DNA from: Perna viridis
Lineage: Eukaryota
Direction of reading: 5' to 3'
Length of the DNA stretch: 64,000 bases
NCBI GenBank assembly: GCA_037379345.1
Contig: CM074516.1
Span: forward strand, 26,784,001-26,848,000
The translations under genes and the position numbers were made by a program. The notes beneath the pieces were generated by a model, which saw nothing but the letters and a program-made list of their open reading frames with translations, made no database searches and had not been told where the DNA came from. The stretch's first letter is position 1, and every line of letters begins with the position of its first letter. This document shows positions 1 to 64,000 of the stretch, in pieces.

Positions 1-1447
1 GAGGGGCGGGGTTGAAATTTTCATGTTTTGAGAGCATCTGGAAATTTGTATTAGATTCTATTGATGTATCATGTAAGATCAAACTTAAAAAGTTTTTATT
101 GAGTAGGAAGAGTTCAATTTTGCTTTCAAAGATGAAAGATCTAAAACCTATCAACATTTTTAGTCTGAAGGAAACAGGCTTTTATTACTATTGTACTGGA
201 AATTATTGTATACACTAGAAACTCTGACAAGGGGAGATAATTTAACAATATTTTTGTCTTCATGCATTTAAAATGATCAGTATGTATGTTGTATTTTGGA
301 ATGCATGTCATAGTTTTTTATAGTTCTTCCTTTCAGTATCATTCCTGTATCATTTCACCTTTGATTTATTTTAGCCTCTTTTTCATCCAATGACCTTGAT
401 ATTGCATTTGTCCTTGAACAAAAGAATGTTTATTTTTTTTAATACATGTAGTTAATGATTTTAGTTACAGCATGTTTTAAAAAAGAAACAGGTATAGATG
501 TTAATATGCTGGGACCAGGTTTCTTCTGTATACCTGTAGCTGGAATGTGAAAATATTAGCTAGTATGATAGATAGTAGACTGGTTTAGAGAGTTTTGGTT
601 GAATGGTTCCTTTAGACTTTTTTTGTGTTTATATATTGATTTTTCCTTACTTATGTTTGTGATTTTCATCAGATAAAACTAGTTTATTTTCTACCATTTT
701 AAATAATGTATACAGCTCTCTTAAGATGAGTTGTTTCTTTGTAAGCTGTTGTACAAAATATGGGATGTTTCTTTTGATTTAACTGACATGAAGAAACTCA
801 TTGGAAAATTGTGATATCTTAAGGTTTCTGTCAGGTGATATAGACTTCTTGTTTCAATTAGTTTACTCTCTGGTTGTAGATTTTTGATAGTTTGATAGGC
901 ACAGTTGTACCAATTTATACTATGATTGAGTATTTTATGATATCAACTACAAATTTCTTGCAAAAAATGGTTTTCTTTTCTGTGGCATTGTTATATCGTG
1001 TCTGTACCCCTTCCCTCGTAGATATTATACTAGTTCAGTGTAGTGTAGCTATCCATTAAAAACATAGTTACCCCTGAAATGCTGTAGTCCTATTGAAGTA
1101 AATACTTAAAGGTGTATGAGTGAGGAGGGAATCAGTGATGGTAGATTAAAAAAAAAGTGTGGTTGAAATATTTCATTTTTGTTCCATTGTTTTTCAAATT
1201 AATGAGAATAGATTGATCCGTAGATGTTATATATTGAAAAAAAAAAAGCAATGTTACGGCTTATTTAGAATAGCTATTATGCTTGCTTTGTTAAATATTG
1301 ATTCCAGTATGCTTGTAGATTATTAAATAGCAGAACTACCTCTTTACAAACTATATATGTACGTTCCTGCTTCTAATGCAATAATAAATGGAGACAATAT
1401 GGTTTATTTTTCTCAAAAATGATTTTGTTTTGTTCATTCATTTATAG

Positions 1448-4400
1448 GGAGAAGAGCATGATAAGCGTACCCCTACTCCAGAGCCAGAGCAAGAATATTC
1501 TGAGGACGATTTGCCGAAACTGCAAGATGATGTCAACAACTTACAACAACAGTTTGATGAGTCAGTAACAGAAAAACACAACCTGGAAACAGAACTGACT
1601 TCAATGAATCAGAGACTGAAGGCTGCAACAGATTTAATTGATAGGTAAATTGATCACATAGATCACTGATGTCTATCGCATTGAATATTGCAAGCCTTCA
1701 GTGAGCATGTTTAAATTTGAATTAAATTAATGAGAGTGAGTTGTGAATGATCTGGAAAATGTGAAACTGTTATTGCGTATATTTGACTGAATGCATAAAA
1801 CAAAGGAAGTTAGCTGTACTAACAGGAAAATACTGTGGGATTAGTCTGAATGTTTGAATCCTTGAATTTTAAATTTTAAGTTTGATGTTTTTATTTTCAG
1901 TTTACAACTCCAAGAGTTAGACTGGAGAAGATTTGTAAAAGAGAATGATAGTAATGATTTGTTATTGGCTAACTGTATTACTGCTGCAGCTTTCCTTGTC
2001 TACTGTGGATCAGCAAATATTGATACAAGGTACCAGTATGGCTTTGATTTGCTGTTTGAAATATATGGAAGGAGTTGTATACATGTACAACTCAAAAACT
2101 GTGTTGGCATATAGGTAGTTCCTTATGTATTGCCTGGTCTTCTTTTTCACATTAGCAAGTTTTAAGTGATTTTTTTTGGAAAACTGAGCAAATGAAACTT
2201 GACTCAAAAGAATAGACTAATATATGGCTGCTCGTGCTGCTTAGTAATTACTGTCAGATTTTAAAGCCAAAATCCAATTGTTCTTGTTTATGGTTTAAGT
2301 CAAACTGTTGGCAGAATAGTAAATGAATTTGTTTTAAATACCTTATAACCCCATAATATTTATATATATTTTTACCATTTCTTTTCACCAGGAAGAGAAT
2401 GGGAGAATTTTTCATGCAAGTGTGTGAACACCATGGATTACCAATGGCAAAGAGGGCTTTGTTTAAGGAGATGTCCTTAGTTGATTTCCTCTGTAAACCA
2501 GTAAGTAATGGTCCACTGTCAGCCAATAAATGCTTTCATTCTGCTATAAATATATCCATATCTGAACCTCAATGGTTTGCAAATTTTATTTTGTGAAGTA
2601 TACCCAGCAGCAGGAGAAATTCACCACTCACAATTTCTTTTTTTGAATGTAAAATTCAGATGCTTATATATTTTTAAAATAACAGCTGAAATGAACTGGA
2701 AATTTGACGTTTTGTTAGTGGAATCCAGAGCAGCATATTCTGTGAAAATGAAATTTTTTCTAATTATCAGTTTTTCTTGTTTTTTTTTTTAATTTTGCAT
2801 TTTTCTCCCTTTTAAATGGAATAAAGCATCTTGTCATAGTTTTATGCAACATGCACTTTTTTGCTAGGAAAGAATGAAAATGTCTTTCCTGAGCAGTTTG
2901 GTATTTTTTCCATTACCACTCATTCTGAAAGTGACTAAATTCAGATTTTATTTTTAACCTCTATGATGAAGTCCCCTATTGCTACAGTCAAATTTGGAAG
3001 AAAGAAAACGCAGGGAAAGTTCTTTAATTTGTGTTTTTCTATTATAGCTGGACTTGATGGAACTAGAGATCAAACAGTTGCCAACAACACCCTTGATGTT
3101 AGAGAATGCTGCATTCTTGATGCAGGAGGACTATGTTAATGCCTGGCCTCTAATCTGTGATCCAACCAGTAGGGTCCTGGATTGGCTCTATCATTACAAG
3201 AAAGACAAAGGACTTGTGATTGTCAGATATAGTGTAAGTATGATGATTTATTGACAACATTTACAGTTGGTTTGTAGAATATATGATCATACATGTCAGC
3301 ATCTTGGAATTTTAAAATCAGTTTTAAAATTCATTGATAGTTGCAAACTTAAAGCATGAAAAAACACTAATAAAAAAAGCAAAAGAATCCAAGAGAATTA
3401 TAGGTCCTTTGCATGAGTGTAAGAAATCTCAGAGTTTCATTAGGGATGAGAGTATGTATCTATTTCTTCCATAAAACATTGCATTTTACAGGCAAACTGC
3501 ATATGGTTTAAGATAATGTCTCCATCATTTCCCTGTCATTGTGACATTAAATTGCAAAATCATAAATCACTTGTGACAAATGTCCATGTTTTGGTTGGAT
3601 AACACAACAAAGAAAGACTAGAGCTTGTGATCTCCATTTACACTGATTATTATAACTCAGATATGCCTAATTTATGAAAAATATAACAGAAAGCTATGCA
3701 TTAGTTGAATTTCCGGTATCAAATGAGACAACAGTTTGGCTGATTTTGTCAGAAAGTTACATTATACCAACCTCCAATATGTTTATCGCAGGAAATAAGA
3801 TCCCAGTTTGAGAACTGTTTGGCTGATGGGAGCCCCTTGTTTGTGACAGACTGTGATTTGGCTGAACTGGCCTTTGATAAGAGGTTCAACGATGCTCTAC
3901 AGAATTGTTCACAATTTATTCATGGCAAGCAAAGATTCAAAATTACTGTAAGTACTAAAAAATTTTCTTGTTTTTTTTTTTGTTTTCTATTTAAAAAAAA
4001 AAGAATAATAGGTTATGTTAACAAATTTTTTTTTCATTGTGTTTCATTTCATTGCGTCCTTAACAGACAATACATCTGATGTATTATGGCATGTTTTGAC
4101 CTTTGATGTAACGTAATTAAGGGCCCAGAGTAAGATAAGGCCTAATAATCAGCCCTGAACAAGTATGATGATTAATGACAATTACAGGATAGCTTTTCAA
4201 TGTAATGGCCATTAATGTTTATCTTTTTTTTAATTTTTTGTAGGTTGAAGACCATGAGGTTGAATGTGATCCTAAATTTAGACTGTTCCTTCACACCACA
4301 GTAGAACCTCACAATGTGCCTCAGGTCCTGGCAGCCTACTGTACTGTGATGTTCTTCCAACAGAGTAGACATTGTCTGGAGGTAGAACTCATGGAGAGGT

Positions 4401-7400
4401 TCAAGGCCAAGAAAGAGAAATCGAGGAGTGAGGAGGAGAGACAGGCTCTTAGAGTGGTAGGTTTGTTGTTAGAAACCTCAGAAAAATTGGAACATTAGAA
4501 ATAATAGTACTGACAGGCTTTTAGAGTAATAGGTTTTGTTGTTATAAACTGTAGAAAACCAGAGATGCTTTTTGGTCTACACATGCTATATTTTTGTGCG
4601 GCATTAGTCCTTTCTGAAATTAGTTCTGTACTTTTGAGAAAATTACACTTTAATCTCCTACTGAAATCAACCAAATTGAAACCAAATCAAAAGAATGATA
4701 ACTCTTGCAATGTGCTAATTTCATGTACAATCTATATAAATTATAACTCAAAAGTGCAACCCCCAAATGAAAAACTAAGACTGGTTATATGATCTATAAC
4801 GGTTTCTGAACAAGAAATAAAACTGAATTTGGTGGGTTTTTGACATGCATGAATCACCTTCTGTCTGATTATTATATTGTTTAATTTAATGAATGAAGAG
4901 ATTTCCATATTAAGCTTAGGATACTAATAACTGATTCATAACTTGTATTTTAGGAAAAGAAAGAGAATATGATTGAAATGGATAGACTAGAAAATCGACT
5001 GAGAGACAATTTATCCAGTGATGTACGTCTAATGAATGATCTACCGGCCACTAAAAAACTGACCGACCTCAAAAAGATGTATGATGAAGCTGTCGACAGG
5101 TATGAGTGAAGTATTATACGACTGTTAATTTTTTTTAGCACGATTGAAACTGTACCAAGAGGCTTTTAACTTTGTGGATTGTCCATATTTACTATGAATT
5201 TGACTGCAAATTATGCTCTACAGATTGTGAGGCTATCCATAGTACCTGTATCACAATATTCAGGATTTTCATTTTCATAAAATATGGACAGAAATATGAT
5301 TTATTGTAAAGAAGTATAAATGGGTCTGCTGTACTTTAAATAATGAGTCATGGCTTGTTTTCGTAAATGTTAATGCATTTTTTTTTACCATTCAGGTCAT
5401 TTGAAAATGTTGATTTCAAAAAAAAAACTTAAGAAATTGAAGAATTCCTCAATTTAGAGTTTTTTTAAAATTAAACCGAGGTCAGGCGATCTTGTCATTC
5501 ATTTCAAAATTTTTTTTAAATTCTCTATTTGCAGCCAAATGAGAGTAGAAGAGAGACAGAATGAGTTGACAAAGAACTCTGACACCAACAGGAATGTTGC
5601 TGTGAGAGCTGCTGTTTGTTTTGATACAGCTCAATACATGAGAGAAGTCAGCCCTCTGTATCAGATGTCATTCAACAGTTTCCTCAGACTATTTGATAGT
5701 GCCATTACACAGTCAGAACCGTAAGATTAGTTTGTTATTGTGGAAGTAATTGTATTCATCAATATCATTTTTTGTGGTATGGCAAAATATGTAATGTGTG
5801 AAATTTGAATTTGCCAATTCTATGTAAGCATCTAAGTTTTCAGTTAATTTTATTAAATTTTTGGAGAGCTGAATAGAACTTTTTACTGTCTTTTTTTGTC
5901 GGTTCTTTAGATTTCTGCAAGGAGGCTTATGAACTAGATAGAACTGCTTTGATATGTGTTTTTTTTCTTTCCTTTTAGTTCTCAAGATCAGGCAATGATA
6001 GATAAAATTACATACACCACACATAACTTTGTAGCCAGAGGATTGATGGAAAGAGATAGACATCTTTTCTCACTTCTTCTAGCCATTGAGGTATAACTTA
6101 TTCTTACAGGATGCATCATTTTATCATATTGGCTCTATAGTTGTCTGGTTAAGCACTATAAATGACTAAGAACAAATTTTATGCAGTGTTAATTAAACTG
6201 AAGAACAAACAGGTTTTCAAACTTTGAATTTGTTTGTATTGAACTAAACAAAAGCTTAAATTTATCTCAACATGAAAAGTACTTATAGAATGACACAAAT
6301 GTCTGTTAGAATATTGTCATAGATATAACAATCATTCAACATTAGTTAGTGTGCAAGTTTTTTACTCTCAAAATTTGCATATTATCTTTTATCTTTTGGT
6401 TTATTATTACTATCCAAAATATTTTTAATCGAACATCACACATGTTTTACAGGTTGAAGATTCTCTAGGTAATGTAGGAGTTGGAGAGAGGGAGTTCCTT
6501 ATCTCACCAAACTATGGATCTGTGGTGATGTCAGCTCTTGGGTATACCCAGCCACAGGACAGTAAAATCCTGCAACAGAAAAATACCTTCGCTTGGATGC
6601 ATGAGGAACAGTTCCATAATTTGCAGGTATGAACATTGAAACCTTGTCTCTTCAAACCCTGAATAAACTAGAAGTCTATTTTACAAAGCAACCTTCTGAA
6701 TCCCTTTTTGTCAGTTTCAATGGAATTTAAACTTTGTAAACTAAATTATGGCCTAAACTGAACAAGTCCTTCAGTCTGAAAATATGTTTAAACCAAATTG
6801 TGGCCTAAACTGAACAAATCCTTCAGTCTGAAAATGTGTTTAAACCAAATTGTGGCCTAAACTGAACAAGTCCTTCAGTCTGAAAATGTGTTTAAAGCAA
6901 ATTATGGCCTAAGCTGAACAAGTCCTTCAGTCTGAAAATGTGTTTTGTTTGGACAGATTGCACTACAGTTGATCGATACTTCACCATAAAATGTCAAAAA
7001 GTGAACATGAAAAAGAATCACACAATATTATTACACATGGGAGAAAAGGTCTAAGCTTGAAAATCATCCTCATTTTTGTTATCATAGGTATTAGCTACCC
7101 ACTTTGAGTGGTTCCAAGATATGTTTGACAAGATGCCAAAGGATGGTCGTGAGTCTCCATGGAGAAACTTTGCCGATCCTACTATTACAGTTGCTGGGGA
7201 GACTCAAGTTTTGCCTGACAAGTTTGATGAGCACTGCACCAATATGCAATGGCTATGTGTAATGAGAGCTGCTCGTAGCGATAGGTTGATTCAAGCATCC
7301 ACTCTGTTTATCAACAGAGTCCTTGGTAAAAAGTAAGTTGACAGAAAATTAAATTATTTTAATACTTTCCTCAGTATACCCGATGTTTTCATGTTTTCCA

Positions 7401-10400
7401 ATGTTTTAATGTTTTAACTTTTGAATGTTATAATTGGAATGCTGCTAGATTTGATGCTTTCATTGTTTTATCTTGATTTTTACTTGATTTATTTCTTGGG
7501 ATGTTATTGCACCTTGAATGAAATTTTCTTATATTGTAGTAATTGTACCATTATTTATCACATGTCACAGTGTAATGTCCTATTCACTAAATCCAATGTT
7601 AGTGGTTATTTTTTACAGTCTAATCAAAACAAAGATCTTTGATTTCATTTTCTCGTATGGAAGATAGGATACTGGTGTCAGTGTCACAAAAAGTTCAAAC
7701 TGTGAAATTGATCGTAAGTTATGACATCACAATGCTATTTTTGTTGTGACATCATTACTTACAATCATCTTTAAACTTACGACTTTTTGATGCCTGATGA
7801 TTTGGAATCAGTTACATATAAGCTCCATAACTCAAGAGAATAATGGAGTTTGAATTACCAGTTGTATCGGATGGGTTTCAGATCTCCTCCAGGGGACAGT
7901 GTTATCAAAAATTGTAAATGAGCTTGATTTTAATCATAGTCTTAACTTTTAAACACTATGAAGTCAAAAATTATTACCGGTATTTAATTATAGGTATAGA
8001 GCTGATACTGATATTGTTTAGTCCTCCAAATCAATTCTACATTAAGTACATATATATACCATTCTTTATATCAGTCTAAGATATTGGTGGTATTTTATTG
8101 TTACATACTTGTATTTTTTTCACACTTTTACATTCTATAATAAAATTTTTTCTGCTATTGTATGAATTTTGTAAAATTGAATTGTTTCTTTCTAGGAGCG
8201 CATTTCTGAGAAATCGAAGACTGAACCAAAATAAATTCACACATTATCTATTCACGTAATGTCAATTTCTGTATTTAAACCCTACAGACATAGCTGGCTT
8301 AATGCTGAATATATGGATCACAAGTTAAATTATCAGATGTACAACATTTGACTGTACTTTTACTTAAGTTTGAATATTATCTCTGATATTGCCTTTCTAA
8401 TACTTAAATAAGAGAGACTTTGTTTGGATGCAAGTGATTTTACCAATTTTGGCAATTTAGGCAGAACTGCCAGAATGTTTTTCTGGGAGTTTTGATTTCT
8501 CCTTATAAAAATGTCACTGAACGATGCCTTATAACAGACCCTAGTCAAATTAAACACCATTTGCCATTCAGTTTTCCTTTAATTATAGCACAAACAATGA
8601 TAGTGTTCAGTTGATATGGTTTGCCTTCCCTTGATTATATGGCTATTGCCTGATGAACTGCCTCAGGTAGTTGACTGGACAATTGAAAAGGAGTTTTAAA
8701 CTTTCTTTCAGACATAAATATAAAATTATGTGGAATGATGAAAGTTTTAAATCTCCTTGTCAACTGTCCAGTAGCTATCTTAGACATTTCTTTAGGTGGT
8801 TCCTATTCAAACAAGTGAAGACTAACTCTATCTCATGAACATCATCATCAATGTGCTGTAATATCAATATTATCTGAAATGAAAGTACACAAAATAGTTT
8901 TATATCTGACAATTCAAACTCACTGTCCATGTATTTAACAAGTAGAATATTGCTAGCATCATGTATTTGTATTGTTATTGATACTGATAGGGTATGCAGG
9001 TATAGATAGATAGAAATGAAGGATTTAGACATATTAGGCTCTATTAAACTTCTTTTTTTCAATAAGTCTGTAGGAGGATTTTTTTTTATGGTATCATTAA
9101 TAATTTATTTTGCATAGAACAGAGTTTCAATAAGATATCTTTGTTATACCACTATAAGAGGAGCTGTACTGCTATAATATTGTATGGCTATTCCTTGTCT
9201 GTTACTAGTTCATCTTGTCATCCACAAACAACATTTGTCACATTTTCATCAATGACAAGTGCTATTGGACAAAATACTTTTATATTTAGTACTTAGCTTT
9301 GAGATGATTCTCATTTCTCGTCACATTTTTGCAACTTGTACTCAGTAGAATGATAACATTTATTTGGTCTGTAGCATTTACATGATAATTTGTGCCATAT
9401 TTTCTTGTTGGACAAACCTGGATATGGTTTGAGGCCGATAGAAATATATAGCACAGCACAATGTATCATACAACCTCGTGTAGATTTGATTGTTAGATTA
9501 AGTGAAACTTACGAACATATTCAGTATTTAAAATGTTTTTGTTTGGAAATTTCACCATTAAGGAACAGTAAATATAACTTTAAGTATCGCATGATGTTAA
9601 TTTATTAATTAATAATGCAATTCTCACACAATAGTAAGCAAAAATGACTGATCAATGTATATATAGCCTGTGTATCAATTCTAAAGCTTTTTTAAAATTT
9701 ATTAATAAATTGCTATATCTTGAGTCAATATAAAATTTCAAGACAAGACTGACAGTTATACATTCCTCATGTTGTAAAAAGAACAAAATTCGTTTTGTTC
9801 ACATTTTTGTTACTCTAAATGAACTTGGCTCTAGAAGTATCGACTGATCACATTTTTGTTACTCTAAATGAACTTGGCTCTAGAAGTATCGACTGATCAC
9901 ATTTTTGTTACTCTAAATGAACTTGGCTCTAGAAGTATCGACTGATCACATTTTTGTAATTCCAAGTAATTGTGACTCTAATGATTTTAAATGTTTTATC
10001 AGACATCAGGATGAGGAATCCTCTGAGCGTTGGTAAGCAGCATGCAGTGTGTGACAGCATGTCAGAGCGTTGATGCACTGTAGCTGTGTGTTACACATAA
10101 CAATAGTGTGGGCTGCTTTGTGAATGATAATAAATTTGTTGGATATGTTGTTTAAAATAGTGTAAACACATTGTTAGGGGTTTGTTTATGAGGTTATAAA
10201 GTCAATAGATTTTGTCATATTTGAGTCATTGTGTTACGAGATGAAATTTCATATTTAGGCAGATAAATTAAGATGGTGTTCTTAGGGGTCATTTCAAATT
10301 TAATGTGATTTTTAAAGTATTATAAATTTGATGGTGTTAAGGTGATAGTTTCAATAGCTGTAGAGGGAGTTGCTAATCTATGTGAGAGCTGTATTGGCAC

Positions 10401-13400
10401 AATTTTGTAACACATGTAAGTTTTAATGAGTGACCCAGCTCCAGGTTAAGACTGAGAAGCTATAATTGCTATTTATTTTCATTGTTATGTTAAATGATAT
10501 TGTCATAATATTTTAGGTTACAAACAATGACTTTTATAGGAAGATGATATTTGACATCTGTTAATTCCCCCATGTAGTGTAACTTAATTGTATTCTTTAG
10601 ATATCTCCCCTTCTAGCTTTTAAATATCAGCTGATTGTCTGATGAATTCTTCTATTAGAAAAAAAACATCTTGTAGACATTGGTAGAAGCTTTATACTGT
10701 GAGTAAAGTTGCACAGCAAATTTACAATATAGATCTACACCCAAACTATATACAAGTATAGAGGAATTTACTGAAAAAAATTAGATAAATTGTTATACAA
10801 TACCAAATGTTTCTTTTTTCAAATAAAAGTAATAACTAAATTACTTAAAGAAATAAATGTAAAAAAAGAATAGACAAAAATGAAAAGTTCATACTTTAGA
10901 CAAAATTGGTTTTTAGAATAGTTTAAAGACCACTTTACTTTGCCAAAACCAACCCATCTTCTTACCAACAAAAATATTAAAATTGTATAGACACATATTA
11001 CTTCCAATTTGCACAAAATAGGAAAGTGGCAATTTGTCCCTTGTCCTAGCTAACTGGGGATTTTTTTGGCTTCAGTAGTCTCTCAAAATTGCTATATGCC
11101 TTGCTCTTTAACTTTCAGTAGCTGTGTTATTAAAATCATGTTTAAATAGTTGCCAGTTAATAATTAACTCATGGGGTTTTGTTCATGTTTCCATTATTGT
11201 AATGAAAATATTTAAATGATAATTTTGTTGCTATTCTAATTAACTTTCTAATAACTTTGTGAAAAAAAATCTTCACTGTCTATTTTAACAATGTAGAATG
11301 GAGAACACTGTTACTGTAATCACATGTTGATTTATGTCTAGCAACATGTAATATTTGTTTTTTTTGGGGTTTTTTTGTTTTTTTTTTTTGGTCATTAAGT
11401 GTAAATGTTTGTAAGAATCAGGCAAAATGGGAAAAATCAGAAACATTCATGTGAAAACCCCACCGGTCTGACAATGTAATGTCACTCAAGGATACTTTCT
11501 GTATTTAAAAAGGCCATTATTTGGTCTCTGCATCACTGGCTTTGCTCAGAAATTTTTTCAGTAGATTGTAAGTAAAATTAGGTTTTTGACAGAGTTAACT
11601 GCCCTTGAAATGTTCATTTTCAGCACATTTCAATGAAATTATAGCTCATTGCACCAACATGATATGGAAAATATTGTCTTCTTTCCTTGATTCTGATGGT
11701 GCAAATAGTAAAATTACACTATCAAAATGATGTTTTTTTTCATATCATGTTTCACCCTCTGCCTGATTCTTACAGAGACTGACACTCAATGTCTTTGTAC
11801 AAAATTTCATGAAAATCTTTCAAGACCGTACAAGTTATGTTATCTTTTCAAAGGTATTATGGTGATGTTGGAATAGATTTTAACGCAATGTATAAACAGA
11901 GCTCAGCCACTACTCCTGTCTTATTGCTGTATCGTTTTGAGACTGAGATGGCAAACAAAGTATTTATGGACTTTTCCAATAAGAAACAAGTTAAACCTGT
12001 GGTAAAGACACTGACAGAAAACACTGCTGCCACAGAAAAAGCAGTGAAAAGGATTATCCAGAAAGGCATGAGTGAGGTATATAGATTTGTATAGATGATA
12101 ACTGGCAAGAAACATTTCTCTTCTCAGCAGATGATCAGTGCAAAATTCATTGTAACTTAATCAAATGAAATACTGTATGACATTACACTCAAGATGTTAA
12201 CTGTTTGGAAGTTGTCAGAAGTAAGTTACATATAAAGATTAATAGCCATGAAAGAAAGAGAATCTGGCACTGCATTTTGTTTCAGACTACATTTCTATAA
12301 TCTGAATGGTTAAATGTGCTATATTAAACTCTCTGCCAGCCTTGTGCATTATATTGTAGAGTGCAAATGCAGTAATAGATTAATGAGGTAGACCTAGAGT
12401 AAGGGACATAACTCCTGAAATCTGTGATATGTTTGTATCATATTCAGTTTCACCAAAGACTGTCAAACTTTCATTTGAAAGAGAGTGAAATCAATCCAAG
12501 TTACTTTTATGCTTACATGAGATTGATGTCAAATGCTGAATACAAATGTCCCAATGATTTGTAAGAGTTGTGTCCCTTACCCTAGGTCTACATCATTATG
12601 TTTATTATATGACAATAGGCAAGGTAAATACTTACAATAAGATAACAGATGTGTAATGTTTTACATGAAACCTTTTATGAGTTTTATAAAAGAATGGTCA
12701 CTTAATACATGAAGTTTGCTTATGGAAAAAAGAGAAATAGAAAAACATGACAGTTCATGAAAAATCTTGGGAGGAAAGAGAAATTTGAAATAAATTTTTA
12801 ATTGTTTTTATTTCATTTATTTTTAGGGGTCATGGGTACTATTGAACAATGCCCACAATGCACCCAATGTGTTGAAAAATTTAGAGACCATGATGACAGA
12901 GAATACCAAACCTGACCCTAGCTTCAGAGTCTGGATTACATGTAGAAATAAACCTGATTTTATACCTACCAGGATGTTACAAAACTCTGTCAAATGTGTC
13001 ATTGATTCACCTAGAGTAGGTTTAAGTAGAATTTTAAATTAAGTTTTTTTTACTTTTTATAAGTCTAAGATAAGATTCATTAACAACATCAATATTCAAA
13101 TGAACTACCATAAATATTGTTGTTTTTTTATTATAATTTCCTTAACTGTTTGAAATTAATATACATGTATGATGAATGAAAATTATCAAAATTTGAGATC
13201 TAATACCATTCTTTAGTGTATATCAGAGTATTCTTGTTGTTATCAAATAATTGATATACACATGTATTTGCTTTTTATTGCAATGCTTTTTTGTTATATT
13301 ATTGGAAATATACAAGTCCTCCCAAAAAATAAAAAAAATAATAAAAATTATAATAAAAAAAAGCTTGCCTACCCCTACTAGTGCCTATAATATAATGATT

Positions 13401-16400
13401 CTATTGTTATAAATAGGTAATGAAGGATAGCTTGATAAGGTCATTCAGTAGTTTTGAGTCTGACATTTTGAAACAGTCCTCAAGACCAGAATGGGCTCCA
13501 ATGTTACACAACCTGTGTTATATCCATGCTGCCCTTCAGCTCAGGGCTCGATTTGGTCTGTCCGGATGGAATAGTCCTCAGGACTTTGCCAAGATTGGCT
13601 ACTCTGAATTGGTGGTAAGTTCTTGAGATTTTCTTCCTGTGATTACATAGTTGATAAAAACTGAATTTGAATGTAAAGTTCATCTGTCAAGCATCGTGTT
13701 TAGGGTTTTGTATTGTGTTCATTTTATTTATATGACAAGCTAATATTGGCATGATAGGAAATTGACACAATACTTTATAGATACTGATAACAAAAGAATT
13801 CCATAATAAATCCTTGCTTACAGTCCGAACTTCGGTTCTTATTATTGAGTTCATTTTTTAACCCTTTTTTGAGTAAGTATTTCAGTATTTGTGGTTTTGA
13901 AATGATAGCTAAAGCCTTTTTGTGTGGCAATGCTTGCTTCATATGTTATTTGGTTATGGAAGGTTTAACTGTAGAGATAGGCCAATAAATTATAAATTTA
14001 CTAAATGTGTTTCTCATACCAATACAGGAATCCCTGTCAATGATGATAGCTGAGTTTAAAGACCCTTTGAGTTGTGTTGCTCCTGATGGTTCACAGTTAT
14101 CTAGATCAACATCATGGACTGGTCTCAGATTTATGCTTAGTGAGGTGAGTTTTGTGGGAAAAGAAATCAAAATAAGAAAAAACACACTGAATAACGTCTT
14201 TTAATTTGTTTGTATCCATCATTTTCATGGTTTAGAAAATTTTAATACCTGCATTTGTTCTATCCAAAATTTCCACAAGAAAATTTACATTTTTGAGACA
14301 GACCATAGACATTGATACACCAGGTACAGGGATATTTTCAATGTATGTCAATAATTTGCTGCAAAATCTTGATAATTTTAACTGTTTTTCACTGAAAAAC
14401 AATTTAGGAGGGTCAAGTTCTTTGCTTTTGCCAAGTTTTAAACATATAGTAATCTTTTGATTGATGTGAACATCGATCCTAAATTTACATGTGTTGCTCT
14501 TTCAGGTATTTTTTTTTATTATATCTATTTTTGCACTTTAAATTTTTTTCTTTCAGATTATATATGGAAGTCATATAAATGATTCCTACGACCAGCAGGC
14601 AGTATGTGCCCTTGTAGACTACTGGTTGTCTCCTAATGCTGTCAAGAAGGACTTTGAGGAGAGGAGATGTAAGTTTGACCTCAGATGAAACAGGGGTGTC
14701 ATTTCAGGATTGCATTAATAAAAGTCGTCTTAATTTTGGAGAGAGGTGTGGATAACAGTATTTCCTGTTAACTTTTCTTTGATCTTAATTAAATTCTTTT
14801 ATTTTTTTTGTATTATTTATAAATAAACAATTATGCTTCCTGGATTTTTGTCACCCTTAGTTCTGAGTTTTTCCCTTTAATTTGAGACACCTATTATACT
14901 TCTTCGTTACAGTGAAGTACAAGCACCCGACAGCATTTTTCAACCCTAATGTACGACTGAACACTCTGATTCAGGCCCTGGAGTACAACATAAGTCCTCA
15001 TACCCTGGATGTTCCAGAGGGCTGTCACATTCATCCTAGTGTCGAGGTAGGCAGTAGTTAACTTTAAAAGTCATTACTGCACATCATCTGCAACAGCATG
15101 TTAAAAATACACCTCTAACTAATTTGCAAGCAATGCCTTATGTGTATCAGTTTACAACATTACCAACCATGGCCATGACTTATAAATTTCCGATGAAATG
15201 TAAATAATAACTGCAACAGGCAAAAAATATATTTAAACCCTGTATTTATTAAGCAGTGTATTTTAAACTTATTATTGTTTTTATTAGAGTCAGCTAAATA
15301 CTGTTCAAGGCCAATTGAACAGACTTTCTGGAGAATGAATTTACAATCAGCCTCTATCGTAGACCTTTGTTTCAGTGCAAACCACATTTCATTGTTCACA
15401 CATTTTTTTAAAGCTTGATGCCATGATTCTGACTATTGCCACTACAACGTATTCAAAATTTGTAGGGAAAGGGAAAAAAATGACCTTTATTTTTAAGGGA
15501 ATTGATTTGAGGTTTAATTTCTGTGAAGAAAAGGATGAAATGATGTTATAATTGGCAATGGTAGTATTAAAACCGTCATCTTCAATCAGACACTTATAAT
15601 ACACAACCATAACCGTATCTGATTAATATCCAAATCAAAATAGTTCATTTAGTTAGGAAATAAGTTACAACTCCAAATTATGAAGGTGCTTTCAGTTGCT
15701 GTAGTATACTTTATGTCTACAGGATAATGTAAGAATACAAATCTCAAGGGCAATGTTTAAGATTGACTTTTTAATAAAGGTTTATTACAAAGCAAGAAAA
15801 TTATATTTTGCTTTATGTAACAGTAGATTGTTAAAATTTAAAAAAAAAAGGAAGAAAGCTTTGAATTTTAATGCCTCTAATATGCAACATCCATTACACA
15901 TCATTTTATAAATCTATTTATATGTAACTGTTGTAGTTTTCCTATTATGTTTTCAGCTTATCAATACACCCCTGCATATGAAGGATATTATTGTACACGA
16001 TTTGATGGTCAATATTTCTCTTGTTTTGTTTTCATTTTTCTCGTGTATAGAAAACCAATATAGTCTTGCTTCTATGCTACATCCCATTTATTTAAAACTA
16101 TATTTTAGTATATTTATAAAAATATTTATGCTTTGCACATAAATATACTTTCATTCATGGCTGAGGATCTAATGGCAGATTGTACTTTTTAACAACGTAT
16201 TGTTCACTTTTCCTCACATTCTTTTTTAAATTGATGAATACCTCCTGAAAATAAGAGTTCTGGAGCAGATTGATATTTGGGATGCTGTTTTTGTTAAGTC
16301 TTTAATTCATTAATACTGAAAAAAGAATATATTTATCAACAGATTTCCAATAAACCTAAAGATTTCCAGGTACCTATATGAAAAAATCCTAATAATAAAA

Positions 16401-19400
16401 TAACATCATTTGTTTCACTAGATATTGATTAGAAAAAAAAAACAACAAAAAGTTGAATCTTTTACTATTCTATAATATTAACAAAAAAATAAACTATAAT
16501 GGTTTCTATATTATCTTTGGGTTACTTTTAGAGTTCTATAGTTTTCTCTATTTCTTGTTCATGTTTAGAGTTAGGTTTGTTCGATATGTACATTATATTT
16601 GAAATGTTAAGTAGCGTTTATCTAGCATAGAAATGATGGTAACTTCTAATGCCCCAGTTGACCATCCAGTTGAAGAAAACACTAATGCAGCACTGGCCTA
16701 CACAATTTTTACTATTCTAAATAGATTGTTCTAGGAATATGTTAATAATGTCCTGTAAATTAATGTTTGCCAGACACTGTGAATGTACTAATTAAGATAC
16801 TCATATCCATTTTGGAATGATTTACCAAACGCGTATTGCATACATTGAAATTACTGATGCAATGTGATCAGAACTACTTGGCCATTTCATCTACACTAAA
16901 AGAAAACCTTTTGTGCAGAAAGAAATTCTTCTTAAATTATTTGCAAGATATGTAGCAATCTGCTGATCAATGTTCTGCCCTGCAGATGGTGTTAAAAATT
17001 TAGTTAGATATCACAAGAAAGAAAACAATTCCTCCTCCAAGATTGATGTTGTGAAGAAAGGAGATAATAAAAAAGTAATGAAAACAATTTAATCAGTTCA
17101 GAGTAGGATTAGATTTAGACCAATTTTGGCCTGATTTCTCAGCTTTGTGCTTTCAAAGGTTTTCTTTTGTGGAACAAGGAAGTAGTTTTAACTGTAAAGC
17201 AACCTTCATTGTTGATTCCTTATTTGCAGAAACATTTGATCTGACCATTAATACATTCCTAGAGCAGTCTGATTATGTATAGCACTCCTTCTAAGAATGT
17301 CAGTTTGAATCCTTTACTAAAACATCACTTTATTTTATTTCACTGTTACCCTCAGGATGAAGGATGCCCGGTATGATGATAGTTAAATAATCTGAGTGTG
17401 TTGTGTGATCCACTTACTTTAAAGGCAACTGTTGTGTAGAAAATAGAACATCTTCCTGCAGAAATTTGGAAGGGATACATGTATATAGGACCTTTCAGTA
17501 CTGTCTTTTGAAAAGCACTACATGTATTAAGACATATTTACCAAGAACAATTAATCAGATATGTAATTGTGTGCAAAATGGTGATCTTTTTATTTTAGAT
17601 GAAAATTTACATGTAACATGATTTTCATCCATTTTTGTGACAATTTAGACAAAAAAATTGCACATGAATATTGCTTTATACAACAGTTGTCTTTTCTTGA
17701 CTAATTAGTTAACTCCCCTTGCACAAAACCAATATTTTTTTTTTAATTTACATTGCAATTGATAGTGACTTCTGGGGGGAAAAGTTTTTATTTCATAATT
17801 GTTTATGCTTTGAATAACAAAAGTTCTTACGTTTGAGGCCAGTAAGATACTGATAATTAACAGAAAATAGCTTGATGTGTGAAAATAACAAAATGATTAT
17901 TTATCTTATTGAAATAACAATAATTTTCTATGTTCTGTATAAAAATGGGGTTCATTCACATTTCTTCTACTAAAATGAACTGAATTTATTCACTATTTTG
18001 TCAAAGACTTTTCCTACATCCTTTAAAAAAATTATTGTGTAAGGACCTTAGTGATTACCACAATTAAGCAGATAGAAAAAAGTGTACTTAGAATTGTTTC
18101 AAGGCTTTGCAACAATATTATTGCTTATTACATTTTACAGTGACTTCTGATTAGCATATTTAAAATATTCTTTCTATTTTAGACACTACTTGGAGATGAC
18201 CAGTATGTTTTTACCAGACTTAACAAAGTATTTGATGCCATGCCATCATCAAAGAGTCTTCAACACAAGATGTTCCCAAGACCACCCACACCTTTTGATG
18301 GTTAGTACATCCTTGATATGTGTATAGAGTATATTGATGTCAATGAATGCAGAAGTGGAAATTAAAGGCATCACTTCATCAGTTATTATCATATATACAT
18401 TTGTTCTGACATCAGTACATCCTACTCATGCATCTACTTCACTTGTCCAAAACAGTTAAGTGCACCATTTTAATGTGTAATAGCAGTAAGCAGATATAGA
18501 AATTGCTATGTGGAGTAGATATGCTCCAGTGGTTAATTGAGTTGACAAAATGTTACTGTATAGTATCTTTGCTTTCCAGATTTTGCTGTGTTAAAGGAAC
18601 AAAATTCAGTCTTTATGATTACAGTCAATGTTTTTTCAGTCTTAAGACTGAATATTTAATTAATATCTATCATTACATTTGTATTTACTCTGTCACTTTA
18701 TCTTCTTTAGGTCCAGCACTAGCTGGAGTGAGCAAATACAGCAACAATCCTTGTGTAGTAAACATGGGAGTATTCTCAACAGCTAGCTTCTCCCTACTCA
18801 AACTGAGAAAAGATGTGGAATTGTGGGAAATCTGTAACAGTCTTCTACAGAAAGTGCCAAAAATACTAACCAAGGTATGACCATTTCATTTCGGTTTCAT
18901 TTATTTAAGCACTAGAAAGTTCATGGCTGGCTGCATTTATTTGACAAATGAAAATTATTACGTGACAAATCAAATTATTACACACGTTGCCTTATTTTCT
19001 TATCTCTGTTGATTATAGAATCAAAATCTGGTTTGTTAGTCTGGTTTATAATTCTGGTACAATGTTCAATACTTGTAATAGATTGTCAATCATTACAAAG
19101 TTATTTCATGACTAATTACATGTAATTCTACAGGACTTTGTTTTGGAGAGAATCAAGAAAGCCAGTGAAACTGTAAGGCTTGGAGAACCAACAAAAGTTC
19201 CTGAGTTCCCTAACATTAATACATTTATCATGAAAGAAATTGAAATTATGTCAGCGCTAGGATTAGAGATTAAGAACACACTGACTGTAAGTTTTTATTG
19301 TATTATTCACATTTCCGAGAAATATTGTGACAAGGGAAGTAATTAAAGTTTTCAAACTCTGAAAATCTGACATTGAATGTTCATTTATATGACAAGTCAA

Positions 19401-20840
19401 TATGTGTATTTTAAGTTTCGTAGGGAAAATGTGTTCAGTTATTAATGTATTTGCAAATGCTTATTTTGTTCATCTCAAAACTCCTGTTGATTGTTTTTTA
19501 ATGACAGCTGCTATAAAATATTGTATTCCATTAGCAGTACTTTGAATTTATATTAAAATTCAGTGACATTTTTAGAGATGTATGTTGTAGTTTTAGTACC
19601 TAGAAAAGTTTCATTGTTAAGTGAAATTTTCTAATTTATATGTTACAGGCAATCAAGAATGCATGTGAAACAGAGAGCTTCGGTGATAATTTATCAGAAC
19701 AGATAGTGTCAGCTGCTGATGATCTATACCACATGCGTATTCCACAGACATGGTGTCAGATGGCTGGTAGTGCTGCCCCACCTCTCACAATGTCTGTAGC
19801 CGCTTGGCTTAGTGGAGATAAGGATCGAGATGGACTGCTAGCCAGGAGTATGGCACTGGAGAAATTAATTGGCCTGGTATGTTTGTTCGAGATATTTTAT
19901 TGAGGAAAGAATGGTTTGTTACAGCCAAAATCAGAAAATATTCAGGAAATCATTTCTTTTGTTTATTTATAGTTCTGGTTTTAAGTTTTTGTTCATACAT
20001 ACAAACCTGGCATGATAGCAACTTTTCAGATCTTGTAAAGAATGTAAAGAATGAAAACAATGAGTGGAATAAGTCTATTTAGATCCAAACTATTCAAATT
20101 GTATACATATTAATACACCATTTCTCTTTTTTTTTTTGCAGCCAAGATCTAAGGTACCTGTATGGACCTTGGGCCAGTTCTTCAGACCTCAGGCCCTGAT
20201 AGCCATACTGAAACAGGATTATATAAGGAACCATTGTGGAGATAGATCAGGATACTTTGACCAAATTGTTATCAACTCTGATATCACACCTAGAGATGTT
20301 GGGCATGTAAGTATGTCATAAGTAAAGAGTAATACCAGTAGAAGTGGGCTTTACTATATTGGTCTTGTCTGTCTGTCTGCTTGAATAAGGTTGTCATTGT
20401 TTGCTGTTCTCCGATTTATATACACATCGTTCAGAAATAAATAGCATTTGTTGGTTCCATGCAAAATTGCATGAAAAGGTTAAACTATAATGATATTTTC
20501 AAACTTTTTGCAGATAAGAGAGCCACCAGTAGAAGGAATGTATGCATATGGCATCCATTTATGGGGTTGTGCATGGGATAAAACAGTACTAGAACTAATG
20601 GATTCTCCACCTAAACAGGCTTGTGTAGCACTCCCTGTGGTGCACCTCACATGTTGTCAAATCACAGACAAAGCCAACCAACAAGATCCATCCAAAATGG
20701 CCGAGGTTTATTCTTGTCCTGTGTATGCCTCAAGGATTGCTGCCCGAGAGCCAATTTTTGAAATGGATGTAAAGAAAGAGGGCATTTCTGCATACAGATG
20801 GGCTCTTAGAGGACTTTCTGCTACTATAAGGAATTATTGA
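1448..20840 (+). CDS. Divergent dynein heavy chain-like protein, 3' part (stalk CC2, AAA5, AAA6, C-terminal domain); 5' exons lie upstream of the window
   Basis: Phase-consistent GT-AG exon chain: 1448-1644, 1901-2029, 2392-2500, 3048-3233, 3792-3947, 4244-4456, 4954-5099, 5535-5720, 5979-6090, 6453-6626, 7088-7332, 11854-12076, 12827-13015, 13417-13614, 14028-14144, 14557-14668, 14913-15046, 18183-18300, 18711-18874, 19134-19286, 19649-19876, 20142-20306, 20514-20840 (3981 nt, TGA stop). Dynein-like motifs occur in the expected order: LLLANCITAAAFLVYCG, LPTTPLMLENA..WPLICDP, DPKFRLFLHT, YQMSFNSFLRLF, VARGLMERDRHLFSLLL, GSWVLLNNAH, PSFRVWIT, LCYIHAALQLRARFGLSGWN, IIYGSHIND, WTLGQFFRPQAL, EGMYAYGIHLWGCAWD, YSCPVY, WALRG. 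Confidence 0.9.
3048..3233 (+). CDS. Dynein-like gene exon: start of AAA5 (LPTTPLMLENAAFLMQEDYVNAWPLICDPTSRVLDW)
   Basis: tag|CTG...AGT|gtaagt. It resembles the dynein GLP-D--S-EN...RWPL-IDPQ motif. Confidence 0.9.
6743..6945. repeat. 52-bp minisatellite, about 3.9 copies (intronic)
   Basis: Unit aaattgtggcctaaactgaacaagtccttcagtctgaaaatgtgtttaaacc starts at 6743, 6795, 6847 and 6899. Confidence 0.95.
9800..9957. repeat. 49-bp perfect tandem repeat, about 3.2 copies (intronic)
   Basis: Unit cacatttttgttactctaaatgaacttggctctagaagtatcgactgat starts at 9800, 9849 and 9898, with a partial copy at 9947. Confidence 0.95.
10003..10032 (+). CDS. Candidate 30-nt cassette micro-exon of the dynein-like gene (HQDEESSER)
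   Basis: ttttatcag|ACATCAGGATGAGGAATCCTCTGAGCGTTG|gtaagc. Phase 2/2 matches the host intron and the frame is open. Confidence 0.5.
11395..11789. mobile_element. MITE-like element of about 395 bp with imperfect inverted ends
   Basis: TGTAAGAATCAGGCA (11410-11424) is inverted at 11760-11774. A related copy lies at about 53046-53386. Confidence 0.7.
12384..12595. mobile_element. Palindromic MITE of about 212 bp, TTAA-type target (Kolobok-like)
   Basis: Imperfect TIRs of about 40 bp (GAGGTAGACCTAGAGTAAGGGACATAACTC / GAGTTGTGTCCCTTACCCTAGGTCTACATC) flanked by ttaa/ttat. A second, inverted copy lies at 59582-59794. Confidence 0.75.
12827..13015 (+). CDS. Dynein-like gene exon: AAA6 core (GSWVLLNNAH...PDPSFRVWIT)
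   Basis: tag|GGG...AGA|gtaggt. It matches the G-WV-LQNCHL...HPDFRLWLT pattern. Confidence 0.9.
17356..17370 (+). CDS. Candidate 15-nt micro-exon of the dynein-like gene (DEGCP)
   Basis: Pyrimidine tract ...tttcactgttaccctcag|GATGAAGGATGCCCG|gtatga. Phase 0/0 matches the host intron. Confidence 0.35.
20514..20840 (+). CDS. Dynein-like gene terminal exon (C-terminal barrel domain)
   Basis: cag|ATA start, then EGMYAYGIHLWGCAWD, YSCPVY and WALRG, ending in TGA. Confidence 0.9.
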   Translation: MREPPVEGMYAYGIHLWGCAWDKTVLELMDSPPKQACVALPVVHLTCCQITDKANQQDPSKMAEVYSCPVYASRIAAREPIFEMDVKKEGISAYRWALRGLSATIRNY

Positions 20841-21427
20841 TTTATCAGTATAAAGATTATTGAAGTTTAAAAAATTGTGTGATTTTTTTTTTTATCACTT
20901 TACTTCTAGATTACTGTGACTGAAATGGCAGGAAATTATGGATTAATGATTATGTAAGAGAACTTGATTTGATGCTAGGAAGAAATTTTGCACACATTTT
21001 CTCGATCTGACTTAAGACTAGTATTCTTTGAATGTTTCACTTATAATATATAACTGCCACAATTTTATGAATTGGCATTTGTACAAATGATGCAATAATT
21101 TTAGAAATATTGTTTCAAGACATTTAAGGAAACATGAAAACATTCTGTTATCAGCAATATTGGAACATTAAAGAATTTTTAAACTGCTAAGGACAATAAT
21201 ATAAACCTTCCATCCTTGTTGATAAGATGTGATATTTTTTTTCTTTTATTGTATGTTTTTTTTTCTCACTGATGAATGCTATATTTAAATGTGTATTTAT
21301 TGATATTTGTTGTTTATATTTTTATGACAATGGTTGATTATATTTCTATATTTTGACTACCGTCCAGTTTTAAGTGTCAAGGAATTGTAAAACTGCTGAG
21401 ATATTTACATGTTTAATGATTTTATTT

Positions 21428-21433
21428 AATAAA
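21428..21433 (+). terminator. Probable polyadenylation signal of the dynein-like gene
   Basis: AATAAA about 590 nt after the stop, followed by the GT/T-rich stretch ctgttttgtttc. Confidence 0.55.
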
Positions 21434-24400
21434 CTGTTTTGTTTCAAACTGTCAAGTTTTATTTTTCTTTATCAAAAAGAAAGCATTCTTCTGTAGTGAC
21501 AATATCTGAGATATGAGATACAACACTAGCCCATGATGGAATAAAAGATTAGATATGATGAATAATAAAGAAGGTAAATTATGAAAACAAAATGTGAATT
21601 TTATGATAGCGACTATCACTGACTGCAGGGACACATGCATAAATCATGTATTGTAGTACTGTAGTGTTAATTATTCAACTATGTACTAGAAACGACTTAG
21701 CATGAGCAGTTCATGATAAATTGACCTACAAAGTAATCAGACAACAGAACATTCAAACCTTACAAAGAAATTTCAGTTAATAGACGGTCTTTGTAGAGGC
21801 ATTTACATGAAACATATGAATTGTGATGTAGTGATGCAAATGCAGATATGACTGACTGCTTCATATTAAACTGAAAACCTCAACATGGATGCAGATCTAA
21901 AAAAGCAATACCAGTCTTGTTTTCCGTAATTTTTGTTGTAAGCAAATGACCGGATGCATTCAAAATAAATCAATCCTGAATTTAAAAAAAAGTATTAAGG
22001 ACGAGAAAATTTAGTCTTTCAGATAGGTATATATAATACTTGGTTAAAAATACTATGAAGTGTGGTTGCAGCTTTTATGAGTGCTAATTCTCTGGATTTA
22101 TATTGTTTACCACCAGATTTTAATGTACCAGTTTATTATCCTACAACAAACTGATAATGAAATGGTTGATATCTATTCCTGTTGGTATTTAGGTTCGTTA
22201 TCTTTTAACATATATTGGCTAAATATCCCTCTGACTGTAGACAAACATGTTTATCTATAAAAAAATGTCGAGGCATCTCCAAACATGAGAAAGATATAAT
22301 AATATAAGTGCCATGTTTTTTTTTTAATCAATTCTGCAGTGATAAATATGGTCTAATTATTTACAGTTTAAATCACTTATTGTGTCATGGTCAATACTGT
22401 CTTTTTATTGGCCAGAATGTCAGTTTGAATAGTGTTCACTTTTAATACATGGGGATTATCTCCACTTCATTTTAGTACTTTTCACAATTGATAAAAACAA
22501 CACTGCGAAAGTTAACTCAGTTTTGGATTTAGTTTATATAAAACTAATGTAACTTTCTCGTATCTAGGGGATGCTATGCTTTAAAATTTTGTCTAGATAA
22601 ATAGGTTTGTAAGTCCAAGGAAAATTTGTGGTAAAATTAGTAGAAATGTAATAATGAATCTGAACTCTGCATGTACCTGGTTTGAAAATGTCTGTTGCCT
22701 CTGTTTCTGGATAGATGTATTGTGAAGATGCTTAGATGCTTCAGATTATTTATTCATCACATTTTGTAGGAGTTATAGAACATTTCATGTGGGGTGGGGT
22801 ACATATATGTGACTGATCTTTGACAATGACCTAAAAATTCAAAGGTGTTCTCAAGCTTTTCATTTAAATGCATCAGGTCATGGAAGAATATATATATATT
22901 TTGTCTACTATAAAAACCAAGGCAGAATTTACAAAGCAGAGCAAACTTGTAAATTTTAATCAACTTAAAGTAAACATATATGTAAACAAAAAAAAATAAT
23001 AACAAAAAAAGGTTTATGATTGAGTAGAATATCTTTGGTTGTTACAGCGAGTAAATAGCTAACCAGGAAATACACACTTTTTTGGTCTACCTTTACATTA
23101 TAAACTGCTTTGGATATAAACTCACCAATTTACAAACTTTCTATAAGAGGTAGATTCAAATACCTATGGAATAATTGATAGTTTAAGACTCCTTGACAAT
23201 TGATCTGTTAATTACCCAAGACATTTCATTAGTTAATGGCCATTCAATCAAAGAAAGACCAACTCCCAGATGTTAAACATTTTACTTGCTGTAAATGATA
23301 TACTGGTACAAAATGCCTGAGAATACAATAAAAATGTTAACTTCTATGACAAAAAAAGAAAATAAACTTGTGTTTCCACCATTTCAACAACTAAATTAGG
23401 AAATTTTGGGAAGCAAAATATTCTTTAATCAATATGTTTGGAATTACTCTAGTGTTTTTACACAAAACTTTTATTTTGACTAAGTCTATCATATGAATAT
23501 TATACATTTCTTCTAAGACCTTTTAGATTTTGGTACATAAAAGATTTGTTAATGAATATTTCAATGTATTACATGAAATAAAAATTATCATACCAACACA
23601 TATAACCCTAAATGATGAAGTAAATCCTTAGTTTAAACATCCTTAAATCTTCAACTTATTATCTTATGTTACCTTACATTACACATGTTATATTAAGGGT
23701 GTTATATAAAACCAATAAAAAGTAACTGAGTTGTTACAACTTAAATATATACAATGTAAATAGTGTGCATAAAATTATGATCTGATATTACCACATAGAT
23801 GACAAGGAGAAGTTTTAGTAAATTAATTCAGTTTGAAAAATAATAATAGTGACATTTAAGTCTATGTAATTTATTACAAAAACTTTTCCCTGTTATGTAA
23901 TCTATTAAAAAAACTTCTCCCTGTCAAAGACAAATGGGAGAAGTGAGCACAAAACAAGGATCTCCTACTAGATTAGACCCTGAGCCAAATAAGGACAAGA
24001 AACTTAAATAGATCTACTCCTGTAGAATGTGATAAAAAAACAAGAAATTATATCAACAAAACACTAATACTTATTTCTGTACTTAAGTCATGCATGAAAC
24101 AAAGGCCATATTTATAAAGGATGAGGAACGATTACTCTTCCATATAAATTAATTTAGATACAATTTTTTTCATTCTCTCTTTCAACTTCACTTTGTGTAA
24201 TCTGCAGCACCAGAGTAATGACACATTTATAGAACATGATACCACATACATGACTTCATGCAATATTACATGCTACCATTTCTAATGTTAAATAAGAATG
24301 AAAGAAAAATACAATCATTTTAAAAAAAAATTCATGGTTTCCTTTTCCAAAAAAAAAAAATAAGACAAAAACTGTGATTGCATGCATGCTAATGTAAAGA

Positions 24401-24624
24401 AAGCCCTAAAAGCTGAACAATCAAATGAGCTACATATACGCTCCTTGAAACATTCACATGCATTGTTCATGTCAGGGTAGGAAACTCAAATTCTATCCAG
24501 TCCTGAGTACAAATTTTCAATATATTTACTATATGGCTAAATAGATTTTTGCTACAATCAACCAGCCCTGCCAAAATATAGCCAGTCTCGGGCTGGCAAG
24601 CAGGCTACTATTTCTAACTCTGTT

Positions 24625-24990
24625 TAAGGTGCGTTAACACATTGCTTTGCGTTTGATTAACTGTACCATAGAAGTGTTTGTTAAATGCACGCTGGGAGCA
24701 TATGTTTAAATGCATGATAGGAGCATTTGTTTATTTTTGTACATTCATTATTTCCTTTATTCAACTGTTATTTTTATATTTTTTGCTATCATTTTTTTTT
24801 ATGTATTTTCATTAATTATATTTTTGATTTTATTCTTCTTCATTAATATTATTTTTCATAGTTCTTTTAAAAACACGCTATAAGTGTTAGTGTACCGTGT
24901 GTTTAAATGCATGCTGACAGCATTCATTTATCATGCATTTGGTGAGCATTTAGTGTGCGTTTAGGCATCGTGTGTGCTGGAAACCTAAAC
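24625..24990. repeat. Decayed internally repetitive element (tttaaatgca[c/t]g[c/a]t motifs)
   Basis: Recurrent gttaaatgcacgctg, gtttaaatgcatgat and gtttaaatgcatgctg motifs. The family was not identified. Confidence 0.35.
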
Positions 24991-25862
24991 GTCTGAAGAA
25001 GTGTACATGTCAGTTTTGCTTACAAAAAATGTGAACAGACAGACAAGGTAATAAGAACTATACATTTATACACATATTTAAAAGAATAATAATGCCTTCT
25101 GCTTTAAACTGTAAAAATACACAACACTATGAGCACCTTCAATAATAATAGCACCAGTAACATACATTGTAAATGAAAAAAAAGAAATTGAGAGTTTTCA
25201 TTCAAAATCTATATACAGCAACATACTTAATATTTCCATAACATGGTGAAAAGGGCAAATCAATTTTAATTTTACAGGAGAGTTATCTTAACATACAGAA
25301 TATAACTTGAGTAAAAAATTATATTCTTTTTTATTGGTACATTTATATACATGTAAGCAAAATAATGCAGTTTTTACTTTTCTATCAATTATACAGCAAT
25401 CATTTTATGAAAAGATTAATTGCCTGAAAACACTTAGCATATGGTTAAGAATGCATTTGACTTTTCAAACACCAGACGGTGATTAAAAATCTAATCTAAG
25501 TTTCCCGAATTTTTTCTACAAAGTTTATGAGATGAACCTATTCTCTCTCAGTCTAGGTCTCAATTTCCATTATTTCTCCTTCCTCTACTAATGAAATAAA
25601 GATTTTAACGCGCTCAATTAAGTTGAAAATCTTAATCAATTAAATAATCTTAAAACGGAAAATAATTCAAACCACTCCTTTCTGTAGCCTATCTATTTCA
25701 AAAACCAATGGGAAAAGGGAAAAAAGAGATTTTAAACTTTAATTCTAAATGATTTCAGTGATAACATAAATTGTATAAAAAATATCAGAAATATAAAATT
25801 TATTAAGAAATGATTGTCATAGCTTTCTTAATTGCATCAAAATATTGTGAGCACATAATCTT

Positions 25863-26760
25863 ACAAGAACAAAAGGCTCCCAGCAGCCTGAATCGCTCAC
25901 CTTGTTGAATTTTGCCTTTCAAAGGCAATAAATTAAACAAGAATTGTCCAACAATTTTGACTCAAGAAGTCTTTGGTAGGTCTTATCACAAGATCTTTTC
26001 AACAATTGAAAGTTTCTTTTAATCTATCATAGTTTTCAAGATATTGACTGAAAACCATTTTAAAAAAAAGTCATTTTTCCCCTTTCAAGGTCAATAACTC
26101 TTACAAGGAGTCTTAAGAAGTTTGGAGTTATAATAATATGGATCATTTCAGCTATTGAAAGAATTTGGATAAACTGAACGGTTTTGGAGATATATGTGAA
26201 AAACTACTATCTGACCCCTATGTTCTAATTTTAGTAATGGCGGCCATGTTTTTCAACAAATCAAAAATCCCCACATAAGATCTATGCAGGATACCCAAAG
26301 GAACACTCATACCAAGTTTGGTTTCAATTGGTCAAGTAGTGTCAGAGAAGATTTTTGAAAGAAATAACATTAAAACTAGCAAAAATCGTTGAAAAAGGGC
26401 AATAACTCCAACATGGTTTAACGGATTAAAACCAGAATTTGACCAGAGATAGATCTCATCATGCTGAACACTTTTACACGTGTCAGAATTCAGCTAAACC
26501 TAACGGATTAGGAGATATATGTGAAAAACTTCTATCTGACCCCTATGTTCTATTTTTAGTAACGGCAGCCATGTTTTTCAACAAATCAAAAATTCCCACC
26601 CCAGTTCTATGCAGTATACCCCAAGAAACATTCATACAAAGTTTGGTTTCAATTGGTCAAGTAGCGTCAGAGGAGAAGAGTTTTGTATAATTGTTAACTA
26701 CGACGGCGGACGCCAAGTGATGGCAATAGCTCACATGGTCTTTGGCCAGGTGAGCAAATA
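25863..26760 (+). mobile_element. Non-autonomous Helentron/HINE-like element with an internal ~325-bp tandem duplication
   Basis: The 5' end acaag...gcctgaatcGCTCACCT (25895-25902) is inverted with AGGTGAGC (26748-26755). There is a 3' hairpin gctcacatggtctttggccaggtgagc. The internal ctgacccctatg block occurs at 26211 and 26536. Relatives lie at 47.1-47.9, 49.2-50.6 and 54.2-54.8 kb. Confidence 0.75.
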
Positions 26761-26846
26761 ATTTGGATGACAAGTTTTTCTGATAAGAATATTCAAATGT
26801 CAACACAAAACATTAGTTAATACTCATATTTACATCCAACTACAGT

Positions 26847-29800
26847 CTACCATTTATATTTAGCATTACTACGCCTTTTCTTCTTTGGTTTGGATTTCTG
26901 ATGACCAGATCCACTTATACTGGTTCCCTGAGCTTGTTCCTTAGCATTACTCTCAACTTTTTTAGACTGCTGGGAACCAGACTTAGCAGTCATCTGATCC
27001 CCTGTTTCTACTGACTGATGACTGTGCCCAGTAGCAGTCTTCTCTTTTTCAATAGAATCACTTTCTTTATTAGAAATGTTTTGACCTCCTGATTTTACAT
27101 GAGTATTTGCAGCATGATTTTGAGAACTTGTGGAACTTCTTAAGTCTTTTGACAAACGAGTTAAATCACCATCCTTTTTTGATTTTTCAACATCTGTTGT
27201 AGCACTAACTTTATAACTGACTTCCTCAATGCAGGATTTTACATCAGAGTGCTTGGATCTAAAGGTTTTGTCTTGCATTTTAGTATTTTTTGATTGATTA
27301 GGCTTGTTTGGTTTAGTACTTTCTCTATTCTTTGTATCACTTCTGCCAGCCTGTTTGTCAACAGCAGGACTTCCTTTGTAAGTCTGCTGCTTTGAGTTAC
27401 CACTATGAAACCTGTTTCTATCAGAGGTTTCATAATTTTGCCTTTGATAGCCACTTTTTGGAGTATTGCCATGACTACCTCTTGGGGTGCCAGAAGGAGT
27501 GCCTCTTCCACCTGATTTCTGACCACGATATTCATAAGTAAAAGAGCGGAATTGTCTTGGAGAATTGTAACTGTGCCAGTTGTCTGTTGGCTGTTTACAG
27601 CTGTCATGTCGACTGTAACCATAACGACCAGGCGTGGAGGAACCCTGCCAATTTCTGTCCTTGAAAGTTTGTTTGTAAGGAGACTCATATGACTTTGAAT
27701 ACTGAAACTTTGGTTTTTGTGTCCTAGAATTACCAACTGGTTTTTTATGAATTTTTGACCTTGCAGGTCCACCATGGTCAGACTTCGAAGACAAACTCTC
27801 TAAAGATTCAGCTCCACTTAGACCACATCCTTTACACAGAAACTCACAAGAGCGTACCATATCAGAGCTCATTTGATCTGCATATAGTTCTGGAGATGAT
27901 TCAGTATTTCGCTCATCATGCAAAAAAAACCTGCCATTAGGAGTCATTCTTCCAGAATTCCCCTGCTCACCTGATGACAAAACTTCTACAGTGGGAGAGC
28001 TATTCTGAGATCTATTATCAAGTACAACTGATTTCTCCTTTGCAACCATTTCAGTTATAATATTTTTCAGATCTTTTTCTATGGATTTGATGTCTTGTTC
28101 ATTTAATTCTTCGCTAGATGTCTGTACATCTATTCCAATCTCATCATTCAGTTTTTTATCCATTAAGAGAGCATTACTTCTTTTCCCCAAATCAGACTGA
28201 CAAATAGACTCGGACTTCATATCATCTATGTCATTCTCACCAACTTTCTGAGAAACATGTGTAAAGCTTTCAACATCAACACCCTTTTCATTTGTTTTAT
28301 CAATACTAATAGAATTTTGAACAGAACTGCTCTCCTGCTTCTCAAATTTCTCTATACCAAGATTATTGACAATGTTAACACTTTCGACGTTTTTTTTTAG
28401 CTTCATTTCATCAATACTCTCAGCTTCAAAAGCTAGTTTCTCAAGTTCTTCTTGTGCCTGAGCTATACACTGATCCTCAACAATGGCTTGAACACTGGCA
28501 GTGAGTAAAGACTCAGTGTCTATTTTTGCAGATAAGCCAACTGATAGGACTTCCTCATCCAGCATGTCTTTCCTTTCATCACACCTACATGGTGCATCAT
28601 CGTACTTTGTTACTTTCATCAAATCAGGTGTGGCAAAGGAAATATCAACAGAATCATTTTCTAATTTTGTCTGTATTTGCATGCCAGCAACATCTGCAAT
28701 GATTGCATGAACACTGCGAGTTAAAGCAAGAGCCTCCTCTTCAAATGTCTGACCTGCCTTAATAATGTCCATGTTTTCTTCATCTTTAGTTCCATTATTT
28801 TCAACTATTGGACCTGCTTTATTTAATTTTGAAGGCTCTACTTCAGGGTTTCCATTTTGATCATATGATTGAAGAGACTGAATCATTGTGCCTTGTTCTA
28901 TATTGTTTATATTTTCTTTGGATTGTCCACCATCTAAATCTTTCCCCACTAAGGCATTCTTATGAGAATCAAAAGTTAGACTGATTTCATCACTATTTGA
29001 GTTGATGTTAACACCTGTATTTTTCTGTACAAGATTCAATTTTGCCAGATAGTTTCCTTTCCCAGATTCACTTTTTTCTTGAACTGTTAGTATTTCTTCA
29101 GCTTCAAAACCTCTTTCTGCTATTTTAGTTTTAACAATGAAACCTTCACCTTGCGTTTCAACTTTAACATCAGCTATAACTGGATTTACTTCCCTTTTTG
29201 GTTCACTACTTGATCTCTTATCACTTTCAGTAGCACATATTCCATTAATATTTTCACTGCCTTTTACTACGATCTCCACATTGTCATCAGACTTGACTAC
29301 TTCAGATGTTTCAGCAAAGTTTTTTTCATCAAAAATTGAATTTATTACCACATTGACTGATCCATTACATGAACTGTTATTCTGAGTATTAGTCAGGCCA
29401 TTGTTCATGGTGTTTTTTTCATATTTCTTCTCATATTCAGTTTCAACAAGAGACAAAAGTGAGGTGAGAAAGCCACTAACTTCCTTCCTGATACAGGACT
29501 CTGTGGAATCTGTTTTTTCAGAGGTTTCCACATCAATTTCAACATTCTTCTCATATTTTTCTCCATTTTCCCTGGGCGATTTTAAAGCATCTGCATAACT
29601 GATGGAGGCTACCTTGGTCTCCTTCGGAAGGTTAGCTATATTTGAACTTTTTGTTCCATTTTCATCACAGAATGATTTGAGTACTTCAGTTAAAGGTTGG
29701 TGCTTTTCAACTAATATATCACTATTTTCCGTCTGATCCTGAACGATGATAGCATTTTCAATAACCTTTTCCTCCATTGGATCCTTTTGTATAGTTTCTT

Positions 29801-30567
29801 CATATAATTGTTTCTCCAGTGGTCTCATGACACAAATCTTTGACTTACTTTCAATGCTTAATGATTCTGATTTTGCAGAAACTACCACATTTTTACTGCT
29901 CTGAACTTTCGATGAATCAACTGTTTTTTTAAATGCATCAACTTTTGTTTTTAAAACAGTCTTGGAGTCTCCCTCATTAACAGTTTCTTGGTCTCCCTTT
30001 AAAAGTTTTATATCCTGTTTCTTTTCTGCAGCATTTTCCCTCACAACCATCAAATTTGGATTGGTCTCTAATCTAACATCTGAATATTTCATTCTAGATG
30101 ACCTTGACTGACCTTGATTATCATTTTGTTTTGACTGTTGAATATGACCTTCAATTTCATTTTTAACTTTGGCCTTTTCAGATGCATTTTCTGTAACAAT
30201 GTTCATATTTGGGTTTGTCTGTAATCTTACATTGATGTATTTCATTCTTGATGATCTCCCTTGGATTCCAGTGTAATCCGTTAGTTTAGACGGACCAGTG
30301 GACTCTATAGCCTCCTTTTGGTTATTTTCTGTAATTCCTGTCAAAGTTGGATTAGTTACATCAGCACTCTTTATTTTGGGTTGCTTTGAATTCTCTTCAC
30401 TGTCTTCCTTTTCAATTTTTTCAGTTTCTTCCATAGGTTTCTCAAGATTATCTTTGTATCCAAAGTTTTCTCTCACAACTTGTAAGTTTGGGTTAGTTTC
30501 TAATCTCACATCTCTACACATTCCATCTTCTGATCTATTTGAGTATTCTGAATAGCCTGCCTGACGT
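26847..30567 (-). CDS. 3.7-kb terminal coding exon of the uncharacterised minus-strand gene
   Basis: Acceptor ttttttcag|ACGT at 30567. The frame stays open to TAG at 26847. Confidence 0.9.
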
Positions 30568-33500
30568 CTGAAAAAAAGTTATTATGAAACCATTTTGAAT
30601 TACAGACTTGAAGAATATTAACTAAGACATCTTTTAAAATAGCAATTCTTTCATGGTAAGAAATTTTAAAATTATATCATTATTCAATTGTAAGAGAGGT
30701 TTGATCAGGTTTAGAGAAGTGCTTGTGGTCAATTTTTTGTTACTTTAGCTAAACACAGAAATATTTAACCATATTTCAATTTAATATTTTTTTTCATCAT
30801 TTGACATGCTTACTTCTCTTGTTTTTTCTTTTTTCTATCCGCATGTTTGTCTTTTCGTCCTCCAAGAGGTGGTAAATTCCTGCAAGGATTGTACATGTTT
30901 TAAAAATGTTGTTTTTATCCAACTCTGAACCAAGTAATTATTTTATCATTATATGATATTGGCGCAACTAATACGTCTCAAATTAATAATATAAAATTTG
31001 TCTTGGACTGGATTGGATATGAATTTCTTGATAAAGGGCCCCACACAGCAGACTAGCCTTTCGAAATCCTCAAGCGTTATTCAAATCATTTGACAATCAG
31101 ATAACATTGCTTACAATAATTCAGTTTTTCTGGACTCTGTTTCGGAGCTTGTATAAAAGGTAGTGAACAGAACAAAATAAGCTATCAGGAATATGAATAC
31201 TATTGTATTTTTTTGCTAACCCTACCGGTGCACCTGGTCCATGTTCCCAGATCTTAGTGAGGTCTGAGTTGCTCATTTACTCTTGTTACTTTGTATGTAC
31301 CGTATTTTCTGGACTATAAGTCGAAATTTTTTTTCAGCAAAGTGTCAGCCTCAACTTATCTAAGGATTTTTCAAGAAAAATGTTCAACAATACATTTCAT
31401 TAGATTTGTTTACTTCACTTTTGTTTGCTTTAGTTCAAAATTTCTGGTGAACTGCAATCAAGGAAAGCCATCACTTCAACAGTCAAACCGGCGATTTAAT
31501 TTGAATATTATTGATGGTTGCCGCTATCCTTTATGAATTAATATGATGATGTTAATAAAACTCTGAAACTTTGAAACCGTTAAACTATATAAATTAACTC
31601 TAGAAGATACATTAACAAGACTCTTTTTCTAACTTGAAAAACATTATGGAGTGATTTGGAGTTTTTGGTCCTTTAATATGCAAATTTACACCCATTTACG
31701 GTATGTCGTAACACATTCGCACATGGCTCAAATTATAATGGCTAATTGTAACCAAATTTGCTGGTAACAATTATTTTTTTACTGTATTTCGTAATACCAG
31801 GTAATATTGTTTACTAATTACCGCTCGCAATTATGACCAATTCATCAAACAAATTTCCCACTTATTTTACACATGGCTGCCCACATTTGACATATTTACT
31901 ATTTCGTACTCCTGATGATCTATGGCTTCAGAGCCATTGACACGCCATTCAATAAAAATAATTAAACTTGTGGACAAAGTACACTTTAACAAAAACAGAT
32001 ACAAAATTAACTCAGAAATCTTATACTTAGTAATATTGCTGGAATAACATGCTGTTGAAAAAACAAACCCCTAAACTTGGATCTCCACAGACAACTATGA
32101 TATAAATGCACACGTCTGACCCTCAACTTGTCTACCAAATTCGACTTATCTATGTTTTTTTCATCGATTTGAGTCAAAATTGGGTAATTCAAATTATAGT
32201 CCGGAAAATACAGTATTTTCCTTATTTTATGTTCTTTGTTGTGTGTGTCTGTTTTCCATGTCTGGTCTTTGTCCCTGTATTACATTCTTTTGAGTTCCGC
32301 TACAACCTTGGTTCCTTTGATTACTCTTTCACGATGCCATAAGCACATACAAACAACTTTCGCTCAGGACAGTGGTTATGTTACATTACTACTTCATAGT
32401 ATTTTTTGTCTTTGGTTTTGGAAATAAAAGTGAACTGAACGAAATCTTCTGAGCCTGGAATTTTTCATGATTTTGAATACTTATGAGAAAAAAATATGGC
32501 TATCAAATATAATAGACTTGTTTATTCAGCAGTTTAAACTGATAGTACACAATTTACATGTATAATAAAAATATAAAAGTGGAATTGTTTTAGAATATCT
32601 ATTTATCTGACTTAAGCTGCTTACTCATTAATCCATCCTTGTGAGAAAATCAGTTCAGCATTGTACCTGGCTTGCTTTATCCAATAATGATCCTGAAAAA
32701 GTACAACCAACTATAAGTAAATTATTTTCCTTGAAAACCTGACAGTTTTCTGAAACATGAAACATTTAAAACACGATAGTTACACTTTACCTACATAATT
32801 AACAAAACACAGGACTGACAGCAAGTTGTTATTCATATTTCTGTAAATTTGTTATTGTTAATTTATCTTTCAATGCAGTCTGTTTCCCAACACAGAATTA
32901 TCTCAAAATCATGCAATATTCACAAATATTTTAGTTTGCCCTAGTTTTTCTGGTTCACAATTGTTTTCTTCCCAGACCCAAGAAGAGGGGACCCTTTTGA
33001 AAGAGTAAACAAGGAAACCAAGATTCTAGCGGAAATCAAAAGAACGTAATCCAGGGACAAAGACCAGACATGGAAAACAGACATACACAACAAAGAACAT
33101 AAAGTAACTAAAATCATACATACAAAGTAATAAAAGTATATGAGCAACTTGGACTCCACTAAAAACTAGTAGAATGGACCAGGTGCACCGGTAGGGTAAG
33201 CATCCTCTGCTTTTCTAGAAACACCAGCCAAGCTGCTCATAAAAAGTCAAGTCTGGTGTAGATGGAAGAGGAAGGAAAAACTATGACACATCGTTCAAAT
33301 CAGTTTTCAAGAAAGAATAACAAAATCACTGGTTTCTTTCTATCCAGACTAACATAGCCCTGTGCTTTGCAGGGGAGTAATTTTTAGTACAGACATCTTG
33401 AAACTTCTTGACTCATTTATACCAGACATTTGGACTGGCAACTGGGAAATTTTTGTTGGACTGAAAACAAATCTGTTGGTCAAATATGTTCATGTTTTCA

Positions 33501-36500
33501 ACTTTGATTGCCAACCATACTTCAGAAATGGAATATTTACTAACCTTTAACATGGTTAAGGTTACACTTGCAAAGTGAGAAACCATTTTTTTACCCAACT
33601 TGCCATTCTGGCTAGTGGAATATTGATCTTGCTAGCCAAATACAAATTCAACTAGCCACATTTTTTGGGGTTTTTTTTTCTGTACTATCATCTGTTTTCT
33701 CTTGGATTTAACTATCTTCTGCCTTTCTTTTTCATTTGTTTTTAAATTTATCAAAAACTTTTCCATTTTTCGAATATTCTCTCCCATTTAAGTTGTTCAT
33801 GTACTTTACAGTAACAAAATAAGTACTCCATTTTTGAACTCATATTTTAAGAGTAAAATTACATTTCACCAGATTATGAAACAAGAAAAATACCGGAAAT
33901 TAAAATGGCAGATCATAAACAATGCTTTACTGCGAGTCAATAAAATCGTGCACATTATGCCAAAATTCACTTGACATATTCAAGCTTAACTTCTTAAAAT
34001 GTAGAAAACATATTTTCAATGTATGATGTGAAGGGATGTTTTACTAAATAATCTGTTGGCTGGTTAACTTTCCTTGGAACTTGCCAATGAAATGACTATT
34101 GAACTATTGAAGTTTATGATTGGTAAAAGAAAATACCTGTGGTCAATCACAACAATTGTAACATGTAGTTATTGGGAAGAAGCGGAAGTTACACATAGTG
34201 TGATTCTTTTCAAATCTGTTGTACTGAATATGTAATTTCTGACTCGAAAAAACATAAAACCATGAAACTAAATTTATATGTATCATTATGGAACAGAATT
34301 AAAGAGTATATTGTTGGACCTTACAAATAAATAATTTCCCGACATTTAGTTCAACAAGATGTCTGTAGAACATGTACTGAGCTGATTTATTCTAATTTTA
34401 GTGAATGTAAATTTTGAAAGAAGACTCAGACTTGTCATTATATTTTCCATACCTTTTTCCTTGTAGCAATTTTATATTGTTCAACCACAGCAGCTTCAAT
34501 ATCCTTTTGAGGAACATCCTTCAAGTAACCCAACTCAAAGATCAACTTCTTGGCATTGACAATATGCCCAAGTGCATTCTTCCTCTGAACAAATTCAAGA
34601 AAGTTTTCAGGTTCAGCCTCCACCTCTTGACATTTTGACACTTCACTTGTCTTGGGTTTTGATTCCATTTCCTTACTTCTTTCGATAGTTGAATCACAAG
34701 TGTTGTCCTTCTTGCCACTACCATTTTTCTGCTGAGACTTATCCTCCATACTTTCATTTTTCTTAACTGTTTCATCCTGACTTTCTTCAGACTGATTTTG
34801 AGACCTCCTGCTTGGGATAATGTATTTTTGTATTGGCTTTTGATGGCATGGCCCAGTAGAACTTGTTTGAAGAGCTTTTCCATTACTTCTATCGACTGAT
34901 GATGGTTTTACTTCAATTGAATTTTTCTCATTTTCCTTTATGTTCTTTTTACCCACATGTTTGTCCTTTTCTGTCTCTGATATAGCTGCTGTTTGTGACT
35001 TGACCTCATCAAATACAGTTTTCTTAGAACTAGTGGCTATATTTTCCTTTACCCGTTGTTTATCTGGTGTTTTACTTTTTCTCTTTTCCCTTTGCTTATC
35101 TTTTCTTTTTGAGTGTTCATTTTTTCCACTCAGTTTACTCATACAAACTGGGATCTTTGGTACCACATACTGAGCATCCTGCCCGCCATTAAAATGTTGG
35201 TCCCCTGTATCTTTTACAGACCCATCTCTACTTTTGACATCAGTGTGGTTATCTCCCTTTAAATCCGACGGTACTTGCACAACTTCAAAACTTAGAAGTT
35301 TCTGATTTTCTGAGTTTTCGTTTACTTTCATTTTAGGTATAGAAAGTTCTTTTTTCTCAGGAACAGTTTCTAGCGGATCAACATTTTTATCTACACCATT
35401 ACTTCCTTCATTTAACATATCAATATCAATATGGAGGAAACTTGAAGTCAGTCTTCTATTGTCATTGGAAGGTAAATCAATGTCCAGAAAACTATTTGAA
35501 AAATCAGTATTAAAATTGTCATTTTTATCATCATGGTTTGAACCAAACTCCTCAGTTGCTGTATCTACTTTGATGAAACTTTCTTCAGACAGAGATTTGG
35601 CTTCAGTACATTCTGCATGATCAACTTCATTCAACATTCTTGTCTTGTGTTCTTCTGTTGTTTCTATGACAACACAGTCTTTGTAGACATGCTCTGAAAC
35701 AAAAACTATGATAATTTAATGCAAACACAAAGAAAAACCAATAAACATTAAAAAGAAACAAGCAACTTGTAGCCATATGTCCCAAGCTGCCACAAAAAAA
35801 AAGTTTGAAGTGCAAAACATACCATTACTCTTGAAAATATGTCAAATCAAAAAGGCAACACAATATGATCAACCAAATACCTACAAATATCTAACAAAAT
35901 CTGTAAAGTGGCATCTGAGATGTGTCCACTAAGTGTTCCTATAGTGTAGCATGTACAAGTTCTACAAAGTCCAATAACTCCTGTATAATTGACAGCACAA
36001 TATCATTAACATTACGGTAAAAATATAGGTCATTTAAAACAGGTGGTGTAAATGTACAGATTAATCTTTTATAGAATACACTACATTGGGATATTTTTTT
36101 CCCAACCTTTTACAGTTGAATTGCCTATTTTTATCAATTGTCTTTACTTAACAATTGATTCATAACAATTTACAACTAGTCAAAATAGATATTTTTAAAT
36201 ATAGGAAATAAATTATGTTTCAAATAAGAAATACGAAAACTTGGTTCTAATGAAGACCAGTATAATATTTCGATATCCATAAGCATTTCTGTTTACTCTG
36301 CCTTTGAAATTCCCAATAGTGTATGAAGTCCTTTGTATCAATAACTGTAGCAACATTAGGAAGCATCAAGCTCTTATTTGACACATCATAATTTTCAATA
36401 TCTGTTCTACTACATCAGTTTAAAATAACTGTAAATATCAAAATAATAATTTCAGCATATACAAATGAAAATTGAGGGAATCATCATGGAATTAATACAC

Positions 36501-38983
36501 TGATAATAGGCAGTTATCCAATGAAATTAAACATTGCAAAATATACACTGGAAAGAAGTTTTATCATTTGTACCTGTGCAAAGTAACAATCGCCACACCA
36601 GAGTTCGGATAGATACCTTTAGTAGAAGGTGTTCCAACATTTTCCCATATAGAGGCTGACATGGCTGGACCACTGACTAACACAGGAACATCAGGACTTG
36701 GAGGATTGACTAATACAGCATCAATCTGGTCTGGCGATGTTGGTGATGATGGTCTTCCTGATTTGGTTATTGAACTTTTGTAGCTACCATCTTTGCTTAC
36801 ATCTGGATTCACATTTGCAGAATTGTTAATGTCTGAAATGTTTAATTCCTTTTATATCATGGAATCAAATGAAATCATTAAGATACTAAGGTACTTAGTA
36901 CCGGTAACCTGGTATACCTACATATGTAAAAATACATTTTATAATGATATAATCTATTTTTTCATCTGAAATTTATGAAAAAAACATTTACCTCTTTGTA
37001 CAAGATATCCTACAGAATAAATTACCTACACATCTCCAATTACTCATGACATTTATCTGTATACTAAGCAGTGTCGTGGTGAAGTTACTGTTATTTAAAA
37101 AAAAGTATGAAAGTCATGAAAATGAACTGTAGTTTAGTGTCAACTAAAAATAAAACAGAAGTCCACAACGAAACATGACTTTTTTTCACAAGCAATTGTC
37201 ATCTGGATTGATTGATTGATTAAGGTAAAACATCCTTTGTAGATGTTCCATGCATTTCAGTACAAGGATTGGCCAATCAAACAGAACCTGCTTTGTACTA
37301 GGCTATATCTTTACAAATGTATTGTGTTAGCTCATAGAAGCAAGAACCCACAGGTAGGCACGCCATCCCACTTGGAAACGTCATTCCAACACGCAGCCAA
37401 CCAATCATAACTCATCCCTATAAATACTGTGTGATTGGCAGAGAAGCCTCTATGTCCTAATTTAGTCTTTGGTGTGACTTGGCCATGATTTAACCCAAGA
37501 CTTCCCACCCTCGTGATCTTGAGAATGATTAATTGCATAAGTTGAAGTATCATAATATACTAATCAAGACATGCTATTTTACTAAAATCAAAGAAAACAG
37601 GATCCAGTGATTTTAAAATTGGGCATTACCCCCCCCCCCCCCCACCACCCCCAACCCAAAACAAATAAAAAATAAAAAAATTAAGGTCCAAGGCTATCAT
37701 TGTCCATATCTTGCCCAAATATTGCCGAATCAACAAATTTTCCATCGTAAGTAGGGACTGATCCAACCATTGGAACACCTGCTGGAACCACCAATGAAAA
37801 TATAGTTGGCATACCATAGGGTGTTTCATTATTTCTTCTCCTCTTGGCTTCAGGACTGCTAGTCATTTTCTTCCCTTTAGATCTGGTATGATAATCATGC
37901 TTTCCTTTCTTGTCAGGAGATTTACTTTCATCAGAACAACTTGTATCTTTGCTTTTATCTCCTACAAAAAAAATTAACAACTCTCTAAAAGCTACTTTTC
38001 TTTCACTTGTGTATATACTGAAGAAAGTGAAAACAGAAAACAATGACTCCGTAGTTATAAATGGTGGGTTGGTGCTCCCCACCCTCAATGACCTAGGTCC
38101 CTCTACCCCAACTGAGTGCCCCCATGCCCCTCTTTATAAAGTGCCCTATTGAAATTTTCATCAACAGCCATCACCAAAGTCATGACTTCATGAAATAAAC
38201 ATTCCAAATAACATTGTTTTTTTTTTTGCCACACAGAATGGGTGTAGTAGAACTATTGGACACATCAGAAGGTCTTGAAGTCTTGAACATTATACACTAG
38301 TGTCCTCCTCCTGTATCCTTCAATTTTTAGATTCTAGCAAAAATACTGGGTAATGTGGCCATTAGACAACTAACCTATCAAAGCCAAAAAAAGGCATACA
38401 CATTCTATAGGCCTTTAATGAATGCACACTCTAAATCTCAAACTGGCCCCTTAAAACAATTATATTTGGGTAATGGAAAAGGCATCACACATTACCCCTT
38501 GGGCAAAACAAATAATATTAAGAAACAGTGTTAACAAGGTATTACATGTACTTGAATTGGAATTATTTTGGATTTAAGAAAATAAGTGAAAAAATTATTT
38601 ATCAATCTTACCCCACTAAGGGGCAAGCTGTCATAACTGAAGGGGGGGAGGAGTTGGTGAGTTTCCTTGACTTTTGTTATCCTAATAACCCTACCCATTA
38701 GCCATGCCAGCATGACTAATCCCCTTAGTAAGGGTTAGTTTTACAAATTCATTTTTGGTCATTTTCTTAATTCCAACATAATTCCAAATTCGAACAATTC
38801 CTTGTTTATAGAAATCCCTAAAGACTAACAAAAGTTTAAGTACGGGTATATACACTGACATTAGCATTACCGGTATATAATGAAAGAACGTTGTGAGCAT
38901 GCTCACACACCCCACACACCCACAGGCATACTCCCAGAGTAGTAGGTCTTACCGAACAACTTTGAAACAAATCTGCTGAACAT
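26847..38983 (-). CDS. Uncharacterised protein of about 1829 aa, mostly low-complexity and disordered (K/E/S-rich, with a basic G/R/S/Y-rich C-terminus)
   Basis: Phase-consistent minus-strand chain: 38983-38953 (ATG, MFSRFVSKLF), 37961-37815, 36832-36617, 35693-34453, 32692-32625, 30879-30814, 30567-26847 (5490 nt, TAG stop). The 1224-aa and 399-aa ORFs are far too long to be chance in this AT-rich DNA. No domain was recognised. Confidence 0.8.
31213..32330 (+). mobile_element. 3' tail fragment of a Penelope-derived non-autonomous repeat, split by a MITE
   Basis: 31213-31299 plus 32214-32330 align to 50264-50464 (cctaccggtgcacctggtccatg...gttttccatgtctggtctttgtcc). Confidence 0.75.
31300..32213. 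mobile_element. 914-bp non-autonomous Tc1/mariner-superfamily (pogo/Tc2-like) DNA transposon
   Basis: TIRs CCGTATTTTCTGGACTATAA / TTATAGTCCGGAAAATACAG, with a TA duplication at 31298-99 and 32214-15. No transposase ORF is present. Confidence 0.85.
33001..33228 (-). mobile_element. Inverted copy of the Penelope-derived tail repeat
   Basis: Reverse complement of about 50237-50464 (aggtgcaccggtagggtaagcatcctctgcttttctagaaacacc). Confidence 0.8.
34453..35693 (-). CDS. 1241-nt internal exon of the uncharacterised minus-strand gene
   Basis: tgtttcag|AG start and AAG|gtatgg end. It contains most of the 399-aa ORF. Confidence 0.85.
37207..37520 (-). mobile_element. Degenerate SINE-like element with an (AATC)n tail
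   Basis: The minus strand has a tRNA-B-box-like head (gggttaaatcatggccaagtcacaccaaagact) and ends in caatcaatcaatcaatc. The family assignment is inference. Confidence 0.5.
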
Positions 38984-40589
38984 GTCTGTATTGGTATCCC
39001 TGAAAAGAGAAAATCACATCTTAAAAGTTACCATCCAGCACCAGAAATATACCTTTGTTCTACTATTGATAATTCGTGCTGTGTACAAAACTCTAAATAT
39101 ATTCTGCAGTGATCTAAAAATACAATAACTGCAGATGTTGTATGCAATCAAATGCATTTTTTATTGTTATTGTTTAATTGACACAAATTTTAAAGAACCT
39201 GAACATGCATGTTAACATACATGAGTGCACATTTTAGCTTATCATAAAACACAGCAAAAAGATAAGAAATACATGTAAATTAAATTTCATTTACAGATTT
39301 GTTAAATCTCTTAGTTTTGAGATACATGACATGTACACATGTATAAATGGTTCAACCCTTGTGTTTCATAAATAGAAATGGCTGCCATGTTTATTGCCTT
39401 ACTGCTATAATCCACTTAAGTTTTATTTAAAACAAATACATTAAGTACATGTACATGTCCAATTTTAGCAATTTTATTAATTAATCCACTTTAATAGTGG
39501 TTGAAAGATATAAAAATACCACTTGAATTGATGTTGCAAATTTGGTATGATGTACAATGTACACATGTTTAAGGGAGTATTTTACTTCCCACCATTAGAA
39601 CCAAATATACATAGGAAAATCTTAATAAAAAAATAATTTGTTTACAAATACTCAAAACCCAAAACCAAGCTCTGAGTTCTACTTAGTGCAATACAAGGAA
39701 TCAAGTGGGTTTAAGCCTAAGTGCTTTAGGGCTTTTGAATAGGGCCAGGTGACAAGGGTTTAATCAGTGATGGTCGAAGATCCAAACCCTCAATTCCTGA
39801 TCTAGGATCTTTGAAATTTCATTTCAAAGACCTTCAACTATATTCATGAACACTTTATTGATGACTTTTTAACTTTAAAAAATCCACGACTCTCCACTCT
39901 TGGATCCCTGTGTGAGATAAATATAATGCAACTTATTAGCTGCACATGCTTTAGGTTGAGATGATGTTTCATATTTGTAAGATTTTTAGTTTATTTGTAG
40001 GAGTGATTTGCTTAGGTTCTAACTGCATTAGTTAATTAGGCCAAAAACAATAATAGTCTTGTTTTCTGCCACCACGGGAAAAACAGGGAACTTAATTTGT
40101 TTTTCAAAAACATTTAACATGGAGTTAATGGGGAAATAATCTAGACTTCAACAGTGCTTGAGCCAAAATGGCCATAAATTGTTTAGGGTAGGCATAAAAT
40201 ACTAGGGTAGGTAGGGTAGCGGGAAACAGATTTTATATTTGGACTGTCATTCTGTAGAAACATTTCTCAACTGTTTCACTAATAGCAGTCTATCAATGTC
40301 TCTTTTGAAATAGATCACTTTCTAGTCTATTGTCATGGATCAGAAGTGGAAACATTGGAGAAATATTACAGAATTCAATAATATTGTTCATAAACATAAT
40401 AAGTTTTATATACATGTTATTTATACCTTTAAAGGGAATGATGCTACATGTAAATGTACTTACGCTCAAACTGTAGATCAAAGAACAAATATACAGGTAC
40501 AATTCTACATGTACATGTATGTTAGTTGAATGTACATTGTACAAGTTGATCATTGCATAACTAGTTAACAATAACAATATTGCAAATTA

Positions 40590-41212
40590 ACCTACTAACC
40601 TCTTATTCTACAGGTGTCTTCCTTACCCCATAAGCCTTCAATTGTCTAAGTTCGGTGAAATTCTACGAAGGCGTTCAAAAGTTACACTCCGAAAACCAAT
40701 TTTTGCCCCCAAAATTATATTTTGTTAAGCCTGTGTGACCTTGACCTTTAACTTATTGACCTCAAATTCAATACATAGGTCTTTTCCTTACCTTATAAGC
40801 CATCAACTATCCAAGTTTGGTGAGTCTATGAAGGCGTTCAAAAGTTACACTCCGAAAATCAAATTTTGCCCCCAAAATTATATTTTGTTAAGCCTGTGTG
40901 ACCTTGACCTTTAACCTACTCACCTAAAATTCAATAGGCGTCTTCCTTACCCCATACACCTTCAATTCTATAAATTTGGTGTTCAAAAGTTACACTCTGG
41001 AAAACAAATTTCATCCAAAAAATTCTATTTCATGAAGTCCATGTGATCTTGACCTGTGACCACGATGTCTTCCTTACCTTATTAGCATTCAACTGTCCAA
41101 GTTAGGAGAAATTCTATGAAAGTGTTCCAAAGTTACGCCCTTGAAACCAATTTTGGACAGACGGAGGGGTGGACGGAAAGCTGAATTCTATACTCAAAGG
41201 CAGGGGACAATA
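40590..41212 (+). repeat. Helentron/HINE-like fragment with about 4 copies of a ~145-165-bp satellite-like unit (tgaccttgacctt motif)
   Basis: The aaagttacac block occurs at 40681, 40844, 40989 and 41132. The fragment ends in ggacagacgg...ggggacaataa. It resembles the bivalve ~160-170-bp satellites carried in Helentrons. Confidence 0.7.
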
Positions 41213-41510
41213 AAGGCATTGTTGATATCACAGATCATTTGTGATCATTTTACAACATGACATCACAATACAAGTATATTAATTCACACTAAGATAAAGT
41301 TTTACTATAGTTTAAGTCAACTATGAATTGATGATTGATACAGATATTGTCAAGTGTAGTATGGTTTTTATTAAATTCACAGTGAAGCCAAATGGTTTTG
41401 TATTAAAGATTAGAATTATAAGGGTTACATGCAGTTCTGATTTGTGAGTTTGACTGATTGAGATGTACATTAAATACATGTAGTTGAGTGAAATACTGAT
41501 TGTATTGTCT

Positions 41511-41779
41511 AAAAAAGAGGCTCTCAAAGAGCCTGAAACACTCATCTGATAAACCATACTCTATTAACTAAGTAAGTAAAGGTATCATGCTTTGTTACCA
41601 TGTTTGACAAAAAATTGCTGAAAAAGAAACATATATTGATCAAAAGTGCTGTTTTACTAAGCCTGCGTGACCTTGACCTTCAACTTACTGACTCAAATTC
41701 AATACCTGTAGGTCTTTTCCTTACCTTATAAGCCATCAACTATCCAAGTTTGGTGAAAGTCTATGAAAGCGTTCAAAAG
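41511..41779 (+). mobile_element. 5' part of a second HINE-like copy, cut off by the LINE
   Basis: It starts aaaagaggctctcaaagagcctgaaacactcatct and holds one satellite unit ending ...gcgttcaaaag exactly at the LINE start. Confidence 0.65.
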
Positions 41780-41844
41780 GCGCTGTTAGTGCTGTTTTAC
41801 TGGGACTATCATAACTGTTATTGTAAATTTGGATTTAAATAATC

Positions 41845-43608
41845 ATGAGTATGAGCTCTACAATTTTTGAAATCTTATTTACAACCTATAATGGTGATTT
41901 TTCTGGATTTGAACCTGAGGAAAATGAATGTTTTCTGAAAAGTTGTGACTTATATGAAATTGATAATTGTCTTGATAGAACACTTTCTGTTGTTATAAAA
42001 TTCAACAATCAGAAAATATACAATGAGTTTGAAAAAGTTATTTATAAAAACTATGATAGAAACCTCTTTGAAGAAAAATACAGGAATGGTCAAGTGTTAC
42101 AGTCCTTATTTCATGATTTGAAAGTTGTACATGTATTTACATTGTATGAGTCAACTGGATCATTACATGTACAAGGAAAGGGTTGTGAAAAATGGTTCAA
42201 AGAGATGTTTTCTGTTTTTGGAAACTTACTTCACAATCAAATGAAATATTCCAAAAGTGAGGAAATTGAATCAATGGATAGGACTGATAACATATTATTG
42301 AAATCAGTGGAGGAGTTTAACCTATCAGAAACTGTGATTGATAACAAATTAATATATTTCCATGATGATTCTGAAACTGAGGTAAAATTATTAAATGTGC
42401 AGAATTCTGATACATGCCCTCAGCAAGAAGTTCAGAATTTTATTATGACTTCAACACCAATTTCTACAATGAGAAACAACAATTCTGATGGACATTGTAA
42501 CAAAGCCTTGAAAGCCTTGGAGGAAGAAGTAAGTGACTTAAAAGAGTTAGTGAAATCTCTATTAGCTTTATGTAACAAGCAAGAGCACCCTCCTCAGTTA
42601 ACAGTAAGCTCATCCACACAAACTAAAAATGATATCAAGAAAAAATCTGGAAACTCCTCCACACACACACACAAACAGGGAGTGATGAGAAGCAAAAATC
42701 CAACATAAGCAGACATACTTCAATGGAAATAACAAAAAGATCAATTGGAACACAAATCTATAAACTAAATGAGGTTAATAAAATGCGAAGTTGTTCAGTT
42801 CAAACTGACTCAACTCCAGTAGCTGTAGGTCAGTGTATAGATGATAAAGAAACTATCCTTCAAAACACTCCCAAATGGAAACAGGAGTCCGTCCAAATAA
42901 TGGCCCGATCAAACAGAATTTTTTTCAGCACTGAACAAAATGAAAAAGAAATGCTTCATGATCTTAAGAAAGCTGAAACACTGATTATTGGAAGCTCCAT
43001 GCTAAAGGATATAAATCCATCAGGATTATGGGACACAGACATTAGTACTAACAGGGGCCAACATCAGTAAGCTCATAAAAACTGTACAGGAGAAGGATAT
43101 GTCATCTTATAAATTTATTATAATTCATATTGGAGGAAATGACTTAAAAAGAGGAGAAAGTTATTCGACAATAAGAGACAACTATGTAAGTTTACTGCAG
43201 TTATTAAGGGCTGTATGTAGACCAGACTGTGTTTTAATGATATCAAGCATTACTCCAAGAAAAAAGATTAATGTTGACCCTTTGAATCAAATGTTATGGG
43301 AGATGTGTAGTGACCTGAACATACAATTCTTTGACCATTATGATTACATTCATGACAAAAATGGTAGAGTTTTGCATTATCTGTTCCAAGATGGGTTACA
43401 CTTTTCTAGAAAGGGAACATCTGTTTTCCTACAATCGGTAAACAATTATGTCAATATCCTAGGTTATGATATGAAGAATGGGATTTTTTGTACTGAATGT
43501 GGGGAACCAAACCATAATAGTAGATCTTGCAAGCACAGTCACAAAGTTGTCTGTTATTCCTGTAATTATTATGGCCACAAAGAGAAATTTTGTAATTTTT
43601 ACAGCTAA
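41845..43608 (+). pseudogene. LINE ORF1: coiled coil, SGNH/GDSL esterase and two CCHC zinc knuckles (frameshifted)
   Basis: Split over three ORFs. Motifs are LKALEEEVSDLKELVKSLL, IIGSSML, HIGGND, DGLH, CTECGEPNHNSRSC and CYSCNYYGHKEKFC. Confidence 0.85.
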
Positions 43609-43678
43609 GAATATGGCAAAGAAGAAATAGCCATAGAAAATTTGACAAAAAAACAATAACTATTTTACATTATTCTCA

Positions 43679-46600
43679 TTGTGTCAAGATTTTAACAATA
43701 CTACTTGCACATGTCCTAAATTATTATATGGTTTTCTGCAAAGGAGTGTTAAATATTTTAATGATGATAAAAGTAAGGATAAAGCTATAAATCAGTTATG
43801 TTCGTCATCCACTACAGGAAGGAATTTGTCTGCATGTCAAGATTCTGTAGACACTAATAGAATGAAGGACATGTTAATCACAGATCAGATTAAGTTTAAT
43901 AGTGTAAATGAATTGCCTGTAACTAATTGTACCATAACACCTCCTGAGGTCCTTCCATCATTTGATATAATGTTGCATGTATGTATTATGTTTACTTTAT
44001 CTATGATATCTTGTTTCTATTATCTGAATGTACAGGAAGTTATGACAACTGATCTATATAAGATGTATAATGAAAGTCCATATGGTTTTGGAAAAACAAA
44101 AGGATTGAAAATTTCTTCACATAATGTTAATAGACTGGAAAACAAGTTTGATGAAATTAAGAACACTTTATTATTTCAGAAGAATCAGCCAGATATGATT
44201 GGGTTTTGTGAAACTTTTCTAAATCCAAATACTCTAGATAGAGAACTAATTATTCCTGGTTTGAATCTTGAGAGAAAAGATAGGATGAAACTACATGATG
44301 GTGGTGGTATTTTAATCTTCATGATAATTTGAAATTTTCTAGAAGACCTGATTTAGAAATAGGTGGCATTGAGACTTTGTGGTTAGAGATCAAACCATTC
44401 TGTAAAAGATCCTTTTTCTTGTGTTATGTGTACTTTTGATAATTTGATAATTTTGAAAAAGAAATGAGTATAGCTATGAATATAAATTCTGATGTTATTA
44501 TTATGGGTGATTTTAGCATGAACTTTTTACATCCGTCTAAACCTACACCAAAATTGTTAGATTTCATTAATATGTTTCATCTTCACCAATTGATAACTGA
44601 GCCAACCAGAGTAACAGAAAATACAAAAACTTTAATTGATCATATTTATGTAAGCAATCTAAACATGGTCCTAGATTCTTTTGTTTGCAATTCTGCTATC
44701 AGTGATCATTACCTGGTGAGTTTAGTTAGAAAAGAAAAAGGACATGAATTAAAAAAGACCCATTCAACTATTACATACAGAAATTTTAAGTTTTTTCTTT
44801 CAGATATGATGAATACACCTTTTTACCTTATTGAGCAAGAAAGTGATCCTTCTGTGTGCCTCGATTAATTTTATGGTATGTTAAATTCTGTTCTAAATAA
44901 ACATGCCCCAATTGTAACAAGGAGAGTTGAAAGGATTGGTATAATGATGAAATTTTAAATGCAAGAAACCAAAGGGACAAATTCAAGTCTCTTGGTATGT
45001 GGTCAGAATATAGATTTTGGCGAAATAAAACAACGCTTCTGATAAATAGTGCAAAACAAAATTACTATGTAAATCTTGTAAAGGATAGTAAAGACTCCAG
45101 AAACTTATGGAAGTGCATTCATAGTTTAAATCCTAAAGTCAAATCTCCACCAAAGGAACTGAAACTTGAAAGTGGGGAAAAAGTAGTAGACAAAGAGCAA
45201 GTACCCAATGTTTTCAATGATTACTTCACATCTTGTATTGAGAATTTAAGAAACCAGATAATTGTGCCAAACTATGATTTTCATAAACTACATAAATATG
45301 TTAAGGAAAAGATTAGAAACTATGTTCATAAACAGTTTATGATACCTCCAGTAAAATGTAGTGAAATTTATGAAGCACTATTAAAGTTAGATACAACTAA
45401 GTCATCTGGATATGATAATATTGGGCCTAAGGTGCTGCAATTAACGTCTCATATTATTGCACCAAGTTTTACTTATATATATAATCGTATGATTGATTCA
45501 GGCATATTTCCACATTCACTAAAGATTGCAAACGTAACTCCTGTTTATAAGAGTGGTCAGAAAGATTTAGTATCAAATTACAGACCTATTTCAATACTTC
45601 CTTCATTGTCAAAAATAATTGAACGACATATATCTAATCACTTTTATGAATATTTATCTCAATGGGAATTTTTACATCCAGCTCAGTCTGGATTTAGACC
45701 TAAACACTCCTGCCAAACTGCTCTTGTGAATATTGTGGATAAATGGCTATGTAAGATGAATGATGGAAACATAAATCTGGCTATATTTGTAGACTTTAAA
45801 AAGGCTTTTGATGTTGTTGATCATGATATACTTTGTAAAAAACTAATGATCTATGGTGTAAATGACAGTACTGTGCAATTCTTTAAGTCCTACTTAAAGG
45901 ATAGAAAGCAGCAAGTAAATATTTTAAACACTTTCTCATAAAAAAAAACATATTAGCTTTGGCGTTCCTCAGGGTTCCATACTTGGACCACTTTTATTTG
46001 TTATATTTATTAATGATCTTCCTCTTGACATGCATAATACAAATGTTGATATGTATGCTGATGATACAACCATACACAAATCTTTGAAAAATATTAATTT
46101 ATTACAACAGGATATGCAAGATGATCTAAGAAAAGTTGAAAACTGGTGTAGAAATAACTGTATGTTTATCAATCCTAATAAAACTAAGTATATGATTATT
46201 GGAGCAAGACAAAAACTGTCAAATGTTGATATACCCTCCTTAATAGTTAATGATAAAGCTTTAAAATTTTCATCATGTGAAAAACTACTCGGTGTAAAAA
46301 TTGATGATACTCTAAGCTGGAAATGTCATGTTGATCATATATGCTCTAATATTTCATCAAGATTGTATCTCCTAGCAAAGATTAAGAAATATCTGAACAT
46401 TGAAACGAGAAAAACTTTCTATAATGGGTACATTCTTCCACTTATTGACTACTGTTTTATTGTATGGAGTGGCTGTGGCTCTGAAGGATTAGACAAAATT
46501 CTTAAACTCCAAAAACAGGCTGTCCGCCTCATTTTAGATGCTGAACCCTTTCTTCCATCAGAACCCTTGTTCAAAAAATTAGGAATCATGAAAGTAGAAA

Positions 46601-46890
46601 CAAGGATAAAATATCACAAATACCTATAAATCTATAAATCTCTCCATGGGGAAACACCAAGCTACATATCAGAAAAGTTTAACTATGTTTCAAGAAACAA
46701 ACCTCATTCACTAAGAAATGCTGAACAAGAAAATTTGATAATCCCAAACATTAAAACTGAACTTTTCAGACATTCATTCATACATTCTGGGTCTGTCTTG
46801 TGGAATAAGTTACCCATACATTTATGTAATCAAGCCACTGGCAACTCATTCAAAATCAATCTAAAGAAGTACCTTAACACTTTTGAATAG
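43679..46890 (+). pseudogene. LINE ORF2: AP-endonuclease and reverse transcriptase (disrupted)
   Basis: APE motifs: ISSHNVNRL, GFCETFL, IIMGDF, IDHIYVS, SDH. RT motifs: [57 protein letters not shown]. There are several frameshifts and stops (for example TAA at 46627). Confidence 0.93.
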
Positions 46891-47119
46891 AATATCTTAA
46901 AAGAGAAAATTGTTGCTGCTTACTTTTTTTAATGTTCTATATTGTATTATCTTAAAGTGATTTGGTATTGTCAAATCAGCTTTTGTTTTTGTGTTGTGTT
47001 GTTTATTTTTAATTTCTACTTGATATAGTTTTTGTGTACGAGAGCCTCAGGGAAGATTAGCTTGTAAACTAACTGTGTAACCCTCTTGAAATGAAGATTT
47101 TATTATTATTATTATTATT

Positions 47120-47928
47120 AAAAGAGTACCTAAGGCACTAAAATGTTGGAAACGCCTTCAGAACCTCTGAAAAAAAATTTGGGCAAGGGTCCCCCTATGC
47201 TCTGTTATTCCATCAGATTTAGGGACATTAGCACAGTATACATTTGCTGAGAAAAACAAAAAACAAAATGATATTAAATCATGGCTATCCAAACTTTTCA
47301 TGATCACCATTCATATCAGGAGACCATGTTTACTATATAAACCAATTATCATTGAAATCAAAGCAAGTATAAAAATTAGCGGGAAAATGGCCTCCCAAAA
47401 CAATCTTTCATCATCATCGTTCAACTTAAAACACCTAATTTCCAAAAGATAGAATCTGAGCAACTGGTTAAAATAGTTGTAATATGGCAGCCATTTTGAA
47501 AATGGTCACCTAAAAAATAATTTCAATATTGCTCGTTAACTCAGAATATCATGTGTATCTTCTGGGTAGCTTTCCTTTTCATTCTTCTATAGTTCAGGAA
47601 AAAATTGCAAAATAAGAATTTTGACCCCTATGTTCCATTTTTAGTAACAGTGGCCATGTTTTTTGACGGATCCAATTGGTCAAATAGGGTCAAGGGAGAA
47701 GATTTTTGAAAGAAACAACATTAAAAATAGCAAAAAAACGTCAAAAAAGGGCAATAACTCCAACATGGCTTAATGGATATAAAACAACTGGTAGATCTTA
47801 TCATGCTGACCAGTTTTTACCCTACGTCAGAATTTAGCTAAACCTAACGGTTTTGGAGATAAATGCGAAAAATTGTTAATTGGGTATGGAGAACCACCGA
47901 TCTTGGTGAAAAATCACCCAGCATGGTG
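47120..47928 (+). mobile_element. Degenerate HINE-like element abutting the LINE tail
   Basis: It shares tgacccctatgttc...tttagtaac..ggccatgttt and aaaaagggcaataactccaacatgg with 26.2-26.6 kb, and has the terminal hairpin ggtga-aaaa-tcacc. Confidence 0.6.
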
Positions 47929-48039
47929 AAGTCAATCTCACTGATGTATGCCGACAATATGGATGTGAGTACCCGGGGTCCCAGGTCATTGATCTCTAAA
48001 ATTCATTTGGGACTAGAGAAAATCACAAGGGAGTACGAA

Positions 48040-48530
48040 GGACGTGAAAATTCTTAATCCCAACGCCTGAATCGATACAAGTAGATTTCTCCAGCTTTAA
48101 ATCAAGGCGTCGGTACAATAAAGCATGTGGTATTAAAGATTGACAAATAAATCGTAAAAATCGTATAAAAAACATGTATCGTTGATACATACTTGATGAC
48201 TATCCTGTATTAAGTAATTATAATTAATTACAGTCCATGTCATGACCAGACACACATCGGAGACATTGTAAACAATCTGTTCTTTTAAATTTCTAAATAT
48301 AGACAACTACTGTATATACATGTATGTGTGAGGTTCGTCAAGGGCTTATTTTTATACAAGGGTAAACACAGGTTCGAAACCGTTCAACAAAACTTATGAT
48401 TGAAATAAAGATATGTGTAGGTTGTAATAGAAACGTACTTTAAATAAGAACTTTCTCAAAGTTAACTTGAAGCATCTAAAACAGCGGTCAAAAACAACCG
48501 GTTGAGGAAGCTATCTCATTCTCGTTTGGA
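48040..48530 (-). promoter_or_regulatory. CpG-retaining patch; candidate promoter and non-coding first exon of the minus-strand gene
   Basis: CpG density is visibly higher than in the gene bodies. There is a minus-strand donor CAA|gtatgt at 48193/48192, and the ATG exon (38999-38953) has an acceptor, so it needs an upstream exon. Confidence 0.4.
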
Positions 48531-49253
48531 CAACTTCTTGTAACTTGAATAATTATTACTGACAATGATCCCAGTCCTGATTAAGGGCTTCTACTTTACA
48601 ATCTTCATGCACGCATTATCTTGGGACAAGTAATTAGTTTCTTTTATTTCTAGAAAAGTTGTTCAATTGTTAAAACTTTCAGAAACTAAAAGCGTCACCA
48701 GACTGTTTTTACAAGTCTGTCACTTGAATCAAATTACAACAATTAATACTTTCAGAGTGTTTCATTTATATTTATAAATAAAAGTCATCAATTTACAAAT
48801 ACAAAATTTATAAATTTCAAAAGATTGCATTATTACTTGATAAAAATATGAAATAATACATGCATTTCTACATGATATCTCCCACTCATTGGATGTAGCT
48901 GTAAATAAATACAGCCGAATTTTTAATGACTAATTTTTTTACCTTAACTGCCTGAATTACCTGACAAACAAAAACACAATATGCATCGTAACTTACAATG
49001 AGTTCCCCATTATGCCTCACTGAATTTTATGACTATTGCAATATACCAACGGTTGGTGTTGGCTAGGTGGAATCTGGGTGGTAAGTACTCAAAATGCAGG
49101 TGTAACACAGAGTTTCACTCAGGTCGGACTTCAGTGTTAGAAAAACTAATGTTGGTGCGTGTAGTGTACATGTATTTATTAATGTAAGAGTACTTTCATT
49201 CTGTAATGTTTTCATTCCAGTCAACTCTAACTAGGGAAAACATTTTACAGTAG

Positions 49254-50593
49254 ACAAGAAGAAGCTCACAGGAGCCTGAATCGCACATCTTTTTACATTT
49301 TTCCTTTTTAAAAACAATGACTCTAACAAGAAATTGTCTGACAATTTTGATTCAAAAGGACTTTGGCAGGACTTATAAGGATCATTTCATCAATTAAAAT
49401 TTGTTTCCCTACATATATCCAATATAGTTTTCAAAATACTGGCTGAAAACTGCTAAAAGCATTTAGTCTGACTACTTTGTTCTATCTTCAGTACCTGGCC
49501 GTCATGTTTTTGCAACAGATCAAAATTCCCTGCATAGGTTCCATTTTCAGAATATCCTATGGAACATTCACACCAAGTTCGGTTCCACTTAGTCAAGAAA
49601 TGTCGGAGAAGAATTTTAAAAATGTCAAAAAGGCCAATAACTCTCACATGGCATAACAGATTTAAACAAAAATCTCACTAGATACATGTACATGTAGCTC
49701 TCGTCACTTTATCAAAATTCGGGTAAACCTTACTTTTAGAGATATATGAAAAAAAACTTCTGTCTGACTCCTTTGTTCTATTTTTAGTAGCAGCGGCCAT
49801 GTTTTTCAATGGATAAAAAATCTACACATCAGATCTATGCAGAACACCCAAAGGTAAAGGAAAACTATTGACCAAACTTTACGACAAACGTGATGACTTT
49901 TCATTCAAAATTGTCAACTTTCCTTTCACCTGTGGCAACATCCCTTCGGCTCCTGTGTATGGAGTGTTCATATCACAACTTATATGTTATGCCAGAGCTT
50001 GCCGAAACTACACAGACTTTTTGTATTGCACTAGAACTCTAACAAATAGGCTTCTGGAACAGGGTTATGTTGCTACAAGATTGAAGTCATCACTGCAGAA
50101 GTTTTATGGTCGTCATCATGAACTCGTAGATCGTTATGGTGTATCCATCAGCACCATGAAAACTGATTTATTCAACAGGTCATAGTTTTCCTTTCCTTGT
50201 TCGTCTACACCGGACTTGACTTTTTATGAGCAACCCAGCCGGTGTTTCTAGAAAAGCAGAGGATGCTTACCCTACCGGTGCACCTGGTCCATGCTCCCAG
50301 TTTTCTGTAGAGTCGGAATTGCTCATTTACTTTTGTTACTTTGTATGTATGATTTTATTTACTTTATGTTCTTTGTTGTGTATGTCTGTTTTCCATGTCT
50401 GGTCTTTGTCCCCGGATTACATTCTTTTGATTACAGCTATAACCTTAGTTCCCTTCATAACTCTAAGGAACATTCAATTATACCAAGTTTGATTCTGATT
50501 AGTCTTGTAGTTTCACCATAGAAGAAGAGGTTTGAAAAATTGTTAACAACAACAAGTAATGGCAATAGCTCACATGGCCCTTTGGGTCATGAA
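49254..50593 (+). mobile_element. HINE-like element (same family as 25863-26760) interrupted by a Penelope-derived insertion
   Basis: 5' acaagaagaagctcacaggagcctgaatcgc and 3' tggcaatagctcacatggccctttggg. Confidence 0.7.
49855..50464 (+). mobile_element. 5'-truncated Penelope-like retroelement fragment (RT thumb/linker remnant plus 3' tail)
   Basis: Encodes TKLYDKRDDFSFKIVNFPFTCGNIPSAPVYGVFISQLICYARAC, typical of the PLE RT C-terminal region. AAGG lies on both sides (49851-54 and 50465-68). Confidence 0.75.
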
Positions 50594-50870
50594 CAGGTTC
50601 CATTTATATCAAACTACCATAATCAGCACATACATGTACATGCTTTATTTACCCAATTTTTAGCAGAGTAATCCCAACCAACCCAACCCTGGCCACAACC
50701 TAATCCAAACACTTTAGTTAATATTCTCCATAGCCCACGTTTTCCAAACTTTTTAATAAACAGGCCACTGTTGAGAGGAAATAGTTCAAATACGTTGTAG
50801 AATGTCAATTTAAAAATCAACCAGAAAGAGTAATTTGATCAATCATTCATAAATGCACTCTAATGCAGGA

Positions 50871-51228
50871 CCACGTCATCTAAATATATTCAAATGTTGT
50901 ACTTGAAATGACATTTTCACCTTTACCTACTTCAACAAGTGCTTATAAAAATATCATTAATCGTGCATATTTCCCGCCATTTCATCAGCGTTAGTTGTAT
51001 GTTTGAAAAAAAATCATGAGCAGAGTTACTTACCTTCTCTATTTTCGGTTTCACTTTAAAACCTTTAAGTAAGTTGCATATATTATATGATATAAAATTC
51101 CGAATTAGCTATTAAATGGTAACTATATGTACCTTTTTTCCGTTTCATTAACCTTTAACGATGCACATGTATTCCAGTACACATTTAAAAATCCTATGAA
51201 AACTTTCAAAAGTACATCACACGTCATC
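50871..51228 (+). promoter_or_regulatory. Candidate PARP-gene promoter/first exon: TATA box, ISRE/IRF-E, two CRE/UPRE-like sites
   Basis: TATAAAAA at 50944-51, TTTCCCGC at 50970-77, TTTTCGGTTTCACTTT at 51042-57, donor AA|gtaagt at 51068/69, and CACGTCATC at 50872 and 51220. The next exon's acceptor is at 51652. Confidence 0.5.
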
Positions 51229-51732
51229 AGGAAAAGAAGAAAACGTTCCCCGCTTCAACCACAGAATCCCAACCCTATATCCCCACCTTGTGTCCACCCT
51301 CTCATTAATGTTTTTGGAGTAATGACACTTAGAATTATTTGTATATTGTCATGTTTCACCGTGTATGATTTTGCATACTAGTTTTACTCAAATAATGTCT
51401 TAATGATTGTATTGGGATTGCACAACCTTCTTCTAATGGGCTATGTCCGCTTTAAAAGTTAAAACAGCCCACCTGTTCATGTACACTATGATTTTGAGTT
51501 GCTATTTTCAGTTTATCATTTTTTTAAAATTCTCTACCATTTAGACTAGTCCCCTTTAATTGGGAGCAAAAATAAACAGTGAAAATTTCTCGCCATCAGC
51601 AATTTTGAAGCTTGTTCTAGGAACAAAATAAACTTTTTAAATTCTTTTGCAGAATGTTCAAAGAATTCAATGAAATGCAGATGATTAGTCTATGTAAGTT
51701 AACATACAGTTAGTGCCTAGTGGAATAATTGA

Positions 51733-54700
51733 ATGATGCCAGGTCAACCAAAATCCTCAAGAGGTCCTACTACATCGAAAAGTGCAAGTCATGGCTGTTC
51801 CAAGGGTCAAAGACTCGGGAATCCACAAGGACCAAAAAGTGCTAACAAACAAGGACAAAAGAGTGGAAACCAAAGCTCAAAAAATAAAAGTCAAGGGAAT
51901 CCACATGTTGCAAAAAGTGGCCAAAGACAAAATCAAAAAATAAGTGAGAAAGGCCCTCAGCCAGCAGGCCAAAATAGGCCAAGAACAGAAAGCCAGCAAC
52001 AACATCAGAGGCAGAAATTTAGAAACCAGAATGTACAAAATAGGTTGAACCTCGGAGATCAGTCTAAGCCAAAACAAGCCAGTGGAGGCCATCAACAACA
52101 ACAAAAGCCAAATTGTGGAAGCCAGTTTCAACAACAAAGACCTTATGATTGTCACCATCATCAAGAACAGAAGCCAAACTGTGGAAATCAATATCAGCTA
52201 CAAAGATCTAATAGTGGAAACCAGCATCTACAACAGAGACCAAATAGTGGGAACCAGCATCTGCATCAGAAGTCAAATGGTGGAAACCAGTATCAACAAA
52301 ATAGATTGAACCCAGGAAACCAGAATCAACAACAAAGACCAAATATTGGCAACCAGCATCAGCAAAAAAGGCCAGATAATGGAAACCAATGTCAACAACA
52401 GCAACCTCATGGTAGCAACCAGCATCGACAGCAGAGAATTAATTGTGCTAATCAGCATCAACAACAGAGACCTAATAGTGGAAACCAGTATCAACAACAG
52501 GGACCCAATAGTGGAAACCAGTATCAACAACAGGGACCCAATGATGGTAAAAAGCACCAAAAAGAGACACCCAGTGGTGGTAACCAATATCAACAACGAA
52601 GACCCAATGGTGGTAACCAGCATCAACAGCAGAGACCCAATAGTGGTAACCAGCATCAACATCAGAGACCCAATGGTGGTAACCAGCATCAACATAAGAG
52701 ACCCAGTTGTGGTAACCAGCATCAACAACAGAGACCCAATAGTGGTAACCAGCATCAACAGCAGAGACCCAATAGTGGTAACCAGCATCAACATCAGAGA
52801 CCCAATGGAGGTAACCAGCATCAACAACAGAGACCCAATAGTGGTAACCAGCATCAACATAAGAGACCCAGTGGTGGTAACCAGCATCAACATCAGAAAC
52901 CCAATGGTGGTAACCAGCATCAACAACAGAGATCCGATTCTGTACATCAAAAACAAAGAAGAAATCATTTGGTATGATATACATGTCTAGAATAGAATTT
53001 CTCTTGTATGAATGGTGTGCAAAACTTTTTTACAGAATTGTGCTTTTAGTGGAAGTTTTTGTAAGAATCAGGTAAAATGAGAAAAATCAGAAACATGCTT
53101 GTCAAAAACCCACCAATCTGACATTATAGTTCACTCAATGATGCTTTCTCTATTTTGAAAGACTATTATTTGATCACTGGATTTGCTCAGATATTTTTCA
53201 ACTGAAAAATTAGATTTTTGTCTGAGTTATCTGCCCTTGAAATGTTCCTTTTCAGTGCATTTCATTGAAGTTACTATTCAATTTACAAAATGATATGGAA
53301 AATCTTGTCTTTTTCCTTGATTCTGATGGTGCAACTAGTCAAATTAAACTTTCAAAATGGTGTTTTTTTCATAATATGTTTCACCAATATATGATTTCCC
53401 TCAAGTATTCAATTTTTCAGCTACCTTATCAGCCATAATTTCAGTTGGGGAAGGATTTACGGAAAACCTCAATTTTTTTTCATGAAACCAGCAGGCCCTG
53501 TTTCTTGACAGTCAAATACTGCTTTAATAGACATTAATAACTTTGTGGCTTAAGATTTGTCATTGTGAATCCTTTTTTTCTGCACTTTTGGTTATGGAAT
53601 TTACATTGAAATTGGGGGGTGGGGGGCTTAATTTGTGTTTTAGTGCATCTTTGTGTTAAATGGATATTCCATCGCTACTCTATAGATATTTTCTTTATGT
53701 GTTTTTTTAGCGATTTAACAGACCTGTTAGATGTATTTCTACAATCCAATCTTCTTTACCAGAAAATAGATTAACAAAGGCACTGCTAGAAGGTATGTGG
53801 TGAGATATTTTACATTCATAAATGACAGTAGTCAGTAGGTGTTGGGTACTGTAGAAATAATTTAATTAATTCATGGATTCCAATTTTTGTGGACAAGGAA
53901 GGAAACATTCTTGGATTCTTGAATTTTTGGTTTTTAAGTTTTCAGTATACACATCAACAGGAATCTACTATTTGTTGGGAACATAATTTTGTGGTTTGAC
54001 CTAACCACGAAAATTGGTGCCCCACGAACGATAGTATTTTCACAGTAATTCTTCTATGTTTACCATGAGATTTTGATGTTTGTAAAATATTTCTAGAATT
54101 ATAGACACATACATATGTATTTGGACTTTGCTTTAAATTTTTCATAGGTGTACATGGCTTGTCCTGCTCTCTTGTACTACAGTATTTTACACTCCGTTTT
54201 TTAATCATGATGAATCTTCTCCTCTGAAGTTACATGTATGCAGATTAACTCTGACCAACTTTAACCATTATGCATTTGTTTTTAAATACCATGAGTATAC
54301 CAGTTGGGAAACAAAAATGGCATGTCTATTTATAAAACCCAAGGAAAAACCACTTTTTTAAAGCCATATCTTAAAAACTTCAGAGATATAGAAAAATAAA
54401 GGTCAGCTTTTTGTTGTTGGGGGCATAAAGAACTCTACAAAGCTCTACAATTTGGTTGACGTTACAAGGTGCAATTCAGTATGAGTTGTTATCCTTGAAA
54501 GGTGAAAATTTATGGGTTTTTTTTTGTTTTTTTTTTTGTAGTTTTTAGCAATTTTTAGCATCAGAGCCGATAAAAAAATCTTTTTTAAGTATTGATATCA
54601 TCCATATGATAAGGCCTACAAAAATCTTCTTGTTTCAAGCTATAGGACAACTCCATATTGCCCTAAAAAGGCAAAAAAGTGACTTGCTAATATCTTGAAA

Positions 54701-57700
54701 CCATGACAACTAGGAAAAAAACTTTCAGTTGATGAAATAATCCTATGATAAGGCCTTCAAAAAGTTTACAATTAGTTATTGTTGGGTATTTGTAAATAAA
54801 AAAATAATTCATTTATTGCTTTTCTTGATTAAATATTATGACCACAAGATGCTATTTTTTGTTTTTTTATATGGTATTTAGGTTCCATGCTTTTATTATT
54901 ATTTTCAGAAACATGATTTTTTAAATGAAATTTGGTAGGGAGGTGAGAAGAGGGTTATGTAAAGCAACTTTAATTGTTAAAACTGTATTCTATTTACAGA
55001 TGAGAGAGGCTTTAACCAACCAGAAAACCAGAAATTGAACCAATTGAGGACATTTGTTACTAATCAGAATGATAAAACAAGAAATCAACTATATACTTCT
55101 GGATACAACCAGTCTAGTCAATTGCAAGGATACAGACAATTTGGTACACCTTTTGATAACAGAAGGTTTGGTCTACCTTCTGATAAAAGGCAAATCAGTC
55201 CACCTTTTAACAGCAGACAATTTGGTCAACCTCCTTATAACCAGTATGTTTGTCCACCACCTTCTGAGAAGCAATTTGGTCCACTCCCTGATAATAGGCA
55301 ATTTGTTCAGCCACCTGATAACAGGCAATTAAGTACACGTTCTGAAAACAAGCAACTTAGTGCTCCACCTGATAGGAGGATATTCCATCCACAACGGTTG
55401 GGACAAAATATCCCAACAAAGTTAAGAGGACAAATTGGCTCTTCCGATCCATTTGACAACAAACAGTTTTGTCAAACTAAGGAACAAAAGGAATTTTATT
55501 TGTCACTTGAAAATGAATCATTCTATCCACCTGGAAAAGAACAAGTCAAACCTCATTTTCACCAAAGCAGGACAAGTCAGCCTGTGAGTGGATTTATTGA
55601 TCACCATAAAGGTAAATTAAGAAATGGCTAATGAATGTGGGCTCTATATGCTGATATATAGATCTAGATTAGAACTATATATTAGGTTTATGTTTTATCT
55701 CAGCAATAGCAAGATATTAAATATGTATTTCTTAAAAAAAAAGAAAAACATAATAGCCAAGCATTTAGGAACTTTTTACATTCAAGTACTCATGAAAAAT
55801 TGTAGCATATATGGACATATAACTTAAAATCATATGGAAAAATATATTCAGAATTTGTATAGAAGTGAGGAGATTTTTTTTTGCGTGTGCTGTTAAATCA
55901 TATTTTGCTGTTTGAAAAAAAACACACCTAAAATAGATGTGAACCGCTTGCTTGCCTCCACTTCAAATTTGGCATATAAAGTTATCCCTGATATGTTTGC
56001 TCTAAAATTTATGTCCCTTTTATCAAACAGACAACAAACATGTCTGTTATTGTAGAATGTATCATTAAACTCAACTTTTAGATAGCTTAAAGAACTTTTT
56101 TGCTACTTTCCAGGTTCATCTTTCAATAATAATGCAGGAAATGGTGAACAATTTGTTAACCAGCAAACATTTGGATATGGCCACAATGAAGAGGAGATGG
56201 AATTTGAAGAAGTTTGTGAAAAAGACCAGGAGGATTTGGAAGAGGAGTTTGATGAAAGTCATGTATTTTTTGAAAAACGCCATGATGAAGAAGAGGTGTA
56301 CTTTGAGCATGAAGATCAGGAGGGATTTGAAGAGGAATACATAGAAAATTTACAGGAAACTGAAGAGGAATACCCAGAAAATTTGCAGGAATTTGAAGAG
56401 AAATACACAGAAAATTTGCAGGAATTTGAAGAAGTTTATGATGAAGATCAAGAGGAAATAAAAGAAGACTATGAAGGAAATCAGGAAGAATTTGAAGAAA
56501 GCCATGATGAAAATCAAGAGGTATTAGAAGAAGGTTGTGATGAAAACCAGGAGGAATTTGAGGAAAGCAATGGTGAAAACCAGGAGGAATTGGAGGAAAG
56601 CTATGGTGAAAACCAGGAGGAATTAGAAGAAAGCTATGGTGAAAATCAGGAGGAATTTGAAGGAGGTTATGATGAAGATCAAGAGGAAATAAAAGAAGAC
56701 TATGAAGGAAATCAGGAAGAATTTGAAGAAAGCCATGATGAAAATCAAGAGGTATTAGAAGAAGGTTATGATGAAAACCAGGAGGAATTTGAGGAAAGCA
56801 ATGGTGAAAACCAGGAGGAATTAGAGGAAAGCTATGGTGAAAACCAGGAGGAATTAGAAGAAAGCTATGGTGAAAATCAGGAGGAATTTGAAGGAGGTTA
56901 TGATGAAGATCAAGAGGAAATAAAAGAAGACTATGAAGGAAATCAGGAAGAATTTGAAGAAAGCCATGATGAAAATCAAGAGGTATTAGAAGAAGGTTAT
57001 GATGAAAACCAGGAGGAATTTGAGGAAAGCAATGGTGAAAACCAGGAGGAATTAGAAGAAAGCTATGGTGAAAATCAGGAGGAATTTGAAGGAGGTTATG
57101 ATGAAAACCAGGAGGAATTTGAGGAAAGCAATGGTGAAAACCAGGAGGAATTAGAGGAAAGCTATGGTGAAAATCAGGAGGAATTTGAAGGAGGGTATGC
57201 TGAAAACCTAGAGGATATTGTGGAAAGGTATGATGAAGATAGGGAGGACTTAGAAGATTGGCATAAAGAAATTCAGGAGGAATTGATGGCAGGTCATGCA
57301 GTCCGGGAAGTATTTGAGGATACCTATGATGTAAATGAGGAGGAAGTTGAAGAAGGGTATGATGAAAATGGTGAGGACTTTGGTTGTGGTGAAATTCAGG
57401 ATAATTATTTTTCAGAAGTTGAAATGGAAGATCGTACTGAATTTGTTGAGGATTATGGTTATAGCAATGATGGAAATGAACATAAAAGTCATGATACTAT
57501 CGAAAAGGATACCAAGATTATAGAAAAAGGTCCTGGTGTCAAGGACCATAATGAAACCATTGAAGACACTGACCAAGATCACAACATTTTTGATGATGGT
57601 GAAGGTCATGGTTGTCAAGAAAATGAACTTGGTTTAAAACAGTCTGAAGAAAGCAAAATACACAAAATATCAGAATCTAAAACCAAGCAGGAAAAAGATG

Positions 57701-60700
57701 AAAAATCTGACTTGTCGTGCGACACTACATCTTTAAGTCAGTTAAGTGTATCAGGCCAATATTTCAGAAATGAAGTTCAATTGACAAAACAAATGAAAAT
57801 CTTTGATGAGGGAAAGAAGTCATTTGTTGGTAACAGAACAAATAGATTTATACCTGGTGATAATGTGACTTGTGGAATAGTTGGTAAAGATGATGCAATG
57901 ACATATGATGTCAAGTCAGATAGTCAAGATGAAAATATCAAGGAAAGAGAAAGGCAGATGATGTTAGATTATCAAGAGGATGAAAATTTAAAAGAGAGAG
58001 AAAGAATAATGATAAAGGAACTGGTTCAAGGTGAAAAGATGTCAAGATCATCTACAAAACATACAGAAGACCAAGAAGATGAAAACATAAAGGAAATTGA
58101 GAGGAAAATGATGGAAGCATGGATTCAAGAACAACACAAATCTGAAATTTCCATTGACAAAACTTCACCAAGAAGCAATTTAGATCCTCTTCATCTTGAC
58201 TATCAAGAGCATGATCCTGAACTACTTCAAGACATTTCAATAAATACCTATATCTGTGCTGAACTCACCAAAGAAAGATGCAAAAATGACAATTGTAATA
58301 ATCATCACATATCTAGCTGTATTCCGTACCTTTGGCAGGTAAAAATGTTTGACAGATGGATACCATTTACAACTGGGGAGAATGAAGTTGTTGAGAAAGC
58401 CTTCTGTAACCTTCAGGATAGTGTAGAAAATCAGGTAATTAAAGCAATTATATAAACAGGAACATTTTCATGACAGTTTTGGTTTTGTTATTTTTGTGTA
58501 AGAAACTGCAACACAAAAATAAAATATTGCAGATATTAAATGTCTAAGAATTGTGACTGTCTGTTTGAAATAAAATCTTCAATTAAGAAAAATTAATTTT
58601 CTTTATAGAAGATTTCATTTCAAACAAACATCACAAAAATTCTAAGACTATAATACATGTAAAAATGGATTGAATATAGAAAAACCACAAAATTACCAGT
58701 TTACAGACATTAAAAGTTGATTATTTTTCAGTTTCTGACATATTTTGGGTATCAAGGTCAACTTGCTTATTTCTTTTAAATCAAAAGAATTTGTGTTTTG
58801 ACTTTTAATGACTATCTGTAATGTAAAAATAGCAAAAGCTTGAATATGTATACAAATGCTATATTTACAGTACTTTCGTTTTTAGGTTTCACATGGTCAT
58901 CATGTGACACGATAATCAATTTACATTTAGTTTCTATTCTATACTTTCTTTTCATTATATAGCTAATTTTGCAACTAAAAGATGTAGAGTCACTGAACTG
59001 ACCCACCCTTGTCCCTCTCTTATTTGATGGATCAATGATCAAGTACCAACTGATCACTATAAATTGATGGCTAATTACCGATTTGACCACACTTTTGTTA
59101 TGATAAATTACAGATGATCAATTCATGTAAATTTCAGAATTTTCTTTGAAATTCACTCAATGCAAAGCTATTTCAAATATAGTTAAAATTTACTTAAATT
59201 CATTTGAAAAATGGAAGTGACGACCTGTCAATTAAACTGATCAATTGATTACTGATCGCTGTGATAGTTTCACCAATAGGTTAATGTACTGTAATTTTGT
59301 ATTGGTTTTAAGTATATTGGCTCTCTATATTTTATACACATCTTATCTCTGGGGATTGTACATTTAGGTCTTTTTTAAGTCTTATATAATTGTAGGCTTC
59401 GTCTATGTAGGATGGATCTATTTGTTCTAAAATAACATCTGATTTTGTCAATAATGCAGTGAATGCACTGCTATGTTGTTACATCTCAGATGTCTCGACC
59501 AAGGGGTTAAAAGTTCAAACAATCACTTCCTAATTGCATACATCATTTTCCATTTACACAACTTCCGACAGTACCATTTAAGGAGGTAGACTTAGGGTAA
59601 ATGGACACAACTCTTACAAATCATTGGAATGTTTGTATTCAGCATTTTACATCAATCTTATGTAAGCATCTAATTAACTTGGATTCATTTTATTCTGCTT
59701 CAAGTAAAAGCTTAAGAGGCTTTTGTGAAATTGAACATAATACAAACATATCACTGATTTCATGAGTTATGCCACTTTTCCTAGGTCTACCTCCTTAAGC
59801 CATTCATGTTTCAGAGCATGTACATTTAAAGGATGTCACTAATGCTCCGTCCCTACAGACTGAAAATTGTTGAAGTTTTTTTTGTTATTAGTAATGTACT
59901 TATGAATTTCCTATTTCTAAAACAACTGAAAAGAGAGTGTTTGTTTTGAAAAGTTCAATTTGTTATATTTTTAAGTTTTTTCTGTGTTTCCATGATCTGA
60001 AATACATAAATTGAAATACTGGTGTTCGGTAAATAGTATGTACTTTTTGATATATCAGAGATAGGGATTTGGTTGGCAATATACCTGTAGCAGCATCTGC
60101 ATGTATGTACTAAAACTTTCTTGGAATAATTCCAGATGTTGTACCATGGTGAAAGGTACAGCTACCAGGTTACCTTTGGCAAGATGGAGGTTTCCATTAA
60201 AAGTTCTGAAGGACATTCAGCTCTTGGTGATGGCCAACAGTTTAACATACGTCGACTCACAACACCTTCATTTGCTGACAGGAGAACTTCTAACCATTGT
60301 TACTCAACTCAATGGAGATGGTATTGGAGAAATGATATCCAGAAGTGGGAGATTTATGACAGGGTGTGTATGTCTCACAAAATGAATATATTCCAGAGGT
60401 ATTTTGACCTTATATATGTATGGTCCAGACTTTATGTATGATATTTTTTCCAAAATTCCTGTGTGTCCAACTACCAGTATACACATATTGTGAAAATCAG
60501 TCAATTTGATTATTATTTCCTTCAAGTGTTACAAAATGCAACTTCATTTTTTTCTTGATGTGCCATCATTTCAAACAAAATAATCATTGTAAACAATTTT
60601 TTTAATTATTTTACAAATTTTGACAGAATATGATTTGATATATGGTTGACCCTGAAAACAGGGGGTAGAAATGAAAAAAAAAATGCCCAACTGGTCAAGT

Positions 60701-63700
60701 GGACAAGTTTTTCTGAAACTGAACTGGCCAAGAATGAAATTTAATTGCCTTAAGATATGTTTAAGGGATCATACATCCCAAATGAGTTGGCCTAGCCATA
60801 AGCTCTGTTTGAATATAACTTGCCCATCATGAAATTTGCTTGCTGCAGCACAGTGGGAAAAAATTGCAGAACATTTTTGCTAAGTTTAAATACATCATAG
60901 GTATGAACATATATAAAAGCGATGATAATTTTGTAACATTTTCCTCAAATCCATCCTCAACTCAATTTTTTACCAATCAAATCCCTTGAAATTAAGGATT
61001 TAATGAAAATCTCAATTTGATATTTATGAATTCCAGGCATGATGCCTTACTTTTATAGTGGCTCTCTACATATTTTAAACATCTTGTCTTTTGGGATTGT
61101 ACATTTAGTTTTATTTAAATTTATTCAATAAAAATTGCTGAAGTTTTATTTTTGTTTTTTTGGGTTTTTTTTGTCAAATATATATGAATCTATTTTCTGC
61201 TCACTGAGTTGTTGGTAGATATCCGAGAACTTACATATACCATCTCAGAATTATTTAAATTTGAGCAGTTAATTGCTGGATCATGCATTAAAAATAAGAG
61301 CAATGAAAATACTGATTGATGAAAACACACTTTTTCTTTGATATGAGGAGAGTCTGACCTGTAAGAGGAGGAAGTTGAATATGTACAGTGTATTAATATT
61401 TTTAAAAATAATAATGTCTTTGACAGTTTTAGTAAACAAGGATTTATTTCCTTCATAATTAACAAAACTTTAAGACACAAGCTAAAAACATTTTTACAAA
61501 ATTAAAAAAAAATATCCTCGCTTTGTATTACCCTTGGTATTACAAGTTAACTTCCTGTCAGTGTGAATTAAGGCTCTCAATGCTTCTAAAGTCAAAGGTT
61601 AAATTTTGGATTCACTACCATTATGAGGACTTCATCCTCTATTATACCTCTTAATTCTAGTAACTGTCTTATCTACATTGTAGGATATATTTCAGTTCAC
61701 ATTAGAAAAGAAGTACCTATCAAAGCAGAAAAGTTATCTGTTTTATAAAGATACTTATGTCCATATCATGTATAAGATAGACTTTAAGAACTTTACTCAA
61801 ACCAATATGGAGACTGGTGAAGTCAGTCAAGTTATCAGACGACCTTACTTTGTGTCAAGAGAAGATGTGACAGAGCTAAAATTGTAAGGTTTAAGCTAGA
61901 CATTCTTACTTTGATATCCTTTTATGAGATATATGCTCATTGTAAATCTAGCTACTTAGCTTCTTTTAAGCATAAATATCCTTTTTTAAGTATTCTTGCC
62001 TGAAAACTGACTAAATGAGCACTAGTAAATGGAGAGAATTTCTAAAGAGTGGAGTTTTCCTTAGCAAGAAATTGTCTTCAACCACTCATGTAACCAATAT
62101 AAAACTTCTTAACTTCCTATTTTAGAAATGTGACATTTACATGCCCTCTCTGTGAAATTTAACTTTCCAATGTTTGTTATTTCAAGTTAACAATCTTATT
62201 CTAGCCCAGAAACAGTATCATTTCCTGTAGCCATGACAACACCCAAGCCAAACCATTTCAACACCTGGGATTGTGCGCATGATTTTGAACTGATCGACCT
62301 TGATCTATGTGGAAGAGAATACCAAGATGTCTTATGGACTTTTCAAGAAACAATGGCATTAAGACGGTTTCAAATAAAAAATGTTTTTCGAATACAAAAC
62401 AGGAAGTTGTGGAGCGAGTATGATATGTGAGTGATGAAATACTCTCTCCTATTTGCTTGGGACATGATAACCACTCCTGCAACAGGAAATATCTCACCCT
62501 ACCTCTGTTCCTTTGAGGTTCTGGGATATTTTACATTTTATTGCTGGCAGACACATATGTCCTATTAATTTTTGTCAGCAAAGTAATCCTAAGTGTGTAG
62601 CTTATTGAGGTAAAAGGGACAGTTTGGTGAATATTTTCATTAACAAAATCCACTTTTTTTATTCATAAATAAACATGGCTACCATTAGTAAAAATGGATA
62701 GTAGTGGTCAAACAACAGATTTTTTGTAATTTTGTTCAAAAACCATTTGATTCAGACATATGCTTACTTGGGTTTTAGTATTCAACATAAAATAATGTAA
62801 TCATGAAGACATTTTCGTGAAAATCTGTCAACCCTTTTCATAATTATTAACCTTTATATTGTTCCCTTTTGCTTTTATGATGTTTTCATATCTAAAGATC
62901 AACTCCTCTGAAACTTCAAGTACCAATATTTTGAAACTACAGGAATTTTAACCTAAATTCTCTTTACAAATGGTCCAATTTTTGTGTTGCTCAGCAGGTA
63001 GCAGAAATAATAGAAGTATAGGGGATTCCCTAATTGATAAACTTTTTGTTCAAAATTTTTTCACTCCTCCAGGTGAGCGATTCAGGTTCTTTAGACTCTC
63101 TAGTTTATCAACTACTGAATCTATCCTTGTAATCATCTTTTTGTATAGGTATATTTGTTTCATTCTTTATGGAATCTTACTTGGTTTTAAGTGTTACCCC
63201 AAAAATGATTAATATGTTTTTATTTTTATAATGTAGGAAACGGAAGCACATGCTTGCAGATGCAGAACAGGATGTAATGGACCATGAATTTAACGAACTA
63301 GATTTGTTCCATGGCACTGACTCCTTGAACACATGTAGAGGAATTTGCGTCAACAATTTTGATTTTCGTATTAGTGGTCGTAATGCCACACTTTATGGAC
63401 AAGGATCTTATTTTGCAACAAGAGCTAAATTAAGCCACAGCTATACTAAAACTGACTCTCAAAAAGATGTCAGGTTTATGTTCCGGGCCAAAGTTCTAGT
63501 TGGCCAATACACTAAAGGTAATCCATCTTTAACAAGGCCACCAAACATTCCAGGAAAGATTCACAAGTTGTTTGATTCTTGTGTAGACAAAGAAGACGAC
63601 CCTTCCATATTTGTGGTCTTTGACAGGAGCCAATGTTACCCTGAATACTTGATTATGTACACAGACAATGAGGTCAGTTCTGTCAATCCAAGATTAATGG

Positions 63701-64000
63701 AGACACAAGGAATTAAAACTACAAATAATGCTACCATGCTGCCAGACAATGGGTGTTCTATGAACAAAACTAATGAAATAGTTTATCCTGAGACTGTTAT
63801 CCACCAGTCTGGCCCTTTAGTTTACCCTGAGTCTGTTACCCACAAGCCTGGCCAAATAATTAATCAACAACAGACAAATATGCAACCATCAGGTCCAGAA
63901 GTTGCAACTAATATGCATAAGCCTTTGGTTTATCCACAGCAAACAGGCATAAAGGAGCAGCATTCAAGTACCATTACAGAAACTCTGAAGCCTCTACAAT
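51733..64000 (+). CDS. PARP7/PARP12/ZAP-family mono-ADP-ribosyltransferase (CCCH-WWE-WWE-PARP) with a long repetitive N-terminus; 3' end beyond the window
   Basis: Phase-consistent exons: 51733-52971, 53711-53792, 55000-55611, 56114-58434, 60136-60363, 61684-61883, 62205-62426, 63237->64000 (>1889 aa). CCCH finger CAELTKERCKNDNCNNHH. WWE1 PYLWQV..RWIPF..VEKAF..IRRLTT. WWE2 WRWYWRND..WEIY..LEKKY..YKIDF..QTN..TG..VIRRP. PARP motifs RIQNRKLW, LFHGT, FDFRISG, YGQGSYFA, SHSY, MFRAKVLVG, FDSCVD, PSIFVVF, YPEYLIMY. Confidence 0.92.
52100..52935 (+). repeat. Coding 33-bp tandem repeat (RPNSGNQHQQQ, about 25 units)
   Basis: Unit agacccaatagtggtaaccagcatcaacaacag, with the 3' copies nearly identical. 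Confidence 0.95.
53046..53386. mobile_element. Second, 3'-truncated copy of the 11395-11789 MITE-like element
   Basis: Colinear similarity, for example tttgtaagaatcagg.aaaatg.gaaaaatcagaaacat and ttccttgattctgatggtgcaa. Confidence 0.75.
53847..54047. mobile_element. Short TA-flanked MITE (tactgt...acagta)
   Basis: Terminal TACTGTAGAAATA / TATTTTCACAGTA with internal ccacgaa motifs. Confidence 0.55.
54190..54770 (-). mobile_element. Degenerate inverted HINE-family fragment
   Basis: Reverse-complement similarity to 25910-26160 (for example aactttcagttgatgaaataatcctatgataaggcc). Confidence 0.5.
55128..55397 (+). repeat. Coding 27-bp degenerate repeat (DNRQFGxPP, about 10 units)
   Basis: GYRQFGTPF DNRRFGLPS DKRQISPPF NSRQFGQPP YNQYVCPPP SEKQFGPLP DNRQFVQPP DNRQLSTRS ENKQLSAPP DRRIFHPQR. 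Confidence 0.85.
56200..57380 (+). repeat. Coding acidic 33-bp repeat (ENQEEFEESYG) with a 231-bp higher-order unit
   Basis: tatgatgaagatcaagagg occurs at 56437, 56668 and 56899, a period of 231 = 7x33. Confidence 0.95.
59582..59794. mobile_element. 213-bp palindromic MITE with a TTAA duplication (Kolobok-like GG...CC ends)
   Basis: TTAA|GGAGGTAGACTTAGG...CCTAGGTCTACCTCC|TTAA. Same family as 12384-12595, in inverted orientation. Confidence 0.8.
63237..63660 (+). CDS. PARP catalytic core (H-Y-I triad)
   Basis: Manual translation (not in the ORF track because there is no stop in the window): ...LDLFHGTDSLNTCRGICVNNFDFRISGRNATLYGQGSYFATRAKLSHSYT...DPSIFVVFDRSQCYPEYLIMY. Confidence 0.95.

Follow-up and report, generated by a model that had tools for sequence, protein, structure and literature searches.

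Folded zinc fingers, together with poly(ADP-ribose) (PAR)-binding WWE domains, take PARP12 and ZAP to stress granules and viral RNA. PARP7/TIPARP and PARP11 lack the four-finger domain, their layout being CCCH-WWE-PARP or WWE-PARP. Four N-terminal CCCH fingers define the PARP12/ZAP family (PMC8102003), and PMC11731017 and PMC5656619 describe PAR binding and granule targeting by the ZnF5-WWE1-WWE2 module.

A 64,000-nucleotide stretch of the Perna viridis genome (contig CM074516.1, positions 26,784,001 to 26,848,000; hereafter the window, in whose numbering coordinates are given, all on the + strand) contains one spliced PARP12/ZAP-derived gene with two in-frame 33-bp arrays, in exons 1 and 4, and an encoded CCCH-WWE-WWE-PARP architecture. 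PARP12 (ARTD12) and ZAP/PARP13 likewise combine a single CCCH finger, two WWE domains and a PARP domain; they differ in having four N-terminal CCCH fingers, which are missing here, whereas about 1170 low-complexity repeat residues before the folded part distinguish the window protein. Because the N-terminal four-finger domain is missing, the gene is classed as family-derived rather than as a full member. PARP7/TIPARP and PARP11 are similar in lacking this domain, but the window gene differs in having two WWE domains and in descending from within the mussel PARP12-like clade, so that its PARP7/PARP11-like layout is attributed to loss.

Gene structure and folded domains

The coding part of exon 1 (51733..52971, an ORF ending at a GT donor, with the first ATG assumed to be the start) has a K/G/Q/N-rich beginning followed by the Q array; its joint to exon 2 (82 nt, 53711..53792) is present in 3 of 4 runs, as are both joints of exon 2. 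Exon 3 (55000..55611), covered and joined in public contigs, holds a third repeat, of 27 bp and decayed (DNRQFGPP-like, about 55132-55330), shares its phase-1 introns with the repeat exon of the C12 paralog described below, and is spliced straight to exon 4 (56114..58434) in 4/4 runs. Exon 4 comprises, in this order, a lead-in, the E array, an acidic tail, a linker, a CCCH finger of the fifth type and the start of WWE1. The remaining exons are exon 5 (60136..60363, end of WWE1 and start of WWE2, with boundaries from GT-AG and homology), exon 6 (61684..61883, WWE2 by Pfam WWE and alignment to 7sz2), exon 7 (62205..62426, start of the PARP domain) and exon 8 (63237..64000, PARP catalytic core, Pfam PARP E 4.5e-18, and a low-complexity tail). 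The stop codon is located just beyond the window end, and the reading frame is unbroken over the 1889 codons in the window. The gene has a dynein heavy chain gene as its neighbor. The three splice joints between exons 1-4 are present in public contigs, and the joints across exons 4-8 rest on GT-AG ends and homology. None of the contig-bearing runs is recorded as RNA, which is uninformative either way, and it is the spliced joints that carry the point of transcription; runs X1 and X18 are so close in depth that they may represent a single data set, and the exon depth in the contigs is low (about 5-14), which is not a measure of expression.

The CCCH finger (58255..58308, from the translation) has the spacing C-x7-C-x4-C-x3-H, the same as in Mytilus homologs. 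The Pfam WWE profile identifies WWE2 with 24.8 bits (cutoff 21.1), WWE1 falls below the cutoff (E 0.014), and the WWE region of exon 5 is similar to 7sz2, the central domain of ZAP (E 1e-7); the one CCCH finger and two WWE domains that make up such a central domain are all present. A Tyr and a Gln of WWE2 are nine residues apart, as in ZAP (7sz2 alignment, E 0.014), and the WWE region retains the WxWYW motif; the mapping to the PAR-binding ZAP residues Y659, Q668 and W611 is by spacing only, with the numbering taken from PMC11731017. Among solved structures, the catalytic exon matches human PARP12 best (E 7.7e-36), and the motifs LFHGT, GSYFA and DPSIF align letter for letter between the two. 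These motifs carry the His-Tyr-Ile triad of mono-ADP-ribosyltransferases, and the C-terminal region is a PARP domain with this triad.

Descent and the missing zinc-finger domain

In a tree of 31 rows, bivalve only and with no vertebrate outgroup, the window gene is nested among mytilid homologs with the full layout. Its sister (support 98/93) is a paralog on another contig of the same genome, near 17.71-17.73 Mb (the C12 paralog), and the branch length is 0.5 for the window gene compared to 0.2 for this sister. The closest full-length relatives of the PARP exon come from Mytilus (70-78%), and the 3' part of exon 4 is similar to the big exon of C12 (36% over 271 residues). An ortholog search with exon 4 against longer proteins returned nothing, and a search with its post-array part against a 50%-identity library returned 27 matches, none above 43% and no ortholog among them. 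The C12 paralog is like the window gene in its 3' exon layout and in possessing a G/N/Q-rich repeat exon; it differs by a neutral 8-residue repeat (GNQGYGGP) without an acidic array and, unlike the window gene, contains the zinc-finger domain and an RGG stretch. Repeat periods differ among the paralogs.

A ZAP-like N-terminal zinc-finger RNA-binding domain is present in 40 of the 42 homologs of at least 900 residues and is kept in 21/21 Mytilus relatives. Searches with tblastn and phmmer and a genome search detect no match to this domain in the window, and none of its 8 genome matches is on this contig. The approximate site of the missing domain (about 235 codons in relatives) is 57670..57705; homology to C12 restarts at about residue 520 of exon 4, and the upstream anchor is weak (E 0.023). 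Neither the domain loss nor the separate Mytilus lineage with the same charge layout, discussed below, had been noticed in the original prediction.

The two arrays

The Q array (52108..52932) consists of 25 units of 33 bp with the consensus PNSGNQHQQQR and no indels. The E array (56335..57258) consists of 28 in-register units of 33 bp with the consensus SYDENQEEFEE, has a higher-order repeat of 231 bp (7 units), and is continued past both ends by degenerate units, from about 56137 to about 57495. Both are coding minisatellites with head-to-tail units, a period that is a multiple of 3 and a spliced open frame. The common in-frame period of 33 bp and the placement in different exons, proposed from the sequence to be about 3.5 kb apart, are both confirmed (about 3.4 kb as measured), whereas the two units quoted in support of the proposal are not representative: each is present exactly once (52900 and 56566), neither equals the consensus, and the SNG type, to which the quoted E unit belongs, accounts for a minority of the E units (4 of the 28). 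The same prediction opposed a basic to an acidic repeat. The E array is indeed strongly acidic (146 D+E and 6 K+R in 308 residues, about -5 per unit), but the basic character of the Q array is only mild (29 K+R and 5 D+E in 275 residues, about +1 per unit). The Q array is Q/N-rich, with up to 44 Q+N per 80 residues and 7 aromatic residues in its 275; positions 2 and 9 of the E unit are aromatic or aliphatic (7+4 spacing). Pfam matches of the arrays to Mucin-like and Apolipoprotein families were set aside as composition effects.

An exact-match genome search finds all 5 matches of the Q core pattern and all 14 of the E core pattern in this gene, and on this ground an outside origin of the arrays was rejected. 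A simple dN/dS estimate below 0.5 in the arrays was likewise abandoned, the effect having shrunk after transition bias was allowed for: omega is 0.64 for Q (p 0.025) and 0.75 for E (p 0.19) at kappa 2, and near 1 for both at kappa 4. These values do not establish selection acting on the repeat residues.

Origin of the arrays

The two arrays probably arose by separate local expansion, and their likeness is likely due to chance and a common Gly/Asn/Gln vocabulary. A rival reading takes up the original prediction, that one ancestral 33-bp minisatellite diverged into opposite charges: a segment of the exon-1 array would have been duplicated into exon 4, turned acidic through C-to-G and G-to-A changes, and then been homogenised; we regard this route as possible though doubtful.

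The quoted Q and E units are identical at 20/33 bases by direct count. Over the whole arrays, the mean identity is 15.04/33 compared to 13.07±0.72 for codon-column shuffles (p 0.011), with p 0.021 for distinct units alone (24 Q, 16 E); the best of the 11 in-frame registers is the one originally proposed, as it is in most subsets, and the best Q-E unit pair reaches 22/33 (p 0.018). One E higher-order unit compared with Q gives p 0.004, and the SNG unit alone p 0.0004, with 7 classes tried. This excess rests on the 5 distinct Gly-3 E units (p 0.0014 alone); for the remaining 11 distinct E units p is 0.22, for the four Asp-3 classes 0.051 and for the decayed E flank units 0.82. The consensus units are identical at 15/33 positions (p 0.46), and the protein-level similarity yields p 0.17-0.33, a DNA signal greater than the protein signal being what descent would give. 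The gapped Q-E test gives p 0.15, equal to that of Q against the 24-bp repeat of C12; in a gapped comparison of five arrays, 8 sampled units each, 0/10 pairs are at p <0.05, and no exact 10-mer is common to the Q and E arrays. Relative to shuffles, p for unit similarity is 0.004-0.02 over the whole arrays, a modest excess over chance, and 0.05-0.8 for the consensus, the protein and the subsets.

Comparison with natural sequences points both ways. None of 306 natural acidic 33-mers attains the mean E-to-Q score, whereas 30 of 383 natural Q/N/H-rich 33-mers, some of which belong to the tail of the E array itself, equal the Q units in their fit to the E profile, and Q units are absent from the 22 best E-profile matches in 422 kb. 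A relic unit, SNDGNEHKSHD (57463..57495), resembles both profiles (16.6/33 to Q, 18.9/33 to E); its Q score is matched by 3/3048 control 33-mers, the relic itself having been found after the fact. Asn at position 2 is also present in the outermost relics (56137 and 57463) and therefore may be old. An equal period is uncommon, at 2/36 pairs among 9 independent arrays (hand count). This pair was chosen after the fact from at least 3 arrays in the gene, and under common descent about 18/33 positions would need to change.

The remaining evidence concerns a local source. At the corresponding position, the C12 paralog carries just one E-like stretch, NNDDSKEEVDD, which scores 7.3 bits and 18.4/33 against the E profile, higher than the best Q 33-mer (1.5 bits, 16.4/33); it is the best of the 664 in-frame 33-mers in the C12 exon and lies at the expected 5' end. 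At the same place, the Mytilus proteins P0004 and P0006 have NQ(S/F)EEDGF. This link is weak, with p 0.008-0.02 when the register is fixed and 0.08-0.21 at the best of 11. The E-array tail resembles C12 at the protein level (p 0.0015), but with composition correction the likeness falls to one short piece (E 0.023), and the tail gives no signal against five Mytilus proteins; a collinear-looking DNA alignment of the tail with the C12 exon is not above shuffles (p 0.34) and was discarded. Repeat periods of 8, 8, 10, 20, 9, 10, 14, 32 and 13 were found among the 90 family proteins scanned: the family generates new repeats often. Taken together, a shared origin has in its favor the equal period, DNA-level p of about 0.01-0.02 and the relic unit, and has against it the failure of the signal for the consensus, the protein and the non-Gly E units, and the local single-copy source in the sister paralog.

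The account that we favor on balance, with some reserve, is that of a finger-less PARP12/ZAP-derived gene whose two minisatellites likely expanded separately. Duplication from a C12-type gene would have come first; the big exon then likely lost the zinc-finger domain by an in-frame deletion, the acidic, NQ-containing stretch at the 5' end of this exon likely gave rise to the E array, and the G/N/Q/P-rich N-terminus of the family likely gave rise to the Q array.

Charge blocks and a second lineage

The first 644 residues of the window protein are Q/N-rich and weakly basic (net +58), and residues 645-1176 form an acidic block (net -197). Among 37 rows, a Q+N-rich (>=0.41) basic stretch together with an acidic block (<=-0.37) is found only in this protein and in the Mytilus proteins P0003, P0005, P0010 and P0011 (e.g., LOC134693865 and LOC127720278), and a single clade uniting the five is rejected (p-AU 0.0005). 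The Mytilus proteins have an N-terminal basic Q/N/G/P repeat (about +0.10 net charge per residue) and, as in the window protein, a long acidic block; unlike the window protein, their repeat period is 20 residues, the acidic tract has no period and follows a GIVGKDD marker, and the zinc-finger domain is kept. Judged from these sequences and the tree, a separate Mytilus lineage gained the same layout of basic repeat and acidic block independently, with unmatched periods. This second lineage, in a small sample of two, indirectly supports the idea that opposite charge blocks may tune condensation or PAR/RNA binding. A parallel is the acidic disordered tail of Hfq (PMC5606850), a nucleic-acid mimic that shares its chain with a basic region binding nucleic acids; unlike that tail, the window block is a 300-residue minisatellite, and any autoinhibition by it is hypothetical.

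The arrays likely act as opposite charge blocks and not as matched partners. The CCCH-WWE-WWE module would bind PAR and bring the enzyme to granules, where the PARP domain would mono-ADP-ribosylate targets; substituting for the lost fingers, the Q/N-rich, weakly basic first 644 residues could provide self-association and bind RNA or PAR loosely, and the acidic block may weaken these interactions through simple electrostatics, for which no register match is required.

That the repeats grew neutrally in a duplicate whose constraint had relaxed, the arrays being tolerated filler and their charges having no specific role, appears fairly unlikely: the long branch, the loss of a conserved domain, an array omega that is not distinctly under 1 when transition bias is taken into account, and the low exon depth (itself not a measure of expression) agree with it, but the frame is intact over all codons in the window, the catalytic and WWE motifs are kept, and the same charge layout has arisen in a second lineage. 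We give little credence to a bolder scenario, in which one copied unit drifted to opposite charge and the resulting blocks replaced the zinc fingers as a PAR/RNA-sensitive switch, the second lineage having arrived by another route. Finally, the proposed register-matched pairing, in which each Q unit would engage an E unit in a coiled coil or zipper that PAR or RNA opens, is highly improbable: the equal period, the similar copy number (25 and 28), the residues at E positions 2 and 9 and a single-sequence model that draws the E array as long helices fit it, but the charges of about +1 and -5 per unit do not balance, the Q unit contains Pro and Gly and is nearly devoid of hydrophobic residues, so that the complementary charge and the hydrophobic face on both partners of a hendecad coiled coil or charge zipper are not found, the helix model is of low confidence (mean pLDDT 61, pTM 0.23, one sequence) and was not taken as structural evidence, and the Mytilus proteins with the same layout pair a period of 20 with none.

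Implications

The literature covered (main texts, with few subscription papers) contains no report of this gene or of domain loss in bivalve PARP12, and nothing on opposite-charge arrays of the same period. If common ancestry were true, the locus would clearly exemplify a single minisatellite that gave rise to both charge signs within one protein; the data at hand are insufficient to show this. A transcribed finger-less relative of PARP12 and ZAP with long, oppositely charged blocks offers a natural setting in which to ask if disordered charge blocks are able to replace or tune the targeting to stress granules and viral RNA. Given that two mussel lineages gained this layout separately and with unmatched periods, block charge, and not register, is the feature to test.

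Gene architecture and absence of the N-terminal zinc-finger domain

The window gene consists of eight exons with GT-AG ends and 1889 stop-free codons within the window, the stop codon being located just beyond the window end. The spliced joints of exons 1-2 and 2-3 are present in Logan contigs from three of four runs and that of exons 3-4 in all four (two of the runs are possibly one data set, and exons 1-4 never all occur on one contig); the joints of exons 4-8 are based on splice signals and homology. The C-terminal part has the architecture CCCH-WWE-WWE-PARP, with human PARP12 as the best solved match. Among full-length relatives, Mytilus proteins come closest (70-78% in the catalytic exon), which makes a mussel the likely source. 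A 31-row tree places the gene on a long branch, as sister to a C12-contig paralog from its own genome (support 98/93). Homolog searches with its exons found no ortholog, and no published account was found in the open-access literature.

An N-terminal domain of four CCCH fingers is described as the defining feature of ZAP and PARP12 (PMC8102003). This domain is present in 40 of the 42 homologs of at least 900 residues, in all 21 Mytilus proteins and in the paralogs on contigs C12 and C3; none is found in the window protein, and none of the eight matches in a genome search lies on the window's contig. In the C12 paralog, the domain is located inside the exon matching exon 4, and homology picks up right behind it. 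The simplest reading would be that about 235 codons were lost in frame near 57670-57705, downstream of the E array, the upstream anchor being weak. The window gene encodes a PARP12-derived enzyme that lacks the family's RNA-binding fingers and carries long charge blocks.

Its surroundings include the final coding exon of a dynein heavy chain gene (20484-20840, +; Pfam Dynein_C), a synteny marker for orthologs; a gene without a Pfam match whose low-complexity exons are very large (1243 and 425 codons; 26847-38133, -); a LINE-like retroelement remnant (41839-46890, +) in which one ORF encodes a GDSL esterase together with a zinc knuckle, and in which the reverse transcriptase is broken across two frames near 45930; and an intronic interspersed repeat (53015-53380) with Logan contig depth of 3,000-13,000 vs about 5-14 for exons.

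The related loci are also irregular. On C12, the sister paralog's PARP exon has its 3' part present in three copies spaced 6.9 kb apart (17,699,771-17,714,006, -), the two extra copies being partial and stop-containing. A zinc-finger-domain exon at 17,750,122-17,751,933 (+) has no WWE or PARP match within the next 30 kb and is followed by four tandem reverse transcriptase ORF copies about 4.1 kb apart (region L016-L019). On C3, a broken KH-type PARP12-like copy (661-668 kb, +), with 27-bp and 33-bp arrays nearby, lies upstream of an intact-looking copy at 700-716 kb. The PARP12-like Mytilus proteins P0002, P0004 and P0006 are annotated with an N-terminal Tpt1/KptA RNA 2'-phosphotransferase domain, and for two of the three the annotation adds an hnRNP-Q acidic domain; the Tpt1/KptA-PARP combination could mean either that two NAD-using domains are fused or that the proteins have an annotation error in common.

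The two arrays and their likeness

Tandem Repeats Finder identifies a 33-bp array at 52089-52932 and a second one, with a 231-bp higher-order period, at 56420-57369. Cut in register, these yield a Q array of 25 units (52108-52932, +; consensus PNSGNQHQQQR) and an E array of 28 units (56335-57258, +; consensus SYDENQEEFEE), which bears out the common period noted in the original prediction. The two units quoted there are present once each (52900 and 56566) and differ from these consensuses; the peptide SNGENQEELEE is encoded by 4 of the 28 E units. The observation is genuine yet overstated. Each core pattern is confined to the window gene in a genome-wide search for exact matches. The C-terminal tail contains a two-copy 39-bp repeat (63779-63853, +); a repeat of 9 residues is present at the same end of Mytilus P0005 and P0010.

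The proposed comparison with shuffles, in which codon columns of the E units were permuted and only the top-scoring one of 11 registers was kept, yields a mean identity of 15.04/33 vs 13.07±0.72 (p 0.011; distinct units only, p 0.021), and the best single pair reaches 22/33 (p 0.018). The top-scoring register is that of the original alignment, PNGGNQHQQQR with SNGENQEELEE. The signal is spread unevenly across unit subsets: p is 0.004 for one higher-order E unit (7 classes), 0.0014 for the five distinct E units with Gly at position 3, 0.22 for the remaining 11 distinct units, 0.051 for the four classes with Asp at position 3, and 0.82 for nine decayed flank units, a set of low power with two units cut out of register. 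A gapped test gives p 0.15. Against natural sequences, the mean E-to-Q score is reached by 0 of 306 acidic 33-mers and the mean Q-to-E score by 30 of 383 Q/N/H-rich 33-mers, these windows being overlapping and non-independent. Among nine independent arrays in relatives, counted by hand, the period is equal in 2 of 36 pairs. The joint coincidence of period and likeness is thus of the order of 1 in 1000 before correction for post hoc choice of the pair, which is suggestive but not proof.

Origin of the arrays

Arrays of this kind usually form by local expansion, and the relatives scanned indicate that the PARP12-like family gains new repeats often; separate origins of the Q and E arrays are therefore probable, in our judgement rather than by computation. 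A weak link points to a local source of the E unit: the homologous exon of the C12 paralog starts with an acidic, NQ-containing stretch, at the place of which Mytilus P0004 and P0006 have NQ(S/F)EEDGF. Its 33-mer NNDDSKEEVDD, which aligns with the last E unit, matches the E profile better than any other of that exon's 664 33-mers (7.3 bits, 18.4/33) and outscores the best-matching 33-mer of the Q array (1.5 bits, 16.4/33); composition favors a high score when an acidic stretch meets an acidic profile. The p value of the link is 0.008-0.02 at fixed register and 0.08-0.21 at the best of 11; the whole E tail matches the C12 exon with p 0.0015 for protein and 0.34 for DNA and gives no signal with five Mytilus proteins. 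Correction for composition leaves one short piece of the link.

The postulated common 33-bp ancestor, which we likewise judge to be unlikely though possible, is favored by the whole-array tests (p 0.011-0.021) and not by the consensus units (p 0.46) or by the protein-level comparison (p 0.17-0.33). The outermost E relics (56137 and 57463) have Asn at position 2, and the relic at 57463 matches both profiles, its Q score being reached by 3 of 3048 controls; these relics and the C12 stretch are weak, competing signals of the E-array source. A charge flip by frameshift from C12 RGG-coding DNA is conceivable, but the DNA alignment is no better than shuffles. The EEEVEE motif of the acidic tail (57331-57354) also corresponds to such DNA in a shifted frame (C12 locus L002 near 3600, -).

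Charge blocks and possible function

Residues 1-644 of the window protein carry a net charge of +58 and residues 645-1176 of -197. The suggestion that the arrays pair in register fares poorly: with about +1 per Q unit and -5 per E unit, unit pairing would be unable to neutralise the arrays, and a hydrophobic face is lacking in the Q unit, so that unit-by-unit pairing is unlikely. A single-sequence model draws the E array as long helices with low confidence and carries no weight here.

Among 37 rows scanned, a Q/N-rich basic stretch together with a strongly acidic block is found only in the window protein and in four Mytilus proteins, all from a single ortholog group. Unlike the window protein, the Mytilus group has a repeat period of 20 and an aperiodic acidic tract, located elsewhere in the protein, and the AU test rejects a single clade of the two (p-AU 0.0005; quick tree of 15 rows, with the long branch in play). 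Given these unmatched periods, the different place and the separate clades, block charge rather than register could be what matters. Neutral growth of the arrays is a real rival to any such predicted mechanism, because there is no clear sign of selection acting on the repeat residues.

The ZnF5-WWE1-WWE2 part of human PARP13 is reported to bind PAR and to suffice for granule entry (PMC11731017), and human PARP12 is reported to relocate to granules via WWE-PAR binding (PMC5656619). By analogy with these human proteins, the retained WWE module would be expected to mediate PAR-led recruitment, with self-association predicted for the Q/N block and damping for the acidic block.

Follow-up and report, generated by a model that had tools for sequence, protein, structure and literature searches.

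An expressed Perna viridis gene joining a PARP12-type cassette to long tandem-repeat arrays, with loss of the RNA-binding zinc-finger module

Introduction

In vertebrates, CCCH-WWE PARPs (PARP7, PARP12 and ZAP) play a central part in antiviral and stress signalling, and RNA-binding fingers are usually credited with their targeting. A locus at the end of a 64-kb stretch of Perna viridis DNA (the whole stretch analysed here, hereafter the window) raises the question of what remains of such an enzyme without these fingers. Its initial annotation described a ZAP/PARP12-type ADP-ribosyltransferase in which the fingers were replaced by about 1350 residues of charge-segregated tandem repeats. Do repeats and PARP domain belong to one gene, was the RNA-binding module lost, and what could the repeats do instead? 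Exons were analysed singly in sequence searches and structure prediction.

Gene structure and expression

The gene occupies the plus strand and is composed of eight GT-AG exons encoding 1892 codons, from 51733 to a stop codon at 64009-64011, 11 nt beyond the end of the window. Splice phases were consistent at all boundaries and no stop interrupted the 1892 codons; open frames in this region extended over 51733-52977, 54981-55631 and 56086-58455. Exon 1 (51733-52971) contains 413 codons from the ATG and ends on a phase 0 donor (TTG/gtatga), RNA contigs leaving it at 52970/1 and resuming in exon 2. The latter is a mini-exon of 82 nt (53711-53792; 27 codons plus 1 nt, no stop), bounded by tttag/CGA and AAG/gtatgt, which fixes the phase in which the F/P exon is read after the Q/N exon; its 81-82 nt were present in RNA contigs between 52970 and 54998. 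The exon coordinates proposed initially were right, yet this small exon had been overlooked, as had the position of the stop codon outside the window. Exon 3 (55000-55611, 612 nt) was spanned by RNA contigs over 54998-55609 and joined to 56112. Exon 4 (56114-58434) forms a single open frame of 2321 nt or 773 codons, and three RNA runs gave coverage in every bin.

In three independent RNA-like studies, spliced contigs followed the path 52970/53710-53790/54998-55609/56112-56465 in frame. The main doubt, whether the arrays formed a separate gene, is answered by these contigs, since they join exons 1 to 4 in frame; a two-gene or mis-joined model was ruled out on the same ground, and the assignment of the Q/N, F/P and acidic exons to one gene was upheld. 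Further downstream, RNA contigs covering 57165-58434 ran on 430-1546 nt past the donor at 58434, and the longest of these extensions (1461-1546 nt) fit the 1425 nt of predicted exons 5 to 8. Introns had no coverage in the RNA runs, against a depth of about 100x for the DNA control. The joins between exons 1 and 4 were seen in contigs, while those linking exons 4-5-6-7-8 were deduced from homology together with splice signals and the lengths of contigs. Logan contigs encoding P0163 and P0003 were also considered as splice evidence and were discarded, being colinear with genomic DNA. One expressed gene carries both the arrays and the PARP cassette.

A gene-model artefact would place the Q/N and F/P exons in another gene upstream, or make them non-coding, with the PARP gene beginning inside exon 4. 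It could draw on the breaking of contigs in repeats, none spanning the whole gene, and on the possibility of an internal promoter. Yet the absence of a full-length contig follows from the assemblers, which break contigs inside repeats: the breaks fell at identical repeat positions in the RNA runs and in the DNA control. Exons 1, 2, 3 and 4 are moreover linked in all three studies, and the acidic array shares one exon and one open frame with the CCCH finger and WWE1. We give the artefact next to no chance.

The strict ISRE consensus GAAANNGAAAST had no match within the 64-kb window. A site at 51042-51057 displayed the GAAANNGAAA core only, not the full ISRE consensus.

The zinc finger, WWE and PARP cassette

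The C-terminal part was annotated as a CCCH-WWE-WWE-PARP cassette, and profile matches (PF00644, PF02825) together with ZAP and PARP12 structures agreed with this. It is preceded by a paralog-homologous linker (57808-58250) bearing GIVGKDD and three DENIKERERxMM motifs, and opens in exon 4 with a single CCCH finger (ZnF5, about 58252-58320) followed in the same exon by the start of WWE1. Linker and finger aligned to Mytilus proteins and to a chromosome-12 paralog. Exon 5 (60136-60363; acceptor cag/ATG and donor AGG/gtgtgt, both phase 0) completes WWE1 and opens WWE2, with RRLTTPSF and WRWYW; it aligned to Mytilus protein P0002 and matched the ZAP ZnF5-WWE1-WWE2 structures 7sz2 and 7kzh (1e-07). 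The third Trp of WRWYW aligned with mouse ZAP W585 and human ZAP W611, a residue that stacks on adenine (PMC9720839). The rest of WWE2 is found in exon 6 (61684-61883, splice sites present), which displayed a PF02825 WWE match (3e-05), ZAP and PARP11 WWE matches, and 55% identity to P0002. A weak PF23466 match was also recorded in the cassette region.

Exon 7 (62205-62426, splice sites present) carries the first part of the PARP catalytic domain, with 51% identity to P0002, 71% DNA identity to the chromosome-12 paralog and a weak PF00644 match at the start of the profile. The catalytic core and tail are encoded by exon 8 (63237-64000, continuing to the stop at 64009-64011), where PF00644 scored 4.5e-18 and the best solved-structure match was the PARP12 catalytic domain (3e-35; 8xpx, 6v3w, 2pqf), with LFHGT, GSYFA and PSIFVVF aligned. 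These motifs hold the positions that we take to be the H-Y-I triad (His 63310-63312, Tyr 63409-63411, Ile 63607-63609). The tail, about 110 residues, displays repeated (L/I)VYP motifs, and TRF detected a 39-nt repeat at 63779-63853. By alignment, the triad and the ADP-ribose-stacking Trp of WWE2 are intact, and WWE2 looks competent for ADP-ribose binding.

Loss of the RNA-binding module and origin of the gene

A tblastn search of the 64-kb window with three ZnF modules (P0005, P0006, chromosome-12 paralog) found no four-CCCH module, and exons 1 to 4 contained no CCCH cluster upstream of ZnF5. Nor was a ZnF exon found hidden in introns or in upstream sequence, the tblastn search having covered the full window. 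Two paralogs of the same genome (chromosomes 12 and 3) kept the module in the homologous large exon, and Mytilus relatives kept it as well. The absence of an N-terminal four-CCCH domain, as first annotated, thus stands on the search of the 64 kb and on its retention in these relatives, and the gene has lost a winged-helix plus four-CCCH RNA-binding module.

Membership of the ZAP/PARP12 type was confirmed by the PARP12 structure match and by a tree of exon 8. In this tree, built on a short alignment of 146 columns, the gene was sister to the ZnF-bearing chromosome-12 paralog (support 93/93), within a 96/95 clade also containing Mytilus PARP12-like proteins. Synonymous sites were saturated (pS 0.84), and pN was 0.14-0.15 for the PARP exons (linker, 0.33); given this conservation of the PARP exons beside saturated synonymous change, we consider the gene an old, maintained duplicate. 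As judged from these comparisons, it belongs to the PARP12/ZAP-type CCCH-WWE PARPs and arose, within the mytilid bivalves, from a PARP12-like gene that carried the fingers.

Tandem arrays of the N-terminus

Upstream of the cassette lie 1357 residues. The initial figure of about 1350 residues holds for this N-terminus, but only about 780 of them form tandem arrays, the remainder being non-repetitive low-complexity sequence and linker. Three arrays were found, from N to C a basic Q/N/H/R 11-mer, a degenerate [RK]QFGxPPDN 9-mer and an acidic 11-mer with a 77-residue unit. Their positions and charge segregation, as first described, were confirmed by TRF, by the open frames and by net charges of +46, +10 and -214 for exons 1, 3 and 4, respectively. 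The predicted N-terminal part is a block polyampholyte, with roughly +59 across the first 645 residues and -214 across the next 770.

In exon 1, a basic G/Q/K-rich head is followed by 26 units of 11 residues (NQHQQQRPNGG; array about 52087-52944), detected by TRF as a 33-nt period in 25.6 copies (52089-52932). This array had been called prion-like. Its Q+N content (up to 44 per 80 residues) agrees with a criterion of at least 30 per 80; the same criterion also asks for few charged residues and few prolines, and the label is doubtful, since one Pro and one Arg/Lys occur in each 11 residues almost throughout (Pro 7.7%, Arg+Lys 10.5%). The 9-residue array of exon 3 (55132-55330; TRF period 27 nt) lies in Q/P/F/R-rich surroundings. 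The acidic EESYGENQEEF/L array of exon 4 (56309-57369), upstream of an acidic non-repeat stretch, comprises about 400 residues with 39% Glu and hardly any Lys or Arg. TRF reported a 33-nt period in 28.9 copies (56420-57369) and a higher-order unit of 231 nt (77 residues) in 3.5 copies with 92% matches. An aromatic/Leu stripe follows the i, i+4, i+11 spacing of an 11/3 helix, and AF2 without alignment predicted long helices, a prediction that counts as weak since mean pLDDT was 59.

Both large arrays were unique in the 723-Mb genome, with just weak low-complexity matches elsewhere. In a set of 5.8 billion proteins, searched among proteins 0.55-1.75 times the query length, exons 1 and 3 had no relatives except one same-species fragment matching exon 3. 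No ortholog of equal architecture was found in other species. Homology of exons 1-3 to Mytilus or Mya N-termini was also considered and abandoned, the likeness being compositional, with nothing left after composition correction. Descent of the Q-rich and the E-rich 33-nt unit from a common ancestor was not supported either, since their best-rotation identity (16/33) was equalled or beaten by 16% of shuffles. The arrays appear private to this gene and to have arisen in place, within what is a predicted protein. Variability between units peaked at third codon positions, and among ten polymorphisms seen in transcripts for exons 1 and 4, nine were non-synonymous. Since these polymorphisms are mostly non-synonymous and the 231-nt units are 92% alike, the arrays could be young, weakly constrained expansions with no specific role.

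Comparison with known CCCH-WWE PARPs

Human PARP12 and bivalve PARP12-like proteins (Mytilus edulis 'PARP7S' models of the CAG2244514 type) display the same ZnF5-WWE1-WWE2-PARP order as the gene described here. PARP12 provides the closest solved structure of the catalytic domain, and the gene nests among bivalve PARP12-like genes; unlike PARP12, it lacks the winged-helix/four-CCCH module and displays 1357 low-complexity residues there instead. The central ZnF5-WWE1-WWE2 of ZAP (PARP13) also aligned, including the adenine-stacking Trp of WWE2. Yet ZAP has the CpG-RNA-binding ZnF1-4 that this gene lacks, and the PARP domain of ZAP is catalytically inactive, its canonical triad being lost, whereas H-Y-I is intact here. 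PARP7 (TIPARP) and PARP11 offer an analogous layout (one CCCH or none, WWE, H-Y-I PARP, no RNA-binding array), and the N-terminus of PARP7 is disordered as well, although the present one consists of tandem arrays and is longer by a factor of about six. The gene is not orthologous to either, and it kept two WWE domains against the single one of PARP7. PARP7 was not seen among the solved-structure matches, where its structures may be few.

The uncharacterised LOC127720278 of Mytilus californianus (XP_052082745, 1777 aa) likewise carries an N-terminal Q/N/P/G-rich tandem array and an acidic array in the linker. It also has GIVGKDD, DDNIKEKER and the ZnF5-WWE-WWE-PARP order, its C-terminal tail contains repeats as well as VYP motifs, and its PARP core is 73% identical. 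It differs by keeping the winged-helix and four-CCCH module and by its acidic array, which is Asp-rich and placed after GIVGKDD instead of before; its arrays could not be aligned to the present ones after composition correction. The Mya arenaria 'PAR12-like protein' WAR14556 (872 aa, unverified gene model) also lacks ZnF1-4, its N-terminus being P/Q-rich, RG-rich and then acidic, straight into CCCH-WWE-PARP. This N-terminus has only about 350 residues without long tandem arrays, and the protein falls on a different tree branch.

Judging from these sequences, repeat arrays recur across the bivalve PARP12-like family. The literature found on PARP12 in bivalves or molluscs held no description of a ZnF-less repeat-array architecture. 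The initial claim of an undescribed system was overstated, since relatives carry Q/N and acidic arrays and WAR14556 lacks the fingers too. The word 'replaced' likewise simplifies matters: the arrays sit where the paralogs have their ZnF module, but no homology indicated direct substitution.

Possible roles of the arrays

Taken together, the results probably describe an expressed, old, lineage-specific PARP12/ZAP duplicate in which the cassette was kept, the ZnF module lost and targeting taken over by the arrays. Its conserved motifs suggest an active mono-ADP-ribosylating enzyme whose WWE2 would still let it dock on ADP-ribose or poly(ADP-ribose). Direct RNA reading would no longer be done by this enzyme; targeting and local concentration might instead be achieved by multivalent, charge-driven contacts of the disordered N-terminus, presumably in stress or innate immunity, as in the remaining family.

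Other readings assign the arrays less, or more. They may be neutral minisatellite expansions in a relaxed duplicate, the product being a minimal CCCH-WWE-PARP enzyme like PARP7/PARP11 whose N-terminus is tolerated ballast, variable between individuals. The predominance of non-synonymous polymorphisms, the youth of the higher-order repeat and the confinement of the arrays to this locus agree with it, and so does the presence of different arrays at different positions in other family members (GQPSTGHL in the chromosome-3 paralog, the D-rich array after GIVGKDD in M. californianus), from which array gain appears frequent. We consider this rather unlikely: the frame is open over 1357 codons, about 580 of them non-repeat, splice phases were kept over three introns, and within-array variability is highest at third codon positions. 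Furthermore, relatives too carry a Q/N-rich block at the N-terminus as well as an acidic one, which suggests that composition is selected.

Somewhat less likely is a condensate-forming antiviral or stress-granule enzyme, its Q/N block driving assembly and its Glu array acting as a PAR/RNA mimic or as an acceptor of auto-MARylation. H-Y-I type PARP enzymes automodify, partly on acidic residues, and the type of the enzyme, the extreme charge segregation, the high Q+N content and a WWE2 that looks fit for ADP-ribose binding all point that way. The literature connects ZAP and PARP12 with stress granules and with PAR (PMC5656619, PMC11731017), which also favours this possibility. Yet amyloid-type prion behaviour is disfavoured by the Pro and Arg/Lys of nearly every Q/N unit, simple self-coacervation would be unbalanced since the overall net charge is strongly negative, and the usual route of the family into RNA granules is gone without the RNA-binding module. 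Two further proposals are improbable, to a similar degree. In one, the Glu array would functionally substitute for the RNA-binding fingers as a nucleic-acid/PAR mimic, capturing basic nucleic-acid-binding proteins (e.g. viral capsid proteins or nucleoproteins) and presenting them to the attached mono-ADP-ribosyltransferase, with the basic Q/N block as an intramolecular counter-ion switch. In the other, the protein would regulate its ZnF-bearing paralogs or serve as their decoy, sharing their WWE-PARP surfaces and ADP-ribose docking without RNA binding, and competing with or modifying canonical enzyme complexes; its sister relationship to a ZnF-bearing paralog of the same genome and the retention of the ZnF5-WWE-PARP cassette under purifying selection would suit such a role.

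Conclusion

The gene is a real, uncharacterised variant of the known PARP12-type mono-ADP-ribosyltransferase family: a natural, expressed and long-maintained member from which the fingers were removed and to which a large block polyampholyte was added. Mytilid PARP12-like genes gain tandem coding arrays repeatedly, a pattern without description in the literature searched. If the polyanion-mimic proposal were true, this would be an antiviral PARP aimed at proteins instead of RNA. The occurrence of a ZnF-less gene and its ZnF-bearing sister in one genome offers a comparison pair for the respective contributions of zinc fingers and disordered regions, which bears on localisation, substrate choice and auto-modification.

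Gene structure and transcription

Three long open frames of the forward strand (51733-52977, 54981-55631 and 56086-58455) are followed, on their 3' side, by shorter forward-strand frames displaying WWE and PARP motifs. The stretch was contained in sequencing runs from nine studies, and splicing was examined by placing the contigs of three RNA-like runs (from different studies) and one DNA-like run on positions 52500-58499. Depth in the introns was zero in all three RNA-like runs (e.g. 53500-53699, 54100-54499 and 55900-56099) vs about 100x in the DNA run, and RNA-like contigs spliced 52764-52970 to 81-82 nt at 53710-53790, then to 54998-55609 and 56112-56465. Zero intron depth and joining contigs therefore revealed a small additional exon, missed by the initial annotation. 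With GT-AG boundaries supported by RNA contigs, exons 1 to 4 (+ strand) occupy 51733-52971, 53711-53792 (the small exon), 55000-55611 and 56114-58434; their phases are consistent (0, 1, 1, 0) and they are free of stop codons. Exon 4 displayed depth in every bin of the three RNA runs, and more RNA-like contigs spanned 57165-58434, extending 430-1546 nt past it. Contig breaks within the 231-nt repeats of this exon reflect an assembler limit and not a transcription gap, since they occurred in the DNA run too.

Exons 5 to 8 (60136-60363, 61684-61883, 62205-62426 and 63237-64011, + strand) were located via alignment to Mytilus proteins and splice signals. The stop codon (64009-64011), read from genomic stretch L021, lies 11 nt beyond the window end, and the complete predicted coding sequence comprises 5676 nt, i.e. 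1892 codons, with ZnF5 starting at about residue 1358. Exons 5 to 8 total 1425 nt, in agreement with two RNA contigs that continue for 1461-1546 nt past 58434. The window gene is a single spliced, transcribed gene. Of the joining of Q-rich and acidic exons to PARP exons, as put forward in the initial annotation, the part linking exons 1 to 4 was borne out by RNA contigs; the four downstream junctions are predicted from alignment and splice signals.

A very high-copy repeat lies in intron 1 (53045-53400), where contig depths add up to about 146,000 for the DNA run and to thousands for the RNA runs. It is probably a fragment of a transposon, SINE-like or other, and copies are also present at the chromosome-12 paralog locus.

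Catalytic cassette

Domain and structure searches were run exon by exon. Exon 8 matched Pfam PARP (4.5e-18), its best solved-structure matches being PARP12 catalytic domains (3e-35). Its LFHGT, GSYFA and PSIFVVF segments align to PARP12 motifs, at positions that we take to be the H-Y-I triad, the pattern of mono-ADP-ribosyltransferases. A Pfam WWE match was found in exon 6, and exons 5 and 6 matched crystal structures of ZAP ZnF5-WWE1-WWE2. The CCCH immediately 5' of WWE1 corresponds in alignments to ZnF5 of the paralog and of Mytilus proteins. In WRWYW, the third Trp falls at the position of mouse ZAP W585 / human ZAP W611, a residue whose mutation abolishes ADP-ribose and PAR binding (PMC9720839).

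The tail downstream of the PARP domain (63680-64000), where Tandem Repeats Finder reported a 39-nt repeat (63779-63853), displays repeated (P)(L/I)VYP motifs. These were also observed in the chromosome-12 paralog (L017 1330-2046, - strand) and at the C-terminus of a Mytilus californianus relative (P0005), and may represent a conserved short linear motif.

Repeat arrays

Tandem Repeats Finder detected a 33-nt array of 25.6 copies (52089-52932), two degenerate 27-nt arrays (55132-55330) and a second 33-nt array of 28.9 copies (56420-57369), the latter also described as 231 nt x 3.5 copies with 92% matches. At the protein level, these correspond to 26 units NQHQQQRPNGG (30% Q, 15% N, 9% H, 10.5% R+K and 8% P), about 10 units [RK]QFGxPPDN, and about 37 units EESYGENQEEF/L in 77-residue higher-order units. 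Net charges are +46, +10 and -214 for exons 1, 3 and 4, respectively. Given the 11-residue period, Tyr and Phe/Leu lie on one face of the acidic array, which AF2 without alignment folded into long helices at low confidence (mean pLDDT 59).

Both large arrays were unique in their own genome (723 Mb searched); no relatives were found in protein sets, nor any alignment to Mytilus N-termini once composition was corrected. A common origin of the Q-rich and E-rich arrays is unsupported despite their common 33-nt period, since, even when optimally rotated, the consensus units agreed at only 16 of 33 positions, a value matched or exceeded by 16% of shuffles.

Own-genome paralogs and loss of the RNA-binding module

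Exon 8 and the exon-4 tail, used as queries against the same genome (723 Mb in 46 contigs), gave at least 26 PARP-like matches and two close paralogs, on chromosomes 12 and 3. The homologous large exon of both encodes RG-rich sequence, a winged-helix-like FKF(M/L)IK segment and four CCCH fingers ahead of the linker and ZnF5-WWE1 that the window gene also has. The chromosome-12 paralog has an additional upstream open frame of GNQGYGGP repeats. The chromosome-3 one carries a coding array of the 8-residue unit GQPSTGHL (L023 ~2300-2850, i.e. C3:702300-702850 of genome G000) between the four-CCCH module and ZnF5, which shows that array gain in this gene family was repeated and independent. As initially annotated, the window gene has no four-CCCH RNA-binding domain: tblastn with the modules of the paralogs and Mytilus gave no match in the 64 kb, and homology begins no earlier than 57808, with the RF...GIVGKDD motif. 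Absence of the module is a derived state.

The paralogs lie in small clusters (C12:17699756-17714009 and C3:663724-715516; L002-L006, L014-L016). On chromosome 12, two partial PARP-exon copies 7 kb apart scored identically in the search (E 7.3e-39, 73% identity to query) and each contain a single in-frame TGA; on chromosome 3, another CCCH/WWE and PARP copy, interrupted by in-frame stops, lies ~40-50 kb upstream. These copies look like local duplications with decay.

Relatives and age of the gene

An exhaustive exon-8 search retained 128 representatives (E <= 1e-30). The full protein is absent from the searched library, since only a fragment of 253 residues, from the same species, matched at 100%. 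Among full-length proteins, the nearest are Mytilus models, uncharacterised and 1316-1817 residues long; the closest named proteins, with 69-73% identity in the PARP core, are also from Mytilus, therefore pointing to a mytilid-like bivalve as the source. Most instructive is M. californianus LOC127720278, where a Q/N/P/G-rich N-terminal array, the winged-helix and four-CCCH module and a D-rich array after GIVGKDD are accompanied C-terminally by DDNIKEKER motifs, the cassette and a tail containing repeats and VYP motifs. The module occurred in 41 of 56 scanned relatives (>700 residues); a few displayed the cassette without it, including Mya arenaria WAR14556, whose N-terminus runs from P/Q-rich through RG-rich to acidic.

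Maximum-likelihood analysis of the exon-8 core placed the chromosome-12 paralog as sister to the window gene (93/93), both grouping with P0005 with weak support within a 96/95 clade. Between the two paralogs, pS was 0.84 (saturated) and pN was 0.33 for the linker and 0.14-0.15 for PARP exons; at the DNA level their loci resemble each other only in exons 7 and 8 and in common transposon fragments. The window gene is an old duplicate subject to purifying selection rather than a recent pseudogene.

Other features of the window

Two long minus-strand open frames of 1224 (26847-30521) and 399 residues (34438-35637), both S/K/E/N-rich, apparently disordered and devoid of Pfam matches, might both be exons of a single uncharacterised gene; the former opens with three copies of an RSSRMKYxDVRLETNPNxxVVRENA-like motif. 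Upstream of the PARP gene, a series of broken forward-strand frames matching GDSL esterase and reverse transcriptase (41845-46629) is a decayed non-LTR retroelement. An ISRE-like site (51042-51057) reads GAAACCGAAAA on the minus strand, with the core GAAANNGAAA only; the stricter pattern GAAANNGAAAST gave no match in the window vs 0.83 expected by chance.

Possible role

The literature search retrieved no description of a PARP12 architecture combining repeat arrays with loss of the fingers, nor of bivalve PARP12-like repeat arrays; array-bearing relatives and models lacking the module are already in databases, unremarked. According to one evolutionary study covering molluscs (PMC8102003), a single ZAP/PARP12-related gene is typical of invertebrate genomes, whereas several were found here.

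The two large arrays expanded recently, as their internal identity is high; within-unit variability was highest at third codon positions, and nine of ten transcript polymorphisms were non-synonymous, with none nonsense. The condensate and polyanion-mimic ideas of the initial annotation are possible, hypothetical roles for the N-terminus, with neutral expansion of the arrays as a serious rival explanation. The gene is expressed, has an intact mono-ADP-ribosyltransferase cassette and a conserved ADP-ribose pocket residue, lacks RNA-binding fingers, and bears a low-complexity, strongly charge-segregated N-terminus. The predicted enzyme would ADP-ribosylate itself and partners, and would be recruited not via RNA but through WWE2 binding of ADP-ribose or PAR, together with multivalent electrostatic contacts of its N-terminus.
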